Shown here: piece after piece, positions 1 to 32,000 of the stretch | Numbering within the stretch: the first letter of the stretch is position 1 | Layout of the letters: every line of letters begins with the position of its first letter | Assembly (NCBI RefSeq): GCF_014837235.1 | Contig: NZ_JACYFT010000001.1 | Span: forward strand, 477,688-509,687 | Direction of reading: 5' to 3' | DNA from: Limnohabitans radicicola | Lineage (GTDB): Bacteria > Pseudomonadota > Gammaproteobacteria > Burkholderiales > Burkholderiaceae_C | Length of the DNA stretch: 32,000 nucleotides | Made by a program: the position numbers and the translations under genes | The notes under the pieces: generated by a model | The model's database searches: none | Seen by the model: the letters and a program-made list of their open reading frames with translations, nothing else | What the model was told of the DNA's origin: nothing

Positions 1-582
1 CAGCGCGTGGCCATGGGCCGCGCCATCGTGCGCCAGCCGCAGGTCTTCCTGTTTGACGAGCCGCTGTCCAACCTCGACGCCAAGCTGCGCGCCCAGACCC
101 GGCTGGAGATCCAGAAGCTGCACCGCGAATTGGGCATCACCAGCCTGTTTGTGACGCACGACCAGGTGGAAGCCATGACCCTGGCCCAGCGCATGATCGT
201 GATGAACGGCGGCCACATGGAGCAGTTCGGCACGCCCGAAGAGGTCTACAACCGCCCGGCCAGCACCTTTGTGGCCAGCTTCATCGGCTCGCCGCCCATG
301 AACTTGCTCCAGCGCGCACCGGGCACGCCCGACGGGCAAATTCTGGGCATCCGGCCCGAGCACTTGGACATCACGCCTTCCGGTGGCTGGACGCTGTCTG
401 TGGACACGGTGGAGCTGCTGGGTGCCGAGCGTTTGGTGCACGCCCGTCTGGGCGACGAAACCCTCACACTGCGGCTGGACGAGTCGCTGCCCGCGCCACA
501 ACCGGGCACCACCTTCCACGCCACCCCCCGCGCAGACCGTGTGCACTGGTTCGATGCGCACACCCAAAAACGCATCGCCTGA
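1..582 (+). CDS. ugpC: ABC transporter ATP-binding protein, UgpC/MalK type, C-terminal part (5' end outside window)
   Basis: Frame 1 is open from base 1. Translation [30 protein letters not shown] gives Walker B/D-loop, an H-loop (VTHD), then a MalK-like C-terminal domain. It is followed directly by ugpQ. Confidence 0.8.
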
Positions 583-592
583 ATCGCACAGC

Positions 593-1327
593 ATGCAGTA
601 CTGGCCCTACCCCCGCTGGATCGCCCACCGAGGCGCGGGCAAACTCGCCCCCGAAAACACCCTGGCCGCCTTCCGGCTGGGGGCCGAGCACGGCTACCGC
701 ATGTTCGAATGCGATGCCAAACTCAGCGCCGACGGTGTGGTATTTCTGATGCACGACGCCGCGCTGGAACGCACCACCAACGGCCACGGCATCGGTGGCG
801 ATCTTTCCTGGCAGGCGCTTTCACAACTGGACGCTGGCAGTTGGCATTCACGCGCCTTTGCGGGCGAGCCTTTACCCACCCTCGAAGCCCTGGCACGCTT
901 TTGCCTGGCCAACCGCTACCTGCTCAACATCGAGATCAAGCCCACCCCGGGCGCCGAAGCGGCGACGGGCGACGCGGTTGCACGTCTGGCCGAACAACTG
1001 TGGCAAGGCGCCAAAGTGCCGCCACTGCTGACCTCGTTTAAACCCGACGCCCTGGCTGCCGCACAAGCAGCGGCCCCCAAGTTACCCCGTGGGCTGCTGG
1101 TGGACACGCTGTGGGATGGCTGGTTTCTCAAAGCCCAAGAACTCGGCTGCGTGGCGGTGGTCGCCAACTATGCCCTGTGGGACGCCACCACCGTGGCCCA
1201 GGTCCACGGGGCAGGCATGCGGTGCCTGAGCTACACCGTCAACGACGAGTGGGCCGCACAACACCTGCTGGCGCTGGGCACCGACGGCATCATCACAGAC
1301 CGGGTGGACCTGTTCAGCCCGGACTGA
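593..1327 (+). CDS. ugpQ: glycerophosphodiester phosphodiesterase
   Basis: Internal ATG at 593 of ORF 383..1327. MQYWPYPRWIAHRGAGKLAPENTLAAF...FECDAKLSADGVVFLMHDAALERTTNG closely resembles the E. coli UgpQ N-terminus (GDPD domain HRG/ENT/E-D motifs). Confidence 0.85.
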   Translation: MQYWPYPRWIAHRGAGKLAPENTLAAFRLGAEHGYRMFECDAKLSADGVVFLMHDAALERTTNGHGIGGDLSWQALSQLDAGSWHSRAFAGEPLPTLEALARFCLANRYLLNIEIKPTPGAEAATGDAVARLAEQLWQGAKVPPLLTSFKPDALAAAQAAAPKLPRGLLVDTLWDGWFLKAQELGCVAVVANYALWDATTVAQVHGAGMRCLSYTVNDEWAAQHLLALGTDGIITDRVDLFSPD

Positions 1328-1328
1328 A

Positions 1329-2306
1329 TCAGTCGAGCTTGGCGCCCGACTTCTGAACCACGTCGGCCCAGCGGGGCATCTCGGCCGCCAGGAATTTGGC
1401 AAAGTCGTCTGCCCCCAGAAACGCCGGATCAGCCCCCTGAGACACCATGCGCGACCTGATGTCGGGCTGTGCCAGCACCGCCTTGAATGCGTCACTGAGT
1501 TTGCTCACCACATCTTTCGGTGTGCCTGCGGGAGCCAGGAAACCGTAGAAACCGACCACCTCGAAGTTTTTCAATCCGGATTCGATGGCCGTGGGCACAT
1601 CGGGCAAGGCCGGGCTGCGTTCCCGACTGGTCACGGCCAAGGCCCGCACCTTGCCCTGCTTGTGGTACTGGGCGGCTTGCGGAATGCTCTCGGCCATGAA
1701 TTGGACTTGCCCCGCCATCAGGTCGGTGAAGGCAGGCGCACTGCCCCGGTAAGGGATGTGCACCATGAACACGCCTGTGGCCGACTTGAACATCTCGGGC
1801 ACCAGGTGACTGCTGCCGCCATTGCCGGCCGAGCCGTAATTGATCTGCCCAGGGCGGGCCTTGGCGTACTGGATGAACTCGGGCAAGGAGCTCACAGGCA
1901 CCTTGGGGTTGACCAAAAAGGCCAGGGGCTGCATGGCCGTGCGCGCCACCGGCACAAAGTCACGCAGCGTGTTGTAGGGCAACTTGCTGTAGAGCGCCGG
2001 GTTGATGACCATCACTCCGGTGTTGGCCAGCATGAGGGTGTGACCATCTGCGGGGGCTTTCATGACTTCCTGGGCGCCCACCGTGCCGCCAGCACCTGAC
2101 TTGTAGTCGATGATGACCGGCTGCCCGAGCTGGGCCTGCAGGCGGTCCGACAGGATGCGCGCATGCTGGTCCAGCGGCCCGCCCGCCGGAAAGCCCATGA
2201 CGATGCGGATGGGTTTGGTCGGAAAGGCCCAAGCGGCAGAACTGCTCAGCCCAGCCAAAGCCACACAGACACAAGTCAACAAACCCCGGTAGATGGCGTT
2301 TTTCAT
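1329..2306 (-). CDS. Bug/TctC-family (tripartite tricarboxylate transporter) periplasmic substrate-binding protein
   Basis: Signal peptide, then FPTKPIRIVMGFPAGGPLD...GGTVGA...NYGSAGNGGSSHL, typical of the Bug family. Start chosen at MKNAIY (2306) because a GAGGA sits 8 nt upstream. Confidence 0.85.
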   Translation of the reverse strand: MKNAIYRGLLTCVCVALAGLSSSAAWAFPTKPIRIVMGFPAGGPLDQHARILSDRLQAQLGQPVIIDYKSGAGGTVGAQEVMKAPADGHTLMLANTGVMVINPALYSKLPYNTLRDFVPVARTAMQPLAFLVNPKVPVSSLPEFIQYAKARPGQINYGSAGNGGSSHLVPEMFKSATGVFMVHIPYRGSAPAFTDLMAGQVQFMAESIPQAAQYHKQGKVRALAVTSRERSPALPDVPTAIESGLKNFEVVGFYGFLAPAGTPKDVVSKLSDAFKAVLAQPDIRSRMVSQGADPAFLGADDFAKFLAAEMPRWADVVQKSGAKLD

Positions 2307-2332
2307 CGAAAGCATCCTCATGTTCAGCCCCT

Positions 2333-2608
2333 TCATCGGCGTGTCCAACCACGGTGCATGGCCCATTCGGCCGTGGCGGCCAGAAAAATCAATGCAAAGT
2401 AAGTGCTCATTTTTCCGTCATGGCCCTGCAGCACCAGGCCTGCCACCAGCACCAGCAAACCCAGCACGGCATGGACCACCATGCGCCGTCCCCAAGGCGT
2501 GCCGCCGGGCCCCATGACCCAGCGCCCCGCACCGGGCATGAACAGTGCCATGGCGAATGCGGGCAGCACGAAGTTGAACAAATGCAAAACCAATTGCCAA
2601 AGGGTCAT
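2333..2608 (-). CDS. small hydrophobic membrane protein (about 3 TM), hypothetical
   Basis: 91-aa ORF co-oriented with and just upstream of the Bug gene. Hydrophobic helices present, no recognisable SD, no family recognised. Confidence 0.45.
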   Translation of the reverse strand: MTLWQLVLHLFNFVLPAFAMALFMPGAGRWVMGPGGTPWGRRMVVHAVLGLLVLVAGLVLQGHDGKMSTYFALIFLAATAEWAMHRGWTRR

Positions 2609-2699
2609 ACAGACAGGTCAAAACACGGATAGGGCATTGTGCCTTGCGCCAACCGCCTGTCGGAGGGCCTTCTTCTAGGGGGTTTCTATAATCCAGCGC

Positions 2700-3971
2700 A
2701 TGGCTGTCTGGACCCTGGGCTTGAATCACACGACCGCGCCGCTGGATTTGCGCGGCCGGTTTGCCTTTGCCTTGGACCAGCTCACGCCCACCCTCAGCGC
2801 CTTGCGCAGCGATCTGGCCAGCCAGACTTCGCAGCCCCCCGAAGCGGCCATCCTCTCGACCTGCAACCGCACCGAAATTTACTGCGCCGCAGACCAGGCC
2901 GCCACCGCCGACACCTTGCGCTGGCTGGCCCAAACGGGCGGTGTGACCCCGCAAGAGCTGCAGTCGCACACTTACCTGCTCGAAGGCGATGAAGTGGCCC
3001 GCCACGCTTTCCGCGTGGCCAGCGGGCTGGACTCCATGGTGCTGGGCGAGGCGCAGATCCTGGGTCAACTCAAGGACGCCGTGCGCGCTGCCGAAAACGC
3101 GGGAGCTCTGGGCACCACGCTCAACCAGTTGTTCCAGCGCAGCTTTGCGGTGGCCAAAGAGGTGCGCAGCTCCACCGAAATCGGGGCCCATTCGATCAGC
3201 ATGGCCGCCGCCTCGGTGCGGCTGGCCAGCCAGCTGTTTGAAGACCTGAAAGACATACGCGTGCTGTTTGTGGGCGCGGGCGAGATGATCGAGCTGGTGG
3301 TGACCCACTTTGCGGCCAAGAACCCCAAATCGATGGCGATTGCCAACCGCACCATGGAACGAGGCGAAAAGCTGGCGGGCCGTTTTGGTGGCGAGGTCAT
3401 GCGCCTGTCCGACCTGCCCTCGCGCCTGCACGAATTCGACGCGGTCATCAGCTGCACCGCCAGCACCTTGCCTTTGATCGGTCTGGGAACGGTGGAGCGG
3501 GCCCTCAAACAACGCAAGCACCGCCCCATGTTCATGGTCGATCTGGCGGTGCCACGCGACATCGAACCCGAGGTGAAGTCGCTGGACGATGTTTACCTCT
3601 ACACCGTGGACGACCTGGCCAGCGTGGTGCAGGCCGGGCAAGCCCAGCGCCAGGCGGCTGTGGCCGAGGCCGAAGTGATCATCGACGCAGGGGTGCAGAG
3701 CTTCAAGCACTGGCTGGGCCAACGCGGCACGGTGCCCGTGATCCAGCAACTGCAGGAGCAGGCCGATGCCTGGCGTGAAGCCGAACTGGCCCGTGCCCGC
3801 AAGCTGCTGGCCAAGGGCGACAGCCCTGAGGCGGTGCTCGAATCCTTGTCGCGCGGCCTGACCCAAAAAATGCTGCACGGCGCGATGGCTGAGTTGCGCA
3901 GTGCCGACCCCGAGCACCGCGAGCAGACCGTGCAGACGGTACAGCGGCTCTTCTTGCGCCAGGAGCGTTAG
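2700..3971 (+). CDS. hemA: glutamyl-tRNA reductase
   Basis: [23 protein letters not shown]...STCNRTEIY...[12 protein letters not shown]...VGAGEM are HemA hallmarks. It sits in the conserved hemA-prfA-prmC order. Confidence 0.95.
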
Positions 3972-4054
3972 CGCCACCACAGGCCATGCGCCTGTGCCCT
4001 GCCGCTGTGCCAACCTCGCGTGGCACCTGTCCCGTTCCTTGTGAGTGCCTTGCC

Positions 4055-5155
4055 TTGAAACCTTTTTTGATCCAGCAACTCGAACGCTACGCCGAACGCC
4101 TGGCCGAGCTGGACTTTTTGCTCTCGCGCGAAGACATCATGGCCGACATGGGCCAGTTCATGAAGCTTTCGCGTGAACACGCCGACGTGGCCGCCGTGGC
4201 CAGCCGCTACGCCCGCTACCAGCAGCGAAGCGCCGACCTGCGCGAAGCCCGCCAGATGCAGGCCGAGCTGCCCGAGAGCGATGAGATGCACGCCATGGCG
4301 GGCGAAGAAATCACCTCGGCCGAACACGAACTGACCGAGCTGGCCGCCGAGCTGCAGCGCATGTTGCTGCCCAAAGACCCGCAAGATGCCCGTCCGGCGT
4401 ATCTGGAAATCCGCGCCGGAACCGGAGGCGACGAGTCGGCTTTGTTTGCAGGTGATCTGCTGCGCATGTACACCCGCTACGCCCAGGCCCAGGGCTGGAA
4501 GACGGAGCTGCTGTCCGAGTCGCCCAGCGAGTTGGGGGGCTACAAGGAAGTGGTGCTCCGCGTCGAGGGCGACAACGTTTACGGCGCGCTCAAGTTCGAG
4601 TCGGGCGGCCACCGGGTGCAGCGCGTGCCCGCCACCGAGACGCAAGGCCGCATCCACACCAGCGCCTGCACCGTGGCGGTGCTGGCCGAGCCCGATGAAG
4701 CCGAGGCGATCAAGATCAACCCATCGGACTTGCGCATCGACACCTACCGCGCCAGCGGTGCGGGTGGCCAGCACATCAACAAGACCGACTCGGCCGTGCG
4801 CATCACGCACTTGCCCACCGGCATCGTGGCCGAGTGCCAGGACGGCCGCAGCCAGCACAGCAATAAGGCCCAGGCCCTCAAGGTGTTGACCGCCCGCATC
4901 CAGGAAAAAGACCGGGCCGAACGCGCCGCCAAGGACGCGGCCCTGCGCAAGGGCCTGATCGGCAGCGGCGACCGCTCGGACCGCATCCGCACTTACAACT
5001 TCCCGCAGGGCCGCTGCACCGACCACCGCATCAACCTCACGCTCTACAAGCTGCCCTTCATCATGGAAGGCGATCTGAAAGACGTGATCGATGCCCTGCA
5101 GGCCGCGCGCCAGGCCGAGCAGCTGGCTGAGCTGGAGATTGGCGGCGTGGCATGA
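4055..5155 (+). CDS. prfA: peptide chain release factor 1
   Basis: PAT tripeptide motif ([14 protein letters not shown]) and GGQ motif ([16 protein letters not shown]). Start placed at in-frame TTG 4055 ([10 protein letters not shown]...), giving a normal RF1 length of about 366 aa; the ATG at 3986 would add an atypical Cys/Pro-rich extension. Confidence 0.93.
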
Positions 5156-5994
5156 CCCCCATCACCCTGGCCCAAAGCCTGCAGCAAGCCCAAATGCTGG
5201 GGCTGGCGCGCATCGATGCACAGCTGCTGCACCTGCATGCGCTGGGGCGTGAGCCGCATGACCGTGCCTGGCTGCTGGCCCACGATCGCGACGCCTTGCC
5301 TGCCGAGGTGCAGACCCAGCTCGAAGCTTTGCTGCAACGGCGCCTGGCGGGCGAACCCATCGCCTACATCACCGGGTTCAAAGAGTTCTTTGGCTTGCGG
5401 CTGCAGGTGGACGCCCGTGTGCTCGACCCGCGCCCCGACACCGAAACGCTGGTGGAATGGGCCCTGGACCTGCTGCCCGAGGGTTGCACCCAACGCGTGC
5501 TGGACCTGGGCACGGGCAGCGGCGCCGTGGCCCTGGCTCTGCAACACCAGCGCCCCAGCTGTAGCGTGACCGCCGTGGACGCCAGTGCCGACGCCCTGAC
5601 TGTGGCCAGCGCCAACGCCCAACGATTGAACCTGCCTGTGCGCTTTGTGCAAAGCGACTGGATGGCCGCTGTACCTGGCACGTTTGAATTGATCGTTTCC
5701 AACCCGCCGTATGTGGCTGACAGCGACCCGCACCTGGCCGCCCTGACGCACGAGCCCCTGCAGGCCCTGACCAGTGGCGCAGATGGCCTGGATGACATCC
5801 GACACATCGTGGCCCAGGCCCCCAGCCACTTGGCCCCGGGCGGCTGGCTGCTGCTGGAGCACGGCTGGGACCAGGCGCAGGCAGTGCAGGCCCTGCTGGC
5901 GAGCGCCGGATTTGAATCGGTGCAGTCGCGCCGGGATCTGGCGGGCGCCGAACGCTGCACAGGCGGGCGCCTGGCCCAGTCAAAAAACACCTGA
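5152..5994 (+). CDS. prmC: release factor glutamine N5-methyltransferase
   Basis: 4-nt overlap with the prfA stop. SAM-binding [12 protein letters not shown] and catalytic NPPY (IVSNPPYV). Confidence 0.9.
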
Positions 5995-6137
5995 CCCTGG
6001 GGCAGACCTGCGCACTGCGGGCCCCAGGCACGCAGGCGACAGGCGACGTGCCCCATCGGTGTTCTCCCCGATGCGCCACAGGCGCAATTGCCCCAGCATG
6101 TGGATTCAGGTCACTCCCTTGCAACAGGAAAAACACC

Positions 6138-7124
6138 ATGGAATTCATGCCCGGCAAACTCATCAAAGCATTTGTGAGCGCCAGCTGCGTGCTGGCTTGC
6201 GGCTTGGCTGCCGCGCAAACCTATCCCAGCAAGCCCATCAGTCTGGTGGTGCCGTTTGCGGCGGGTGGCCCCACCGACATCGTGGCGCGCACGCTGGCGG
6301 CCACCATGAGCAAGTCCTTGGGCCAAACCGTGCTGGTGGAAAACAAGGTCGGCGCTGGCGGCACCCTGGCCGCTGCCTATGTGGCCAAGGCCAACCCCGA
6401 TGGTTACACCTTCCTGATCCACCACAACGGCATGTCGACCGCGCCTGCGCTGTACCGCAAATTGCCCTACAACCCGCTGACCGACTTCGAGTACGTCAGC
6501 CAGGTCGTGGACGTCCCCATGACTTTGCTGGGCCGCAAGGACCTGCCTGCCAAAAACCTGCAGGAGCTGAGCAGCCACGTCAAAGCCAACGCCAAGAACA
6601 TCAACCTGGCCAACGCGGGCCTGGGGGCGGTGTCGCATCTGTGCGGCATGCTGTTTCAGCAAGCGCTGGGGGTGGACCTGACCACGGTGCCGTTTTCAGG
6701 CACCGCGCCTGCCATGAACGCCTTGCTGGGCGGGCAGGTGGATCTGTTGTGTGACCAAACCACCCAAACCACGCAGCACATCAAGGCGGGCACCGTGCGC
6801 ATGTACGGCGTGACCACCAAACAGCGCATCCGCGCCCTGCCCGACGCCCTCACGCTCCACGAAAGCGGCATGAAGGATTTCGAGGTCATTGTCTGGCATG
6901 GTGTCTACGCGCCCAAGGGCACACCCGCTGCCGTGATCGACAAAGTGGGTTCGGCCATCCGCACCAGTCTCAAAGACCCTGCGTTCACCGCGCGCATGGC
7001 CGATCTGGGGGCCGAAATCGTGCCGGAAGCCAAGCAGACTTCTGAAGGCCTGCGCAGCTGGCTGCAGTCTGAAATCGGCAAATGGGGCCCGGTGATCCGC
7101 TCGGCGGGCGTCTACGCCGACTGA
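6138..7124 (+). CDS. Bug/TctC-family periplasmic substrate-binding protein (second copy)
   Basis: ATG 6138 preceded by AGGA. Signal peptide, then YPSKPISLVVPFAAGGPTD...AGGTLAAAYV...NLANAGLGAVSHL. Confidence 0.85.
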   Translation: MEFMPGKLIKAFVSASCVLACGLAAAQTYPSKPISLVVPFAAGGPTDIVARTLAATMSKSLGQTVLVENKVGAGGTLAAAYVAKANPDGYTFLIHHNGMSTAPALYRKLPYNPLTDFEYVSQVVDVPMTLLGRKDLPAKNLQELSSHVKANAKNINLANAGLGAVSHLCGMLFQQALGVDLTTVPFSGTAPAMNALLGGQVDLLCDQTTQTTQHIKAGTVRMYGVTTKQRIRALPDALTLHESGMKDFEVIVWHGVYAPKGTPAAVIDKVGSAIRTSLKDPAFTARMADLGAEIVPEAKQTSEGLRSWLQSEIGKWGPVIRSAGVYAD

Positions 7125-7267
7125 GGTTATTGCAGATCCCCATCGCAGGCCCTCCCCTCTGGGGCTTGCGATTGTCCCCGCGGCCGACGACCCCTTAGCG
7201 CGGTGCAGGCTTTCAATCAGAGGGATAATCCACCCATCTGACAAAAGCCCCATTTGGAGTAAAGACC

Positions 7268-7591
7268 ATGAGCGACACCCAGCAACGCATCGACGAACTC
7301 GTCAAAGGCAACGAGATCTTGCTGTTCATGAAAGGCAGCGCCAGCTTCCCCATGTGCGGCTTCTCAGGCCGCGCCATCCAGATCCTCAAAGCCTGCGGCG
7401 TGGACCCCAAGACGGTCAAAACCGTGAACGTGCTGGACGACGCTGAAATCCGCCAGGGCATCAAGGAATACAGCAACTGGCCCACCATCCCGCAGCTCTA
7501 CATCAAAGGCGAATTCATCGGCGGCTCGGACATCATGATGGACATGTACGAATCGGGCGAACTGCAGCAAGTGATCAGCGGCCAAGCCTGA
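7268..7591 (+). CDS. grxD: monothiol (Grx4-type) glutaredoxin
   Basis: 107 aa with the CGFS active site (FPMCGFSGRA), WPTIPQLYI and GGSDI motifs. Confidence 0.92.
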   Translation: MSDTQQRIDELVKGNEILLFMKGSASFPMCGFSGRAIQILKACGVDPKTVKTVNVLDDAEIRQGIKEYSNWPTIPQLYIKGEFIGGSDIMMDMYESGELQQVISGQA

Positions 7592-7611
7592 ACGACCACT
7601 GCCCCGGATTC

Positions 7612-7636
7612 AAAGCCACCTGCGGGTGGCTTTTTT
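7612..7636. terminator. rho-independent terminator between convergent grxD and the transglycosylase gene
   Basis: AGCCACC-tgcg-GGTGGCT stem (7614-7620 / 7625-7631) flanked by an A-run and TTTTTT. Confidence 0.75.
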
Positions 7637-7640
7637 CATG

Positions 7641-8276
7641 TCAATCGACCACCTGCCGCCAAGCGCGCTGCGCAGCCATGACCGCGTTGGGGTAAGCGGC
7701 CTGTCCGCGTGAGCCGTTATACCGGCCCAGGCCCATGAAAGCGTCACCCGCTTCGCGGTCGAGCAGGTAACGCAAGATCACGCAGCCAAACCGCAGGTTG
7801 GTCTGCATGTGAAAGAGCCGCCCTGCGTCGCCATCGCCGATCAGGCGGGCCCAGAAAGGCATGATTTGCATGTACCCCAGTGCCCCGGCGCTGGAGACAG
7901 CGTGTTTGCGAAACCCACTCTCGACTTGCACCAGCCCCAAGACCAGGGATAAGGAGAGACCCGCTCGACGCGTTTCGTACCAGAGGGTTTGCAAAAATTC
8001 CTGCCGCTCCACCGGGTGGGGCATGTAAGAGGTCAGGCGTGTGCTGCAGGCCAGCAGCCATCGGTCATGGGCCTGCCGCTCGTCGGCAGAGGTAAAGATC
8101 AACGCTGGCGGCGCACTGCCGGCCACAGCGGCGCTCAAGGCCGTGCGCACGGCGTGAGACAGTGGCTCCTCAATCTGCCGCCCGGCCATCGCGGGCGACA
8201 CGGGCCACAAGCCCGCCGCGCAAGTCGCCAAAACAAGGCGCCGGGTCAGTGCTTGCGGGCTGGGCTCAGCGGCCAT
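7641..8276 (-). CDS. lytic transglycosylase (SLT domain) with signal peptide
   Basis: LVLGLVQVESGFRKHAVSSAGALGYMQIMP carries the catalytic E-S and GLMQ-like motifs. Start set at MAAEPS (8276) because the longer ORF would overlap the proS 3' end. Confidence 0.75.
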   Translation of the reverse strand: MAAEPSPQALTRRLVLATCAAGLWPVSPAMAGRQIEEPLSHAVRTALSAAVAGSAPPALIFTSADERQAHDRWLLACSTRLTSYMPHPVERQEFLQTLWYETRRAGLSLSLVLGLVQVESGFRKHAVSSAGALGYMQIMPFWARLIGDGDAGRLFHMQTNLRFGCVILRYLLDREAGDAFMGLGRYNGSRGQAAYPNAVMAAQRAWRQVVD

Positions 8277-8331
8277 CACCGCACCCTGGGGCAGCTGCTG
8301 GCTGCTGGCGCATGTCGGTGTCAGGCCGACT

Positions 8332-10077
8332 TCAAGCCGACAAACGGCCCAGGATGAAGTCCAACACCTCAGCCGCCGGCACCTTGGACGCCTCGGTGTC
8401 GCGGCGGTGCTGGTACTCGACCTGACCGTCCTTGAGGCCTTTGTCACCGATCGTGATGCGATGTGGCACACCGATCAGCTCCCAGTCGGCAAACATGGCG
8501 CCGGGCCGCTCGCCGCGGTCGTCCAGGATCACGTCCACACCTGCAGCCAAGAGGCCGTTGTAGATGCGCTCGGCTTCCAGCTTGACCGCTTCGCTGCGGT
8601 CCATGCCGATGGGGCAGACCACCACAGTGAAAGGGGCGATGGCGTCTGGCCAAATGATGCCGCGCTCGTCGTGGTTTTGCTCGATGGCAGCAGCAGGCAG
8701 GCGCGTCACGCCAATGCCGTAGCAACCCATTTCGAGGAATTGCGGCTTGCCGTCTTCGCCCAGGAAAGTGGCGTTCATGGCCTTGGAGTACTTGGTGCCC
8801 AGGTAGAAAACATGGCCGACTTCAATGCCACGCTCAATGGCCAGTTCGCCCTGGCCGTCGGGCGATTTGTCGCCCGCGACCACGTTGCGGATGTCGGCCA
8901 CCAGCGCGGGCTCGGGCAAGTCGCGGCCCCAATTGACGCCAGTGATGTGGAAGTCTTCTTCGTTGGCGCCGCAGATCCAGTCGGCCATGACGGCCACGTC
9001 GCGGTCGGCCACCAAGTGCACGGGCTTTTTGAGGTTCAGCGGACCCAGGTAACCAGGCTTGCAGCCAAAGTGCTCTTCGATCTCGCTCAAGGTCGCAAAG
9101 CGGAAACGGCCTTCCATGCCAGGCAGTTTGCCGACCTTGACTTCATTCATGTCGTGGTCGCCACGCAGCAGCAAGAGCCAGACTTGGGATTTGACGATCT
9201 CCCCCTGCTCATCGAGCGTGTCGGTGGCCAGCACCAGCGATTTGACGGTGGTGGACAGCGGCACGTTCAGCAAGGCGGCCACGTCTTCGCAGGTGCTCTT
9301 GCCGGGTGTTGGGGTCTTGGTCAGCGCTTGTGTGGCCGCGCCGCGTGGCTGGCTGGGGGCCAGGGCCTCGGCCTTTTCCATGTTGGCGGCGTAGTCGCTG
9401 CCCGGGCAGTACACGATGGCGTCTTCACCCGTGGCGGCGATCACCTGGAACTCTTCGGACAGGTCACCCCCGATGGCACCGCTGTCGGCGGCCACAGCAC
9501 GGTAGGTCAGGCCAAAGCGGTCAAAGATGCGTCGGTAGGCCGCGGCCATCACCTGGTAGCTGGCCTTGGCGCTCGCCATGTCGCGGTCAAAGCTGTAGGC
9601 GTCTTTCATGATGAATTCGCGGCCACGCATCAGGCCAAAGCGAGGGCGGCGCTCGTCGCGGAACTTGGTCTGGATCTGGTAAAAGTTTTTGGGCAGCTGT
9701 TTGTAGCTGCGCACTTCCTGGCGCACCACGTCGGTCACGACTTCTTCGCTGGTGGGCTGGATCACAAAATCACGACCGTGGCGGTCCTTGATGCGCAAGA
9801 GCTCGGGGCCCATCTTGTCAAAGCGACCTGTCTCCTGCCACAGCTCGGCCGGTTGCACCACGGGCATGGTCATCTCGATGGCACCCGCGCGGTTCATCTC
9901 TTCGCGCACGATGGCCTCGACCTTGCGGATCACCCGCAGGCCCATGGGCATGTAGTTGTAGATGCCAGCGCCCAGTTTCTTGATCATGCCGGCACGGGTC
10001 ATCAGCTTGTGGCTGACCACTTCGGCGTCGGCAGGTGCCTCTTTGAGGGTGGAGATCAGGAATTGAGAAGCTTTCAT
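8332..10077 (-). CDS. proS: proline--tRNA ligase (bacterial type with INS editing domain)
   Basis: 581 aa. [32 protein letters not shown]..., class II motifs ([26 protein letters not shown]). Confidence 0.97.
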
Positions 10078-10177
10078 CGCGACGAACCAATAAATCTGGG
10101 TAAATCAGGGAAACATCCAAGAGCCAAGGCCAGTGCGGCGTGCATAATGGACACAATTTAAAAATTTGGGGTTGATT

Positions 10178-10795
10178 ATGCTTGACCGTGAAGGCTTTAG
10201 GCCGAACGTCGGCATCATTCTGCTCAACCAGAAAAACCAGGTGTTCTGGGGCAAGCGCATCCGCACCCACAGCTGGCAGTTTCCGCAGGGCGGCATCGAC
10301 CGGGGCGAGAGTCCCGAGCAGGCCATGTTCCGCGAGCTGCATGAAGAGGTGGGGCTCCATCCGGAGCATGTGCGCATCGTGGCCCGCACCCGCGACTGGT
10401 TGCGCTATGAAGTGCCAGACCGCTTCATCCGCAGGGATGCACGCGGTTTTTACAAGGGCCAGAAACAGATCTGGTACCTGCTGCAATTGGTCACGCACGA
10501 CCACCACCTGAACCTGCGCGCCACCGACCACCCGGAATTCGACGCCTGGCGTTGGAACGACTACTGGGTCCCGCTCGATGTGGTGGTGGAGTTCAAGCGC
10601 GGCGTGTACGAAATGGCGCTGACCGAGTTGGCGCGCTTTCTGCCGCGCCAGGATCGACATAACCGCTACCTGCGTGGCGGGCCGCGCGGCCCACGCGAAG
10701 AACAGGAATCGGCAGCAGCCGCCGCCGAGCGGCAGCCCCCCATGCACATGGAGCTGCCACCGGGCGCCAGCTTTGACCCCAACCCACCGGGTTGA
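10178..10795 (+). CDS. rppH: RNA pyrophosphohydrolase (Nudix) with low-complexity C-terminal extension
   Basis: [17 protein letters not shown]...[28 protein letters not shown] is the Nudix box and RppH N-terminus. ATG at 10178. Confidence 0.9.
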
Positions 10796-10848
10796 CAGCA
10801 TCTGCAACCTCCGGCTTGAGTTCACACCACACCTGCCCAGACGCCCAC

Positions 10849-10876
10849 AAAAAAGCCCGCAATTGCGGGCTTTTGA
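10849..10876. terminator. bidirectional rho-independent terminator (rppH / proB convergent)
   Basis: AAAAAGCCCGC-aatt-GCGGGCTTTT, a perfect stem flanked by an A-run and a T-run. Confidence 0.8.
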
Positions 10877-10879
10877 CTT

Positions 10880-12016
10880 TCAGCGGCTGAGGATCAGGTT
10901 GTCCCGGTGCACCATCTCGGGCTCGGCGGTGTAGCCCAGCAGGTTTTCGTATTCGTGCGAAGGCTTGCGGCACAGCAATCGGGCCTCGGCGCTGGCGTAG
11001 TTGGCCAGCCCTCGGGCGATTTCAATGCCCTGCGCATCGCGGATGGCGATCACATCGCCGCGCGAAAAATCGCCATCGACCCCTGTCATGCCGATCGGCA
11101 ACAGGCTCTTGCCCTCGGTCAGCACCTTGTGGGCTGCGCCTGCATCCACCGTGACCGAACCTCGCAGCTGCAAATGGTCGGCCATCCACTGCTTGCGGGC
11201 CTGTTGCTTGGCCGTTTGCGCCACCAGCAGCGTGCCCATGTTGTCGCCTTGGCACAAGCGAAGCAAAGCATCAGGCTCCCGCCCCCAGGCGATCACGGTC
11301 GATGCACCCGATCCAGCCGCACGTTTGGCGGCCAGGATTTTGGTGATCATGCCGCCCTTGCCAATGCTCGAGCCTGCGCCGCCCGCCATGGTCTCCAGCA
11401 CCGGGTCCCCGGCACGGGCCTCGTGCACAAAAGTGGCTGCCGGGTCCTTGCGCGGGTCGGCGGTGTACAGGCCCTTCTGGTCGGTCAGGATGACCAACAC
11501 ATCGGCTTCCACCAGGTTGGCCACCAGGGCGCCCAGGGTGTCGTTGTCACCGAACTTGATTTCGTCGTTGACCACCGTGTCGTTTTCGTTGATCACGGGC
11601 AGCACGCGGTGCTGCAGCAAGGTCAGCAAGGTCGAGCGGGCGTTGAGGTAACGCTCCCGGTCGGCCAGGTCGGCGTGCGTGAGCAGGACTTGGGCACTGC
11701 CCATGCCGTTTTCGCGCAGTTTGGTTTCGTACATCTGCGCCAGACCCATCTGGCCCACGGCAGCAGCGGCCTGCAGCGCGGGCACTTCGCTGGGGCGGGT
11801 GGTCCAGCCCAGGCGCTTCATGCCTTCGGCGATCGCACCGCTGGAGACCATGACCACCTCTTTGCCCTGCCCCACCAGCAAAGCCATCTGGCGACACCAC
11901 TCACCGATCGCAGCCTCGTCCAGGCCACGGCCTTCGTTGGTCACCAAGCTGGAGCCCACCTTGACCACGATGCGACGGGCATCACGCAAAACGGAAGAGA
12001 GGGCAGGAGTGGTCAT
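10880..12016 (-). CDS. proB: glutamate 5-kinase
   Basis: Start at MTTPALSS (12016). [14 protein letters not shown]-kinase fold and a C-terminal PUA region ([21 protein letters not shown]). Confidence 0.93.
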
Positions 12017-12065
12017 GCTCGAAATGGTTGCGGCCTCAGTCAAAGGCCAGGATGGTGCGGGCAGG

Positions 12066-13178
<1,113 letters not shown>

Positions 13179-13278
13179 TTATCTGAGGGCGATGTCGGAG
13201 AGGACTGATGGACTCGCCAGAGGCCAGAAAGCGAAAAGCCCCGACGGGCGGGGCTGATTCGCTGGAACGGAACCTGGC

Positions 13279-13539
13279 TTAAACGGCCGGGGTCACATTC
13301 ACAGTGTGCTTGCTCAGCTCGCCTTTGACAGCAAACGACACGTGGCCGTCCACCAGGGCAAACAGAGTGTGGTCCTTGCCGATGCCGACGTTGTTGCCTG
13401 CATGGAACTTGGTGCCACGTTGACGAACAATGATCGAGCCAGCGCTGATCAGTTCACCACCGAAAGCCTTGACACCCAGCATCTTTGGCTTGGAATCACG
13501 ACCGTTGCGCGTAGAGCCGCCGCCTTTTTTCTGTGCCAT
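13279..13539 (-). CDS. rpmA: 50S ribosomal protein L27
   Basis: [24 protein letters not shown]...[14 protein letters not shown]. Confidence 0.97.
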
Positions 13540-13551
13540 GACCTATTCTCC

Positions 13552-13863
13552 TCAGGCAGAGATGGCACCGATTTGCAGTTCGGTGAACTGCTGACGGTGA
13601 CCCTGACGTTTTTGATAGTGCTTACGACGACGCATCTTGAAGATGCGCACTTTGTCGTGCTTGCCATGCGCCACCACAGTGGCTTTGACAGTCGCGCCGG
13701 ACACCAGGGGCGTGCCGATCTTCAGGTCTGCGCCGTTGCCGACTGCGAGAACTTGATCGATCACGATTTCCTGGCCAACGTCCGCAGCAATCTGTTCTAC
13801 TTTAATTTTTTCGCCAGCAGCAACACGATACTGTTTGCCGCCGGTTTTTATGACCGCGTACAT
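13552..13863 (-). CDS. rplU: 50S ribosomal protein L21
   Basis: Internal start [14 protein letters not shown] at 13863, 103 aa. The longer ORF upstream is a non-coding extension. Confidence 0.95.
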
Positions 13864-14056
13864 AAATGACCTCTTGAATGGAAGTTTCCCAGGGCTCATC
13901 CCAAGGAACCTGCGATTGTAGCACGGCATGACCTGAATGGCCAGCGAGGGAGCCACCAAGCTGCTGGGGGCCCTGGGCAGACCTATAATCCGAGCCAATT
14001 TAGAGGGTTTTCCCGCCCTCACCCGCACCACAAGTGCTTTCAGCAGGATTTTCAAG

Positions 14057-15040
14057 TTGTCTGCCCCCGAAAACAGTACCGCCACTGTCCTCGCCCTGGT
14101 CGCCCAGGACATGGGCGAAGTCGATCGCGTGATCGCCCAGCGCCTGGATTCGGGTGTGCCCCTCGTCGGCGAAGTGGCCCGCTACATCATCTCGGCAGGA
14201 GGCAAACGCCTACGCCCCGTCTTGCTCTTGCTGACCTGCGGCGCCCTGAGCTACACCGGATCGCAGCGTCACAACCTGGCTGCGGTGGTGGAATTCATCC
14301 ACACCGCCACCTTGCTGCACGACGATGTGGTTGACGAGTCCACCCTGCGCCGTGGCCGCCCGACGGCCAATGAGAGTTTCGGCAACCCTGCCAGCGTGCT
14401 GGTGGGCGATTTTTTGTACTCCCGAGCCTTCCAGATGATGGTCGACGCCGACAGCATGCGGGTGATGCAGGTGCTGTCCGACGCCACCAACGTGATCGCC
14501 GAAGGCGAAGTGTTGCAGTTGATGAACATGCACGACGCTTCGCTCGACGAAGAAGGCTACCTGCGCGTCATCCGCTCCAAAACCGCCAAACTGTTTGAGG
14601 CCAGCGCCCGACTGGGGGCCATTCTGGCTGGCAGCGACGCCGCTGTTGAAGCCGCCTGCGCCGATTACGGGCAGGCATTGGGCACGGCGTTCCAGGTCAT
14701 CGACGATGTGCTGGACTACGACGGCAACGCGGCCGAAATGGGCAAAAACCTGGGCGACGACCTGCGTGAGGGCAAAGCCACCTTGCCTTTGATTTTGGCC
14801 ATGCAACGCGGTAACTCGACCCAGAGCCAGACCGTGCGCGAAGCCATTGAAAGCGGCAGCGTGGACAAACTGAGCGAAATCGTGGCGATTGTTCGCGAGA
14901 CAGGCGCCTTGGACGGCACACGACAAGCCGCCGCCGCAGAAGCCCAGCGCGCCATTGACGCGGCCATGCAATTGCCCGACAACCGGTACCGCACAGCCAT
15001 GGTGACGCTGGCGTCACAGTTGCTGGAGCGTCGGACTTGA
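14057..15040 (+). CDS. ispB: octaprenyl-diphosphate synthase (trans-polyprenyl diphosphate synthase)
   Basis: Two DDxxD motifs ([19 protein letters not shown]). Divergent from rplU as in many proteobacteria. Start uncertain: TTG 14057 gives about 327 aa, matching IspB length; ATG 13937 would consume the rplU promoter region. Confidence 0.85.
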
Positions 15041-15056
15041 GAACCCCAGCGCCGTT

Positions 15057-15374
15057 TCATTCAACCACGACTTTGCAGGCATCCCGAATCTTGAGTTCGG
15101 CCCGTTTTTCCTCGCAATAACGCATCGCTCGGCGCGCACCCTCTGCGGCCATGCGGATGTGCACCGAGCATTGGAGCGTGGCTTTGTCCGACTCGCCATC
15201 ACCGTCAAATGCTGCAGCGCAACGGCTCTGATCGCTCATGTCTGGTTTATTGAGGAGCCAGACCCGCTTGAGAAAATCAGGCAACGCTCTCATGTGCACC
15301 GTGGGGTAAGGTTCAGTGGCACCTGCGCCCAAGGCCAGCAAACACAAGCTCAAAAGGCAGATTTTCTTGATCAT
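15057..15374 (-). CDS. hypothetical secreted protein (signal peptide, 4 Cys)
   Basis: MIKKICLLSLCLLALGAGA signal peptide. Host-like GC. No family recognised. Confidence 0.5.
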   Translation of the reverse strand: MIKKICLLSLCLLALGAGATEPYPTVHMRALPDFLKRVWLLNKPDMSDQSRCAAAFDGDGESDKATLQCSVHIRMAAEGARRAMRYCEEKRAELKIRDACKVVVE

Positions 15375-15490
15375 GGGATGACTTTAGAACAATCCCGTTG
15401 ACAGCAAAAGGCCATCCGGTAGCCAACACCCGAAAACCCTGAGCCAGATCAAAGGATGAGCCGAAACCGAGCATCCTGCCTTGAGAAAAA

Positions 15491-15538
15491 TGGTCGGGGT
15501 GAGAGGATTCGAACCTCCGGCCTCTACGTCCCGAACGT
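15491..15538. repeat. distal att repeat (displaced copy of the tRNA-Pro 3' end)
   Basis: tggtcggggtgagaggattcgaacctccggcctctacgtcccgaacgt matches 26051-26098 exactly; identity ends at 15539/26099. Confidence 0.95.
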
Positions 15539-15551
15539 GCCTGACTATGGT

Positions 15552-15574
15552 CTAAGCTGTTGATTTTATTGAAG
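15552..15574 (+). repeat. 23-bp island-end motif CTAAG(C/T)TGTTGATTT(T/C)ATTGAAG, left copy
   Basis: 21/23 identity with 26024-26046 in direct orientation. A partial third copy (AAGTTGTTG..ATTGAA) lies at 17844-17861. Confidence 0.85.
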
Positions 15575-15584
15575 TTTTACGTTA

Positions 15585-15606
15585 TGTAGTTTAGTTTGTA
15601 GTTTAT
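15585..15606 (+). repeat. two tandem TGTAGTTTA(G/T) motifs (candidate arm-type integrase/RDF sites)
   Basis: TGTAGTTTAG at 15585-15594 and TGTAGTTTAT at 15597-15606, period 12 bp. Confidence 0.85.
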
Positions 15607-15691
15607 TAAAGGCTGAATGCAAACCAAAGAAAAGACGCTGTCTAAGCTGCAAAAACGTGTCTGTCAGTGTGCCATAAAAGCCTCTACGTTC

Positions 15692-15712
15692 AGCGTCGAT
15701 TTTTAGGACGCT
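15692..15712 (+). repeat. 21-bp palindromic element, copy a: AGCGTC GATTTTTAG GACGCT
   Basis: Perfect 6-bp arms (7 bp with the flanking C/G). One mismatch to copies at 20614-20634 and 20141-20161 (reverse). Intergenic. Confidence 0.9.
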
Positions 15713-15840
15713 GCTACGTCATTGAAGCACAGCAGATGGGCTCTGCTGCCCCCACACAAGCCCTACAGCACGTCGATTGCCGACGCTGTGCTCGCCTCGT
15801 TAAAGGGCTCTGCCATCGACAGCTTGTAGGGTGGTTAGAT

Positions 15841-15872
15841 TAAAAGTGGTGGGGGTTAGGTTCTCCACCACC
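15841..15872 (-). terminator. rho-independent terminator downstream of the 161-aa minus-strand gene
   Basis: On the minus strand: GGTGGTGG-agaacctaac-CCCCACCAC followed by TTTTAAT. Confidence 0.6.
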
Positions 15873-15876
15873 TTCG

Positions 15877-15914
15877 AAAACTGCAGCAGAAATTTTTTGA
15901 GTGCTGCAACCATT
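15877..15914. repeat. about 38-bp CTGCAGCA hairpin repeat, copy A
   Basis: aaaacTGCAGCAgaaattttttgagTGCTGCAaccatt has a 7-bp stem. It aligns in blocks with 19244-19283 (aaaactgcagca / gaaattt / gag / ctgcaa). Confidence 0.7.
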
Positions 15915-15937
15915 TTCACTATGCCTCTCATCCCCAC

Positions 15938-16423
15938 TCACCACTTTTTTGCAGTAGCTATGTTTCTCGCCGAAAAACCCACTTTTTTGGGTGGTTTGAG
16001 CGGATTTGATGGCAACGCTTGGGGCTGTGCCGATGCTGTGGGCGCTGTGGGCGCTGTGGGTTGGGCTGAGGGTAAGGGCTGCTGATGTGCTGTGGGTTGG
16101 GTAGTCTTTGCCGAAAGCTGTTGAGGGGTGGCTGCACGTGGGGGCTGCTGCTGAACACCCACAGCTGATTTCTGTTGCTGCTGTTGTGGGGGTGCTGCTT
16201 TCTTCGGTGGGGGTGGTGGGGGTAAGCGAAGCGAGGGCGCTGCACCCTTAGTCTTTCGTTTGCCACCCTTCAATTTTGCTGCACGTTGCGCCGCTGCTTT
16301 GCGTTCTGCTTCATCGCGTGCTTGCTGATTGATAGCAGCCCACACGTTGTCATTGATGAGCTTCCATAGTGCCATCTGCTCTTCTGCACTTGCAATTTCC
16401 ATCATTCTCATCGCCATCTCCAT
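15938..16423 (-). CDS. hypothetical protein: helical N-terminus, Lys-rich linker, Pro/Gln-rich low-complexity tail
   Basis: 161-aa ORF followed by terminator-like hairpins. The tail contains PPPPPPKKAAPPQQQQQ and PTAPTAPTA. No family recognised. Confidence 0.5.
   Translation of the reverse strand: MEMAMRMMEIASAEEQMALWKLINDNVWAAINQQARDEAERKAAAQRAAKLKGGKRKTKGAAPSLRLPPPPPPKKAAPPQQQQQKSAVGVQQQPPRAATPQQLSAKTTQPTAHQQPLPSAQPTAPTAPTASAQPQALPSNPLKPPKKVGFSARNIATAKKW
16035..16061. repeat. three tandem copies of a 9-bp unit (GCTGTGGGC) inside the P/Q-rich CDS
   Basis: gctgtgggc gctgtgggc gctgtgggt encodes PTAPTAPTA on the minus strand. Unit length is in frame. Confidence 0.85.
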
Positions 16424-16476
16424 TTCTTATATTTATCGTCAAAGCCTTTGGGTGGTGATGCATTAACTGACTTTGG

Positions 16477-16485
16477 TGCTATAGT
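16477..16485 (+). promoter_or_regulatory. candidate extended -10 (TGCTATAGT) for the 2TM/HEPN-like operon
   Basis: TGn-TATAGT lies 65 nt upstream of ATG 16550. No good -35. Motif-level call only. Confidence 0.3.
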
Positions 16486-16549
16486 TGTTGGGGCATTGAG
16501 CTGTCTTTAGCCTCTTGTTAATGTCTTCGAAAGAATGAGGAGTTTGATT

Positions 16550-16759
16550 ATGTCTAAGATTTTTCCAAAATGGATTAGTCCTCGCGCATTTTTTCTTGCT
16601 GCTTTGATTTCTGTTCTTCCTTCTTTTGGAGCTATAAATTTCAGCGGCTTTTCTGCAGAAGTAATTGTTCAGCTATTGCTGCAAGCATTCTTCGGCGGGT
16701 TGTTTTGGGGCTGGATTTTTACGAAATTTCTACCCAAATATTTCGGTAAAAAAGATTGA
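16550..16759 (+). CDS. small 2-TM membrane protein, hypothetical
   Basis: ATG 16550 preceded by GAGGAG at 7-nt spacing. 69 aa with two hydrophobic helices (FFLAALISVLPSFGAI; LLLQAFFGGLFWGWIF). Its stop abuts the next gene. Confidence 0.55.
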   Translation: MSKIFPKWISPRAFFLAALISVLPSFGAINFSGFSAEVIVQLLLQAFFGGLFWGWIFTKFLPKYFGKKD

Positions 16760-16764
16760 ATTGT

Positions 16765-17238
16765 ATGGAGTTAATGCCTGCCGAACTTAGGGCTGAATGG
16801 GCTCCTATTGTTGGTAATTTTATTATCGAGTTTGGAGAATTGGAGTCTGCAATTAGTGAGGTTGTTAGACTGAGTTCAACCCCCAGCCAATTTGAAATTT
16901 TATATACTCTTAACTTTGTTAAGAGGTTGGATTTGGCGGAGGCTGCTCTTGTTGAATGGAATAATCATTCCAAAGAGTTAATAAAAGAAGCTTTTAAGAA
17001 AATAAGAGATGTAGTGGCGAAAAGAAATATTATTGCTCACAATGGTTTTTCCATTAATATTTATGAGTTAGAGGGAGGTGAGACTCGGTATGAGTTTGGA
17101 ATGACGCCTTCGTATAAGCAAAGTAGTATTTGGCTTACTAAAGAGCATTTAGAGCGAGATACGGCATTGCTTGTAGAGTTTATTAAATCAATTATTGAGT
17201 GGATTCCCAAAGACTGCGTTGCAAATAAGGTTAGGTAG
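16765..17238 (+). CDS. hypothetical protein with HEPN-like R-x4-H motif (candidate RNase/toxin)
   Basis: About 157 aa, predicted helical. KRNIIAHNG (R 17023-17025 to H 17038-17040) fits the HEPN RNxxxH signature. Start ambiguous (TTG 16756, ATG 16765 or 16774). Lies in a very AT-rich block. Confidence 0.5.
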   Translation: MELMPAELRAEWAPIVGNFIIEFGELESAISEVVRLSSTPSQFEILYTLNFVKRLDLAEAALVEWNNHSKELIKEAFKKIRDVVAKRNIIAHNGFSINIYELEGGETRYEFGMTPSYKQSSIWLTKEHLERDTALLVEFIKSIIEWIPKDCVANKVR

Positions 17239-17322
17239 GTTTCAGATTTACGACACTCCTTAAACCATACTGAGCTTCCAACAGCCACTTTGCGCGGTTG
17301 ATGTCCTCTGCTTGCACTTGTG

Positions 17323-17373
17323 TTCGAACGAGGACGGTGCTGCCACCGCCCATTCGAACGCGGACGGTAGCAG
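17323..17373. repeat. two direct repeats TTCGAACG(A/C)GGACGGT(G/A).. with 30-bp period
   Basis: ttcgaacgaggacggtgctgc (17323-17343) and ttcgaacgcggacggtagcag (17353-17373), in a convergent intergenic region. Confidence 0.8.
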
Positions 17374-17388
17374 TAAAGCTCAGCAGCT

Positions 17389-17829
17389 TCATTTCTTAAA
17401 GCCACTACGCAGCTTGTTGCTGACAGCGTCAATCTGTGCATCTAAGCTGCCCTCTTCGACAGCTTGCTTGACGATTTCCAACGTGGGCAGCAGCTCATCG
17501 ACGGACGACAGCTCAATGGCATTTTTCCCTTTGCTGATTTCGATGACTTTGGCACCGTAGCGGATTGACAGATTGAGCTTGCCGTCCGCTGTTTTCCACC
17601 ACCACTGTTTCACCTTCTTTGCCGTTTCGATGCTGCGGCGTTCGCCAGTCTCTGCATCTTTTACAGATTTGAATTTGGTAGGTGCATACACACGCCCTTC
17701 GGCTTGTGCTCGTGCCAACTGCATCTGCTCGAACAGCTTTGTGCTCAGCTTGTTGCGACGCTGCTGCGTAGGGGTTTGAGCTGTAGCACGCTTAGCTACG
17801 ACGAATTTGAGGTTTGCGAGTGCAGTCAT
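17389..17829 (-). CDS. hypothetical protein (146 aa, basic, WWW motif)
   Basis: GGAG lies 6 nt upstream of the ATG. RRNKLSTKLFEQMQLA...KVKQWWWKTADGKLNLSIRYGAK...AVEEGSLD resembles uncharacterised proteins I recall from proteobacterial integrative elements; no family name asserted. Confidence 0.6.
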   Translation of the reverse strand: MTALANLKFVVAKRATAQTPTQQRRNKLSTKLFEQMQLARAQAEGRVYAPTKFKSVKDAETGERRSIETAKKVKQWWWKTADGKLNLSIRYGAKVIEISKGKNAIELSSVDELLPTLEIVKQAVEEGSLDAQIDAVSNKLRSGFKK

Positions 17830-17843
17830 TCAATGCTCCAAAA

Positions 17844-17869
17844 AAGTTGTTGTGTATTGAATGTAGTTT
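17844..17869 (+). promoter_or_regulatory. partial island-end motif plus TGTAGTTT in a divergent promoter region
   Basis: AAGTTGTTGtgtATTGAA immediately followed by TGTAGTTT (17862-17869), between divergent genes starting at 17829 (-) and 17969 (+). Confidence 0.6.
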
Positions 17870-17968
17870 CAGAGCTTGGCGATGGACAACCGAAAAAGGC
17901 TGCATCGTGTGGCTCTTTTCTCACACCGAAAATTCGTCTCCTTTTATTTGGTTTTGCTAAATAGCTGT

Positions 17969-18496
17969 ATGAAGCCAACAGCAGAACACGTCCGAAATTT
18001 CCTCAACGAGCACAGCCAACACATCACGCATTGGGCAGTGGCACACACGCCGTTCCACACCTACAAAGCAACACCGCAGCAGCTCGAAAGGATGAAGCAC
18101 GAGGCACAGAATCAGTGTCGATTTTTTCGACGCTCGTTCAGCCAATTTCTCTATCAAGCAAAGGCACTCCGCAAACCCGAAATCTACAGCCCACTACTCA
18201 TCACAACCATCGAAGGCGTAAAAGCATCTCCATTCACACAAGACACCATCCACTTCAATTTCGCAATAGGCAACGTCCCACGCTGCATCAGCACTGACGA
18301 GCTACGGCAAGTGTTCGAGCATTGTTGGGTTGATAAGGCAAAGCTCAGCGGCAAGAACTTATGGCTGCAAGCTGCAGACTGCAGCCGCAACACGCATTGG
18401 CTCAACTACATCACCAAAGAAGCAGAGATAGGCAACATAGACACGTGGGATTTCCAAAACACGCAAATCCCACACGTCGCACTCGCAGCAGACTGA
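17969..18496 (+). CDS. hypothetical protein, possibly HUH/Rep-like (YagK/YfjJ / inovirus Gp2-like layout) with a degenerate HUH
   Basis: 175 aa from ATG 17969; alternative starts are TTG 17876 and ATG 17882. The order PLLITTIEG ... IHFNFAIGN ... WLNYITKE resembles Rep motifs I / II (H-U-H, here H-F-N) / III (YxxK). Weak, motif-level only. Confidence 0.4.
   Translation: MKPTAEHVRNFLNEHSQHITHWAVAHTPFHTYKATPQQLERMKHEAQNQCRFFRRSFSQFLYQAKALRKPEIYSPLLITTIEGVKASPFTQDTIHFNFAIGNVPRCISTDELRQVFEHCWVDKAKLSGKNLWLQAADCSRNTHWLNYITKEAEIGNIDTWDFQNTQIPHVALAAD
18114..18134 (+). repeat. 21-bp palindromic element, copy c: AGTGTC GATTTTTTC GACGCT (inside the Rep-like CDS)
   Basis: Two mismatches to the copy at 20614-20634. 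Encodes QCRFFRR in the plus-strand gene. Confidence 0.8.
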
Positions 18497-18556
18497 AGTT
18501 AGCTGTGCAGTTCCCACAAGCCCACGCAGATGATGGGTAGTGCTGTCGCTTTGATG

Positions 18557-19183
18557 TTATTTCTGAGACTTTGCAGAAGATAGATGCATTGACTGATGCT
18601 CCCAAATTAAATCAAGCACCGCTTTGTCTGGCTTGCAGATAGATGGCTTGCCTACTGAGGTGAATATGACAGCTCGCAAGTGTTCGCAGTCCTTCCGACT
18701 TTGAATTCCTTCATTGAAGAAGCCAGACTTTTGGATGTTTTGTGTCCAATCATATTGTCCTTGTAGTCCGATGAGGAATGTTGCTGATTCACCGTGCTGT
18801 AGCTTGTGTGGGAGTTGGGGATTTCTAACAACAGAGTCAGACGTAGAGACGTCTTGTATTGCCCATCGTTTCTTTTTGAAAGGCAAACTCAAGCACCAAG
18901 CAACATTCACAATAGTCGCTGGTGTTTCACCTTCATTGACAGCATTGAATGTTAGGTATTCTGGTGCTTTACCTTGCTGTTGATACCAGACTATGACTCT
19001 GAGAGAGCAAGAAATCTTTAGCAAAGGAGATGGACGTCGATTGGCAAGGAATAGGCTCACTACAACTGCAGCGAGAGTTCCAACGGCGCTTCCAATTTGG
19101 GCGTAATCAACGAGTGTTTGAGGATAGAAGCTTGGCTCAGTCATCATTCGTATGTGTTGTGTGTGGTTATAGACTTTATACAT
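18557..19183 (-). CDS. hypothetical membrane-anchored protein (single N-terminal TM)
   Basis: 208-aa ORF with TM helix IGSAVGTLAAVVVSLFLA followed by a beta-rich-looking domain. Weak SD. No family recognised. Confidence 0.5.
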   Translation of the reverse strand: MYKVYNHTQHIRMMTEPSFYPQTLVDYAQIGSAVGTLAAVVVSLFLANRRPSPLLKISCSLRVIVWYQQQGKAPEYLTFNAVNEGETPATIVNVAWCLSLPFKKKRWAIQDVSTSDSVVRNPQLPHKLQHGESATFLIGLQGQYDWTQNIQKSGFFNEGIQSRKDCEHLRAVIFTSVGKPSICKPDKAVLDLIWEHQSMHLSSAKSQK

Positions 19184-19243
19184 CTACATCCGTAGTGGTG
19201 GGTAAAAATCACCATACAGACGAAAAAATACCCTATACCTAAA

Positions 19244-19283
19244 AAAACTGCAGCACAGAAATTTGAGGACTGCAAACCCAATT
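19244..19283. repeat. about 40-bp CTGCAGCA repeat, copy B
   Basis: aaaactgcagcacagaaatttgaggactgcaaacccaatt aligns with 15877-15914. On the minus strand it is followed by a run of 7 T. Confidence 0.65.
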
Positions 19284-19425
19284 CGAGCTGCAAGCACGCA
19301 GCATCACGCAGACGCAGCAAAACACGCTACAGCACGCTTTTAGGGGCGCGTGCAGCGTTGGGTAGCGAGTAGGGTGCTAAATAGCTTGTAGGGCTTGTTT
19401 TGCTCAGTGGCGCTGCTGCCACACG

Positions 19426-19456
19426 AAACTACATAAAAGTAGGGTTTTCTGTAGTT
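19426..19456. promoter_or_regulatory. inverted pair of TGTAGTT(T) motifs upstream of the small recombinase gene
   Basis: AAACTACA (19426-19433) and TGTAGTT (19450-19456), about 110 bp upstream of ATG 19569. Confidence 0.6.
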
Positions 19457-19568
19457 CTTGCATAACACGTTGAATTTATTGAGATTTTTGCACGTGCCTT
19501 TTTCGGTTGCTCTTTGAAAACAAAGAAAACAAACTGCAGCTCTGTATTTATTTGATTTGGAGCAACAG

Positions 19569-20141
19569 ATGGCAAAAGCAAAAACACTCAGCAGCACAGA
19601 GCTTCGTCGTGTGCTCGACTACATCGCAACACGCAAACACGCAGCACGCAATAGGGCGACGCTGCTACTCACACATTGGGGCGGAATGCGAGTAGGGGAA
19701 GTGGCAGCACTACGCTACTGCGACGTGCTCAACAGCGACGGCACAGTGAAGGACGAAATCAACTTGAGCGCCGAACAGACGAAGGGCAAGCACAGCAGAA
19801 CGGTGTTTATCAGCGGCAAGCTACGCAAAGAGGTTGCCGCTTACATTGCTGCTCATCCGATGAAGGACGGAGAGCACGCTCTTTTCTACACGCAGAAGAA
19901 TCCCAAACGAGGATTCACAGCCAACACGCTCACACAATACTTTCTGCACCTCTACCGCAATGTGGGTATCGACGGCGCAAGTAGCCACAGCGGACGCCGC
20001 ACGTTTGCCACTGTGCTCAGTTCGAAGGGCGTGGGCATACGTGTGCTGATGCGTGCAATGGGACATCGCAACATCAGCACCACTATCGGCTACGTGGATG
20101 CATCGGACGATATGCTGCGGAAGGCTGTTGATTTGGTGTGA
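19569..20141 (+). CDS. small tyrosine recombinase, catalytic domain only, FimB/FimE-like size and layout
   Basis: ATG 19569 has GGAG 7 nt upstream. 190 aa with a complete catalytic set: R (GMRVGE), HxxR (HSGRRTFAT), H and Y (GHRNISTTIGY). The HAARN...LLL...G.R..E pattern resembles FimB. Confidence 0.8.
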   Translation: MAKAKTLSSTELRRVLDYIATRKHAARNRATLLLTHWGGMRVGEVAALRYCDVLNSDGTVKDEINLSAEQTKGKHSRTVFISGKLRKEVAAYIAAHPMKDGEHALFYTQKNPKRGFTANTLTQYFLHLYRNVGIDGASSHSGRRTFATVLSSKGVGIRVLMRAMGHRNISTTIGYVDASDDMLRKAVDLV

Positions 20142-20161
20142 GCGTCCCAAAAATCGACGCT
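20141..20161 (-). repeat. 21-bp palindromic element, copy d (reverse orientation): AGCGTC GATTTTTGG GACGCT
   Basis: Plus strand reads AGCGTCCCAAAAATCGACGCT; with flanks it forms a 9-bp stem (GTGAGCGTC/GACGCTCAC, 20138-20164). The stop codons of both convergent genes (20139-20141 and 20161-20163) lie within this extended stem. Confidence 0.9.
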
Positions 20162-20907
20162 CACAACTCACTGTTGGGGAACTGCCCTTTCGCTGTATTG
20201 GCAATGATGGCACGTGCTTGCTTGACGTATCGACTCACAGTCATTGTCATAGTGGCGTGCTTTTTACGAGTGTCATAGGCGTTGTCCCACTTGTGCGGCA
20301 TTGCATTGGGCACGAGTTTGAGACTTTCGCCGATTGCCCATAAAGGCTTGCGCTGCTCTTTGGGTTGGGCATCGTTGGCAGCAACAGCGTCATAGACATC
20401 GAGCATCACCTTTAGGCTGTGCTGCGTGAAGTTGCGATGCAGAGGGTAGCGTGCTGTGCTTGAAGCTGTCTGCAGCGACTTTCGCCCACGTTTGCCCTTG
20501 TGCTCCGTCTGCAACAAGTCAGCGAACTTCTTCTGCAGATGCCGACGCCCCAAATCCATATTGACAGCGACGAACAAGACGTTGCAGCCCCAACGCTTGT
20601 TCATCTCCGCTGCAGCGTCGATTTTTTGGACGCTTAGCTCCAATGGCTCTTCGGCGAACAAATAGTCGCCCTTGTTGTTAGGTGCTCCCCACCAGCTGCG
20701 GAAGTCATCACTACGCACGTCGCCGAAGTCCGCATACAGCTCAGCAAGCTCGCCAACACCCCCACGCTCACAGCAAGCAAGGTAGTCAGCGTTCCTTCGC
20801 AGATATGCCCACCACCAATAGTAGGGGCTGCGCTGCTGCAGATGTATGGGCGATGGCTTGTGCTTCGTCCCAATCAGCGGATGGATGGCTAAGAACTTTT
20901 TGCGCAT
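20161..20907 (-). CDS. putative transcriptional regulator-domain protein (N-terminal SPYYWWWAYLRRNADY motif)
   Basis: 248 aa. The N-terminal aromatic-rich xYLRRNxxY motif resembles the WEFLRRN-type motif of uncharacterised regulator-domain proteins from mobile elements (recalled, not searched). The C-terminal 150 aa is unassigned. Confidence 0.55.
   Translation of the reverse strand: MRKKFLAIHPLIGTKHKPSPIHLQQRSPYYWWWAYLRRNADYLACCERGGVGELAELYADFGDVRSDDFRSWWGAPNNKGDYLFAEEPLELSVQKIDAAAEMNKRWGCNVLFVAVNMDLGRRHLQKKFADLLQTEHKGKRGRKSLQTASSTARYPLHRNFTQHSLKVMLDVYDAVAANDAQPKEQRKPLWAIGESLKLVPNAMPHKWDNAYDTRKKHATMTMTVSRYVKQARAIIANTAKGQFPNSEL
20614..20634 (+). repeat. 21-bp palindromic element, copy e: AGCGTC GATTTTTTG GACGCT (inside the 248-aa CDS)
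   Basis: Exactly 7 in-frame codons (SVQKIDA on the minus strand), placed right after the N-terminal domain. Inverted relative to copy d, which lies 452 bp away. Confidence 0.9.
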
Positions 20908-20926
20908 CGCAAGATGTTATCAGCTA

Positions 20927-20963
20927 ATTCGCTGCGAATACGTTGCTGCCTAAAAAATAGGCA
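20927..20963. promoter_or_regulatory. two short palindromes in the divergent promoter region (candidate operators)
   Basis: ATTCGC-t-GCGAAT (20927-20939) and TGCCTA-aaaaa-TAGGCA (20947-20963), between gene starts at 20907 (-) and 21058 (+). Confidence 0.4.
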
Positions 20964-21057
20964 AAGAGGCGCATACTAACACTTGTGCTGAGGGACATAA
21001 CCAAACAAGTCAAGCAGCACGTTTTATCAACTCTCTTTATTTCAAAAGGAAATCAAA

Positions 21058-21885
21058 ATGGCTAAATTTTCTAAAGCTCAGTCTGCTGCAATGGCAATCG
21101 CAACCAACGCAAATGTCAAAGCAGTAATCGAAGAGGCAAACAAGCTGTCAGTGCAGCGTGAAAAGTTCGAAAACGAAGAACTCGCACGCAGCAATAAGGC
21201 TCTGTATGCAATTCTCGAAAAGGTATATGGGTTGTTTAATAAAGCAGTCAAAGATGGCTGTATTAAAGAAACGGCGAAGGAAATGCGTTCGATGCTGAAA
21301 GAGCGTGGCGTTAAAGTGCAGAGCAATACGCCAGCCCTTACTTGTTTCGTTCGCTTTGTTTTTAACAGCGACAGAAAGCGTGCATACAACTACGCAAGCA
21401 CGCTGATGGCAGCAGTAGATGCAGACATCAAGCCCGAAAACCTTGCTGCTTTTATTGAAGGCAGCAATGGAGTGGAGGAGTGCAAAAAGGCATACAAGAT
21501 GAAAGACGAGACAAAGCAGCGAGTTGAGGCTGTAGCTGCAGCAAGCGTCGATGTAATGGACATTCTTAAAACGATGCCCTCTGCAGCCAACATCACTCTG
21601 CCAAATGCAAGCGTCGATTTGAGCGACGGTGTGGATTTCGCATTCATCGTTGCTCGTAGTGTCGGCAACGGCAAATTCGAACTTCTGCGTGCTGTGCCTA
21701 AATCGACGAAGGCTATGCAAACTGCTGCTGTTAAAGAGCTTGCTAAAAACCTAATCGAAGTCGCAGCCAAAGCACAGACTGAAACTAAGGAGCAGAAAGT
21801 AAAAGCGACTACTGAAAAGGCAGTCAAGTCAATTTCTGCTAAGTCTGCTGCAAAGATGACACTGAAAGAGTTGGAAGCAGCGTGA
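21058..21885 (+). CDS. hypothetical protein (275 aa, helical, Ala/Lys-rich C-terminus)
   Basis: AGGA lies 8 nt upstream of the ATG. Co-oriented with the downstream AAA+ gene. No family recognised. Confidence 0.6.
   Translation: MAKFSKAQSAAMAIATNANVKAVIEEANKLSVQREKFENEELARSNKALYAILEKVYGLFNKAVKDGCIKETAKEMRSMLKERGVKVQSNTPALTCFVRFVFNSDRKRAYNYASTLMAAVDADIKPENLAAFIEGSNGVEECKKAYKMKDETKQRVEAVAAASVDVMDILKTMPSAANITLPNASVDLSDGVDFAFIVARSVGNGKFELLRAVPKSTKAMQTAAVKELAKNLIEVAAKAQTETKEQKVKATTEKAVKSISAKSAAKMTLKELEAA
21610..21630 (+). repeat. diverged copy of the palindromic element: AGCGTC GATTTGAGC GACGGT (inside the 275-aa CDS)
   Basis: Shares the exact 11-mer AGCGTCGATTT with copies a, d and e. The right arm has one mismatch. 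Confidence 0.6.
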
Positions 21886-21943
21886 GCAATATGTGGGGTG
21901 CTGCAATGCACTCCACCTTTAATTAAATTATTTGGAGGTTATT

Positions 21944-22591
21944 ATGGGCAAGATTGTTGATACTGAAAGCAAATATCGTCCTCGTTCGCTTGACGAGTTT
22001 GTTTTCCCTAACAAGCACGTTGAGGAAGTTGCAAAGGCGTATGGTAGTGGTGAAATAACTCGTCCGCTGATTTTGAGTGGAACGAATGGCACTGGTAAAA
22101 GTCTCTTGTCAGAGCTAATACCGCAGCAGATTGAGGGATTTGAACCGCAAATCAATCGAGTGCGTTCGTGTGATTTGAATAGCAGCAAAGAAATCTACAG
22201 TCAATTTACACGCAACAAGCAATTCGACAAGCTATTCACTCCCTACAACCAACGCTTTAGCTACAACATCATTGAAGAAGTGAATTTCGATACCAAAGCA
22301 AGGGACGCTTTTCGAGTAGTGCTCGATGAGTATAGGGGGGTAGATATGACGATTATGACTACGAACGAGATAGGGAAAATTGACATTGGTGTTCGTAGTC
22401 GATGTGAGACGCTGCATGTGCCACCGTGCGAACCACAAGTGTTTTTCCCTCGTGCCAAAGCCATTATCGAAGCTGAGGGCTACAGCATAGACGACGACGC
22501 CCTAATAGCTGCGTTGGATGCTGTATATGACGCCAAGCCAGATAATCGGCGCTACTATCAGACAATCGACGAGATACTGCGTAAAGCGTAG
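21944..22591 (+). CDS. AAA+ ATPase, RFC/clamp-loader-like, truncated (no collar domain)
   Basis: GGAGG lies 5 nt upstream of ATG 21944. KYRPRSLDEFV (clamp-loader N-terminus), Walker A GTNGTGKS, Walker B-like IIEEVN, sensor-1 TTN and an SRC motif (VRSRCE). Only 215 aa. Confidence 0.75.
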   Translation: MGKIVDTESKYRPRSLDEFVFPNKHVEEVAKAYGSGEITRPLILSGTNGTGKSLLSELIPQQIEGFEPQINRVRSCDLNSSKEIYSQFTRNKQFDKLFTPYNQRFSYNIIEEVNFDTKARDAFRVVLDEYRGVDMTIMTTNEIGKIDIGVRSRCETLHVPPCEPQVFFPRAKAIIEAEGYSIDDDALIAALDAVYDAKPDNRRYYQTIDEILRKA

Positions 22592-22615
22592 TCTATAACG
22601 TCAATTTAATCGACA

Positions 22616-23062
22616 CTAAAAGCCCGCCTTGTGCGGGTTTTTTACCATTATGTTGGTATTTCCTTGATTTACAAAAAGATGCTCCACCAATTCAGCAAAT
22701 TCCTCATCATTCAGATAAGACGGAAGAAATTTATACTCCTGCAAATCTTTATTCATAGGCGTTATGTCGATAAGTTCGCCGCTGACCATTCTAACTATAG
22801 AGTGTGATACAAATATTACGAAAGGGCTTGCTACGGCATCAACGCAAATCCATCCTCTTATCGGATTTGCATTTTTATTTATATTGCAATACTCATCTAC
22901 ATTGTCGTGACAGTGGTTTTTAGTAGCCGAAAAACTTTCATCATCAACGCACCGCTTAACTATCAATTGAGCCTCTGATATTTTTGATATCAAAAATTTC
23001 CCGTAATCCTCAATCTGTCTTTGCGTGCAGCAACCTTTTGCAAGCCCTTCATACCTCAGCAT
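22616..23062 (-). CDS. hypothetical small protein with an ordered Cys...His...Asp pattern (possible papain/transglutaminase-like thiol hydrolase)
   Basis: 148 aa from MLRYEG. Its ATG overlaps the upstream TGA by 1 nt (TGATG). NHCHDNVDEYC ... PIRGW ... VSHSIV ... GELIDITP has spacing reminiscent of a C-H-D triad. Speculative. Confidence 0.5.
   Translation of the reverse strand: MLRYEGLAKGCCTQRQIEDYGKFLISKISEAQLIVKRCVDDESFSATKNHCHDNVDEYCNINKNANPIRGWICVDAVASPFVIFVSHSIVRMVSGELIDITPMNKDLQEYKFLPSYLNDEEFAELVEHLFVNQGNTNIMVKNPHKAGF
22618..22643. terminator. rho-independent terminator for the AAA+ operon, overlapping the 3' end of the convergent CDS
   Basis: AAAGCCCGC-cttgt-GCGGGTTTTTT. The hairpin also encodes the last residues (NPHKAGF) of the minus-strand gene. 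Confidence 0.75.
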
Positions 23063-24447
23063 CACTGCCACTTTTGATAGCTATCCGTTATAGTTGGATG
23101 CTTTGAAGACAGACTCTTTTTTAACTCTGCAACAAGCTCGTCGCTTGCGTATATCTCATTCATATTCATCTGCTTTTGGAAAAAAGTGACATTATGTTTG
23201 GCGTCTGACACGTTTGTCGAGGCTATTACCGCCCAAGCATGCGCATATATTTTATTCGCGGCCACACCCTCTCCCTTCCAATACAGCGACGAGAGTGAGT
23301 GTTGAGCCTTTGCACTACCCAAATATGCAGCCTCTCGCATCAGCTTAAAGGCATCCTCCAGCTTTCGCTCTTTTCCGTATGTTCCGTTATAGCTAATATT
23401 CGCGAGTTCATAGATTGAATTGGCGTCGCCTTTGTTAGCCTTTGCCTCCAACTCCCTATACGCCAATGCATTATGTCCCAGCATTTTATCGTTTACCGCT
23501 TTGGACTTAAGCGCCGTAAATCTCTCTTCTATATATTTCGCCTCTGCTCGTTTGATATCACCCTCTGATTGAGCCAAAGATTTCGCCCAAACACCTTTAT
23601 CTTTTCTATTTGACTCGATTTCCTCTAATGCAGTAGCATAAAGCAAATTAATCTCTTCATTGGATAGATCATGTACTTTGACGTCGGGCTTACTCGAATC
23701 ATTTAATGCATCACCTACCTTCGATTCGAATTTGTCGCGCTCCTCGCCAGTAGAGATTGCCGAATACGCATCTTCCATAAGTGGGATTTTATTGGGCTGC
23801 AATTTATTAAAGCCAGCATTCCCGTTAGATAAATCCCTCAATCCCGCTTGACTTGACTCTTCAGTTTTTGCCTTACCGAGCATAACGATAATTCCCCATA
23901 GCACCGCTGGAAATACTATCAAATTTGCTATTATGAACTGCACTATTTTTTCATATCTTATTTTCAACCCAGCCAGCGGAAAACTAATCAATTCATTAAA
24001 AATTCCCGTCAAGCCAATGCCAATGGAAATCATTAAGATGAGGATAAGGGCAGATTGAACTTTTGATTTGTATTTCTGCCTCAACCTCTTCGCAAAATAA
24101 AAAGCCGCTCCGAAGCCCAATATGGAGGCTATTAATACGGGTATGAATGCACTCATCAAACTCACCTCCTCAATATTTTTGCCCACATGCGTAGAATCTT
24201 TTCCCACTACTGCAGATGCAGACATGCCCTTTGACATAGCTTCGTTATAGGCGACGAATCCGCAGGCATACCCCCCACTGGGAAGTGGTATCGGAGCGTA
24301 ATATGATTCCACTCCGCACTTCCATGAATCCTTGACAAAGAATATTTCTGGATATTTTTTAATTGCTTTATTCAAGGCTTCGGCTTCAGTTACATTGTCA
24401 TTAACTTTTGCCGAATCACCATTTGGTAGTGGTAAGTATTTCGCCAT
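23062..24447 (-). CDS. 3-TM membrane protein with C-terminal Sel1-like (SLR/TPR) repeats
   Basis: 461 aa. TM helices LMSAFIPVLIASILGFGAAFYFA, ALILILMISIGIGLTGIF and IVQFIIANLIVFPAVLWGIIVML. SLR consensus in GSAKAQHSLSSLYWKGEGVAANKIYAHAW. Lowest-GC part of the window. Confidence 0.7.
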   Translation of the reverse strand: MAKYLPLPNGDSAKVNDNVTEAEALNKAIKKYPEIFFVKDSWKCGVESYYAPIPLPSGGYACGFVAYNEAMSKGMSASAVVGKDSTHVGKNIEEVSLMSAFIPVLIASILGFGAAFYFAKRLRQKYKSKVQSALILILMISIGIGLTGIFNELISFPLAGLKIRYEKIVQFIIANLIVFPAVLWGIIVMLGKAKTEESSQAGLRDLSNGNAGFNKLQPNKIPLMEDAYSAISTGEERDKFESKVGDALNDSSKPDVKVHDLSNEEINLLYATALEEIESNRKDKGVWAKSLAQSEGDIKRAEAKYIEERFTALKSKAVNDKMLGHNALAYRELEAKANKGDANSIYELANISYNGTYGKERKLEDAFKLMREAAYLGSAKAQHSLSSLYWKGEGVAANKIYAHAWAVIASTNVSDAKHNVTFFQKQMNMNEIYASDELVAELKKSLSSKHPTITDSYQKWQ

Positions 24448-24456
24448 TTACAGCCT

Positions 24457-25884
24457 TTACTTTCTTTGTCTTTTGCTCTGCAACATCTCAATATTCATCT
24501 CACCTTCTAAGTGGGACGCATAGAAACGCTCAATCATTTCCGTTGATGTGCGTGCGTTGCGTGCGAGTGTGAGCAAGTCCAAACCCTCGCCATAAAGCAA
24601 ACGGTACATTATGCAAGTGTGTCGTAGGCTGTAAAGGCTGCGCTCTTCCCCACGTGCCCCTTCTGCAAGCCCACAGTGAGCAAGCAAGACGCTGAACTGA
24701 CGCTGTAGTTGTGTCAGTGCTGCACCCCTACGCTTTTCAATCTGTTCCTTTGTGTCCGCTGCAGACGTGCGCCCATACGAGGGCAGAAACACGTAGTCCT
24801 CTGCTGTCGCTCTATTCTTCCGCTTGTCGTCGCTCCAATGCAGCGCCTTCTGCCGACGGTAGTAATGCACAGCAGCAGCCATCGACACAATAGGCTTGTC
24901 GTGCTTCTTGCTTGTGGGCAGCGACATACGCAGATAGGTATGCACGCCCTCAATTACCTCAATGTGCTTGTGCTGCATCCACTTGATGTCCGTTGGGCGT
25001 ATGAAGCTGTTCGTCATAAAGACGATGAGGTTCCGCAAGTCCTCTGTCATCTCCACACGCCGCAGCAGTTGGCTCGCTGCAATCTTCTGCTGTAGTGCCT
25101 TCTGTGCCGCAGCACGTGGCTTGTAGGTGGAGGGCTGTCGTTGGGCTGTGAAGATTTCCTCTTTGCCGTTGGCATCGACGAACTTGCGTATCTCCCACGT
25201 TTGCCCACTGAGCTTGCGTGCTGCACTCCACAGCTTGCGGTATTCCTTTGTGTTGAACCAACCGCGCGGTGCATCCACCTTTTTGACTTTGGGGAACTGC
25301 GGCACAGCTTCGATGTAGCCCCTGCGCTGTGCATAGCCCAACGTCTTGCGGACAAGCCCCAAATAGTTGCTGATGGTGGGTGCTGTGAGCTTGTCGGCAC
25401 TGAGCTTGTTGATGAACTTCTCAATGACGAAGTAGTCGATGCTCTTCAAGTCGTAGCTGCGGAAGTAGGGCAGCACTTCCTTCTGCAGCCGATACCTATC
25501 GTTCTGCTGCATCATTGCCGACATCTCACCGCGCTGCACCTTTGCGTCTTGCTGTTCGAGCAAAGCCGCAGCGCACATCTCAAAGTCTGCACGACTGTTG
25601 AGCACCAGCCCTTGTCGCTGCTTGTAATTGACTTCGTCGTAGAAGTCTTTGGCGAACTCGATTGCACGCCGCTTGTCTGTTTCCTTTGTGCTGCGACGAA
25701 GGATTTTTCCGTCAGCGTAGTAGCGCACCCACCAAAAGGGCGACGCTGCAAGCTGATAGACAACGAGCTTCTTTGGATAGTTGGGAACGTGCGTGAGGTT
25801 GAGGGCAGAAGTGCGATGCTTCGTCGCACCACCGTCGATTTGCACGACGCTGAGAACTGCCTTCTTTGCTGCTGCACGTGCCAT
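24457..25884 (-). CDS. int: tyrosine-type site-specific integrase (island integrase)
   Basis: 475 aa. C-terminal catalytic region (FIRPTDI..., LYSLRHTCIMY, ...MIERFYASHL). N-terminal arm-binding-like WWVRYYADGKILRRSTK. Located next to the tRNA target. Confidence 0.9.
   Translation of the reverse strand: MARAAAKKAVLSVVQIDGGATKHRTSALNLTHVPNYPKKLVVYQLAASPFWWVRYYADGKILRRSTKETDKRRAIEFAKDFYDEVNYKQRQGLVLNSRADFEMCAAALLEQQDAKVQRGEMSAMMQQNDRYRLQKEVLPYFRSYDLKSIDYFVIEKFINKLSADKLTAPTISNYLGLVRKTLGYAQRRGYIEAVPQFPKVKKVDAPRGWFNTKEYRKLWSAARKLSGQTWEIRKFVDANGKEEIFTAQRQPSTYKPRAAAQKALQQKIAASQLLRRVEMTEDLRNLIVFMTNSFIRPTDIKWMQHKHIEVIEGVHTYLRMSLPTSKKHDKPIVSMAAAVHYYRRQKALHWSDDKRKNRATAEDYVFLPSYGRTSAADTKEQIEKRRGAALTQLQRQFSVLLAHCGLAEGARGEERSLYSLRHTCIMYRLLYGEGLDLLTLARNARTSTEMIERFYASHLEGEMNIEMLQSKRQRK
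25831..25851 (+). repeat. diverged copy of the palindromic element: ACCGTC GATTTGCAC GACGCT (inside the integrase CDS)
   Basis: Arms have one mismatch to the consensus. The spacer begins GATTT. Confidence 0.5.
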
Positions 25885-25975
25885 CTATGCAGCCCCCAAA
25901 GAAAAAAACACGCTGCAGATACGCTCCGCAACGTGTTTTTTGCAAACCAAAGAACTTATTTTTACGAAATCAAGC

Positions 25976-26005
25976 ATTTGTAGTTTAGCTTAAACTAAAC
26001 TACAA
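25976..26005. repeat. inverted pair of TGTAGTTTAG motifs (12-bp arms, 6-bp spacer) in the tRNA-proximal arm
   Basis: TTTGTAGTTTAG-cttaaa-CTAAACTACAAA, between the integrase start and the tRNA. Confidence 0.9.
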
Positions 26006-26023
26006 AACAGAGCAATCGAGTTG

Positions 26024-26046
26024 CTAAGTTGTTGATTTCATTGAAG
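26024..26046 (+). repeat. 23-bp island-end motif, right copy
   Basis: ctaagttgttgatttcattgaag has 21/23 identity to 15552-15574. Confidence 0.85.
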
Positions 26047-26050
26047 AAAT

Positions 26051-26127
26051 TGGTCGGGGTGAGAGGATTCGAACCTCCGGCCTCTACGTCCCGAACGTAG
26101 CGCTCTACCAGGCTAAGCTACACCCCG
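26051..26127 (-). tRNA. tRNA-Pro (anticodon CGG)
   Basis: Reverse complement CGGGGTGTAGCTTAGCCTGGTAGAGCGCTACGTTCGGGACGTAGAGGCCGGAGGTTCGAATCCTCTCACCCCGACCA folds as a cloverleaf. Anticodon loop TTCGGGA, T-loop GGTTCGAATCC, encoded CCA. Confidence 0.95.
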
Positions 26128-26395
26128 ATTGGGCCCGGATTATAGCCACGCACCTGTTGCGCGCTGTCACGAAAAAATGAACGCCAGCATGGCCGCATCG
26201 TCCATGAGATGCTGCGTGGCATAGCTGGCAAGCCGGTAAAGGGCCGCAGTGATGGCCTCTGTGAATGGATCTCTGTCACTCATGTCTCAATGGCCATGCC
26301 GTGGTACGGATTCGTTACCTTGATGAAATCATTAGATTTTACAAATTTCGCAGTGATATCGAATTAAAATACAACCTTCACTGATTGCTCAAACC

Positions 26396-26776
26396 ATGAC
26401 GACCATACTGCTTGTTGAAGACGAAGTTCTGCTGCGCGAGGGTGTCCAGGAAATGCTGGAGGTTCATGGTTACAAAGTCATTGGCGCGGGCGATGGCCAG
26501 GAAGCACTGGAGTGGCTGGACCAGGTGGCCGTCAACCTCATCATCACCGACCTGGTGATGCCCGGCATGAACGGTGTTGACTTCGTCAAACTGGTGCGCG
26601 AAAAGTTTCCGCGTTTGCCCATCATCGTGGCTTCCGGCAGCCCGGGTTCGGTGGTGCGCAGGCTGGGCATCGACAGCATCCATGTGCCTGGGGCCACCGC
26701 CAGCATTGGCAAACCCTTCAAAACCGCCGAGCTGATTGCCATGGTTCAACAGGCCATGGCCGACGCCGCGACCTGA
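26396..26776 (+). CDS. single-domain response regulator (CheY-like receiver)
   Basis: 126 aa. LLVEDE, phospho-acceptor D in LIITDLVMPGMNG, conserved S (VASGS) and K (GKPF). Confidence 0.9.
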   Translation: MTTILLVEDEVLLREGVQEMLEVHGYKVIGAGDGQEALEWLDQVAVNLIITDLVMPGMNGVDFVKLVREKFPRLPIIVASGSPGSVVRRLGIDSIHVPGATASIGKPFKTAELIAMVQQAMADAAT

Positions 26777-26804
26777 TTCGCGCCTGTACCTCCCGCGCTG
26801 GCCT

Positions 26805-26831
26805 GGGCTGCTCCGTACCGGTCAGCAGCCC
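26805..26831. terminator. hairpin between the convergent receiver and chemoreceptor genes (no U-tract)
   Basis: GGGCTGCT-ccgtaccggtc-AGCAGCCC, a perfect 8-bp stem. Confidence 0.35.
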
Positions 26832-26847
26832 GCCAGCAGGCGCCACG

Positions 26848-28812
26848 TCAAACTCTGAATTTATCGACTTCGTTGCGTGTGGCTTCCGCCAACTGCGACA
26901 ACTCCATGACCGTGGCCGTGATTTCTTCGGATGCCGAAGCATTGTTGTCCGCGATCTTGTCAAGGCTGCTGATGTTGGCGTTGATTTCCTCCACGGCAGC
27001 GCTTTGCTGCTCCATGGCCGCTGAAATGCGTTGCAGCATGTCATCGCTGGCATGTGTGCTCACCTCGATGCGGGCCATGTCGTCGGCGACTTGACGCACA
27101 GTCTCCACGGCACGCGCAGCTTCCGCAGCCGCCTGGTGCACAAGGTGTGTGATTTGCTGGGTGCTTTCAGCACTGCTGCTGGCCAACTTGCCCACCTCTT
27201 CTGCCACCACAGAGAAGCCTTTGCCATGCTCTCCTGCCCGGGCGGCTTCGATGGCCGCATTCAGCGACAGCAAATTGGTCTTATTGGCGATTCCTTCGAT
27301 CACTTCGGTGATTTTGTTGATTTTTTCAGAGTTGAGGGCGATGTTGTTCACCACATCGACCATGGTGGCCATCTTGACTTGACCGCTCCTCACCAGCTCC
27401 ATGGCGGCGCGCGATTTGTTGCTCGCTTCTGCGGTGTTGCGGGAAACGTCCACCACCGCGGAAGCGGTCTGGTTGACCGCGCTCGAAACCTGACGCATGG
27501 CGTGCTTTTGCCCTTGTGCACCGTCCGAAATTTGTCCAATGGCGGTGGTGAATTCGTTGGCAGCTGCCGCCACTTGGCGGGTATTGAGGTGGATGGCTTT
27601 CATGGTGCCACCGAGTGTCACCAGCGATTTGTTGAGGTTGTCGCGCAGCAAGGCCAAGTCACCGCGGCCTGATGTTTGAACCCGCAAGGTCAGATCGCCT
27701 TGCGCAACCCCGTTCATCACCACACCAACTTCACCCAGCATGCTTTGCAGCGATTGCATGGCCTGCGTGGCCAGGTCGATCGCTTGCTTGAATTCGCCCT
27801 TGACCGAGGCATCGGAGCGGACATCAAATTGACCGTTGTAGAGGGCTTGCATGACGCTGTTGAGGCTGGCCATCGTGGCATGAATGCTGTCCACGCTCAA
27901 GTTCACCGCATCTTTCATCGTCCCCAGGTCACCCCGCAAAGGCGCATTGACTTTTTGCGAAAAATCACCATCCGACAAGGCCTGAACCACTTCATTGACC
28001 TGGTTCACGGAGGACTGCATGGCGATCATCAACTGGTTGAATGCCTTGGCTGTTTGCCCAATTTCGTCCTGGGCCAATACCGGCACCCGCAAACCCAGAT
28101 CGCCACTGGACTCGATCTTTTCAATCGAAGACTGCAGTGCTTTGACCGGCCCGAGGATTTGCCGCTTGAGCAACTGAGACAACACAATCATCAGCAGCAA
28201 CGAAATTGCAAAAATCAGCAAAATTTCCTGGATCGCAAGATCAATGCTGTCGGTGACCTCGTTGGCCAACGCGGCAAACTCCTTGTTCCAGGCATCCACC
28301 ATGGCTTGAATGGTGCTGTCGATGCGGTTGATCTGCCCTCGCACTTCCTTATTGAGCAGCAATTTGGCTGCGGGCTGGTAGTCACCTTGGTCCATCAGCT
28401 GCAACAACTCGGTCGTGGATTTCAAAAACGCATCGACATCTTTTTGCAATTCGGTAAATTGCTTTTTTTCCTCTTCGGTGAGAACAAGCGTCCCCACCTT
28501 GGCCAGCAAAGCCACCAACTCTTTGGCCCCCTCATCGGCCACTTTGTGCATCCGGGCTTTTTCTTCGTCGACGGTGGTGTAGGGCACGCGGCTGATGCGA
28601 CGCAGCAGGTTAAAGAAGGTGGATTTGCTGTCCAGAACAGCTTCAACTTTGACCAAGGCTTGCGTCTGCATCTGGTGGTTGGCGCTTTCGATCGTTTTCA
28701 GGTGGTGGTAGGCCAAACCGACCATCAGCAGCATGGCCATCACCATGCAAATCAAAAACGCATTCAATTTGGCCGCAAAACGCTGGGGCATCAGAAGGGA
28801 TATCAGTGACAT
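26848..28812 (-). CDS. methyl-accepting chemotaxis protein with several HAMP-like units
   Basis: 654 aa. N-terminal TM, helical sensor region, second TM, and repeated G(D/Q)(F/L)-containing HAMP-like units. Conserved signalling hairpin ([28 protein letters not shown]). Confidence 0.92.
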
Positions 28813-29024
28813 GGCTTTGAGGTCAATATTTTTCGCAATATTCGAATAATATTTGATATTTTCATAAATATAATTGTTTTAATGAACAATCAAAACCCGG
28901 CACGAGGTTTCGACCCTGGTGTTTGGACTGGCGAAACCCAGTGCAAAACCCTTTTGGGTCGGGTCATGATGGCCTTCACAGCCCACGGGGGTTGACCTGC
29001 CCCACTCAACACCAGGAGACACGC

Positions 29025-29216
29025 ATGACCACCCCTATCACTGACCGACCCACACGCATTCAGCCAGAGCGGCCGGTCCAGCAGACCAAGCCTGCACAAA
29101 ACAGCCGCCCCGAGACGGTCGACCAGAAAAATCAGGCATCGCGGGCTGCGCAAGAAGCCAGGGCCGAAGCCGCGCACCAAGCGGAAAAAGGTCGCCATGT
29201 GGACCGTTACGCCTGA
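29025..29216 (+). CDS. small hydrophilic hypothetical protein (63 aa)
   Basis: AGGAGA lies 5 nt upstream of ATG 29025. Low-complexity, probably disordered sequence. Coding status uncertain. Confidence 0.35.
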   Translation: MTTPITDRPTRIQPERPVQQTKPAQNSRPETVDQKNQASRAAQEARAEAAHQAEKGRHVDRYA

Positions 29217-29319
29217 ACGCTGTACTCCGCCCGGACTGTGAGGCGGCCGGGTCTGGACAAGGCCGCGCATCCGTCGGATCATTCGAATACAAAAACATTC
29301 ATGATCCACAGGGGGATGC

Positions 29320-30537
29320 ATGCGGGAAAGCCTCAGCAGCGCGCCGCGTATGGGCGCCATGGAAGACGCACCGGTCGTGGTCTATGTCCAGAACCTCCTG
29401 GAACGGGCCGTGGCACTGAGAGCGTCTGACCTGCATTTCGAACCCTACGAACACCACTACCGCGTTCGCATGCGCATTGACGGAGAATTGCGCGAAATCG
29501 ATCAACCCCCGATGGCTTTCAAGGACCGACTGGCCTCGCGCATCAAGGTCATGTCGCGCCTGGACATCGCCGAAAAACGCTTGCCGCAAGACGGGCGCAT
29601 GAAGCTGCAACTGGCCAGCGGACGCGAGCTGGACTTGCGGGTGAGCACGTTGCCCACGCTGTTTGGCGAGAAACTGGTGGTGCGCGTGCTGGATGCGCAA
29701 CAGGCACAGCTGGACCTGACCTCACTGGGTTACGAGCCGCAGGATTTGCAGCGGCTCAAGGAAGCGATCCAGCGGCCACACGGCATGGTCCTGGTCACGG
29801 GCCCGACAGGATCGGGCAAGACGCAATCGCTCTACGCCTGCCTGAACCTGCTCAATACCCCTGAAGTCAACATCGCCACGGTGGAGGACCCTTGCGAAAT
29901 CCAGATGCCGGGCATCAACCAGGTCAATGTGCAGGACAAACCCGGACTGACCTTTGCTGTGGCGCTGCGCGCCTTCTTGCGGCAAGACCCGGACATTTTG
30001 ATGGTGGGCGAAATCCGCGACCTGGAGACAGCACAAATCGCCATCCAGGCCTCGCAGACCGGCCACCTGGTGCTGTCCACCCTGCACACCAACGATGCCA
30101 CAGGCACCTTGGTGCGGCTGCGCAACATGGGGGTGGCACCCTACAACATCGCGGCCAGCGTCTCCCTGGTCACAGCGCAGCGGCTGGTGCGCCGCCTGTG
30201 TGAGCGCTGCCGCCAGCCGCAAACCCTGAGCCGCGACGCGTTGCGGCTGGCCGGGTGGGATACCCCCGAAACAGGCCAGGAGGCCATGACCGTCTATGCC
30301 CCTGTGGGCTGCAGCGATTGCCACAAGGGTTTCAAAGGCCGGACCGGGATTTTCCAAGTCATGCCGGTGAGCGCGTCCATGCAAGAACTGGTGCTGCAGG
30401 AAGTGGGCCACCAGGCACTGGCCCAGCAAGCCCGGCGCGAAGGCATCGCCAGCCTACGCCAGGCGGGTCTGCACAAAGTGCTCGCAGGCATCACCTCTCT
30501 GGACGAGGTGCTGGCCGCCACGCGAGAACCCGCATGA
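29320..30537 (+). CDS. pilB: GspE/PilB-family type IV pilus assembly ATPase (short form, no N-terminal MshEN/GSPII domain)
   Basis: Walker A GPTGSGKT, Asp box, Walker B ILMVGEIRD, His box STLHTN and a tetracysteine motif (CERC...CSDC). 405 aa, versus about 570 aa for canonical PilB. Confidence 0.88.
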   Translation: MRESLSSAPRMGAMEDAPVVVYVQNLLERAVALRASDLHFEPYEHHYRVRMRIDGELREIDQPPMAFKDRLASRIKVMSRLDIAEKRLPQDGRMKLQLASGRELDLRVSTLPTLFGEKLVVRVLDAQQAQLDLTSLGYEPQDLQRLKEAIQRPHGMVLVTGPTGSGKTQSLYACLNLLNTPEVNIATVEDPCEIQMPGINQVNVQDKPGLTFAVALRAFLRQDPDILMVGEIRDLETAQIAIQASQTGHLVLSTLHTNDATGTLVRLRNMGVAPYNIAASVSLVTAQRLVRRLCERCRQPQTLSRDALRLAGWDTPETGQEAMTVYAPVGCSDCHKGFKGRTGIFQVMPVSASMQELVLQEVGHQALAQQARREGIASLRQAGLHKVLAGITSLDEVLAATREPA

Positions 30538-31748
30538 GCCGCCCGTCTCAGCCCGAGCGCGCCATGCCCACATTCCTCTGGCATGGCCATGGCCCGCAAG
30601 GCACACCCGCCACAGGGCAGATCCAGGCAGAAAACGCCGAACTGGCACGCGCCCTGCTGCGCAGGCAAGGGGTGCGGATCACGCGGTTGCAGCGCCTGTG
30701 GTGGGCCCCCTCCAATGCCATCCGCGCCCGTGAACTGCCCCCCATGACGCGCCAGCTGGCAGCGCTGCTGCGTGCAGGCGTGCCCCTGGTGCCCGCTTTG
30801 CAAATGGTCTCGCGCAGTGCCAGCACCCGCGCCTTGAAAGAATTGATGGGCACCGTGCGCTCGAATGTGGAATCGGGCATGGCGCTGCACGCCGCACTGG
30901 CCTTGCACCCAGAACACTTCAGTGGGTTGTACATCAGCATGGTCAGCGCGGGCGAGGCTGCAGGCATTCTGGACACCATGATGGAGCGGCTGGCGGCCAC
31001 GCTCGAGAAAAACGACGCCCTGCGTTCACGGGTGCGCTCAGCCCTCATGTACCCGTGTGCCGTCATCGTGGTGGCGCTGGCCGTACTGGTCTTGATCATG
31101 CTGTACGTGGTGCCCGTGTTTGAAGATGTGTTCAAGGCTTTTGGCTCGGACCTGCCTTGGCCCACGCAATGGGTGTTGAACCTGAGCCAACTCATTGGCC
31201 AATCGGGCTGGGCCGTGCTACCCGCCCTCTTGCTGTTGCCCTGGCTTTGGCAACATTGGCAACGCAACCCAGCGTGGCAGCGCAGGGCTGACCGCTGGCT
31301 GCTGGGCCTGCCCCTGGTGGGCGGCTTGCTGCGCAGCGCTGTGGTGGCCCGATGGACACAAACCCTGTCGGCATTGCTGGCCGCGGGCGTGCCTTTGGCC
31401 GAAGCTCTGGGGTCCGCAGGGCAAGCCTGCAACCACGCGGTCTATGTACGCCTGACCGAACATTTGCAGCGCCGCGTCTCGCAAGGCGGCAGCCTGAGCG
31501 AAGCCATGGCACACACGGGGCGGTTTCCAGACATGATCGTGCAACTGTGCGCCACAGGTGAAGAAACCAGCGCACTCGAGAGCCTGCTGGCCCGAGCGGG
31601 TGTGCTGATGGAAAATGAACTGGATGACCGGATCAACGGCCTGTCGAGTTTGCTGGAGCCTTTGATCATTGTGGTCCTGGGCGGGCTGATCGGGGGTATC
31701 CTTGTGGCCATGTATTTGCCCATCTTCCGCCTGGGCCAGGTCTTTTGA
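30534..31748 (+). CDS. pilC: type IV pilus platform protein (GspF/PilC family)
   Basis: ATGA overlap with the pilB stop. Two T2SSF repeats (MTRQLAALLRAGVPLVPAL...; WTQTLSALLAAGVPLAEAL...). About 404 aa. Confidence 0.9.
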   Translation: MSRPSQPERAMPTFLWHGHGPQGTPATGQIQAENAELARALLRRQGVRITRLQRLWWAPSNAIRARELPPMTRQLAALLRAGVPLVPALQMVSRSASTRALKELMGTVRSNVESGMALHAALALHPEHFSGLYISMVSAGEAAGILDTMMERLAATLEKNDALRSRVRSALMYPCAVIVVALAVLVLIMLYVVPVFEDVFKAFGSDLPWPTQWVLNLSQLIGQSGWAVLPALLLLPWLWQHWQRNPAWQRRADRWLLGLPLVGGLLRSAVVARWTQTLSALLAAGVPLAEALGSAGQACNHAVYVRLTEHLQRRVSQGGSLSEAMAHTGRFPDMIVQLCATGEETSALESLLARAGVLMENELDDRINGLSSLLEPLIIVVLGGLIGGILVAMYLPIFRLGQVF

Positions 31749-31751
31749 GAC

Positions 31752-32000
31752 ATGGTGCCCGATGCCTTCGCTTTTGCACCCTGGGTACTGGCCGCGCTGC
31801 TGGGCCTGGTGGTGGGCAGCTTTCTGAATGTGGCGATCCACCGCCTGCCCCTGATGCTGGAGCGGGAGTGGCAAGCAGCGCATGACGCACCGGAAACGCC
31901 AAGCCCCCATTTCAACCTCGCGGTCCCCGCCTCGCACTGCCCGCACTGCACCCATCCGCTGCACATGCATGACAACATCCCTGTGCTGAGCTACCTCGTG
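31752..32000 (+). CDS. pilD: prepilin peptidase / N-methyltransferase, N-terminal part (3' end outside window)
   Basis: Not in the ORF track because it runs off the window. My translation is MVPDAFAFAPWVLAALLGLVVGSFLNVAIHRLP...PASHCPHCTHPLHMHDNIPVLSYLV, which carries the typical GSFLNV and CPxC...NIP..S motifs. Confidence 0.85.
   Translation, partial: MVPDAFAFAPWVLAALLGLVVGSFLNVAIHRLPLMLEREWQAAHDAPETPSPHFNLAVPASHCPHCTHPLHMHDNIPVLSYLV

What the first reader, a model, noticed from the sequence alone, without database searches (positions are those of the whole stretch)
15692..20634. Family of 21-bp palindromic elements AGCGTCGATTTTTNGGACGCT, present in both non-coding DNA and CDSs
There are four near-identical copies: a at 15692-15712 (+, intergenic); c at 18114-18134 (+, inside the Rep-like CDS, 2 mismatches to copy e); d at 20141-20161 (reverse, at a convergent gene junction); e at 20614-20634 (+, inside the 248-aa CDS). 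Copies a, d and e differ from each other only at the variable position N of the spacer. The exact 11-mer AGCGTCGATTT occurs 4 times (a, d, e and 21610-21620); chance expectation in this island is far below one. Diverged copies with conserved arms lie at 21610-21630 and 25831-25851, both inside CDSs on different strands and frames. A related hairpin with compensatory arm changes (GCACGC-N10-GCGTGC, 19332-19353) shares the TTTTAGG spacer core. The arm heptamer GACGCTG/CAGCGTC occurs 11 times in the island by my count. Conservation across coding frames points to selection at the DNA or RNA-structure level. Candidate roles are recombinase target sites, dispersed operators or centromere-like sites (compare the KorB operators of RK2), or hairpin origins for an HUH-type protein.
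Basis: seen in the sequence. Interest (0 to 1): 0.72.

Follow-up and report, generated by a model that had tools for sequence, protein, structure and literature searches.

The report
Dispersed protein-binding palindromes of an island
The repeated 21-bp palindrome is real: it is the local form of a DNA recognition site (GTC-N9-GAC) scattered through a large, undescribed family of small tRNA-integrated genomic islands of freshwater Betaproteobacteria, and it travels with an uncharacterised island protein (p275), not with the small recombinase.

Summary
There are four near-identical copies at the stated coordinates, against 0 expected by chance.

All sites lie inside a 10.6-kb low-GC island integrated in tRNA-Pro.

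In 125 related loci the motif generalises to a 21-bp palindrome, A-n-Y-GTC-S-W-TT-W-AA-W-S-GAC-R-n-T:
- Counts are 124 observed against 3.7 expected in the first 43 loci plus the window.
- About 62 kb of host flank in six loci holds none.
- 43% of 281 unique sites lie within 25 nt of an ORF stop codon, against 8% of sequence positions.

Copies inside genes are held at synonymous positions, with two compensatory arm changes.

The sites are not terminators, sense-strand RNA hairpins, REP elements or integron-like cassette sites.

Site presence and site subtype follow the p275/AAA+ gene pair, not the 194-aa recombinase.

Best explanation: these are dispersed double-stranded DNA binding sites for an island-encoded factor, most likely p275. 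The arrangement resembles KorB/ParB-type site networks or replication iterons, but no known binding domain is detectable. The function is inferred, not shown.

The parts
15692..15712 (+). site a, AGCGTCGATTTTTAGGACGCT. Intergenic, with its centre about 198 nt from the island-end att repeat.
   Evidence: A site at the same offset from att is found in L001 and L048.
15770..15787 (+). possible degenerate variant ACGTCGATTGCCGACGCT, with GTC-N7-GAC spacing. Its status is uncertain.
   Evidence: Read from the sequence. Not tested further.
18114..18134 (+). site c, AGTGTCGATTTTTTCGACGCT, inside the 175-aa ORF
   Evidence: Conserved in L001, L047 and L048.
20141..20161 (-). site d. It fills the gap between the convergent stop codons of the 194-aa recombinase and p248. 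The palindrome extends to TGTGAGCGTC/GACGCTCACA.
   Evidence: Five 'empty' relatives have an identical 19-nt gap. A site overlaps or follows the p248 stop in most related loci.
20614..20634 (+). site e, inside p248 at codons 92-98 (SVQKIDA)
   Evidence: Codons are frozen in homologues of 68-100% identity, with compensatory variants in L063 and L004. The site is lost in L059 and L064, which lack p275.
21544..21564 (+). weak site AGCGTCGATGTAATGGACATT inside p275, 66 bp before site f
   Evidence: The same pair, 66 bp apart, occurs in L048.
21610..21630 (+). site f, AGCGTCGATTTGAGCGACGGT, inside p275 (SVDLSDG)
   Evidence: Lowest synonymous diversity of 165 windows in the gene, MWU p=5e-4.
It marks the edge of a variable cargo region.
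   Evidence: Equivalents at L001 7987, L045 2747 and L046 3371.
25831..25851 (+). site g, ACCGTCGATTTGCACGACGCT, in the 5' end of the integrase gene, with its centre about 223 nt from the att core
   Evidence: The same offset is seen in L001, L047 and L048.
21058..21885 (+). p275, an uncharacterised 275-aa protein and the best candidate for the site-binding factor
21932..22591 (+). AAA219, an RFC/clamp-loader-like AAA+ ATPase that is the usual neighbour of p275
20161..20907 (-). p248, a conserved island protein of unknown function. Sites lie upstream of it (in other lineages), inside it and at its stop codon.
19557..20141 (+). REC194, a tyrosine recombinase consisting of the catalytic domain only. 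It is the best-conserved core gene but is not linked to the sites.
15481..15538 (.). island-end att repeat, a copy of the 3' part of tRNA-Pro. Its partner is at 26041-26098, and the tRNA-Pro(cgg) gene is at 26051-26127 (-).
   Evidence: (D3)

Best explanation
The elements are cis-acting recognition sites on double-stranded DNA for a dimeric, island-encoded protein. The site is a 21-bp palindrome with an invariant GTC...GAC core 12 bp apart and an A/T-rich centre.

The best candidate for the protein is the uncharacterised p275 (21058-21885). It usually works with the adjacent RFC-like AAA+ ATPase (21932-22591).

Seven to nine sites are spread over the 10.6-kb island. Most sit where a 21-bp palindrome costs least or matters most:
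- exactly between convergent stop codons;
- just after the stop codons of core genes, at the edges of the variable cargo regions;
- in the 5' part of the integrase gene;
- inside the p275 and p248 coding sequences, where codons are held fixed.

Inferred, not shown: bound protein acts over the whole element. It could work as a set of operators or roadblocks that keep the integrase, p248, its own gene and the downstream cargo under common control. It could also, or instead, organise the excised circle for maintenance. This would work like the KorB-OB and ParB-parS networks of plasmids.

What is shown: the sites exist; they are specific to the island family; they are conserved at the DNA level; they follow the p275/AAA+ module.

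What is inferred: that p275 binds them, and what the binding achieves.
For: - Real and non-random: 0 expected; 124 against 3.7 expected across 43 loci plus the window.
- Island-specific: no site in about 62 kb of host flank of six loci with clear GC contrast.
- The logo of 281 unique sites carries information across all 21 bp, including the symmetric centre TT-W-AA. That fits a dimer on duplex DNA rather than a hairpin loop.
- DNA-level constraint inside genes. In p275, site f has synonymous diversity 0.11 against a gene mean of 0.43, the lowest of 165 windows, p=5e-4. In p248, site e has 0.30 against 0.47, p=0.017. Compensatory arm pairs occur in L063 and L004.
- Positional conservation down to 28% protein identity: at or after the p248 stop, after the AAA+ stop, in the p275/p248 intergenic region, and in the integrase 5' end.
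- Link to p275/AAA+. At least 2 sites near p248 were found in 48/51 loci with the AAA+ gene against 3/13 without (p=5e-7), and in 49/55 with p275 against 2/9 without (p=8e-5). The recombinase and DUF6641 give p=1.0.
- The same holds when only sites in or at p248 are counted: 52/74 against 2/9, p=0.0075.
- Sites persist where p275 is present but the AAA+ gene is absent: L067, L002, L066, L007.
- Site subtype tracks p275 identity (rho 0.64-0.76) and AAA+ identity (0.64-0.68) better than p248 identity (0.55-0.60). It does not track the recombinase (0.09-0.30). Reciprocal decoupled cases are L118/L120 against L072/L073.
- Tandem site pairs 34-42 bp apart, and triplets 41-47 bp apart, are typical of cooperative binding.
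Against: - No DNA-binding domain could be assigned to p275. Pfam, NCBIfam, PHROGs, PADLOC, the PDB sequence and profile searches, and Foldseek on a mediocre AF2 model (pLDDT 73) all gave nothing.
- The association tests are not corrected for phylogeny. The p275-negative loci come from only about 4-5 lineages.
- Part of the association is trivial, because some sites lie inside the p275/AAA+ module itself. The cleaner test is weaker (p=0.0075).
- A few p275-positive loci show few or no sites under my pattern (L025, L031, L042). Two close relatives have lost the p248-stop site (L047, L049).
- The window has no site in the p275/p248 promoter region, so simple autoregulation is not evident here.
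- Most sites lie at 3' ends of genes rather than at promoters, which is unusual for operators.
Confidence: 0.5

Rival explanations
1. Replication iterons. p275 would be an origin-binding initiator and the RFC-like AAA+ ATPase its helicase or clamp loader. The palindromes would be initiator sites, as with the dyad-symmetric iterons of lambda O protein that lie inside the O gene. Outlying copies would serve for titration or handcuffing. This shares the binder with the best explanation but differs in function.
For: - An AAA+ gene lies next to p275.
- Two sites 66 bp apart inside the p275 gene itself are under the strongest synonymous constraint.
- An excising island of 8-19 kb could plausibly replicate.
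Against: - There is no tight cluster of 3-4 or more sites next to an A/T-rich unwinding region in the window. The sites are spread over the whole 10 kb and sit at gene ends.
- The AAA+ protein resembles clamp loaders, not DnaC/IstB-type loaders or initiators.
- No primase, helicase or known Rep is present.
- No circular or episomal contigs were found among 125 loci.
Confidence: 0.2
2. Recombination sites for the 194-aa catalytic-domain-only tyrosine recombinase, possibly with p275 supplying DNA recognition. They would be 7-7-7 core sites that mediate inversion or exchange of gene modules, giving a shufflon-like or integron-like system.
For: - The 21-bp inverted arms around an A/T-rich 7-bp centre look like a lambda-type core site.
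- Site d abuts the recombinase stop codon.
- The recombinase has the catalytic residues and aligns end to end with FimB/FimE-type invertase models.
- Homology between the window and L001 breaks exactly at sites that border variable cargo.
- The [AAA+-p275-p248] block, flanked by sites, is inverted relative to the recombinase in some lineages.
Against: - Seven or more loci keep the recombinase but have no sites, and site subtype is uncorrelated with the recombinase.
- Occupied cargo hotspots carry a single site on the p248 side. There is none at the other end and none between cargo genes.
- No inverted segments were found between near-identical islands.
- Sites a, d and e differ in the would-be overlap region, which normally blocks strand exchange.
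- Many sites are perfect palindromes with no polarity.
Confidence: 0.12
3. RNA-level hairpins that stabilise mRNA 3' ends or attenuate read-through between cistrons, as REP hairpins or weak bidirectional terminators do.
For: - 43% of sites lie within 25 nt of a stop codon.
- 41-nt windows around a, c and d fold at -15 to -18 kcal/mol, with z-scores of -3.5 to -5.
- In occupied junctions the site sits between the p248 stop and the ribosome-binding site of the next gene.
Against: - There is no U tract, and no motif copy is scored as a terminator in its own right; of the 17 terminator-like hits, one lies within copy f (21612-21628) and one overlaps copy c (18103-18119), and the count does not exceed the 12.4 expected from shuffles.
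- Cargo genes bring their own canonical GC hairpin with a T tail directly beside the site.
- The site at 22597 does not fold.
- Imperfect arm pairs show no sense-strand G-U excess: 37 GT against 49 AC.
- The symmetry includes the central bases, which cannot pair in a hairpin.
- Conserved copies lie in the middle of coding sequences.
- Presence depends on p275.
Confidence: 0.08
4. Selfish or generic repeats (REP/MITE-like palindromes), or hairpin origins nicked by an HUH Rep (the 175-aa ORF).
For: The elements are short, palindromic and present in many copies. The 175-aa ORF shows Rep-like motif order by eye (LLITTIEG, IHFNFAIG, NYITKE).
Against: - Positions are orthologous across islands down to 28% protein identity.
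- There are none in about 62 kb of host flanks.
- No RAYT or transposase is present.
- The 175-aa ORF occurs in only 7 of 126 sequences, while the sites occur in most.
- No conserved nick motif is present in the 'loop'.
Confidence: 0.04

Closest known systems
KorB operator (OB) network of IncP plasmids such as RK2, and ParB-parS centromere sites, including the dispersed centromere sites of prophage-plasmid N15 (from general knowledge, not tested here)
   Same: A short palindromic site occurs in many copies dispersed over one mobile element. Some copies are far from promoters or inside genes. The site is recognised by an element-encoded protein, and variant sites track variant proteins.
   Different: No ParB/KorB-type domain (ParB N-terminal or HTH) is detectable in any island protein scanned. 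The site is 21 bp with a GTC-N9-GAC core, not a 13-16-bp palindrome. The partner ATPase is an RFC-like AAA+, not a ParA/IncC Walker ATPase. Sites cluster at 3' ends of genes.
Dyad-symmetric iterons of lambdoid phage origins, which are O-protein sites inside gene O (from general knowledge)
   Same: Palindromic binding sites of about 19-21 bp lie inside the coding sequence of the candidate binding protein. An ATPase gene is adjacent.
   Different: There are only one or two sites in the gene, not four in tandem. No adjacent A/T-rich unwinding element was identified. Most copies lie elsewhere in the element.
Core sites of tyrosine recombinases (lambda attP core 7-7-7, fimS inverted repeats, integron attC)
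   Same: Inverted arms surround a short A/T-rich spacer. A FimB/E-sized tyrosine recombinase gene abuts one site. The sites border variable cargo.
   Different: The sites do not co-occur or co-vary with the recombinase. Cargo insertions are not bracketed by two sites. No recombinant junctions were seen. Spacers differ between the copies in one island.
REP/BIME extragenic palindromes
   Same: Short palindromes lie just after stop codons, often between convergent genes.
   Different: The sites are restricted to the island rather than genome-wide. Copies inside genes are conserved. No RAYT is present. There is no RNA-type (G-U) bias.

Membership tests
KorB-OB / ParB-parS type dispersed site network | Short palindromic site present in several dispersed copies on one element | tested here: met
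   There are 7-9 copies in 10.6 kb. The excess in related loci is 124 against 3.7 expected.
KorB-OB / ParB-parS type dispersed site network | A ParB/KorB-family protein (ParB N-terminal domain plus HTH) encoded by the element | tested here: not met
   Ten island proteins had no such hit in Pfam, and overlapping sets of ten had none in PHROGs, NCBIfam or PADLOC. p275 family members have no Pfam hit.
KorB-OB / ParB-parS type dispersed site network | A ParA-type partner ATPase | tested here: not met
   The only ATPase is RFC/clamp-loader-like AAA+.
KorB-OB / ParB-parS type dispersed site network | Demonstrated binding and a regulatory or partition effect | not testable with these tools
   This needs EMSA, ChIP and genetics.
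Tyrosine-recombinase core site (invertible element, shufflon or integron attC) | Inverted recombinase-binding arms around a 6-8-bp spacer | tested here: inconclusive
   The geometry is compatible (7-7-7). However, the centre is often itself palindromic, and it differs between a, d and e.
Tyrosine-recombinase core site (invertible element, shufflon or integron attC) | Sites co-occur and co-vary with the recombinase | tested here: not met
   Fisher p=1.0 and p=0.48. Rho is 0.09-0.30. Recombinase-positive loci L059, L021, L026, L123 and L125 have no sites.
Tyrosine-recombinase core site (invertible element, shufflon or integron attC) | Inserted cassettes bracketed by two sites, or alternative junctions in populations | tested here: not met
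   There is a single site at occupied hotspots. No inverted HSPs were found between near-identical islands.
Intrinsic (Rho-independent) terminator | G+C-rich stem followed by a U tract | tested here: not met
   No U tract follows the sites, and separate canonical terminators lie beside them. The consensus scan does not score any copy as a terminator in its own right; two of its 17 hits touch copies f and c, and 17 is not above the 12.4 expected from shuffles.
REP/BIME elements | Genome-wide extragenic distribution | tested here: not met
   No site was found in about 62 kb of host flanks in six loci. Whole genomes could not be scanned.
Replication iterons / origin | Tandem cluster of initiator sites next to an A/T-rich unwinding element, with a recognisable initiator | tested here: inconclusive
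   There are two sites 66 bp apart in p275 and att-proximal triplets in Polynucleobacter islands. No known initiator domain was found, and most sites are dispersed.
HUH Rep hairpin origin | An HUH Rep protein present wherever the sites are | tested here: not met
   The 175-aa ORF family occurs in 7 of 126 sequences.

The most novel reading that the evidence does not exclude
p275 founds a new class of sequence-specific DNA-binding proteins (886 clusters at 50% identity, no known domain). Together with an RFC-like AAA+ ATPase, it would be loaded at or act from dispersed 21-bp palindromes. Two forms of this reading are open. In one, it is an ATP-driven functional analogue of the CTP-dependent ParB/KorB clamp systems that silences or organises a whole mobile island. 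In the other, it is the DNA-recognition subunit that guides the domain-less 194-aa tyrosine recombinase to module boundaries, which would make a new site-specific module-shuffling system.
Probability: 0.15. Interest if true: 0.8.

Novelty: new variant of a known kind. Interest (0 to 1): 0.55.

Why it matters
The finding defines a cis-element and a candidate trans-factor for a large family of 8-19-kb integrative islands. The family is apparently undescribed. Its p248 protein has 760 homologues and no Pfam family. It is abundant in freshwater Betaproteobacteria (Polynucleobacter, Comamonadaceae, Limnohabitans, Methylophilaceae) and inserts in at least seven different tRNA genes.

The sites mark the edges of the hotspots where these islands swap cargo genes. 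They therefore give a handle for annotating the islands and locating their cargo.

They also set up a direct experiment: does p275 bind GTC-N9-GAC, and what does the RFC-like ATPase add? If p275 is the binder, a protein family with 886 clusters at 50% identity gains a function.

Tried and rejected
- Structure prediction of p248 (pLDDT 70) and p275 (pLDDT 73) followed by Foldseek against PDB and BFVD gave no match below E=1.
- Sequence and profile searches of p248 and p275 against PDB, Pfam, NCBIfam, PHROGs and PADLOC gave nothing informative.
- tblastn of p275, p248 and DUF6641 against the phage and plasmid collections, and a scan of IMG/VR, gave no relatives. The only exception was weak p248-like hits on three Bradyrhizobium plasmids.
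- Literature searches for DUF6641 and for the motif strings returned only vector sequences.
- I tested an integron-like cassette model and rejected it. Occupied hotspots have one site, and cargo genes swap without sites between them.
- I tested whether sites are intasome arm sites. Offsets of about 198 and 223 nt from att hold in the tRNA-Pro lineage (window, L001, L048; one of the two in L047). In other lineages att-proximal sites were seen only in L005, L118 and L087, at different offsets, and not in L008, L017, L019, L033 or the rest.
- I looked for circular (episomal) contigs among 125 loci and found none.
- I looked for inversions between near-identical islands. The only one found is a host-flank inversion.

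Full report
**1. The observation**

A pattern search for AGCGTCGATTTTTNGGACGCT with up to three mismatches returns exactly the four copies described. They are 15692 (+), 18114 (+, two mismatches), 20141 (-) and 20614 (+). None appeared in 100 dinucleotide-preserving shuffles. The 11-mer AGCGTCGATTT occurs four times against 0.02 expected. The repeat finder adds 21610 and 25831 to the same family.

A search built on the core of the motif finds two more copies:
- a weak copy at 21544-21564.

The arm heptamer occurs 21 times in the window against 6 expected, and 14 of these are in the island. The GCACGC-N10-GCGTGC hairpin at 19332 is a single occurrence with 0.35 expected by chance and carries no weight.

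**2. Context**

All copies lie in a 10.6-kb segment of 42-54% G+C, within a 60-68% G+C host. The segment is bounded by a 58-nt direct repeat, 15481-15538 and 26041-26098. That repeat is the 3' part of tRNA-Pro(cgg), whose gene lies at 26051-26127. This is an island integrated in a tRNA gene.

Its genes:

| Gene | Coordinates | Description |
|---|---|---|
| INT | 24457-25884 (-) | 475-aa integrase |
| AAA219 | 21932-22591 (+) | RFC/clamp-loader-like AAA+ ATPase |
| p275 | 21058-21885 (+) | no known family |
| p248 | 20161-20907 (-) | no known family |
| REC194 | 19557-20141 (+) | tyrosine recombinase, catalytic domain only; PF00589 covers residues 10-184; alignable end to end with FimB/FimE-type models |
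| DUF6641 protein | 17389-17829 (-) | unknown function |
| p175 | 17969-18496 (+) | unknown function |
| cargo | various | low-GC genes, including a weak HEPN match |

Site d occupies exactly the 19 nt between the convergent stop codons of REC194 and p248 and shares one base with each.

**3. The motif is the local dialect of a family-wide site**

p248 has 760 homologues and no Pfam family. Scans of the genome and metagenome collections fetched 123 related loci, and contig look-ups for two p248 homologues added two more, giving 125. Most come from freshwater Betaproteobacteria: Comamonadaceae, Polynucleobacter, Limnohabitans, Methylophilaceae and Oxalobacteraceae. The dominant gene order is INT, AAA219, p275, p248, REC194, DUF6641. 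The islands are 8-19 kb and sit in tRNA-Pro, Phe, Met, Lys, Cys, Arg or Leu.

In these loci the window's motif recurs or is replaced by relatives. Examples are GTCGTTTAAAACGAC, GTCCTTTAAAAGGAC, GCGTCGATTTAATCGACGC, CGTCCAGTTGCTGGACG and GCGTCAAATTTTTGACGC. All share GTC-N9-GAC with an A/T-rich centre.

- Palindromes of this type number 124 in the first 43 loci plus the window, against 3.7 expected.
- The symmetrised logo of 281 unique sites is A-n-Y-G-T-C-S-W-T-T-W-A-A-W-S-G-A-C-R-n-T.
- The sites belong to the islands. Six loci with clear GC contrast hold 29 sites inside the core span and none in about 62 kb of host flank.
- Positions are conserved down to 28% p248 identity. A site overlaps or directly follows the p248 stop codon in most loci.
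- Other conserved positions are after the AAA219 stop, in the p275/p248 divergent region, near or in the 5' end of INT, and after the DUF6641 stop.
- Overall 43% of sites lie within 25 nt of an ORF stop, against 8% of sequence positions.

**4. Copies inside genes are held at the DNA level**

In every p248 homologue of 68-100% identity that keeps the peptide SVQKID(A/T), the codons stay AGC/AGT GTC CAA AAA ATC/ATA GAC GCT/ACT. The adjacent leucine codon, by contrast, varies among five synonyms.

Two variants change both arms together and thereby change the protein:
- L063 has AGT...ACT, a T-A pair.
- L004 has ACC GTC...GAC GGT, a C-G pair that changes S to T and A to G.

L059 and L064 keep the peptide (SVQRID) with entirely different codons and have no site. 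This shows the peptide does not dictate the DNA.

Synonymous diversity over the site codons is 0.30 against 0.47 for the rest of p248 (p=0.017). For site f in p275 it is 0.11 against 0.43, the lowest of 165 windows in the gene (p=5e-4).

**5. What the sites are not**

*Terminators.* No U tract follows the sites. The consensus scan does not score any copy as a terminator in its own right. Two of its 17 hits touch copies f and c, and 17 hits is not above the 12.4 expected from shuffles. Cargo genes carry their own GC hairpin with a T tail directly beside the 22597-type site. That site also does not fold.

*Sense-strand RNA hairpins.* Imperfect arm pairs show 37 G-T against 49 A-C in the transcribed orientation. 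The symmetry also runs through the central bases, which could not pair in a hairpin.

*REP or MITE elements.* The sites are island-restricted, their positions are orthologous, and no RAYT is present.

*Integron-like cassette sites.* Five relatives have the 'empty' p248/REC194 junction with an identical 19-nt gap. In 'occupied' relatives the arrangement is site, ribosome-binding site, a 112-aa gene, then a variable gene. There is no second site at the far end and none between the cargo genes.

*HUH origins.* The 175-aa ORF occurs in only 7 of 126 sequences.

**6. Which protein goes with the sites**

Among 64 loci with enough flank, two or more sites near p248 were found as follows:

| Gene | Sites when gene present | Sites when gene absent | Fisher p |
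|---|---|---|---|
| AAA219 | 48/51 | 3/13 | 5e-7 |
| p275 | 49/55 | 2/9 | 8e-5 |
| REC194 | 48/60 | 3/4 | 1.0 |
| DUF6641 | 31/39 | 20/25 | 1.0 |

Some sites lie inside the p275/AAA219 module itself, which makes part of this association trivial. I repeated the test counting only sites inside p248 or at its stop. The result is 52/74 with p275 against 2/9 without (p=0.0075). REC194 gives p=0.48.

- Loci that keep REC194, p248 and DUF6641 but lack p275 and AAA219 have no sites. These are L059, L021, L026, L123 and L125; L064 shows only chance-type matches.
- Loci with p275 but no AAA219 still have sites: L067, L002, L066 and L007.
- Site subtype (GCGTC arms, GTCGA inner arm) correlates with identity of p275 (rho 0.64-0.76) and AAA219 (0.64-0.68). 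The correlation is weaker for p248 (0.55-0.60) and absent or weak for REC194 (0.09-0.30).
- Modules have been exchanged between islands, so there are reciprocal decoupled cases. L118 and L120 have p248 at 44% identity and p275 at 50%, and carry window-type sites. L072 and L073 have p248 at 59% and p275 at 31-33%, and carry none of that type.

These tests are not corrected for phylogeny, and the p275-negative loci represent only about four or five lineages.

**7. Evidence bearing on recombination**

Homology between the window and L001 (82-91% nucleotide identity across the aligned blocks) breaks exactly at site d and within 4 nt of site 22597, with different cargo beyond. In some lineages the site-flanked block [AAA219-p275-p248] is inverted relative to REC194. 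This is compatible with recombination at the sites. It is equally compatible with sites simply lying at every module boundary.

Against recombination stand the points in sections 5 and 6. In addition, no inverted segments were found between near-identical islands, and a, d and e differ in the would-be overlap region.

**8. Mechanism proposed**

Shown:
- a 21-bp palindromic site family specific to one family of islands;
- conservation at the DNA level, including inside genes;
- distribution over the whole element, with a preference for gene ends and cargo borders;
- presence and dialect that follow the p275/AAA219 module.

Inferred:
- p275 binds the sites as a dimer. Its most conserved segment, NTPALTxFVRYVFNSDRKRAYNY, is modelled as two helices joined by a short turn with a basic start. 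It would be my first guess for the recognition element.
- AAA219 assists by loading or remodelling.
- The bound sites act over the whole element, as roadblocks or operators for INT (site g lies 33-53 nt into the gene), p248, p275 itself and the cargo downstream of site d. They may also, or instead, organise the excised circle.

The tandem pairs 34-42 bp apart and the triplets 41-47 bp apart seen in relatives fit cooperative binding. A replication-iteron role for the same protein is the main rival.

**9. Comparison with known systems**

Membership fails, because there is no ParB/KorB domain and no ParA-type ATPase. Lambda-type dyad iterons inside the initiator gene are a second analogue. Tyrosine-recombinase core sites resemble the element in shape only.

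I found no description of the islands, of p248, p275 or DUF6641, or of the motif in the literature searched. The proteins are absent from the phage, plasmid and IMG/VR collections.

**10. Limits**

- No binding has been shown, and no domain could be assigned to p275 or p248.
- The AF2 models are mediocre.
- Whole host genomes could not be scanned.
- My site pattern, which requires GTC/GAC or GTN/N'AC, misses divergent dialects. Some 'site-free' loci among distant relatives, such as the alphaproteobacterial L034, L035 and L038, may use another motif.

Noticed in passing
L005:10941-20726 (also L016:880-1450, L009:3110-3190): In Polynucleobacter, tRNA-Phe is followed by a tandem array of cargo segments that lack an integrase and are bounded by repeats of the tRNA 3' end (16776, 18970, 19847, 20310). 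Three of these segments (at 11108, 16979 and 20456) begin with a 115-140-bp composite repeat carrying three different GTC-N9-GAC palindromes. They look like cis-mobilisable or decayed islands that accreted at one att site.
   Followed up: partly
L048:1-3637 versus window 10206-10685 and 13225-13873: Host genes that flank the non-integrase end of the island in the window lie inverted on the integrase side of the near-identical island in metagenome contig L048. This suggests a chromosomal inversion or a second insertion context.
   Followed up: no
window 15870-15911 and 19237-19280: A second intergenic repeat, AAAACTGCAGCA..AAATTT..GAG..CTGCAA, lies downstream of the 161-aa gene, near site a, and also upstream of the recombinase gene. 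It may be a promoter or operator element unrelated to the 21-bp palindrome.
   Followed up: no
window 15581-15597, 25992-26008 (inverted), 19420-19436: GTTATGTAGTTTAGTTT-type repeats flank the att core on both island ends, like integrase arm-type sites. A third copy lies upstream of the small recombinase gene.
   Followed up: no
window 20946-20962: The palindrome TGCCTA-AAAAA-TAGGCA lies in the p275/p248 divergent intergenic region, where most other lineages carry a GTC-N9-GAC site.
   Followed up: no
window 17969-18496: The 175-aa ORF shows, by eye, the motif order of HUH-type Rep proteins (LLITTIEG, IHFNFAIG, NYITKE) but has no database match. It is an accessory gene found in 7 of 126 sequences.
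   Followed up: partly
L001:10784-11122, L045:5542-5880 and about 30 other loci: A 112-aa gene (MNFYFSAKVW...) is the commonest cargo directly after the p248-stop site. Its ribosome-binding site starts within about 10 nt of the site. The window lacks this gene, so its junction is 'empty'.
   Followed up: partly
window 16756-17238: A low-GC (37%) cargo ORF has weak HEPN / Csx1-like matches (Pfam E=1e-3, PADLOC E=5e-4). It may be an abortive-infection type cargo.
   Followed up: no
window 15634-25852: Isolated half-sites (CGACGCTG / CAGCGTC) are also enriched in the island, for example the 26-nt repeat ..GGGCGACGCTGC at 19640-19665 and 25724-25749, in the 5' parts of both recombinase genes.
   Followed up: no

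Follow-up and report, generated by a model that had tools for sequence, protein, structure and literature searches.

We tentatively conclude, with somewhat less than even confidence, that the palindromic sites d and e beside a small tyrosine recombinase gene (rec190) belong to a set of at least seven recognition sites that extends over a mobile island and are not a dedicated, frequently flipping switch. The sites are maintained by selection, synonymous positions inside genes included. In our best reading, they are protein-recognition or recombination sites at module borders, and the candidate user of the sites is probably the small Xer-like recombinase.

The island and its palindromic sites

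The window (the whole stretch of DNA analysed, 32,000 nucleotides) contains a mobile island of about 10.56 kb that is integrated at tRNA-Pro (15491..26127 with its ends). The ends are formed by a 48-bp direct repeat of the 3' half of tRNA-Pro (15491-15538 and 26051-26098), and the tRNA-Pro(cgg) gene occupies 26051-26127 on the minus strand. These repeats, a 475-aa integrase (24457-25884, minus strand), and a GC content of about 45-53% versus about 64% in the host bear out the mobile-island setting of an earlier note on this DNA, in which d and e had been read as the ends of an invertible segment. A "split integrase", i.e., a 475-aa integrase that lacks a catalytic domain and borrows rec190, was ruled out because R, LRHT, and Y motifs are visible by eye at its C-terminus. 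The island is a member of a large family in freshwater Burkholderiales, whose other members have palindrome variants of their own at the corresponding gene ends. No similar DNA was found in plasmid records, and our literature search found no paper that mentions DUF6641 and none on this island family.

The DUF6641 protein (17389..17829, minus strand; Pfam PF20346, E 5e-17) is encoded by a core gene that is conserved across the island family; a 206-aa gene lies at 17876-18496. A conserved plus-strand module at 21058..22591 consists of p275 (21058-21885) and an AAA+ ATPase of 219 aa (21932-22591), which is clamp-loader-like. Profile searches of DUF6641 and p275 against the PDB and Pfam returned noise only, and defence annotation of the island with PADLOC gave nothing beyond weak HEPN matches on a cargo gene.

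Site d (AGCGTCCCAAAAATCGACGCT; AGCGTC-CCAAAAATC-GACGCT) is located at 20141..20161, between the convergent stops of rec190 and the minus-strand gene p248, and site e (AGCGTCGATTTTTTGGACGCT; AGCGTC-GATTTTTTG-GACGCT) is located at 20614..20634. The island contains at least seven copies of this 21-bp palindrome, d and e among them. The copy at 15692..15712 (AGCGTCGATTTTTAGGACGCT) lies within the island about 150 bp from its left end, that at 18114..18134 (AGTGTCGATTTTTTCGACGCT) lies inside the 206-aa gene, and that at 25831..25851 (ACCGTCGATTTGCACGACGCT) covers codons 12-18 of the integrase gene; homologous copies of these are found at 4014, 6548, and 14140, respectively, in the closest related island, L001. 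Another copy (AGCGTCGATTTGAGCGACGGT, 21610..21630) covers codons 185-191 of the p275 gene, and a weaker copy (AACGTCAATTTAATCGACACT, 22597..22617) is directly past the AAA+ gene stop and is directly followed by a canonical terminator hairpin (22618-22642). The invariant core of the sites is GTC-N9-GAC, and the version in the window is AGCGTC-GATTTTTNG-GACGCT. With at most one mismatch, AGCGTC-N9-GACGCT matches the window six times, compared with 0.11 times in shuffled sequences, and none of 100 shuffles reached six. The d/e pair of the earlier note is thus real and nonrandom, but it is not a private pair, as there are at least seven copies and the site family is conserved in related islands.

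In those islands, sites recur immediately behind the stop codons of p248, DUF6641, the AAA+ gene, the integrase, and the small recombinase, and some are in frame within genes. The DUF6641 stop codon is followed by the palindrome in many relatives, and the site at or overlapping the p248 stop is kept in family members whose protein identity is as low as about 45%. Every island lineage has a palindromic variant of its own, with compensating changes in the two arms, and all variants share GTC-N9-GAC; in L103, L104, L123, and L125, for example, a G>C change compensated by C>G is present at the p248 site and at the DUF6641 site alike. In many variants the symmetry is almost perfect, centre included (e.g., GTCGTTTAAAACGAC).

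The recombinase, p248, and the d/e pair

The rec190 gene (19569..20141, plus strand) encodes a Xer-like tyrosine recombinase of 190 aa, residues 6-180 of which match Pfam PF00589 (E 1.5e-26). The catalytic set is complete, with R (GMRVGE), K (TKGKH), HxxR (HSGRR), H (GHRN), and Y (IGYV). The best PDB sequence matches are XerA (4a8e; 1.2e-13) and XerD, in which the catalytic R/K/HxxR/H/Y residues are aligned. Query residues 5-187 align to XerA residues 103-273, i.e., to the catalytic domain only, and an N-terminal core-binding domain is missing, so that the catalytic-domain-only recombinase with a full R/HxxR/H/Y set described earlier is confirmed. The proposed FimB/FimE class holds for size, domain make-up, and residues but not for sequence membership: rec190 scores 31.1 and 24.9 bits against NCBIfam NF007370 and NF007371 (FimB/FimE; cut-offs 221 and 222), lower than the 78.8 bits against the XerA model. 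The scores against the NCBIfam XerA/C/D models (58-79 bits) are far under their cut-offs of 220-335, and those against integron integrase models are 19-38 bits (cut-offs 265 and 435). The protein is related to the Xer families but is not an equivalog. Its 4788 database relatives are mostly 190 aa in length, and the gene is retained even where the island integrase is a large serine recombinase. Of 74 arrangements, 60 are convergent, and in most of these a site lies directly at the 3' end of rec190.

The conserved island protein p248 (248 aa; 20161..20907, minus strand) has an N-terminal domain with the motif YYWWWAYLRRN and 760 relatives, nearly all of about 248 aa. It matched no Pfam, NCBIfam, or PADLOC family, and one weak PHROGs match was to a family of unknown function (E 8e-4). 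The AF2 model (pLDDT 84.8) gave no fold match in a Foldseek search against the PDB (best E-value 2.5). The suggestion that p248 is a regulator therefore finds no backing, as no recognisable DNA-binding domain or fold was seen in Pfam, NCBIfam, PADLOC, or AF2/Foldseek. No relatives were found in viral contigs, and the exact p248 of the window is absent from the contig index.

As previously described, d and e form an inverted pair of 21 nt (20/21 bases match, 95% complementary) that brackets 20162..20613. This 452-bp segment encodes the C-terminal half of p248 (residues 99-248) on the minus strand. Site e is, as also noted before, seven in-frame codons of p248 (SVQKIDA, aa 92-98), and in the model it falls in a low-confidence linker between domains (pLDDT 62-70 at residues 91-110). 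The extended stem of d (GTGAGCGTC...GACGCTCAC, 20138-20164) is a 10-bp stem of -10.8 kcal/mol (z -6). Both convergent stop codons fall in its outer part, which agrees with the earlier description; the overlap with the rec190 stop, on the other hand, is incidental, because in L001 a 1-kb two-gene insert parts the recombinase stop from d.

Site e is functional DNA that is constrained beyond coding need. Its synonymous-codon conservation is 0.89, compared with a mean of 0.53 for the p248 gene (rank 1-2 of 226 windows), and the site in p275 at 21610, which ranks 1 among 260 windows, has a value of 0.905 against 0.584 for its gene on average. Across relatives, e co-varies with d; where the Ile codon of e has changed synonymously (ATC>ATA), for instance, the change tracks GTCGAT>GTCTAT in d. 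Synonymous constraint on such in-frame sites cleanly illustrates selection that acts on the DNA itself within genes. The inverted e/d orientation is kept in 12 relatives with 68-100% p248 identity, and the relative orientation of the two sites varies between lineages.

Rearrangement at the sites and competing explanations

The gene content on either side of d has different histories. The identities of rec190 and p248 to those of the window are uncorrelated across loci, and the p248-p275-AAA block is inverted relative to rec190 in three relatives (L014, L058, and L071). The alignment of the window to L001 breaks at 20134/20141 and at 22621, both beside sites, and 23 of 286 homology break points are within 10 bp of a site, compared with 4.1 expected at random, an expectation that ignores intergenic position. 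Cargo genes are inserted directly beside sites. Finally, in the L127 contig an L131-type island has undergone an exact deletion between e and d, which indicates that e and d can recombine and truncate p248 after its N-domain; this deletion is represented by a single contig at 1.7x coverage, and slippage between the 22-bp direct repeats could also yield it. Other truncated p248 proteins (P0251, P0261, and P0249) are decayed remnants with no palindromic junction and are uninformative.

If d and e belong to an island-wide set of recognition sites, as we prefer, the sites would be double-stranded DNA targets of an island-encoded protein dimer, and the conserved 190-aa Xer-like recombinase would be the most likely binder. 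Its missing N-terminal core-binding domain would fit the unusually short sites. The enzyme may act at the site beside its own gene, e.g., in resolving multimers of the excised circular island, and occasional action between copies could lead to deletion, inversion, or module exchange. The d/e pair would then be a by-product of the site network; recombination of d with e in the window would invert 20162-20613 and truncate p248, an event presumably rare or absent in nature. The near-perfect symmetry of many variants is more usual in sites for dimeric repressors or in centromere-type sites than in directional recombination sites, and the mostly direct orientation of the copies would destroy the island if all of them were active crossover sites; both points count against use by rec190. 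A stronger version of the same reading appears unlikely: a family of small islands at tRNA genes of freshwater Burkholderiales would have its own Xer-like recombinase without a core-binding domain that uses dispersed, lineage-specific 21-bp palindromes, in-frame copies included, as crossover sites, which would lead to programmed truncation of p248 after the N-domain (by inversion in the window lineage and by excision where the repeats are direct) and to cassette-like module exchange, resembling pdif inside a genomic island. Should rec190 really use the sites, it would represent a minimal tyrosine recombinase whose targets are very short. It would then act on a site network that shapes the modular make-up of a widespread, undescribed island family whose hosts are abundant lake bacteria (Limnohabitans, Polynucleobacter, and Comamonadaceae), which would be interesting both in mobile-element biology and as a compact tool for recombination.

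The earlier note had proposed that rec190 reversibly inverts 20162-20613, so that p248 alternates between its full-length form and the N-domain with a short tail as phase variation, which we regard as decidedly improbable. The inverted pairing and its retention in the 12 relatives speak for such a switch, as do the position of e at the linker, the synonymous constraint on e, the catalytically complete recombinase next to it, and the deletion in L127, in which truncation after the N-domain does occur. The inversion product was also predicted correctly: the plus-strand ORF 20138-20278 reads M-SVPKIDA-HNSLLGNCPFAVLAMMARACLTYRLTVIVIVACFLRVS, and the N-domain would gain a tail of 38 aa (the earlier estimate was about 37 aa). 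The predicted inverted junctions are GACGCT joined to GCAGCGGAGATGAACAAGCG and CCCCAACAGTGAGTTGTG joined to AGCGTC, or, in the longer plus-strand form, ...AAAATCGACGCT joined to GCAGCGGAGATGAACAAGCGTTGG and CCCCAACAGTGAGTTGTG joined to AGCGTCGATTTTT. However, when homologous islands were compared for both orientations, as had been suggested, only one orientation was seen: none of 46 genome loci and 80 metagenome loci has the inverted form of the segment, and the N and C parts of p248 are on opposite strands in 0 of about 90 related loci. In all related loci the segment and the N-part are collinear, and every relative has a homologous, collinear C-part. Since no relative has a flipped segment, there is no support for the phase switch. 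When 5.8 billion protein clusters were searched with the predicted inversion product, sequences of that length being admitted, no protein covered the predicted tail, i.e., no chimeric protein was found. The tail is mere antisense of the C-terminal coding region, and there is no alternative cassette; the sole opposite-strand ORF between d and e is a 46-aa antisense ORF. Furthermore, the close relatives L048 and L050 lack d, e is also mutated in L050, and the copy at 15692 resembles e as closely as d does. Sites e and d of L131 and L136 are arranged as direct repeats, and inversion is therefore not the conserved outcome.

A less improbable alternative to our reading, although still somewhat unlikely, is that the sites belong to the p275 and clamp-loader-like AAA+ module as dispersed sites for a replication, partition, or global-regulation protein, that rec190 is unrelated, and that the rearrangements at the sites arise from short-homology recombination. 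Of the 32 loci that have p275/AAA+, 15 contain at least two strict palindromes, compared with 1 of the 19 that lack it (Fisher p = 0.002), an association that rests on few independent contrasts because the module-less loci sit in few related clades. The palindromes show no association with p248, DUF6641, or p206. Islands that have rec190 but lack the module are essentially free of such palindromes, which means that the sites track the module better than they track rec190; these palindrome-free islands still keep rec190, and a search for an alternative conserved site beside it found none. The branching of the rec190 tree does not match site class, which is mixed within rec190 clades; in the comparison of site class with the rec190, p248, and DUF6641 trees, most detected sites are physically linked to p248. 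The many variants that are near-perfect palindromes, centre included, and the functional copies inside genes, which parS and KorB sites share as a matter of general knowledge, also fit a module-encoded binder, in which case the sites would be ordinary binding sites and the "switch" a coincidence of two opposite copies. On the other hand, no DNA-binding family could be recognised for p275 in Pfam or the PDB, and, from their coordinates, 0 of the 7 window copies lie in a promoter-bearing intergenic region. The identity of e and d in L131 and L136, where both are the same 21-22-mer in arms and spacer and the other sites differ, is left unexplained by such a module. That the palindromes are instead nucleic-acid hairpins, such as transcript 3'-end stabilisers, terminators, or single-strand DNA hairpins, is highly improbable. 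Many copies are directly past stop codons, the arms stay complementary through lineage changes, and the copy at 15692, like d, folds (-9.2 kcal/mol); however, the conserved site 22597 has a hairpin energy of 0 kcal/mol, e folds no better than shuffled sequence (z -1.8), all copies within one island have arm sequence in common beyond pairing, and an Rfam search matched tRNA only. Terminators in particular were rejected because d and e have no T tail and a true terminator adjoins site 22597.

Comparison with known systems

Integrons differ from the island in that IntI is about 320 aa with an extra domain, attC sites are 57-141 bp, and the cassettes are co-oriented, whereas the island has 21-bp sites and genes in mixed orientation with their own signals. 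Shufflons (Rci and sfx sites) and invertible hsdS and tail-fibre segments are similar in that an in-frame site is placed at a protein domain border, where recombination would alter the C-terminus. Unlike these systems, the island has no alternative C-terminal cassettes, inversion would give the 38-aa antisense-derived tail only, and no inverted forms of the p248 C-part were seen in related loci or in the protein search.

The OB sites of KorB (RK2) and the parS sites of ParB are dispersed palindromic operators or centromere-like sites that often lie inside genes. Compared from general knowledge, they resemble the island sites as several short palindrome copies scattered over a mobile element, some of them in genes, that are conserved and co-vary with the element; unlike in those systems, no ParB/KorB-like or helix-turn-helix protein was recognised among the island proteins. 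FimB and FimE, which act on fimS in E. coli, share with rec190 a size of about 190-200 aa, the catalytic domain alone, and the full catalytic set, and fimS likewise has the recombinase gene beside a short segment bounded by inverted repeats. In contrast, rec190 fails the FimB/FimE sequence models, the segment is coding and is not a promoter, its repeats are two of at least seven copies, and only one orientation is seen in any relative.

The island also differs from the Xer/pdif systems: its recombinase is island-encoded, is without an N-terminal core-binding domain, and scores under the NCBIfam XerA/C/D cut-offs; its 21-bp sites have arms of 6-8 bp around a centre of 5-9 bp, whereas dif is 28 bp (11-6-11); and some copies are in frame inside genes. 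The likeness to the "dif module" system of Acinetobacter plasmids, which combines Xer with pdif sites (PMC13141974, PMC9947245, and PMC6449649), lies in the Xer-like catalytic domain and in the many short, partly palindromic sites that bound the modules of a mobile element. In the plasmids modules are shuffled, inverted, and exchanged at the sites; in the island such events would be a putative action of rec190, and their possible signs are break points and cargo insertions beside sites, a block inversion, and a precise deletion, taken without regard to intergenic position.

Sites d and e within a mobile island

The 21-bp palindromic sites d (20141-20161, AGCGTCCCAAAAATCGACGCT) and e (20614-20634, AGCGTCGATTTTTTGGACGCT) form an inverted pair that is 95% complementary over 21 nt, with 452 nt between the copies, as the earlier note had described. 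Its reading of e as seven in-frame codons also holds: e corresponds to codons 92-98 (SVQKIDA) of the minus-strand gene at 20161-20907, which encodes the 248-aa protein p248. Inversion would indeed exchange the C-terminal part of p248 for a short tail; from the plus-strand ORF at 20138-20278, the predicted product is the N-domain fused to 38 aa. The stop codon of rec190, a 190-aa tyrosine recombinase (19569-20141, plus strand), lies in d in the window, but this overlap is incidental, because in L001, the closest relative (a Comamonadaceae MAG with approximately 93% protein identity), a 1-kb insert with two genes is located exactly between the recombinase stop and d.

The pair lies within a low-GC stretch (45-53%, versus approximately 64% in the flanks). 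Copies of the 3' half of tRNA-Pro(cgg), 48 bp long and in direct orientation, mark the two ends of the island (15491-15538 and 26051-26098, 10,560 bp apart); the tRNA-Pro(cgg) gene itself is at 26051-26127 on the minus strand and is adjoined by a 475-aa integrase. The gene order is a 161-aa ORF, a HEPN-like cargo ORF, a 53-aa ORF, DUF6641, 206-aa and 208-aa ORFs, rec190, p248, a 275-aa protein (p275), an AAA+ ATPase (219 aa, clamp-loader-like), two cargo genes and the integrase. Pfam matches only SAM-like N-domains in the integrase, and its C-terminal R, LRHT and Y motifs were seen by eye. The 206-aa ORF (17876-18496, plus strand) has no family match and is conserved at 32-97% identity in several relatives; its IHFNFAIG and NYITKE segments may correspond to the HUH and YxxK motifs of rolling-circle Rep proteins, which they resemble. 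Two segments, 16436-17263 and 22622-24475, are replaced by other DNA in L001 and look like variable cargo slots. The former holds a HEPN-like 160-aa ORF with weak PADLOC matches to Csx1/Csm6 HEPN, and the latter comprises a 151-aa ORF and a gene for a Sel1-repeat membrane protein of 461 aa.

Copies of the palindrome start at 15692, 18114, 20141 and 20614, and weaker ones at 21610, 22597 and 25831. The motif AGCGTC-N9-GACGCT with at most one mismatch has 6 matches in the window, compared with 0.11 expected from shuffles, and the copy at 15692 matches e at 20 of 21 positions, which equals the match of d. All of these copies are present at homologous places in L001, where d and e are oriented as in the window. 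p248 has 760 database relatives, nearly all of approximately 248 aa. We fetched 46 genome loci from Limnohabitans, Polynucleobacter, Comamonadaceae and other freshwater Burkholderiales, together with 80 metagenome loci (L-numbers); their common core comprises DUF6641, rec190, p248 or a positional analogue, p275, the AAA+ ATPase and an integrase. Many related islands have their own repeated palindromes, all built on GTC-N9-GAC, including GTGTCGTTTAAAACGACAC (six copies in L014), TGTCGGTTCAACCGACA, GTCCTTTWAAAGGAC, ACCGTC...GACGGT and more. These recur over the p248 stop and shortly 3' of the DUF6641, AAA+, integrase and rec190 stops. In L103, L104, L123 and L125, the compensated change GTCG...CGAC to GTCC...GGAC is found in both the p248 and DUF6641 sites of the same island.

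Several further features of these loci were observed. A palindrome at 20947-20963 (TGCCTAAAAAATAGGCA), in the divergent p248/p275 promoter region, has an A-rich center like the site family and GCC/GGC arms instead of GTC/GAC. L068 has two tandem site copies (AGCGTCGCGAAAATAGACGCT) approximately 20 bp apart, 3' of the rec190 stop and between rec190 and p248. In L041 (1-15808), the island or its remnant is present twice in tandem; rec190 and DUF6641 each occur twice, and the palindromes belong to three different classes (CGTCCAGNNACGGGACG, GTGTCGGGTTGACCCGACAC and TGTCGTGTTRCACGACA). A 572-aa large serine recombinase replaces the tyrosine integrase in L133 (121-1839) and L135 (209-1927), which share the p248, p275-like and small-recombinase core. 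Variable defense genes appear to be among the island cargo; in L011 (6979-12510), p248 is followed by defense-like cargo encoding 207-aa, 924-aa methylase/restriction-like and 704-aa helicase-like proteins. A conserved gene of approximately 110 aa (start MNFY / MSFYFSAKVWNEQ), with its own ribosome-binding site and on the p248 strand, is often located 3' of d (L001, 8570-9553; just after d in L049, L051-L053 and L055) and is absent from the window. In the 232-aa database protein P0266, the p248 N-domain (YYWWWAYLRR) is combined with a domain of the ProQ/FinO family (PF04352); its source is one short contig, and it may represent either a fusion or a decayed remnant.

Selection, proposed inversion and probable exchange at the sites

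Among fifteen p248 genes having site e, synonymous-codon identity averages 0.53 over the gene and reaches 0.89 in the seven e codons (rank 1-2 among 226 windows of seven codons), and the copy inside p275 (codons 185-191) shows 0.905 against a gene mean of 0.584 (rank 1 of 260 windows). Site e covaries with d, in that d with GTCTAT is accompanied by the synonymous Ile codon ATA instead of ATC in e, and the palindrome is absent in relatives that encode SVQRIDP by other codons. Judged from sequence, the sites are evidently functional DNA, including within genes. A terminator role was ruled out for d and e, which have no T tail, and for 22597, where the site itself has no hairpin energy and a textbook terminator (AAAAGCCCGC-CTTGT-GCGGGTTTTT) adjoins it. 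No Rfam family matches the sites.

The earlier note had proposed that d and e form a phase switch. Every locus, 46 from genomes and 80 from metagenomes, has the two parts of p248 (N and C) collinear, and approximately 10 of these loci are close relatives (at least 89% identity) that share the inverted d/e pair. In a search with the predicted inversion product (p248 residues 1-98 followed by the tail of 38 aa) against a 5.8-billion-cluster protein database, which let in proteins of this size, no match covered the tail, and the window's clade contained no short form of p248. The inverted orientation of d and e is kept in 12 loci of this clade. Two close relatives, L048 and L050, lack d and have cargo directly 3' of the stop, and L050 also has a mutated e. 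L131 and L136 carry e and d as identical copies in direct orientation. The lack of an alternative C-terminal cassette excludes shufflon-type variation. What stands of the proposed switch is that the pair is real, selected and recombinogenic; however, inversion was seen nowhere, and the pair lies within a wider site network.

The 124-aa protein P0242 led to L127, a contig of 966 nt with 1.7x coverage that is recorded in two samples, in which the N-domain of p248 runs into a single site (ACCGTCAAAACTATTGACGGTC) and the 3' end of a convergent rec190 gene adjoins this site directly. Its intact relative L131 carries two copies of this 22-mer in direct orientation (2080-2101 and 2562-2583). L127 aligns with L131 up to the first copy and again from the second, and since the alignments overlap by exactly the site, L127 is apparently a precise e-by-d deletion product; slippage between the 22-bp repeats could give the same. 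Repeated exchange between e and d is also pointed to in L131 and L136, because d there copies e exactly, including the arms set by the e codons (ACC GTC ... GAC GGT), while the remaining sites of these islands retain AGCGTC arms.

The identities of rec190 and p248 to the window are uncorrelated across loci (79% and 56% in L056, 70% and 45% in L059, 48% and 63% in L014, respectively), and therefore the two sides of d differ in history. The gap from the p248 stop with d to the rec190 stop ranges from 24 bp to approximately 2 kb of cargo. L014, L058 and L071 have the p248-p275-AAA block turned around with respect to rec190, and in L014 this block is bounded by sites. High-identity alignment ends between loci lie at most 10 bp from a site in 23 of 286 cases, against a mean of 4.1 and a maximum of 12 in 200 trials with random positions, a null in which intergenic location is uncontrolled.

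The recombinase rec190 as putative reader of the sites

rec190 has no domain other than the catalytic domain of tyrosine recombinases (PF00589, residues 6-180, E = 1.5e-26). Among solved structures, it aligns only with the catalytic halves of archaeal XerA (4a8e; E = 1.2e-13, XerA residues 103-273) and XerD, and the alignment gives a complete catalytic set of Arg, Lys, His-x-x-Arg, His and Tyr; both results agree with the earlier description of a catalytic-domain-only enzyme. Most of its 4788 database relatives (E <= 1e-10) are 190 aa long, and small homologues are also found on Legionella and Acinetobacter plasmids and in phiCbK-like Caulobacter phages.

The palindrome family is best supported as protein-recognition or recombination sites at module borders. 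No DNA-binding family was recognized in p248, p275 or DUF6641, so we infer the binding protein, and rec190 is favored as the putative reader. It is catalytically complete, it is kept even in islands whose integrase is a large serine recombinase, and it is convergent with p248 in 60 of 74 loci, with the site occupying the entire 24-26-bp gap between the stop codons in tight arrangements. Against this role counts that islands lacking the p275/AAA+ module keep rec190 and have essentially no palindromes of this kind, with no conserved site found beside rec190 in them. Two or more strict palindromes were counted in 15 of the 32 loci that have the module and in 1 of the 19 that lack it (p = 0.002), the latter loci coming from few clades. 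The rec190 tree does not track site class, and many site variants are almost perfectly symmetric, which likewise weighs against rec190.

rec190 falls in the FimB/FimE size class, as the earlier note stated, and shares the architecture of these enzymes, but its scores with their models (31 and 25 bits) are below the cut-offs of 221 and 222. Xer proteins are nearest to its catalytic domain; however, they have a core-binding domain that rec190 does not, and rec190 scores under the Xer model cut-offs. In organization, the island site network most closely resembles the pdif ("dif module") system described for Acinetobacter plasmids, where numerous Xer sites flank modules that undergo shuffling and inversion (PMC13141974, PMC9947245, PMC6449649). 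Compared with pdif, the island sites are shorter, some of them form in-frame parts of genes, and the element would encode its own recombinase.

What the first reader, a model, noticed from the sequence alone, without database searches (positions are those of the whole stretch)
22616..24447. Integrase-adjacent, translationally coupled pair: 3-TM Sel1-repeat protein plus small Cys/His/Asp protein
This is the most AT-rich DNA in the window. The 461-aa gene starts 9 bp after the integrase stop on the same strand. Its own stop overlaps the start of the 148-aa gene (TGATG), so the two are almost certainly made together. The large protein has a soluble N-terminal domain, three TM helices, a charged linker and C-terminal Sel1-like repeats, which act as protein-interaction scaffolds. 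The small protein has NHCHDN...PIRGW...SHSIV...IDITP, whose order and spacing resemble the Cys-His-Asp triad of transglutaminase or papain-like thiol enzymes. A membrane-anchored repeat sensor with a coupled putative thiol hydrolase is a plausible two-component defence, exclusion or effector module. I cannot match it to any named system.
Basis: inference. Interest (0 to 1): 0.62.

Follow-up and report, generated by a model that had tools for sequence, protein, structure and literature searches.

The report
Swappable island cargo with orphan enzyme
Two co-transcribed genes in the exchangeable cargo slot of a small mobile island encode a membrane protein and a small protein from an undescribed family with a near-invariant Cys-His-Asp site; they look like a phage-conflict cassette, but the pair is not a conserved system and I could assign no known fold or function.

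Summary
An integrase, a 461-aa gene and a 148-aa gene form one minus-strand operon (9-nt gap, then a TGATG overlap) that ends in a terminator hairpin. It lies in the most AT-rich 1.8 kb of the window, inside a 10.5-kb tRNA-Pro island.

- The small protein belongs to a real but unnamed family: 284 cluster representatives, with no Pfam, NCBIfam, PADLOC or PDB sequence match.
- Cys51, His87 and Asp/Glu99 are near-invariant. In a pLDDT-95 model they sit where a thiol enzyme would have them.

The pair is not a conserved system.
- The slot between the integrase and the AAA gene is variable. A 93%-identical sister island carries an unrelated 130-aa membrane gene there.
- A second relative has the large gene alone. 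A decayed remnant has the large gene plus a frameshifted small gene.
- Elsewhere the small family follows other partners (a NucC-like nuclease beside Thoeris, and a conserved 190-aa protein). These sit on plasmids, islands and defence neighbourhoods.

My best reading is a mobile conflict cassette (confidence 0.4). The scan had not noted this pair on other DNA.

The parts
26051..26127 (-). tRNA-Pro(CGG). Its 3' 48 nt form the right attachment repeat (26051-26098).
   Evidence: ARAGORN; direct-repeat family D2.
15491..15538 (.). Left attachment repeat, an exact 48-nt copy of the tRNA 3' part. It marks the far end of the 10.5-kb island.
   Evidence: 58-nt repeat at 95% identity; the inner 48 nt are identical.
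24457..25884 (-). 475-aa tyrosine integrase, the first gene of the operon.
   Evidence: phrog_1 integrase 3.8e-15; Phage_int_SAM_5; 93% identical to the integrase of the sister island L054.
23062..24447 (-). 461-aa membrane protein. Residues 1-95 form the N-terminal domain with two conserved Cys (24163-24447). Three TM helices span residues 97-191 (23875-24159). Residues 192-325 are a disordered, charged linker containing the conserved KDKGVWAK...AKYIEERF motif (23473-23874). Residues 326-447 hold two Sel1-like repeats found only in this copy (23107-23472).
22616..23062 (-). 148-aa cytoplasmic protein of an unnamed family. Candidate active-site residues are C51, H52, N54, G70-W71, H87-S88 and D99-I-T-P.
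22623..22637 (-). Intrinsic-terminator-like hairpin that closes the integrase / large gene / small gene operon.
   Evidence: homologous hairpins follow the slot gene in L002 and L013.
21932..22591 (+). Convergent clamp-loader-like AAA+ gene of the island backbone. It marks the other edge of the variable slot.
   Evidence: 74-89% identical in L002 and L054.

Best explanation
The 1.84-kb pair is exchangeable cargo. It sits in the integrase-proximal slot of a 10.5-kb tRNA-Pro island, between the integrase and the backbone AAA+ gene. It is transcribed as a 3' extension of the integrase operon, and translation of the small gene is coupled to that of the large gene.

The large protein is an inner-membrane protein. 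By the positive-inside rule, its N-terminal domain with two conserved Cys faces outward. After three TM helices, its linker and two Sel1-like repeats are cytoplasmic.

The small protein is cytoplasmic. It belongs to an undescribed family carried on mobile elements. Its near-invariant Cys51 (at a helix N-terminus), His87 and Asp/Glu99 (on neighbouring strands), together with Asn54, Gly70-Trp71 and Ser88, most likely form a thiol-based catalytic centre.

I infer that this family works as the constant member of two-gene conflict cassettes (phage defence, abortive infection or exclusion) whose upstream partner is exchangeable. Here the partner is the membrane protein, and its Sel1 repeats are the likely docking surface.

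What is shown and what is inferred:
- Shown: the operon anatomy, the variable slot, the family, its conservation and its contexts.
- Inferred: the catalysis, the physical interaction and the defence role.
For: Operon anatomy and terminator.

Island limits.

The slot is variable.
- Sister island L054 (integrase 93%, AAA 89%, p248 91% identical) carries an unrelated 130-aa multi-TM gene there.
- L002 carries a 330-aa homologue of the large gene without Sel1 repeats and without a small gene.
- The distant island in G490 carries an unrelated 182-aa gene there, and an MmeI-type restriction-modification gene elsewhere in the island.

The pair recurs in remnant L013: integrase C-terminus at 68% identity, then a 264-aa large-gene homologue, then a small-gene homologue.

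The small family is real: 284 representatives at E <= 1e-3. Its C, H, N, GW, HS and D/E residues are near-invariant. The model has pLDDT 94.7, with C51 at the start of helix 51-61, H87 in strand 81-91 and D99 in strand 97-99.

Contexts of relatives:
- 14 bp downstream of a DUF6602 / NucC-like PD-(D/E)xK nuclease, next to ThsA/ThsB. DUF6602 is the domain of the 'Damona' defence gene (bioRxiv 10.1101/2024.07.02.601686).
- In an integrase island that also carries TIR and Upx genes.
- Behind a conserved 190-aa partner in two different neighbourhoods. The partner is 74% identical between them and the small proteins 47%. One of these neighbourhoods lies next to a LmuA/DUF4297-STAND protein.
- On 16 Burkholderia, Paraburkholderia, Rhizobium and Ralstonia plasmids.
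Against: - Neither protein, nor any of 65 family members, matches a PADLOC model.
- The closest sister island lacks both genes.
- In L013 the small gene is frameshifted and has lost the invariant Trp.
- Some family members stand alone or in ordinary-looking neighbourhoods (L001, L007, L048, L058).
- No solved thiol-enzyme fold matches the model.
- Triad geometry could not be measured because model coordinates are not exposed.
- There are no expression or phenotype data.
- The model of the large protein is poor (pLDDT 53), so the Sel1-docking idea is pure inference.
Confidence: 0.4

Rival explanations
1. These are two unrelated cargo genes that merely share an operon. The large membrane protein is a recurrent accessory gene of this island family, for example a surface or exclusion function. 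The small gene is an independently mobile, self-sufficient gene that landed at the 3' end of the operon.
For: - The large gene occurs without the small one in L002. In L003 it lies downstream of an Mrr-type nuclease gene, separated from it by a 75-aa ORF, and is followed only by a 16-codon ORF.
- The small family occurs with at least five unrelated upstream genes, or alone.
- The right edge of the slot is a conserved junction (GTGTCNATTAAATTGAC), so the small gene can be present or absent as a discrete block.
Against: - The overlapping stop and start (TGATG) and the lack of an own Shine-Dalgarno sequence make translation of the small gene depend on the large gene.
- The same order, large gene then small gene, recurs in L013.
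- In another subfamily the 190-aa gene plus small gene cassette stays together in two different neighbourhoods.
Confidence: 0.3
2. This is an addiction (toxin-antitoxin-like) module that stabilises the island. The membrane protein is the toxic partner. The small enzyme neutralises it by modification or cleavage, in the manner of enzyme antitoxins.
For: - A tight two-gene coupling on a mobile element.
- Partners of relatives include likely toxic effectors, such as the NucC-like nuclease and proteins with an R-x4-H motif (motif level only).
- TA genes are common in the neighbourhoods: BrnT/A, HigB, HipA, HepT/MNT.
Against: - The large gene survives without the small one in L002. In L013 it sits next to a broken small gene. 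Neither is expected if the large protein were toxic when unneutralised.
- A 461-aa protein with a periplasmic domain and Sel1 repeats is atypical for a toxin.
Confidence: 0.12
3. The small protein is not an enzyme. It is a metal-binding adaptor or regulator that uses Cys51, His52, His87 and Asp/Glu99 as ligands.
For: - Four conserved ligand-type residues; D and E interchange at position 99 (158 D, 11 E).
- One relative is fused to a SEC-C metal-binding motif.
- No thiol-enzyme fold was detected.
Against: - A Cys at a helix N-terminus with His and Asp on successive strands is the classic thiol-enzyme layout.
- Adjacent Cys-His residues rarely both bind one metal (general knowledge).
- The invariant Asn54, Ser88 and Gly-Trp look like catalytic helpers rather than ligands.
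Confidence: 0.15
4. This is the first reader's version: a conserved two-component system made of a membrane-anchored Sel1 sensor and a transglutaminase/papain-fold thiol hydrolase.
For: The order and spacing of C, H and D (36 and 12 residues) and the local motifs resemble the transglutaminase core as I recall it. This is a recollection, not a test. Conservation is shown.
Against: - The Sel1 repeats are absent from all three homologues of the large protein.
- The pair is not conserved.
- No member matches Transglut_core or any Pfam family.
- hhalign against 30 Transglut_core domains gave a probability below 5%, in the wrong register.
Confidence: 0.08

Closest known systems
Transglutaminase-like / papain-like thiol enzymes (Pfam Transglut_core PF01841, NLPC_P60 PF00877)
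   Same: The conserved residues run in the order Cys, His, Asp. The Cys is at the N-terminus of a helix, and the His and Asp lie on the next two long strands. The spacings are 36 and 12 residues.
Variable anti-phage hotspots of P2-like phages and P4-like satellites (Rousset et al. 2022, PMC9122126)
   Same: A fixed position in a small integrative element holds different, compositionally foreign genes in otherwise near-identical elements. A relative of the island carries an MmeI-type restriction-modification gene.
   Different: The island backbone (clamp-loader-like AAA+, p275, p248, short recombinase) is not P4-like. None of the slot genes matches a known defence model. No defence phenotype is known.
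Sel1-like-repeat proteins such as AlgK, ExoR, MotX and MerG
   Same: Residues 326-447 align weakly to their repeat regions. Pfam Sel1 scores 26 bits.
   Different: All scores are far below the family cut-offs. There are only about two repeats. They are predicted to be cytoplasmic and follow three TM helices, whereas those proteins are periplasmic. The repeats are missing in the protein's own homologues.
phrog_6596 and uncharacterised phage proteins (Vibrio phage phi50-12 A0A5P8PRB8; Erwinia phage vB_EamP-S6 Gp040; Pseudomonas phage PaBG)
   Same: These are the only structural or profile relatives found. BFVD Foldseek gives E 9e-6 to 4e-3 and TM 0.4-0.5. 13 of 65 family members hit phrog_6596.
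   Different: All are of unknown function. The window protein itself does not hit the PHROG. tblastn finds at most one marginal hit in 50,697 phage records and none in IMG/VR.

Membership tests
Papain-like / transglutaminase-like thiol enzymes | Conserved Cys, His and Asp (or Asn/Glu) in that order | tested here: met
   C51 in 167/168, H87 in 168/169, position 99 is D in 158 and E in 11, across 169 aligned homologues.
Papain-like / transglutaminase-like thiol enzymes | Nucleophile at the N-terminus of a helix packed on a beta-sheet that carries the His and Asp on neighbouring strands | tested here: inconclusive
   The secondary structure of the pLDDT-94.7 model fits: helix 51-61, strands 81-91 and 97-99. 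Coordinates are not exposed, so packing and distances could not be checked.
Papain-like / transglutaminase-like thiol enzymes | Significant profile match to a member family | tested here: not met
   There are no Pfam hits for 65 members. hhalign gives 4.5% probability against Transglut_core and 0.1% against NLPC_P60. The control, Transglut_core against NLPC_P60, also gave only 1.7%. The test therefore excludes family membership but not superfamily membership.
Papain-like / transglutaminase-like thiol enzymes | Structural similarity to solved members | tested here: not met
Sel1-like repeat proteins (PF08238) | Match to the Sel1 model above the gathering score, in tandem copies | tested here: inconclusive
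   One copy scores 26.0 bits against a cut-off of 30.7. Weak alignments to AlgK, MerG, ExoR and MotX cover residues 326-447. Distant homologues carrying PF08238 align over 18-24% of the query. The model is helical there but has low confidence.
Known anti-phage defence systems (PADLOC-DB 2.0) | HMM match of the component proteins | tested here: not met
   Neither protein gives a hit, and none of the 65 small-family members does.
Toxin-antitoxin modules | Two adjacent co-translated genes whose pairing is conserved | tested here: inconclusive
   Coupling is shown. The pairing is kept in L013, with a broken small gene, and lost in L002 and L054. A different cassette, the 190-aa gene plus the small gene, is conserved.
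Toxin-antitoxin modules | One product is toxic and the other neutralises it | not testable with these tools
   This needs expression experiments.
tRNA-integrated genomic island with a tyrosine integrase | A direct repeat of the tRNA 3' end, an integrase next to the intact tRNA, and foreign base composition | tested here: met

The most novel reading that the evidence does not exclude
The small protein defines a new fold class of thiol enzyme. It serves as the shared, constant component of a modular family of two-gene conflict cassettes, whose exchangeable partners include a membrane protein, a NucC-like nuclease and R-x4-H proteins. It would switch those partners on or off by covalent modification or cleavage.
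Probability: 0.15. Interest if true: 0.75.

Novelty: new variant of a known kind. Interest (0 to 1): 0.47.

Why it matters
If the small family is a catalytic partner shared by unrelated effectors, it would add a new enzyme fold and a new wiring principle to bacterial conflict systems. It would also mark the integrase-proximal slot of a little-known family of betaproteobacterial islands as a place to look for further cargo of this kind. If it is not, the result is still useful. It turns an apparent 'system' into two separable cargo genes. It also gives an unnamed family of about 280 clusters a defined signature, C-H-x-N ... G-W ... H-S ... D-I-T-P, and a confident model for follow-up.

Tried and rejected
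- Pfam, NCBIfam, PHROGs and PADLOC scans of both proteins and of 65 family members gave nothing for the small family except phrog_6596, which has unknown function.
- A PDB sequence-profile search gave only chance hits.
- hhalign against Transglut_core and NLPC_P60 alignments built from class genomes gave no relation, but the control shows the test lacks power at superfamily level.
- A 400-genome class-wide search for the small family found it only in the own genome.
- A 400-genome order-wide search for the island's AAA gene found one distant island.
- tblastn against phages and a scan of IMG/VR found essentially nothing.
- Family alignments A1 and A2 were too diverse for pattern scans.
- The model of the large protein was too poor (pLDDT 53) to search with.
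- Fusions in longer family members were uninformative, apart from one SEC-C tail and one tandem duplication.
- The idea that the 190-aa and 289-aa partners are HEPN proteins rests on R-x4-H motifs only. No family or PDB hit supports it.
Full report
OBSERVATION. The ORFs are as described.
- The 475-aa integrase lies at 24457-25884 (-).
- The 461-aa ORF lies at 23062-24447 (-) and starts 9 nt after the integrase stop.
- The 148-aa ORF lies at 22616-23062 (-). Its ATG overlaps the TGA of the large gene (TGATG). A GTG three codons upstream would give the 151-aa form held in the protein database.
- No good Shine-Dalgarno sequence precedes the small gene, so its translation should depend on termination of the large gene (read from the sequence).
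- A G+C-rich hairpin followed by a T run lies at 22637-22623 (-) and overlaps the last codons.
- Promoter-like matches inside the block are no more frequent than in shuffled sequence. The three genes therefore look like one operon.
- The pair is 41.3% G+C, against 53.7% for the integrase, 47.2% for the island and 59-63% for the flanks. It is the lowest-GC 1.83-kb window of the 32 kb. A shorter block at 16430-17300 is lower still, at 38%.

THE ISLAND AND THE SLOT. An exact 48-nt repeat (15491-15538 and 26051-26098) equals the 3' part of tRNA-Pro(CGG) and bounds a 10.5-kb island. The same island backbone turns up elsewhere with different genes between the integrase and the convergent clamp-loader-like AAA+ gene.
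- L054, from a Comamonadaceae MAG, shares the integrase (93%), AAA (89%), p275 (86%), p248 (91%), the short recombinase (92%) and three more genes. In the slot it carries an unrelated 130-aa multi-TM gene that overlaps the integrase stop.
- L002 (AAA 74%, p275 68%, p248 76%) carries a 330-aa homologue of the large gene that stops before the Sel1 part. A hairpin follows, and there is no small gene.
- L013 is a decayed remnant. It holds the last 54 residues of the integrase (68% identical), a 264-aa large-gene homologue, a small-gene homologue and the tail of the AAA gene. Its small gene is split by a frameshift, and its invariant Gly-Trp reads Gly-Arg.
- A distant island in a 1.7-Mb genome of the same order (AAA 33%) has an unrelated 182-aa gene in the slot and an MmeI-type restriction-modification gene further along.
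- All three close versions (the window, L002 and L013) share the junction GTGTCNATTAAATTGAC next to the AAA stop.
The slot is therefore a cargo position, and the pair is one of at least four occupancy states.

THE LARGE PROTEIN. Three homologues (44%, 36% and 32% identical) cover only residues 1-320.
- Conserved features are an N-terminal domain with two invariant Cys (C44, C62), three hydrophobic helices (about 97-119, 131-153 and 169-191) and the motif KDKG[VL]WA..., A.Y[IL]..R.
- The first loop, KRLRQKYKSK, carries six positive and no negative charges. By the positive-inside rule (established knowledge) it is cytoplasmic. This puts the N-domain outside and the C-terminal 270 residues inside (inference).
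- The Sel1-like part (326-447) is specific to this copy and is only weakly recognised. Pfam Sel1 scores 26.0 bits against a cut-off of 30.7. Low-scoring alignments reach AlgK, MerG, ExoR and MotX. phrog_8741 scores 4e-7.
- The AlphaFold model built on four sequences is poor (pLDDT 53), so I did not use it for fold search.
- One homologue lies downstream of an Mrr-type nuclease gene, with a 75-aa ORF between them, rather than an integrase.

THE SMALL PROTEIN. The word-indexed search found only one distant relative. The exhaustive search of 1.84 billion cluster representatives found 284 at E <= 1e-3 and 42 at E <= 1e-10. Nearly all are 125-160 aa long and stand alone.
- Across 169 aligned members the conserved positions are: C51 167/168, H52 163, N54 167, G70 169/169, W71 164, H87 168/169, S88 164, position 99 D in 158 and E in 11, T101 165, P102 156, F112 167.
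- No member matches Pfam, NCBIfam or PADLOC. The profile finds no PDB sequence.
- The AlphaFold model built on 65 sequences is confident (pLDDT 94.7, pTM 0.88). It places C51 as the first residue of helix 51-61, H87 in strand 81-91 and D99 in the following strand 97-99.
- hhalign against 30 Transglut_core and 12 NLPC_P60 domains taken from genomes of the same class gave a probability of 4.5% or less. My control, Transglut_core against NLPC_P60 (two accepted papain-like families), gave only 1.7%. This test therefore rules out family membership but not superfamily membership.
- The only relatives by structure are phage proteins of unknown function in BFVD (E 9e-6 to 4e-3, TM 0.4-0.5). In line with this, 13 of 65 members touch phrog_6596.
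- At sequence level the family is nearly absent from phage genomes and from IMG/VR.
- I could not measure triad distances because the tools do not expose model coordinates.

WHERE THE SMALL FAMILY LIVES. It was found in none of 400 other genomes of the same class. It does occur on 16 plasmids of Burkholderia, Paraburkholderia, Rhizobium and Ralstonia, always annotated as hypothetical. Metagenomic contexts are as follows.
- 14 bp behind a 452-aa DUF6602 protein that matches the PADLOC models PD_DExK (1.8e-22) and NucC (1.4e-14). Next to it, on the other strand, are ThsA-Macro and ThsB-TIR genes. DUF6602 is the domain of the 'Damona' defence gene (bioRxiv 10.1101/2024.07.02.601686).
- 23 bp behind a 289-aa unknown protein, in an integrase/AlpA island that also carries TIR and Upx genes.
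- 6-8 bp behind a 190-aa protein in two unrelated neighbourhoods. One adjoins a 1319-aa LmuA/DUF4297-STAND protein and a DEAD helicase. The other adjoins HipA, a resolvase and a T4SS coupling protein. The 190-aa partner is 74% identical between the two, and the small proteins are 47% identical.
- Behind small secreted or proline-rich proteins.
- Alone next to IS elements, a resolvase, HepT/MNT or ParA.
- Fused to a SEC-C motif.
In summary, the family is accessory, mobile and often the last gene of a short operon. It has varied partners and repeatedly neighbours defence and TA genes.

HOW IT MOST LIKELY WORKS. Three things are shown: an integrase-driven, translationally coupled two-gene cargo in a variable slot; a membrane protein; and a small cytoplasmic protein with a conserved C/H/D(E) constellation.

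The rest is inferred. I take the small protein to be a thiol-dependent enzyme that acts with, or on, its upstream partner. Here the partner is the cytoplasmic tail of the membrane protein, and the lineage-specific Sel1 repeats are a plausible docking surface. I take the biological role to be conflict-related: defence, abortive infection or exclusion. I put this at 0.4.

The main rival, at 0.3, is that the two genes are functionally independent cargo. The large gene without the small one in L002 and L003, and the many partners of the small family, favour this rival. The coupling, the recurrence in L013 and the conserved 190-aa gene plus small gene cassette argue against it.

An addiction module (0.12) fits the coupling. 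It does not fit the survival of the large gene without an intact small gene.

A metal-binding, non-catalytic role for the small protein (0.15) is not excluded.

The Sel1 part is unique to this copy, and the pair is not conserved.

COMPARISON AND NOVELTY. The layout of the small protein's centre works like a papain/transglutaminase-type thiol enzyme, but it fails the membership tests that could be run (HMM match and solved-structure similarity). The slot behaves like the antiviral hotspots of P2 phages and P4 satellites (PMC9122126), yet the backbone is different and none of its cargo matches a known defence model. I rate the finding a new variant of a known kind: mobile-element cargo cassettes of the conflict type, built from an undescribed protein family. 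It is of moderate interest. The family and its signature are the durable result. The 'two-component system' is not.

LIMITS. Earlier notes of this scan concern the same window only. I re-derived the island limits myself, and I partly confirmed the statement that the island belongs to a wider family (L002, L013, L054, G490).

Noticed in passing
L054 7710-8102 (-), Comamonadaceae MAG JAIXPL010000001.1: A sister island with an 81-95% identical backbone carries an unrelated 130-aa multi-TM gene in the integrase-AAA slot. That gene overlaps the integrase stop, so slot cargo is generally expressed as an extension of the integrase operon.
   Followed up: partly
L013 1-2539 (Ga0209599_10012527): A decayed island remnant. 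It holds the integrase C-terminus, a 264-aa large-gene homologue, a frameshifted small gene (GW changed to GR) and the AAA tail, next to a PemK/MazF-like toxin-antitoxin pair.
   Followed up: partly
L008 4925-5931; L011 173-1193: A conserved two-gene cassette made of a 190-aa protein (with the motif RNALEH) and a small-family member, found in two unrelated neighbourhoods. The 190-aa protein has no family assignment.
   Followed up: partly
window 23500-23600 (residues about 283-315 of the 461-aa protein): The motif KDKG[VL]WA...G......A.Y[IL]..R is invariant in all four homologues of the large protein. No library describes it.
   Followed up: no
window 15691-15712, 18113-18134, 20613-20634, 21609-21630, 25830-25851: Five copies of a roughly 22-nt palindromic motif (AGCGTCGATTTTT.GGACGCT) are spread over the island, including inside the integrase gene. 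Earlier notes of this scan already treat it.
   Followed up: no
L057 (G490:C1:391000-409000) 13916-16741 (-): A distant relative of the island, in a 1.7-Mb genome of the same order, carries a complete MmeI-type restriction-modification gene as cargo.
   Followed up: partly
L016 5000-5644: A small-family domain is fused to a C-terminal SEC-C metal-binding motif. Separately, protein P0057 is a tandem duplication of the domain.
   Followed up: partly
window 16756-17238 (+): A 160-aa island protein gives a sub-threshold hit to HEPN_RiboL-PSP (E 0.0012, 19 bits against a cut-off of 28). It lies in the other AT-rich cargo block.
   Followed up: no
window 17389-17829 (-): The 146-aa backbone protein is a DUF6641 member (5e-17). 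It is conserved at 93% in L054 and 44% in the distant G490 island.
   Followed up: no
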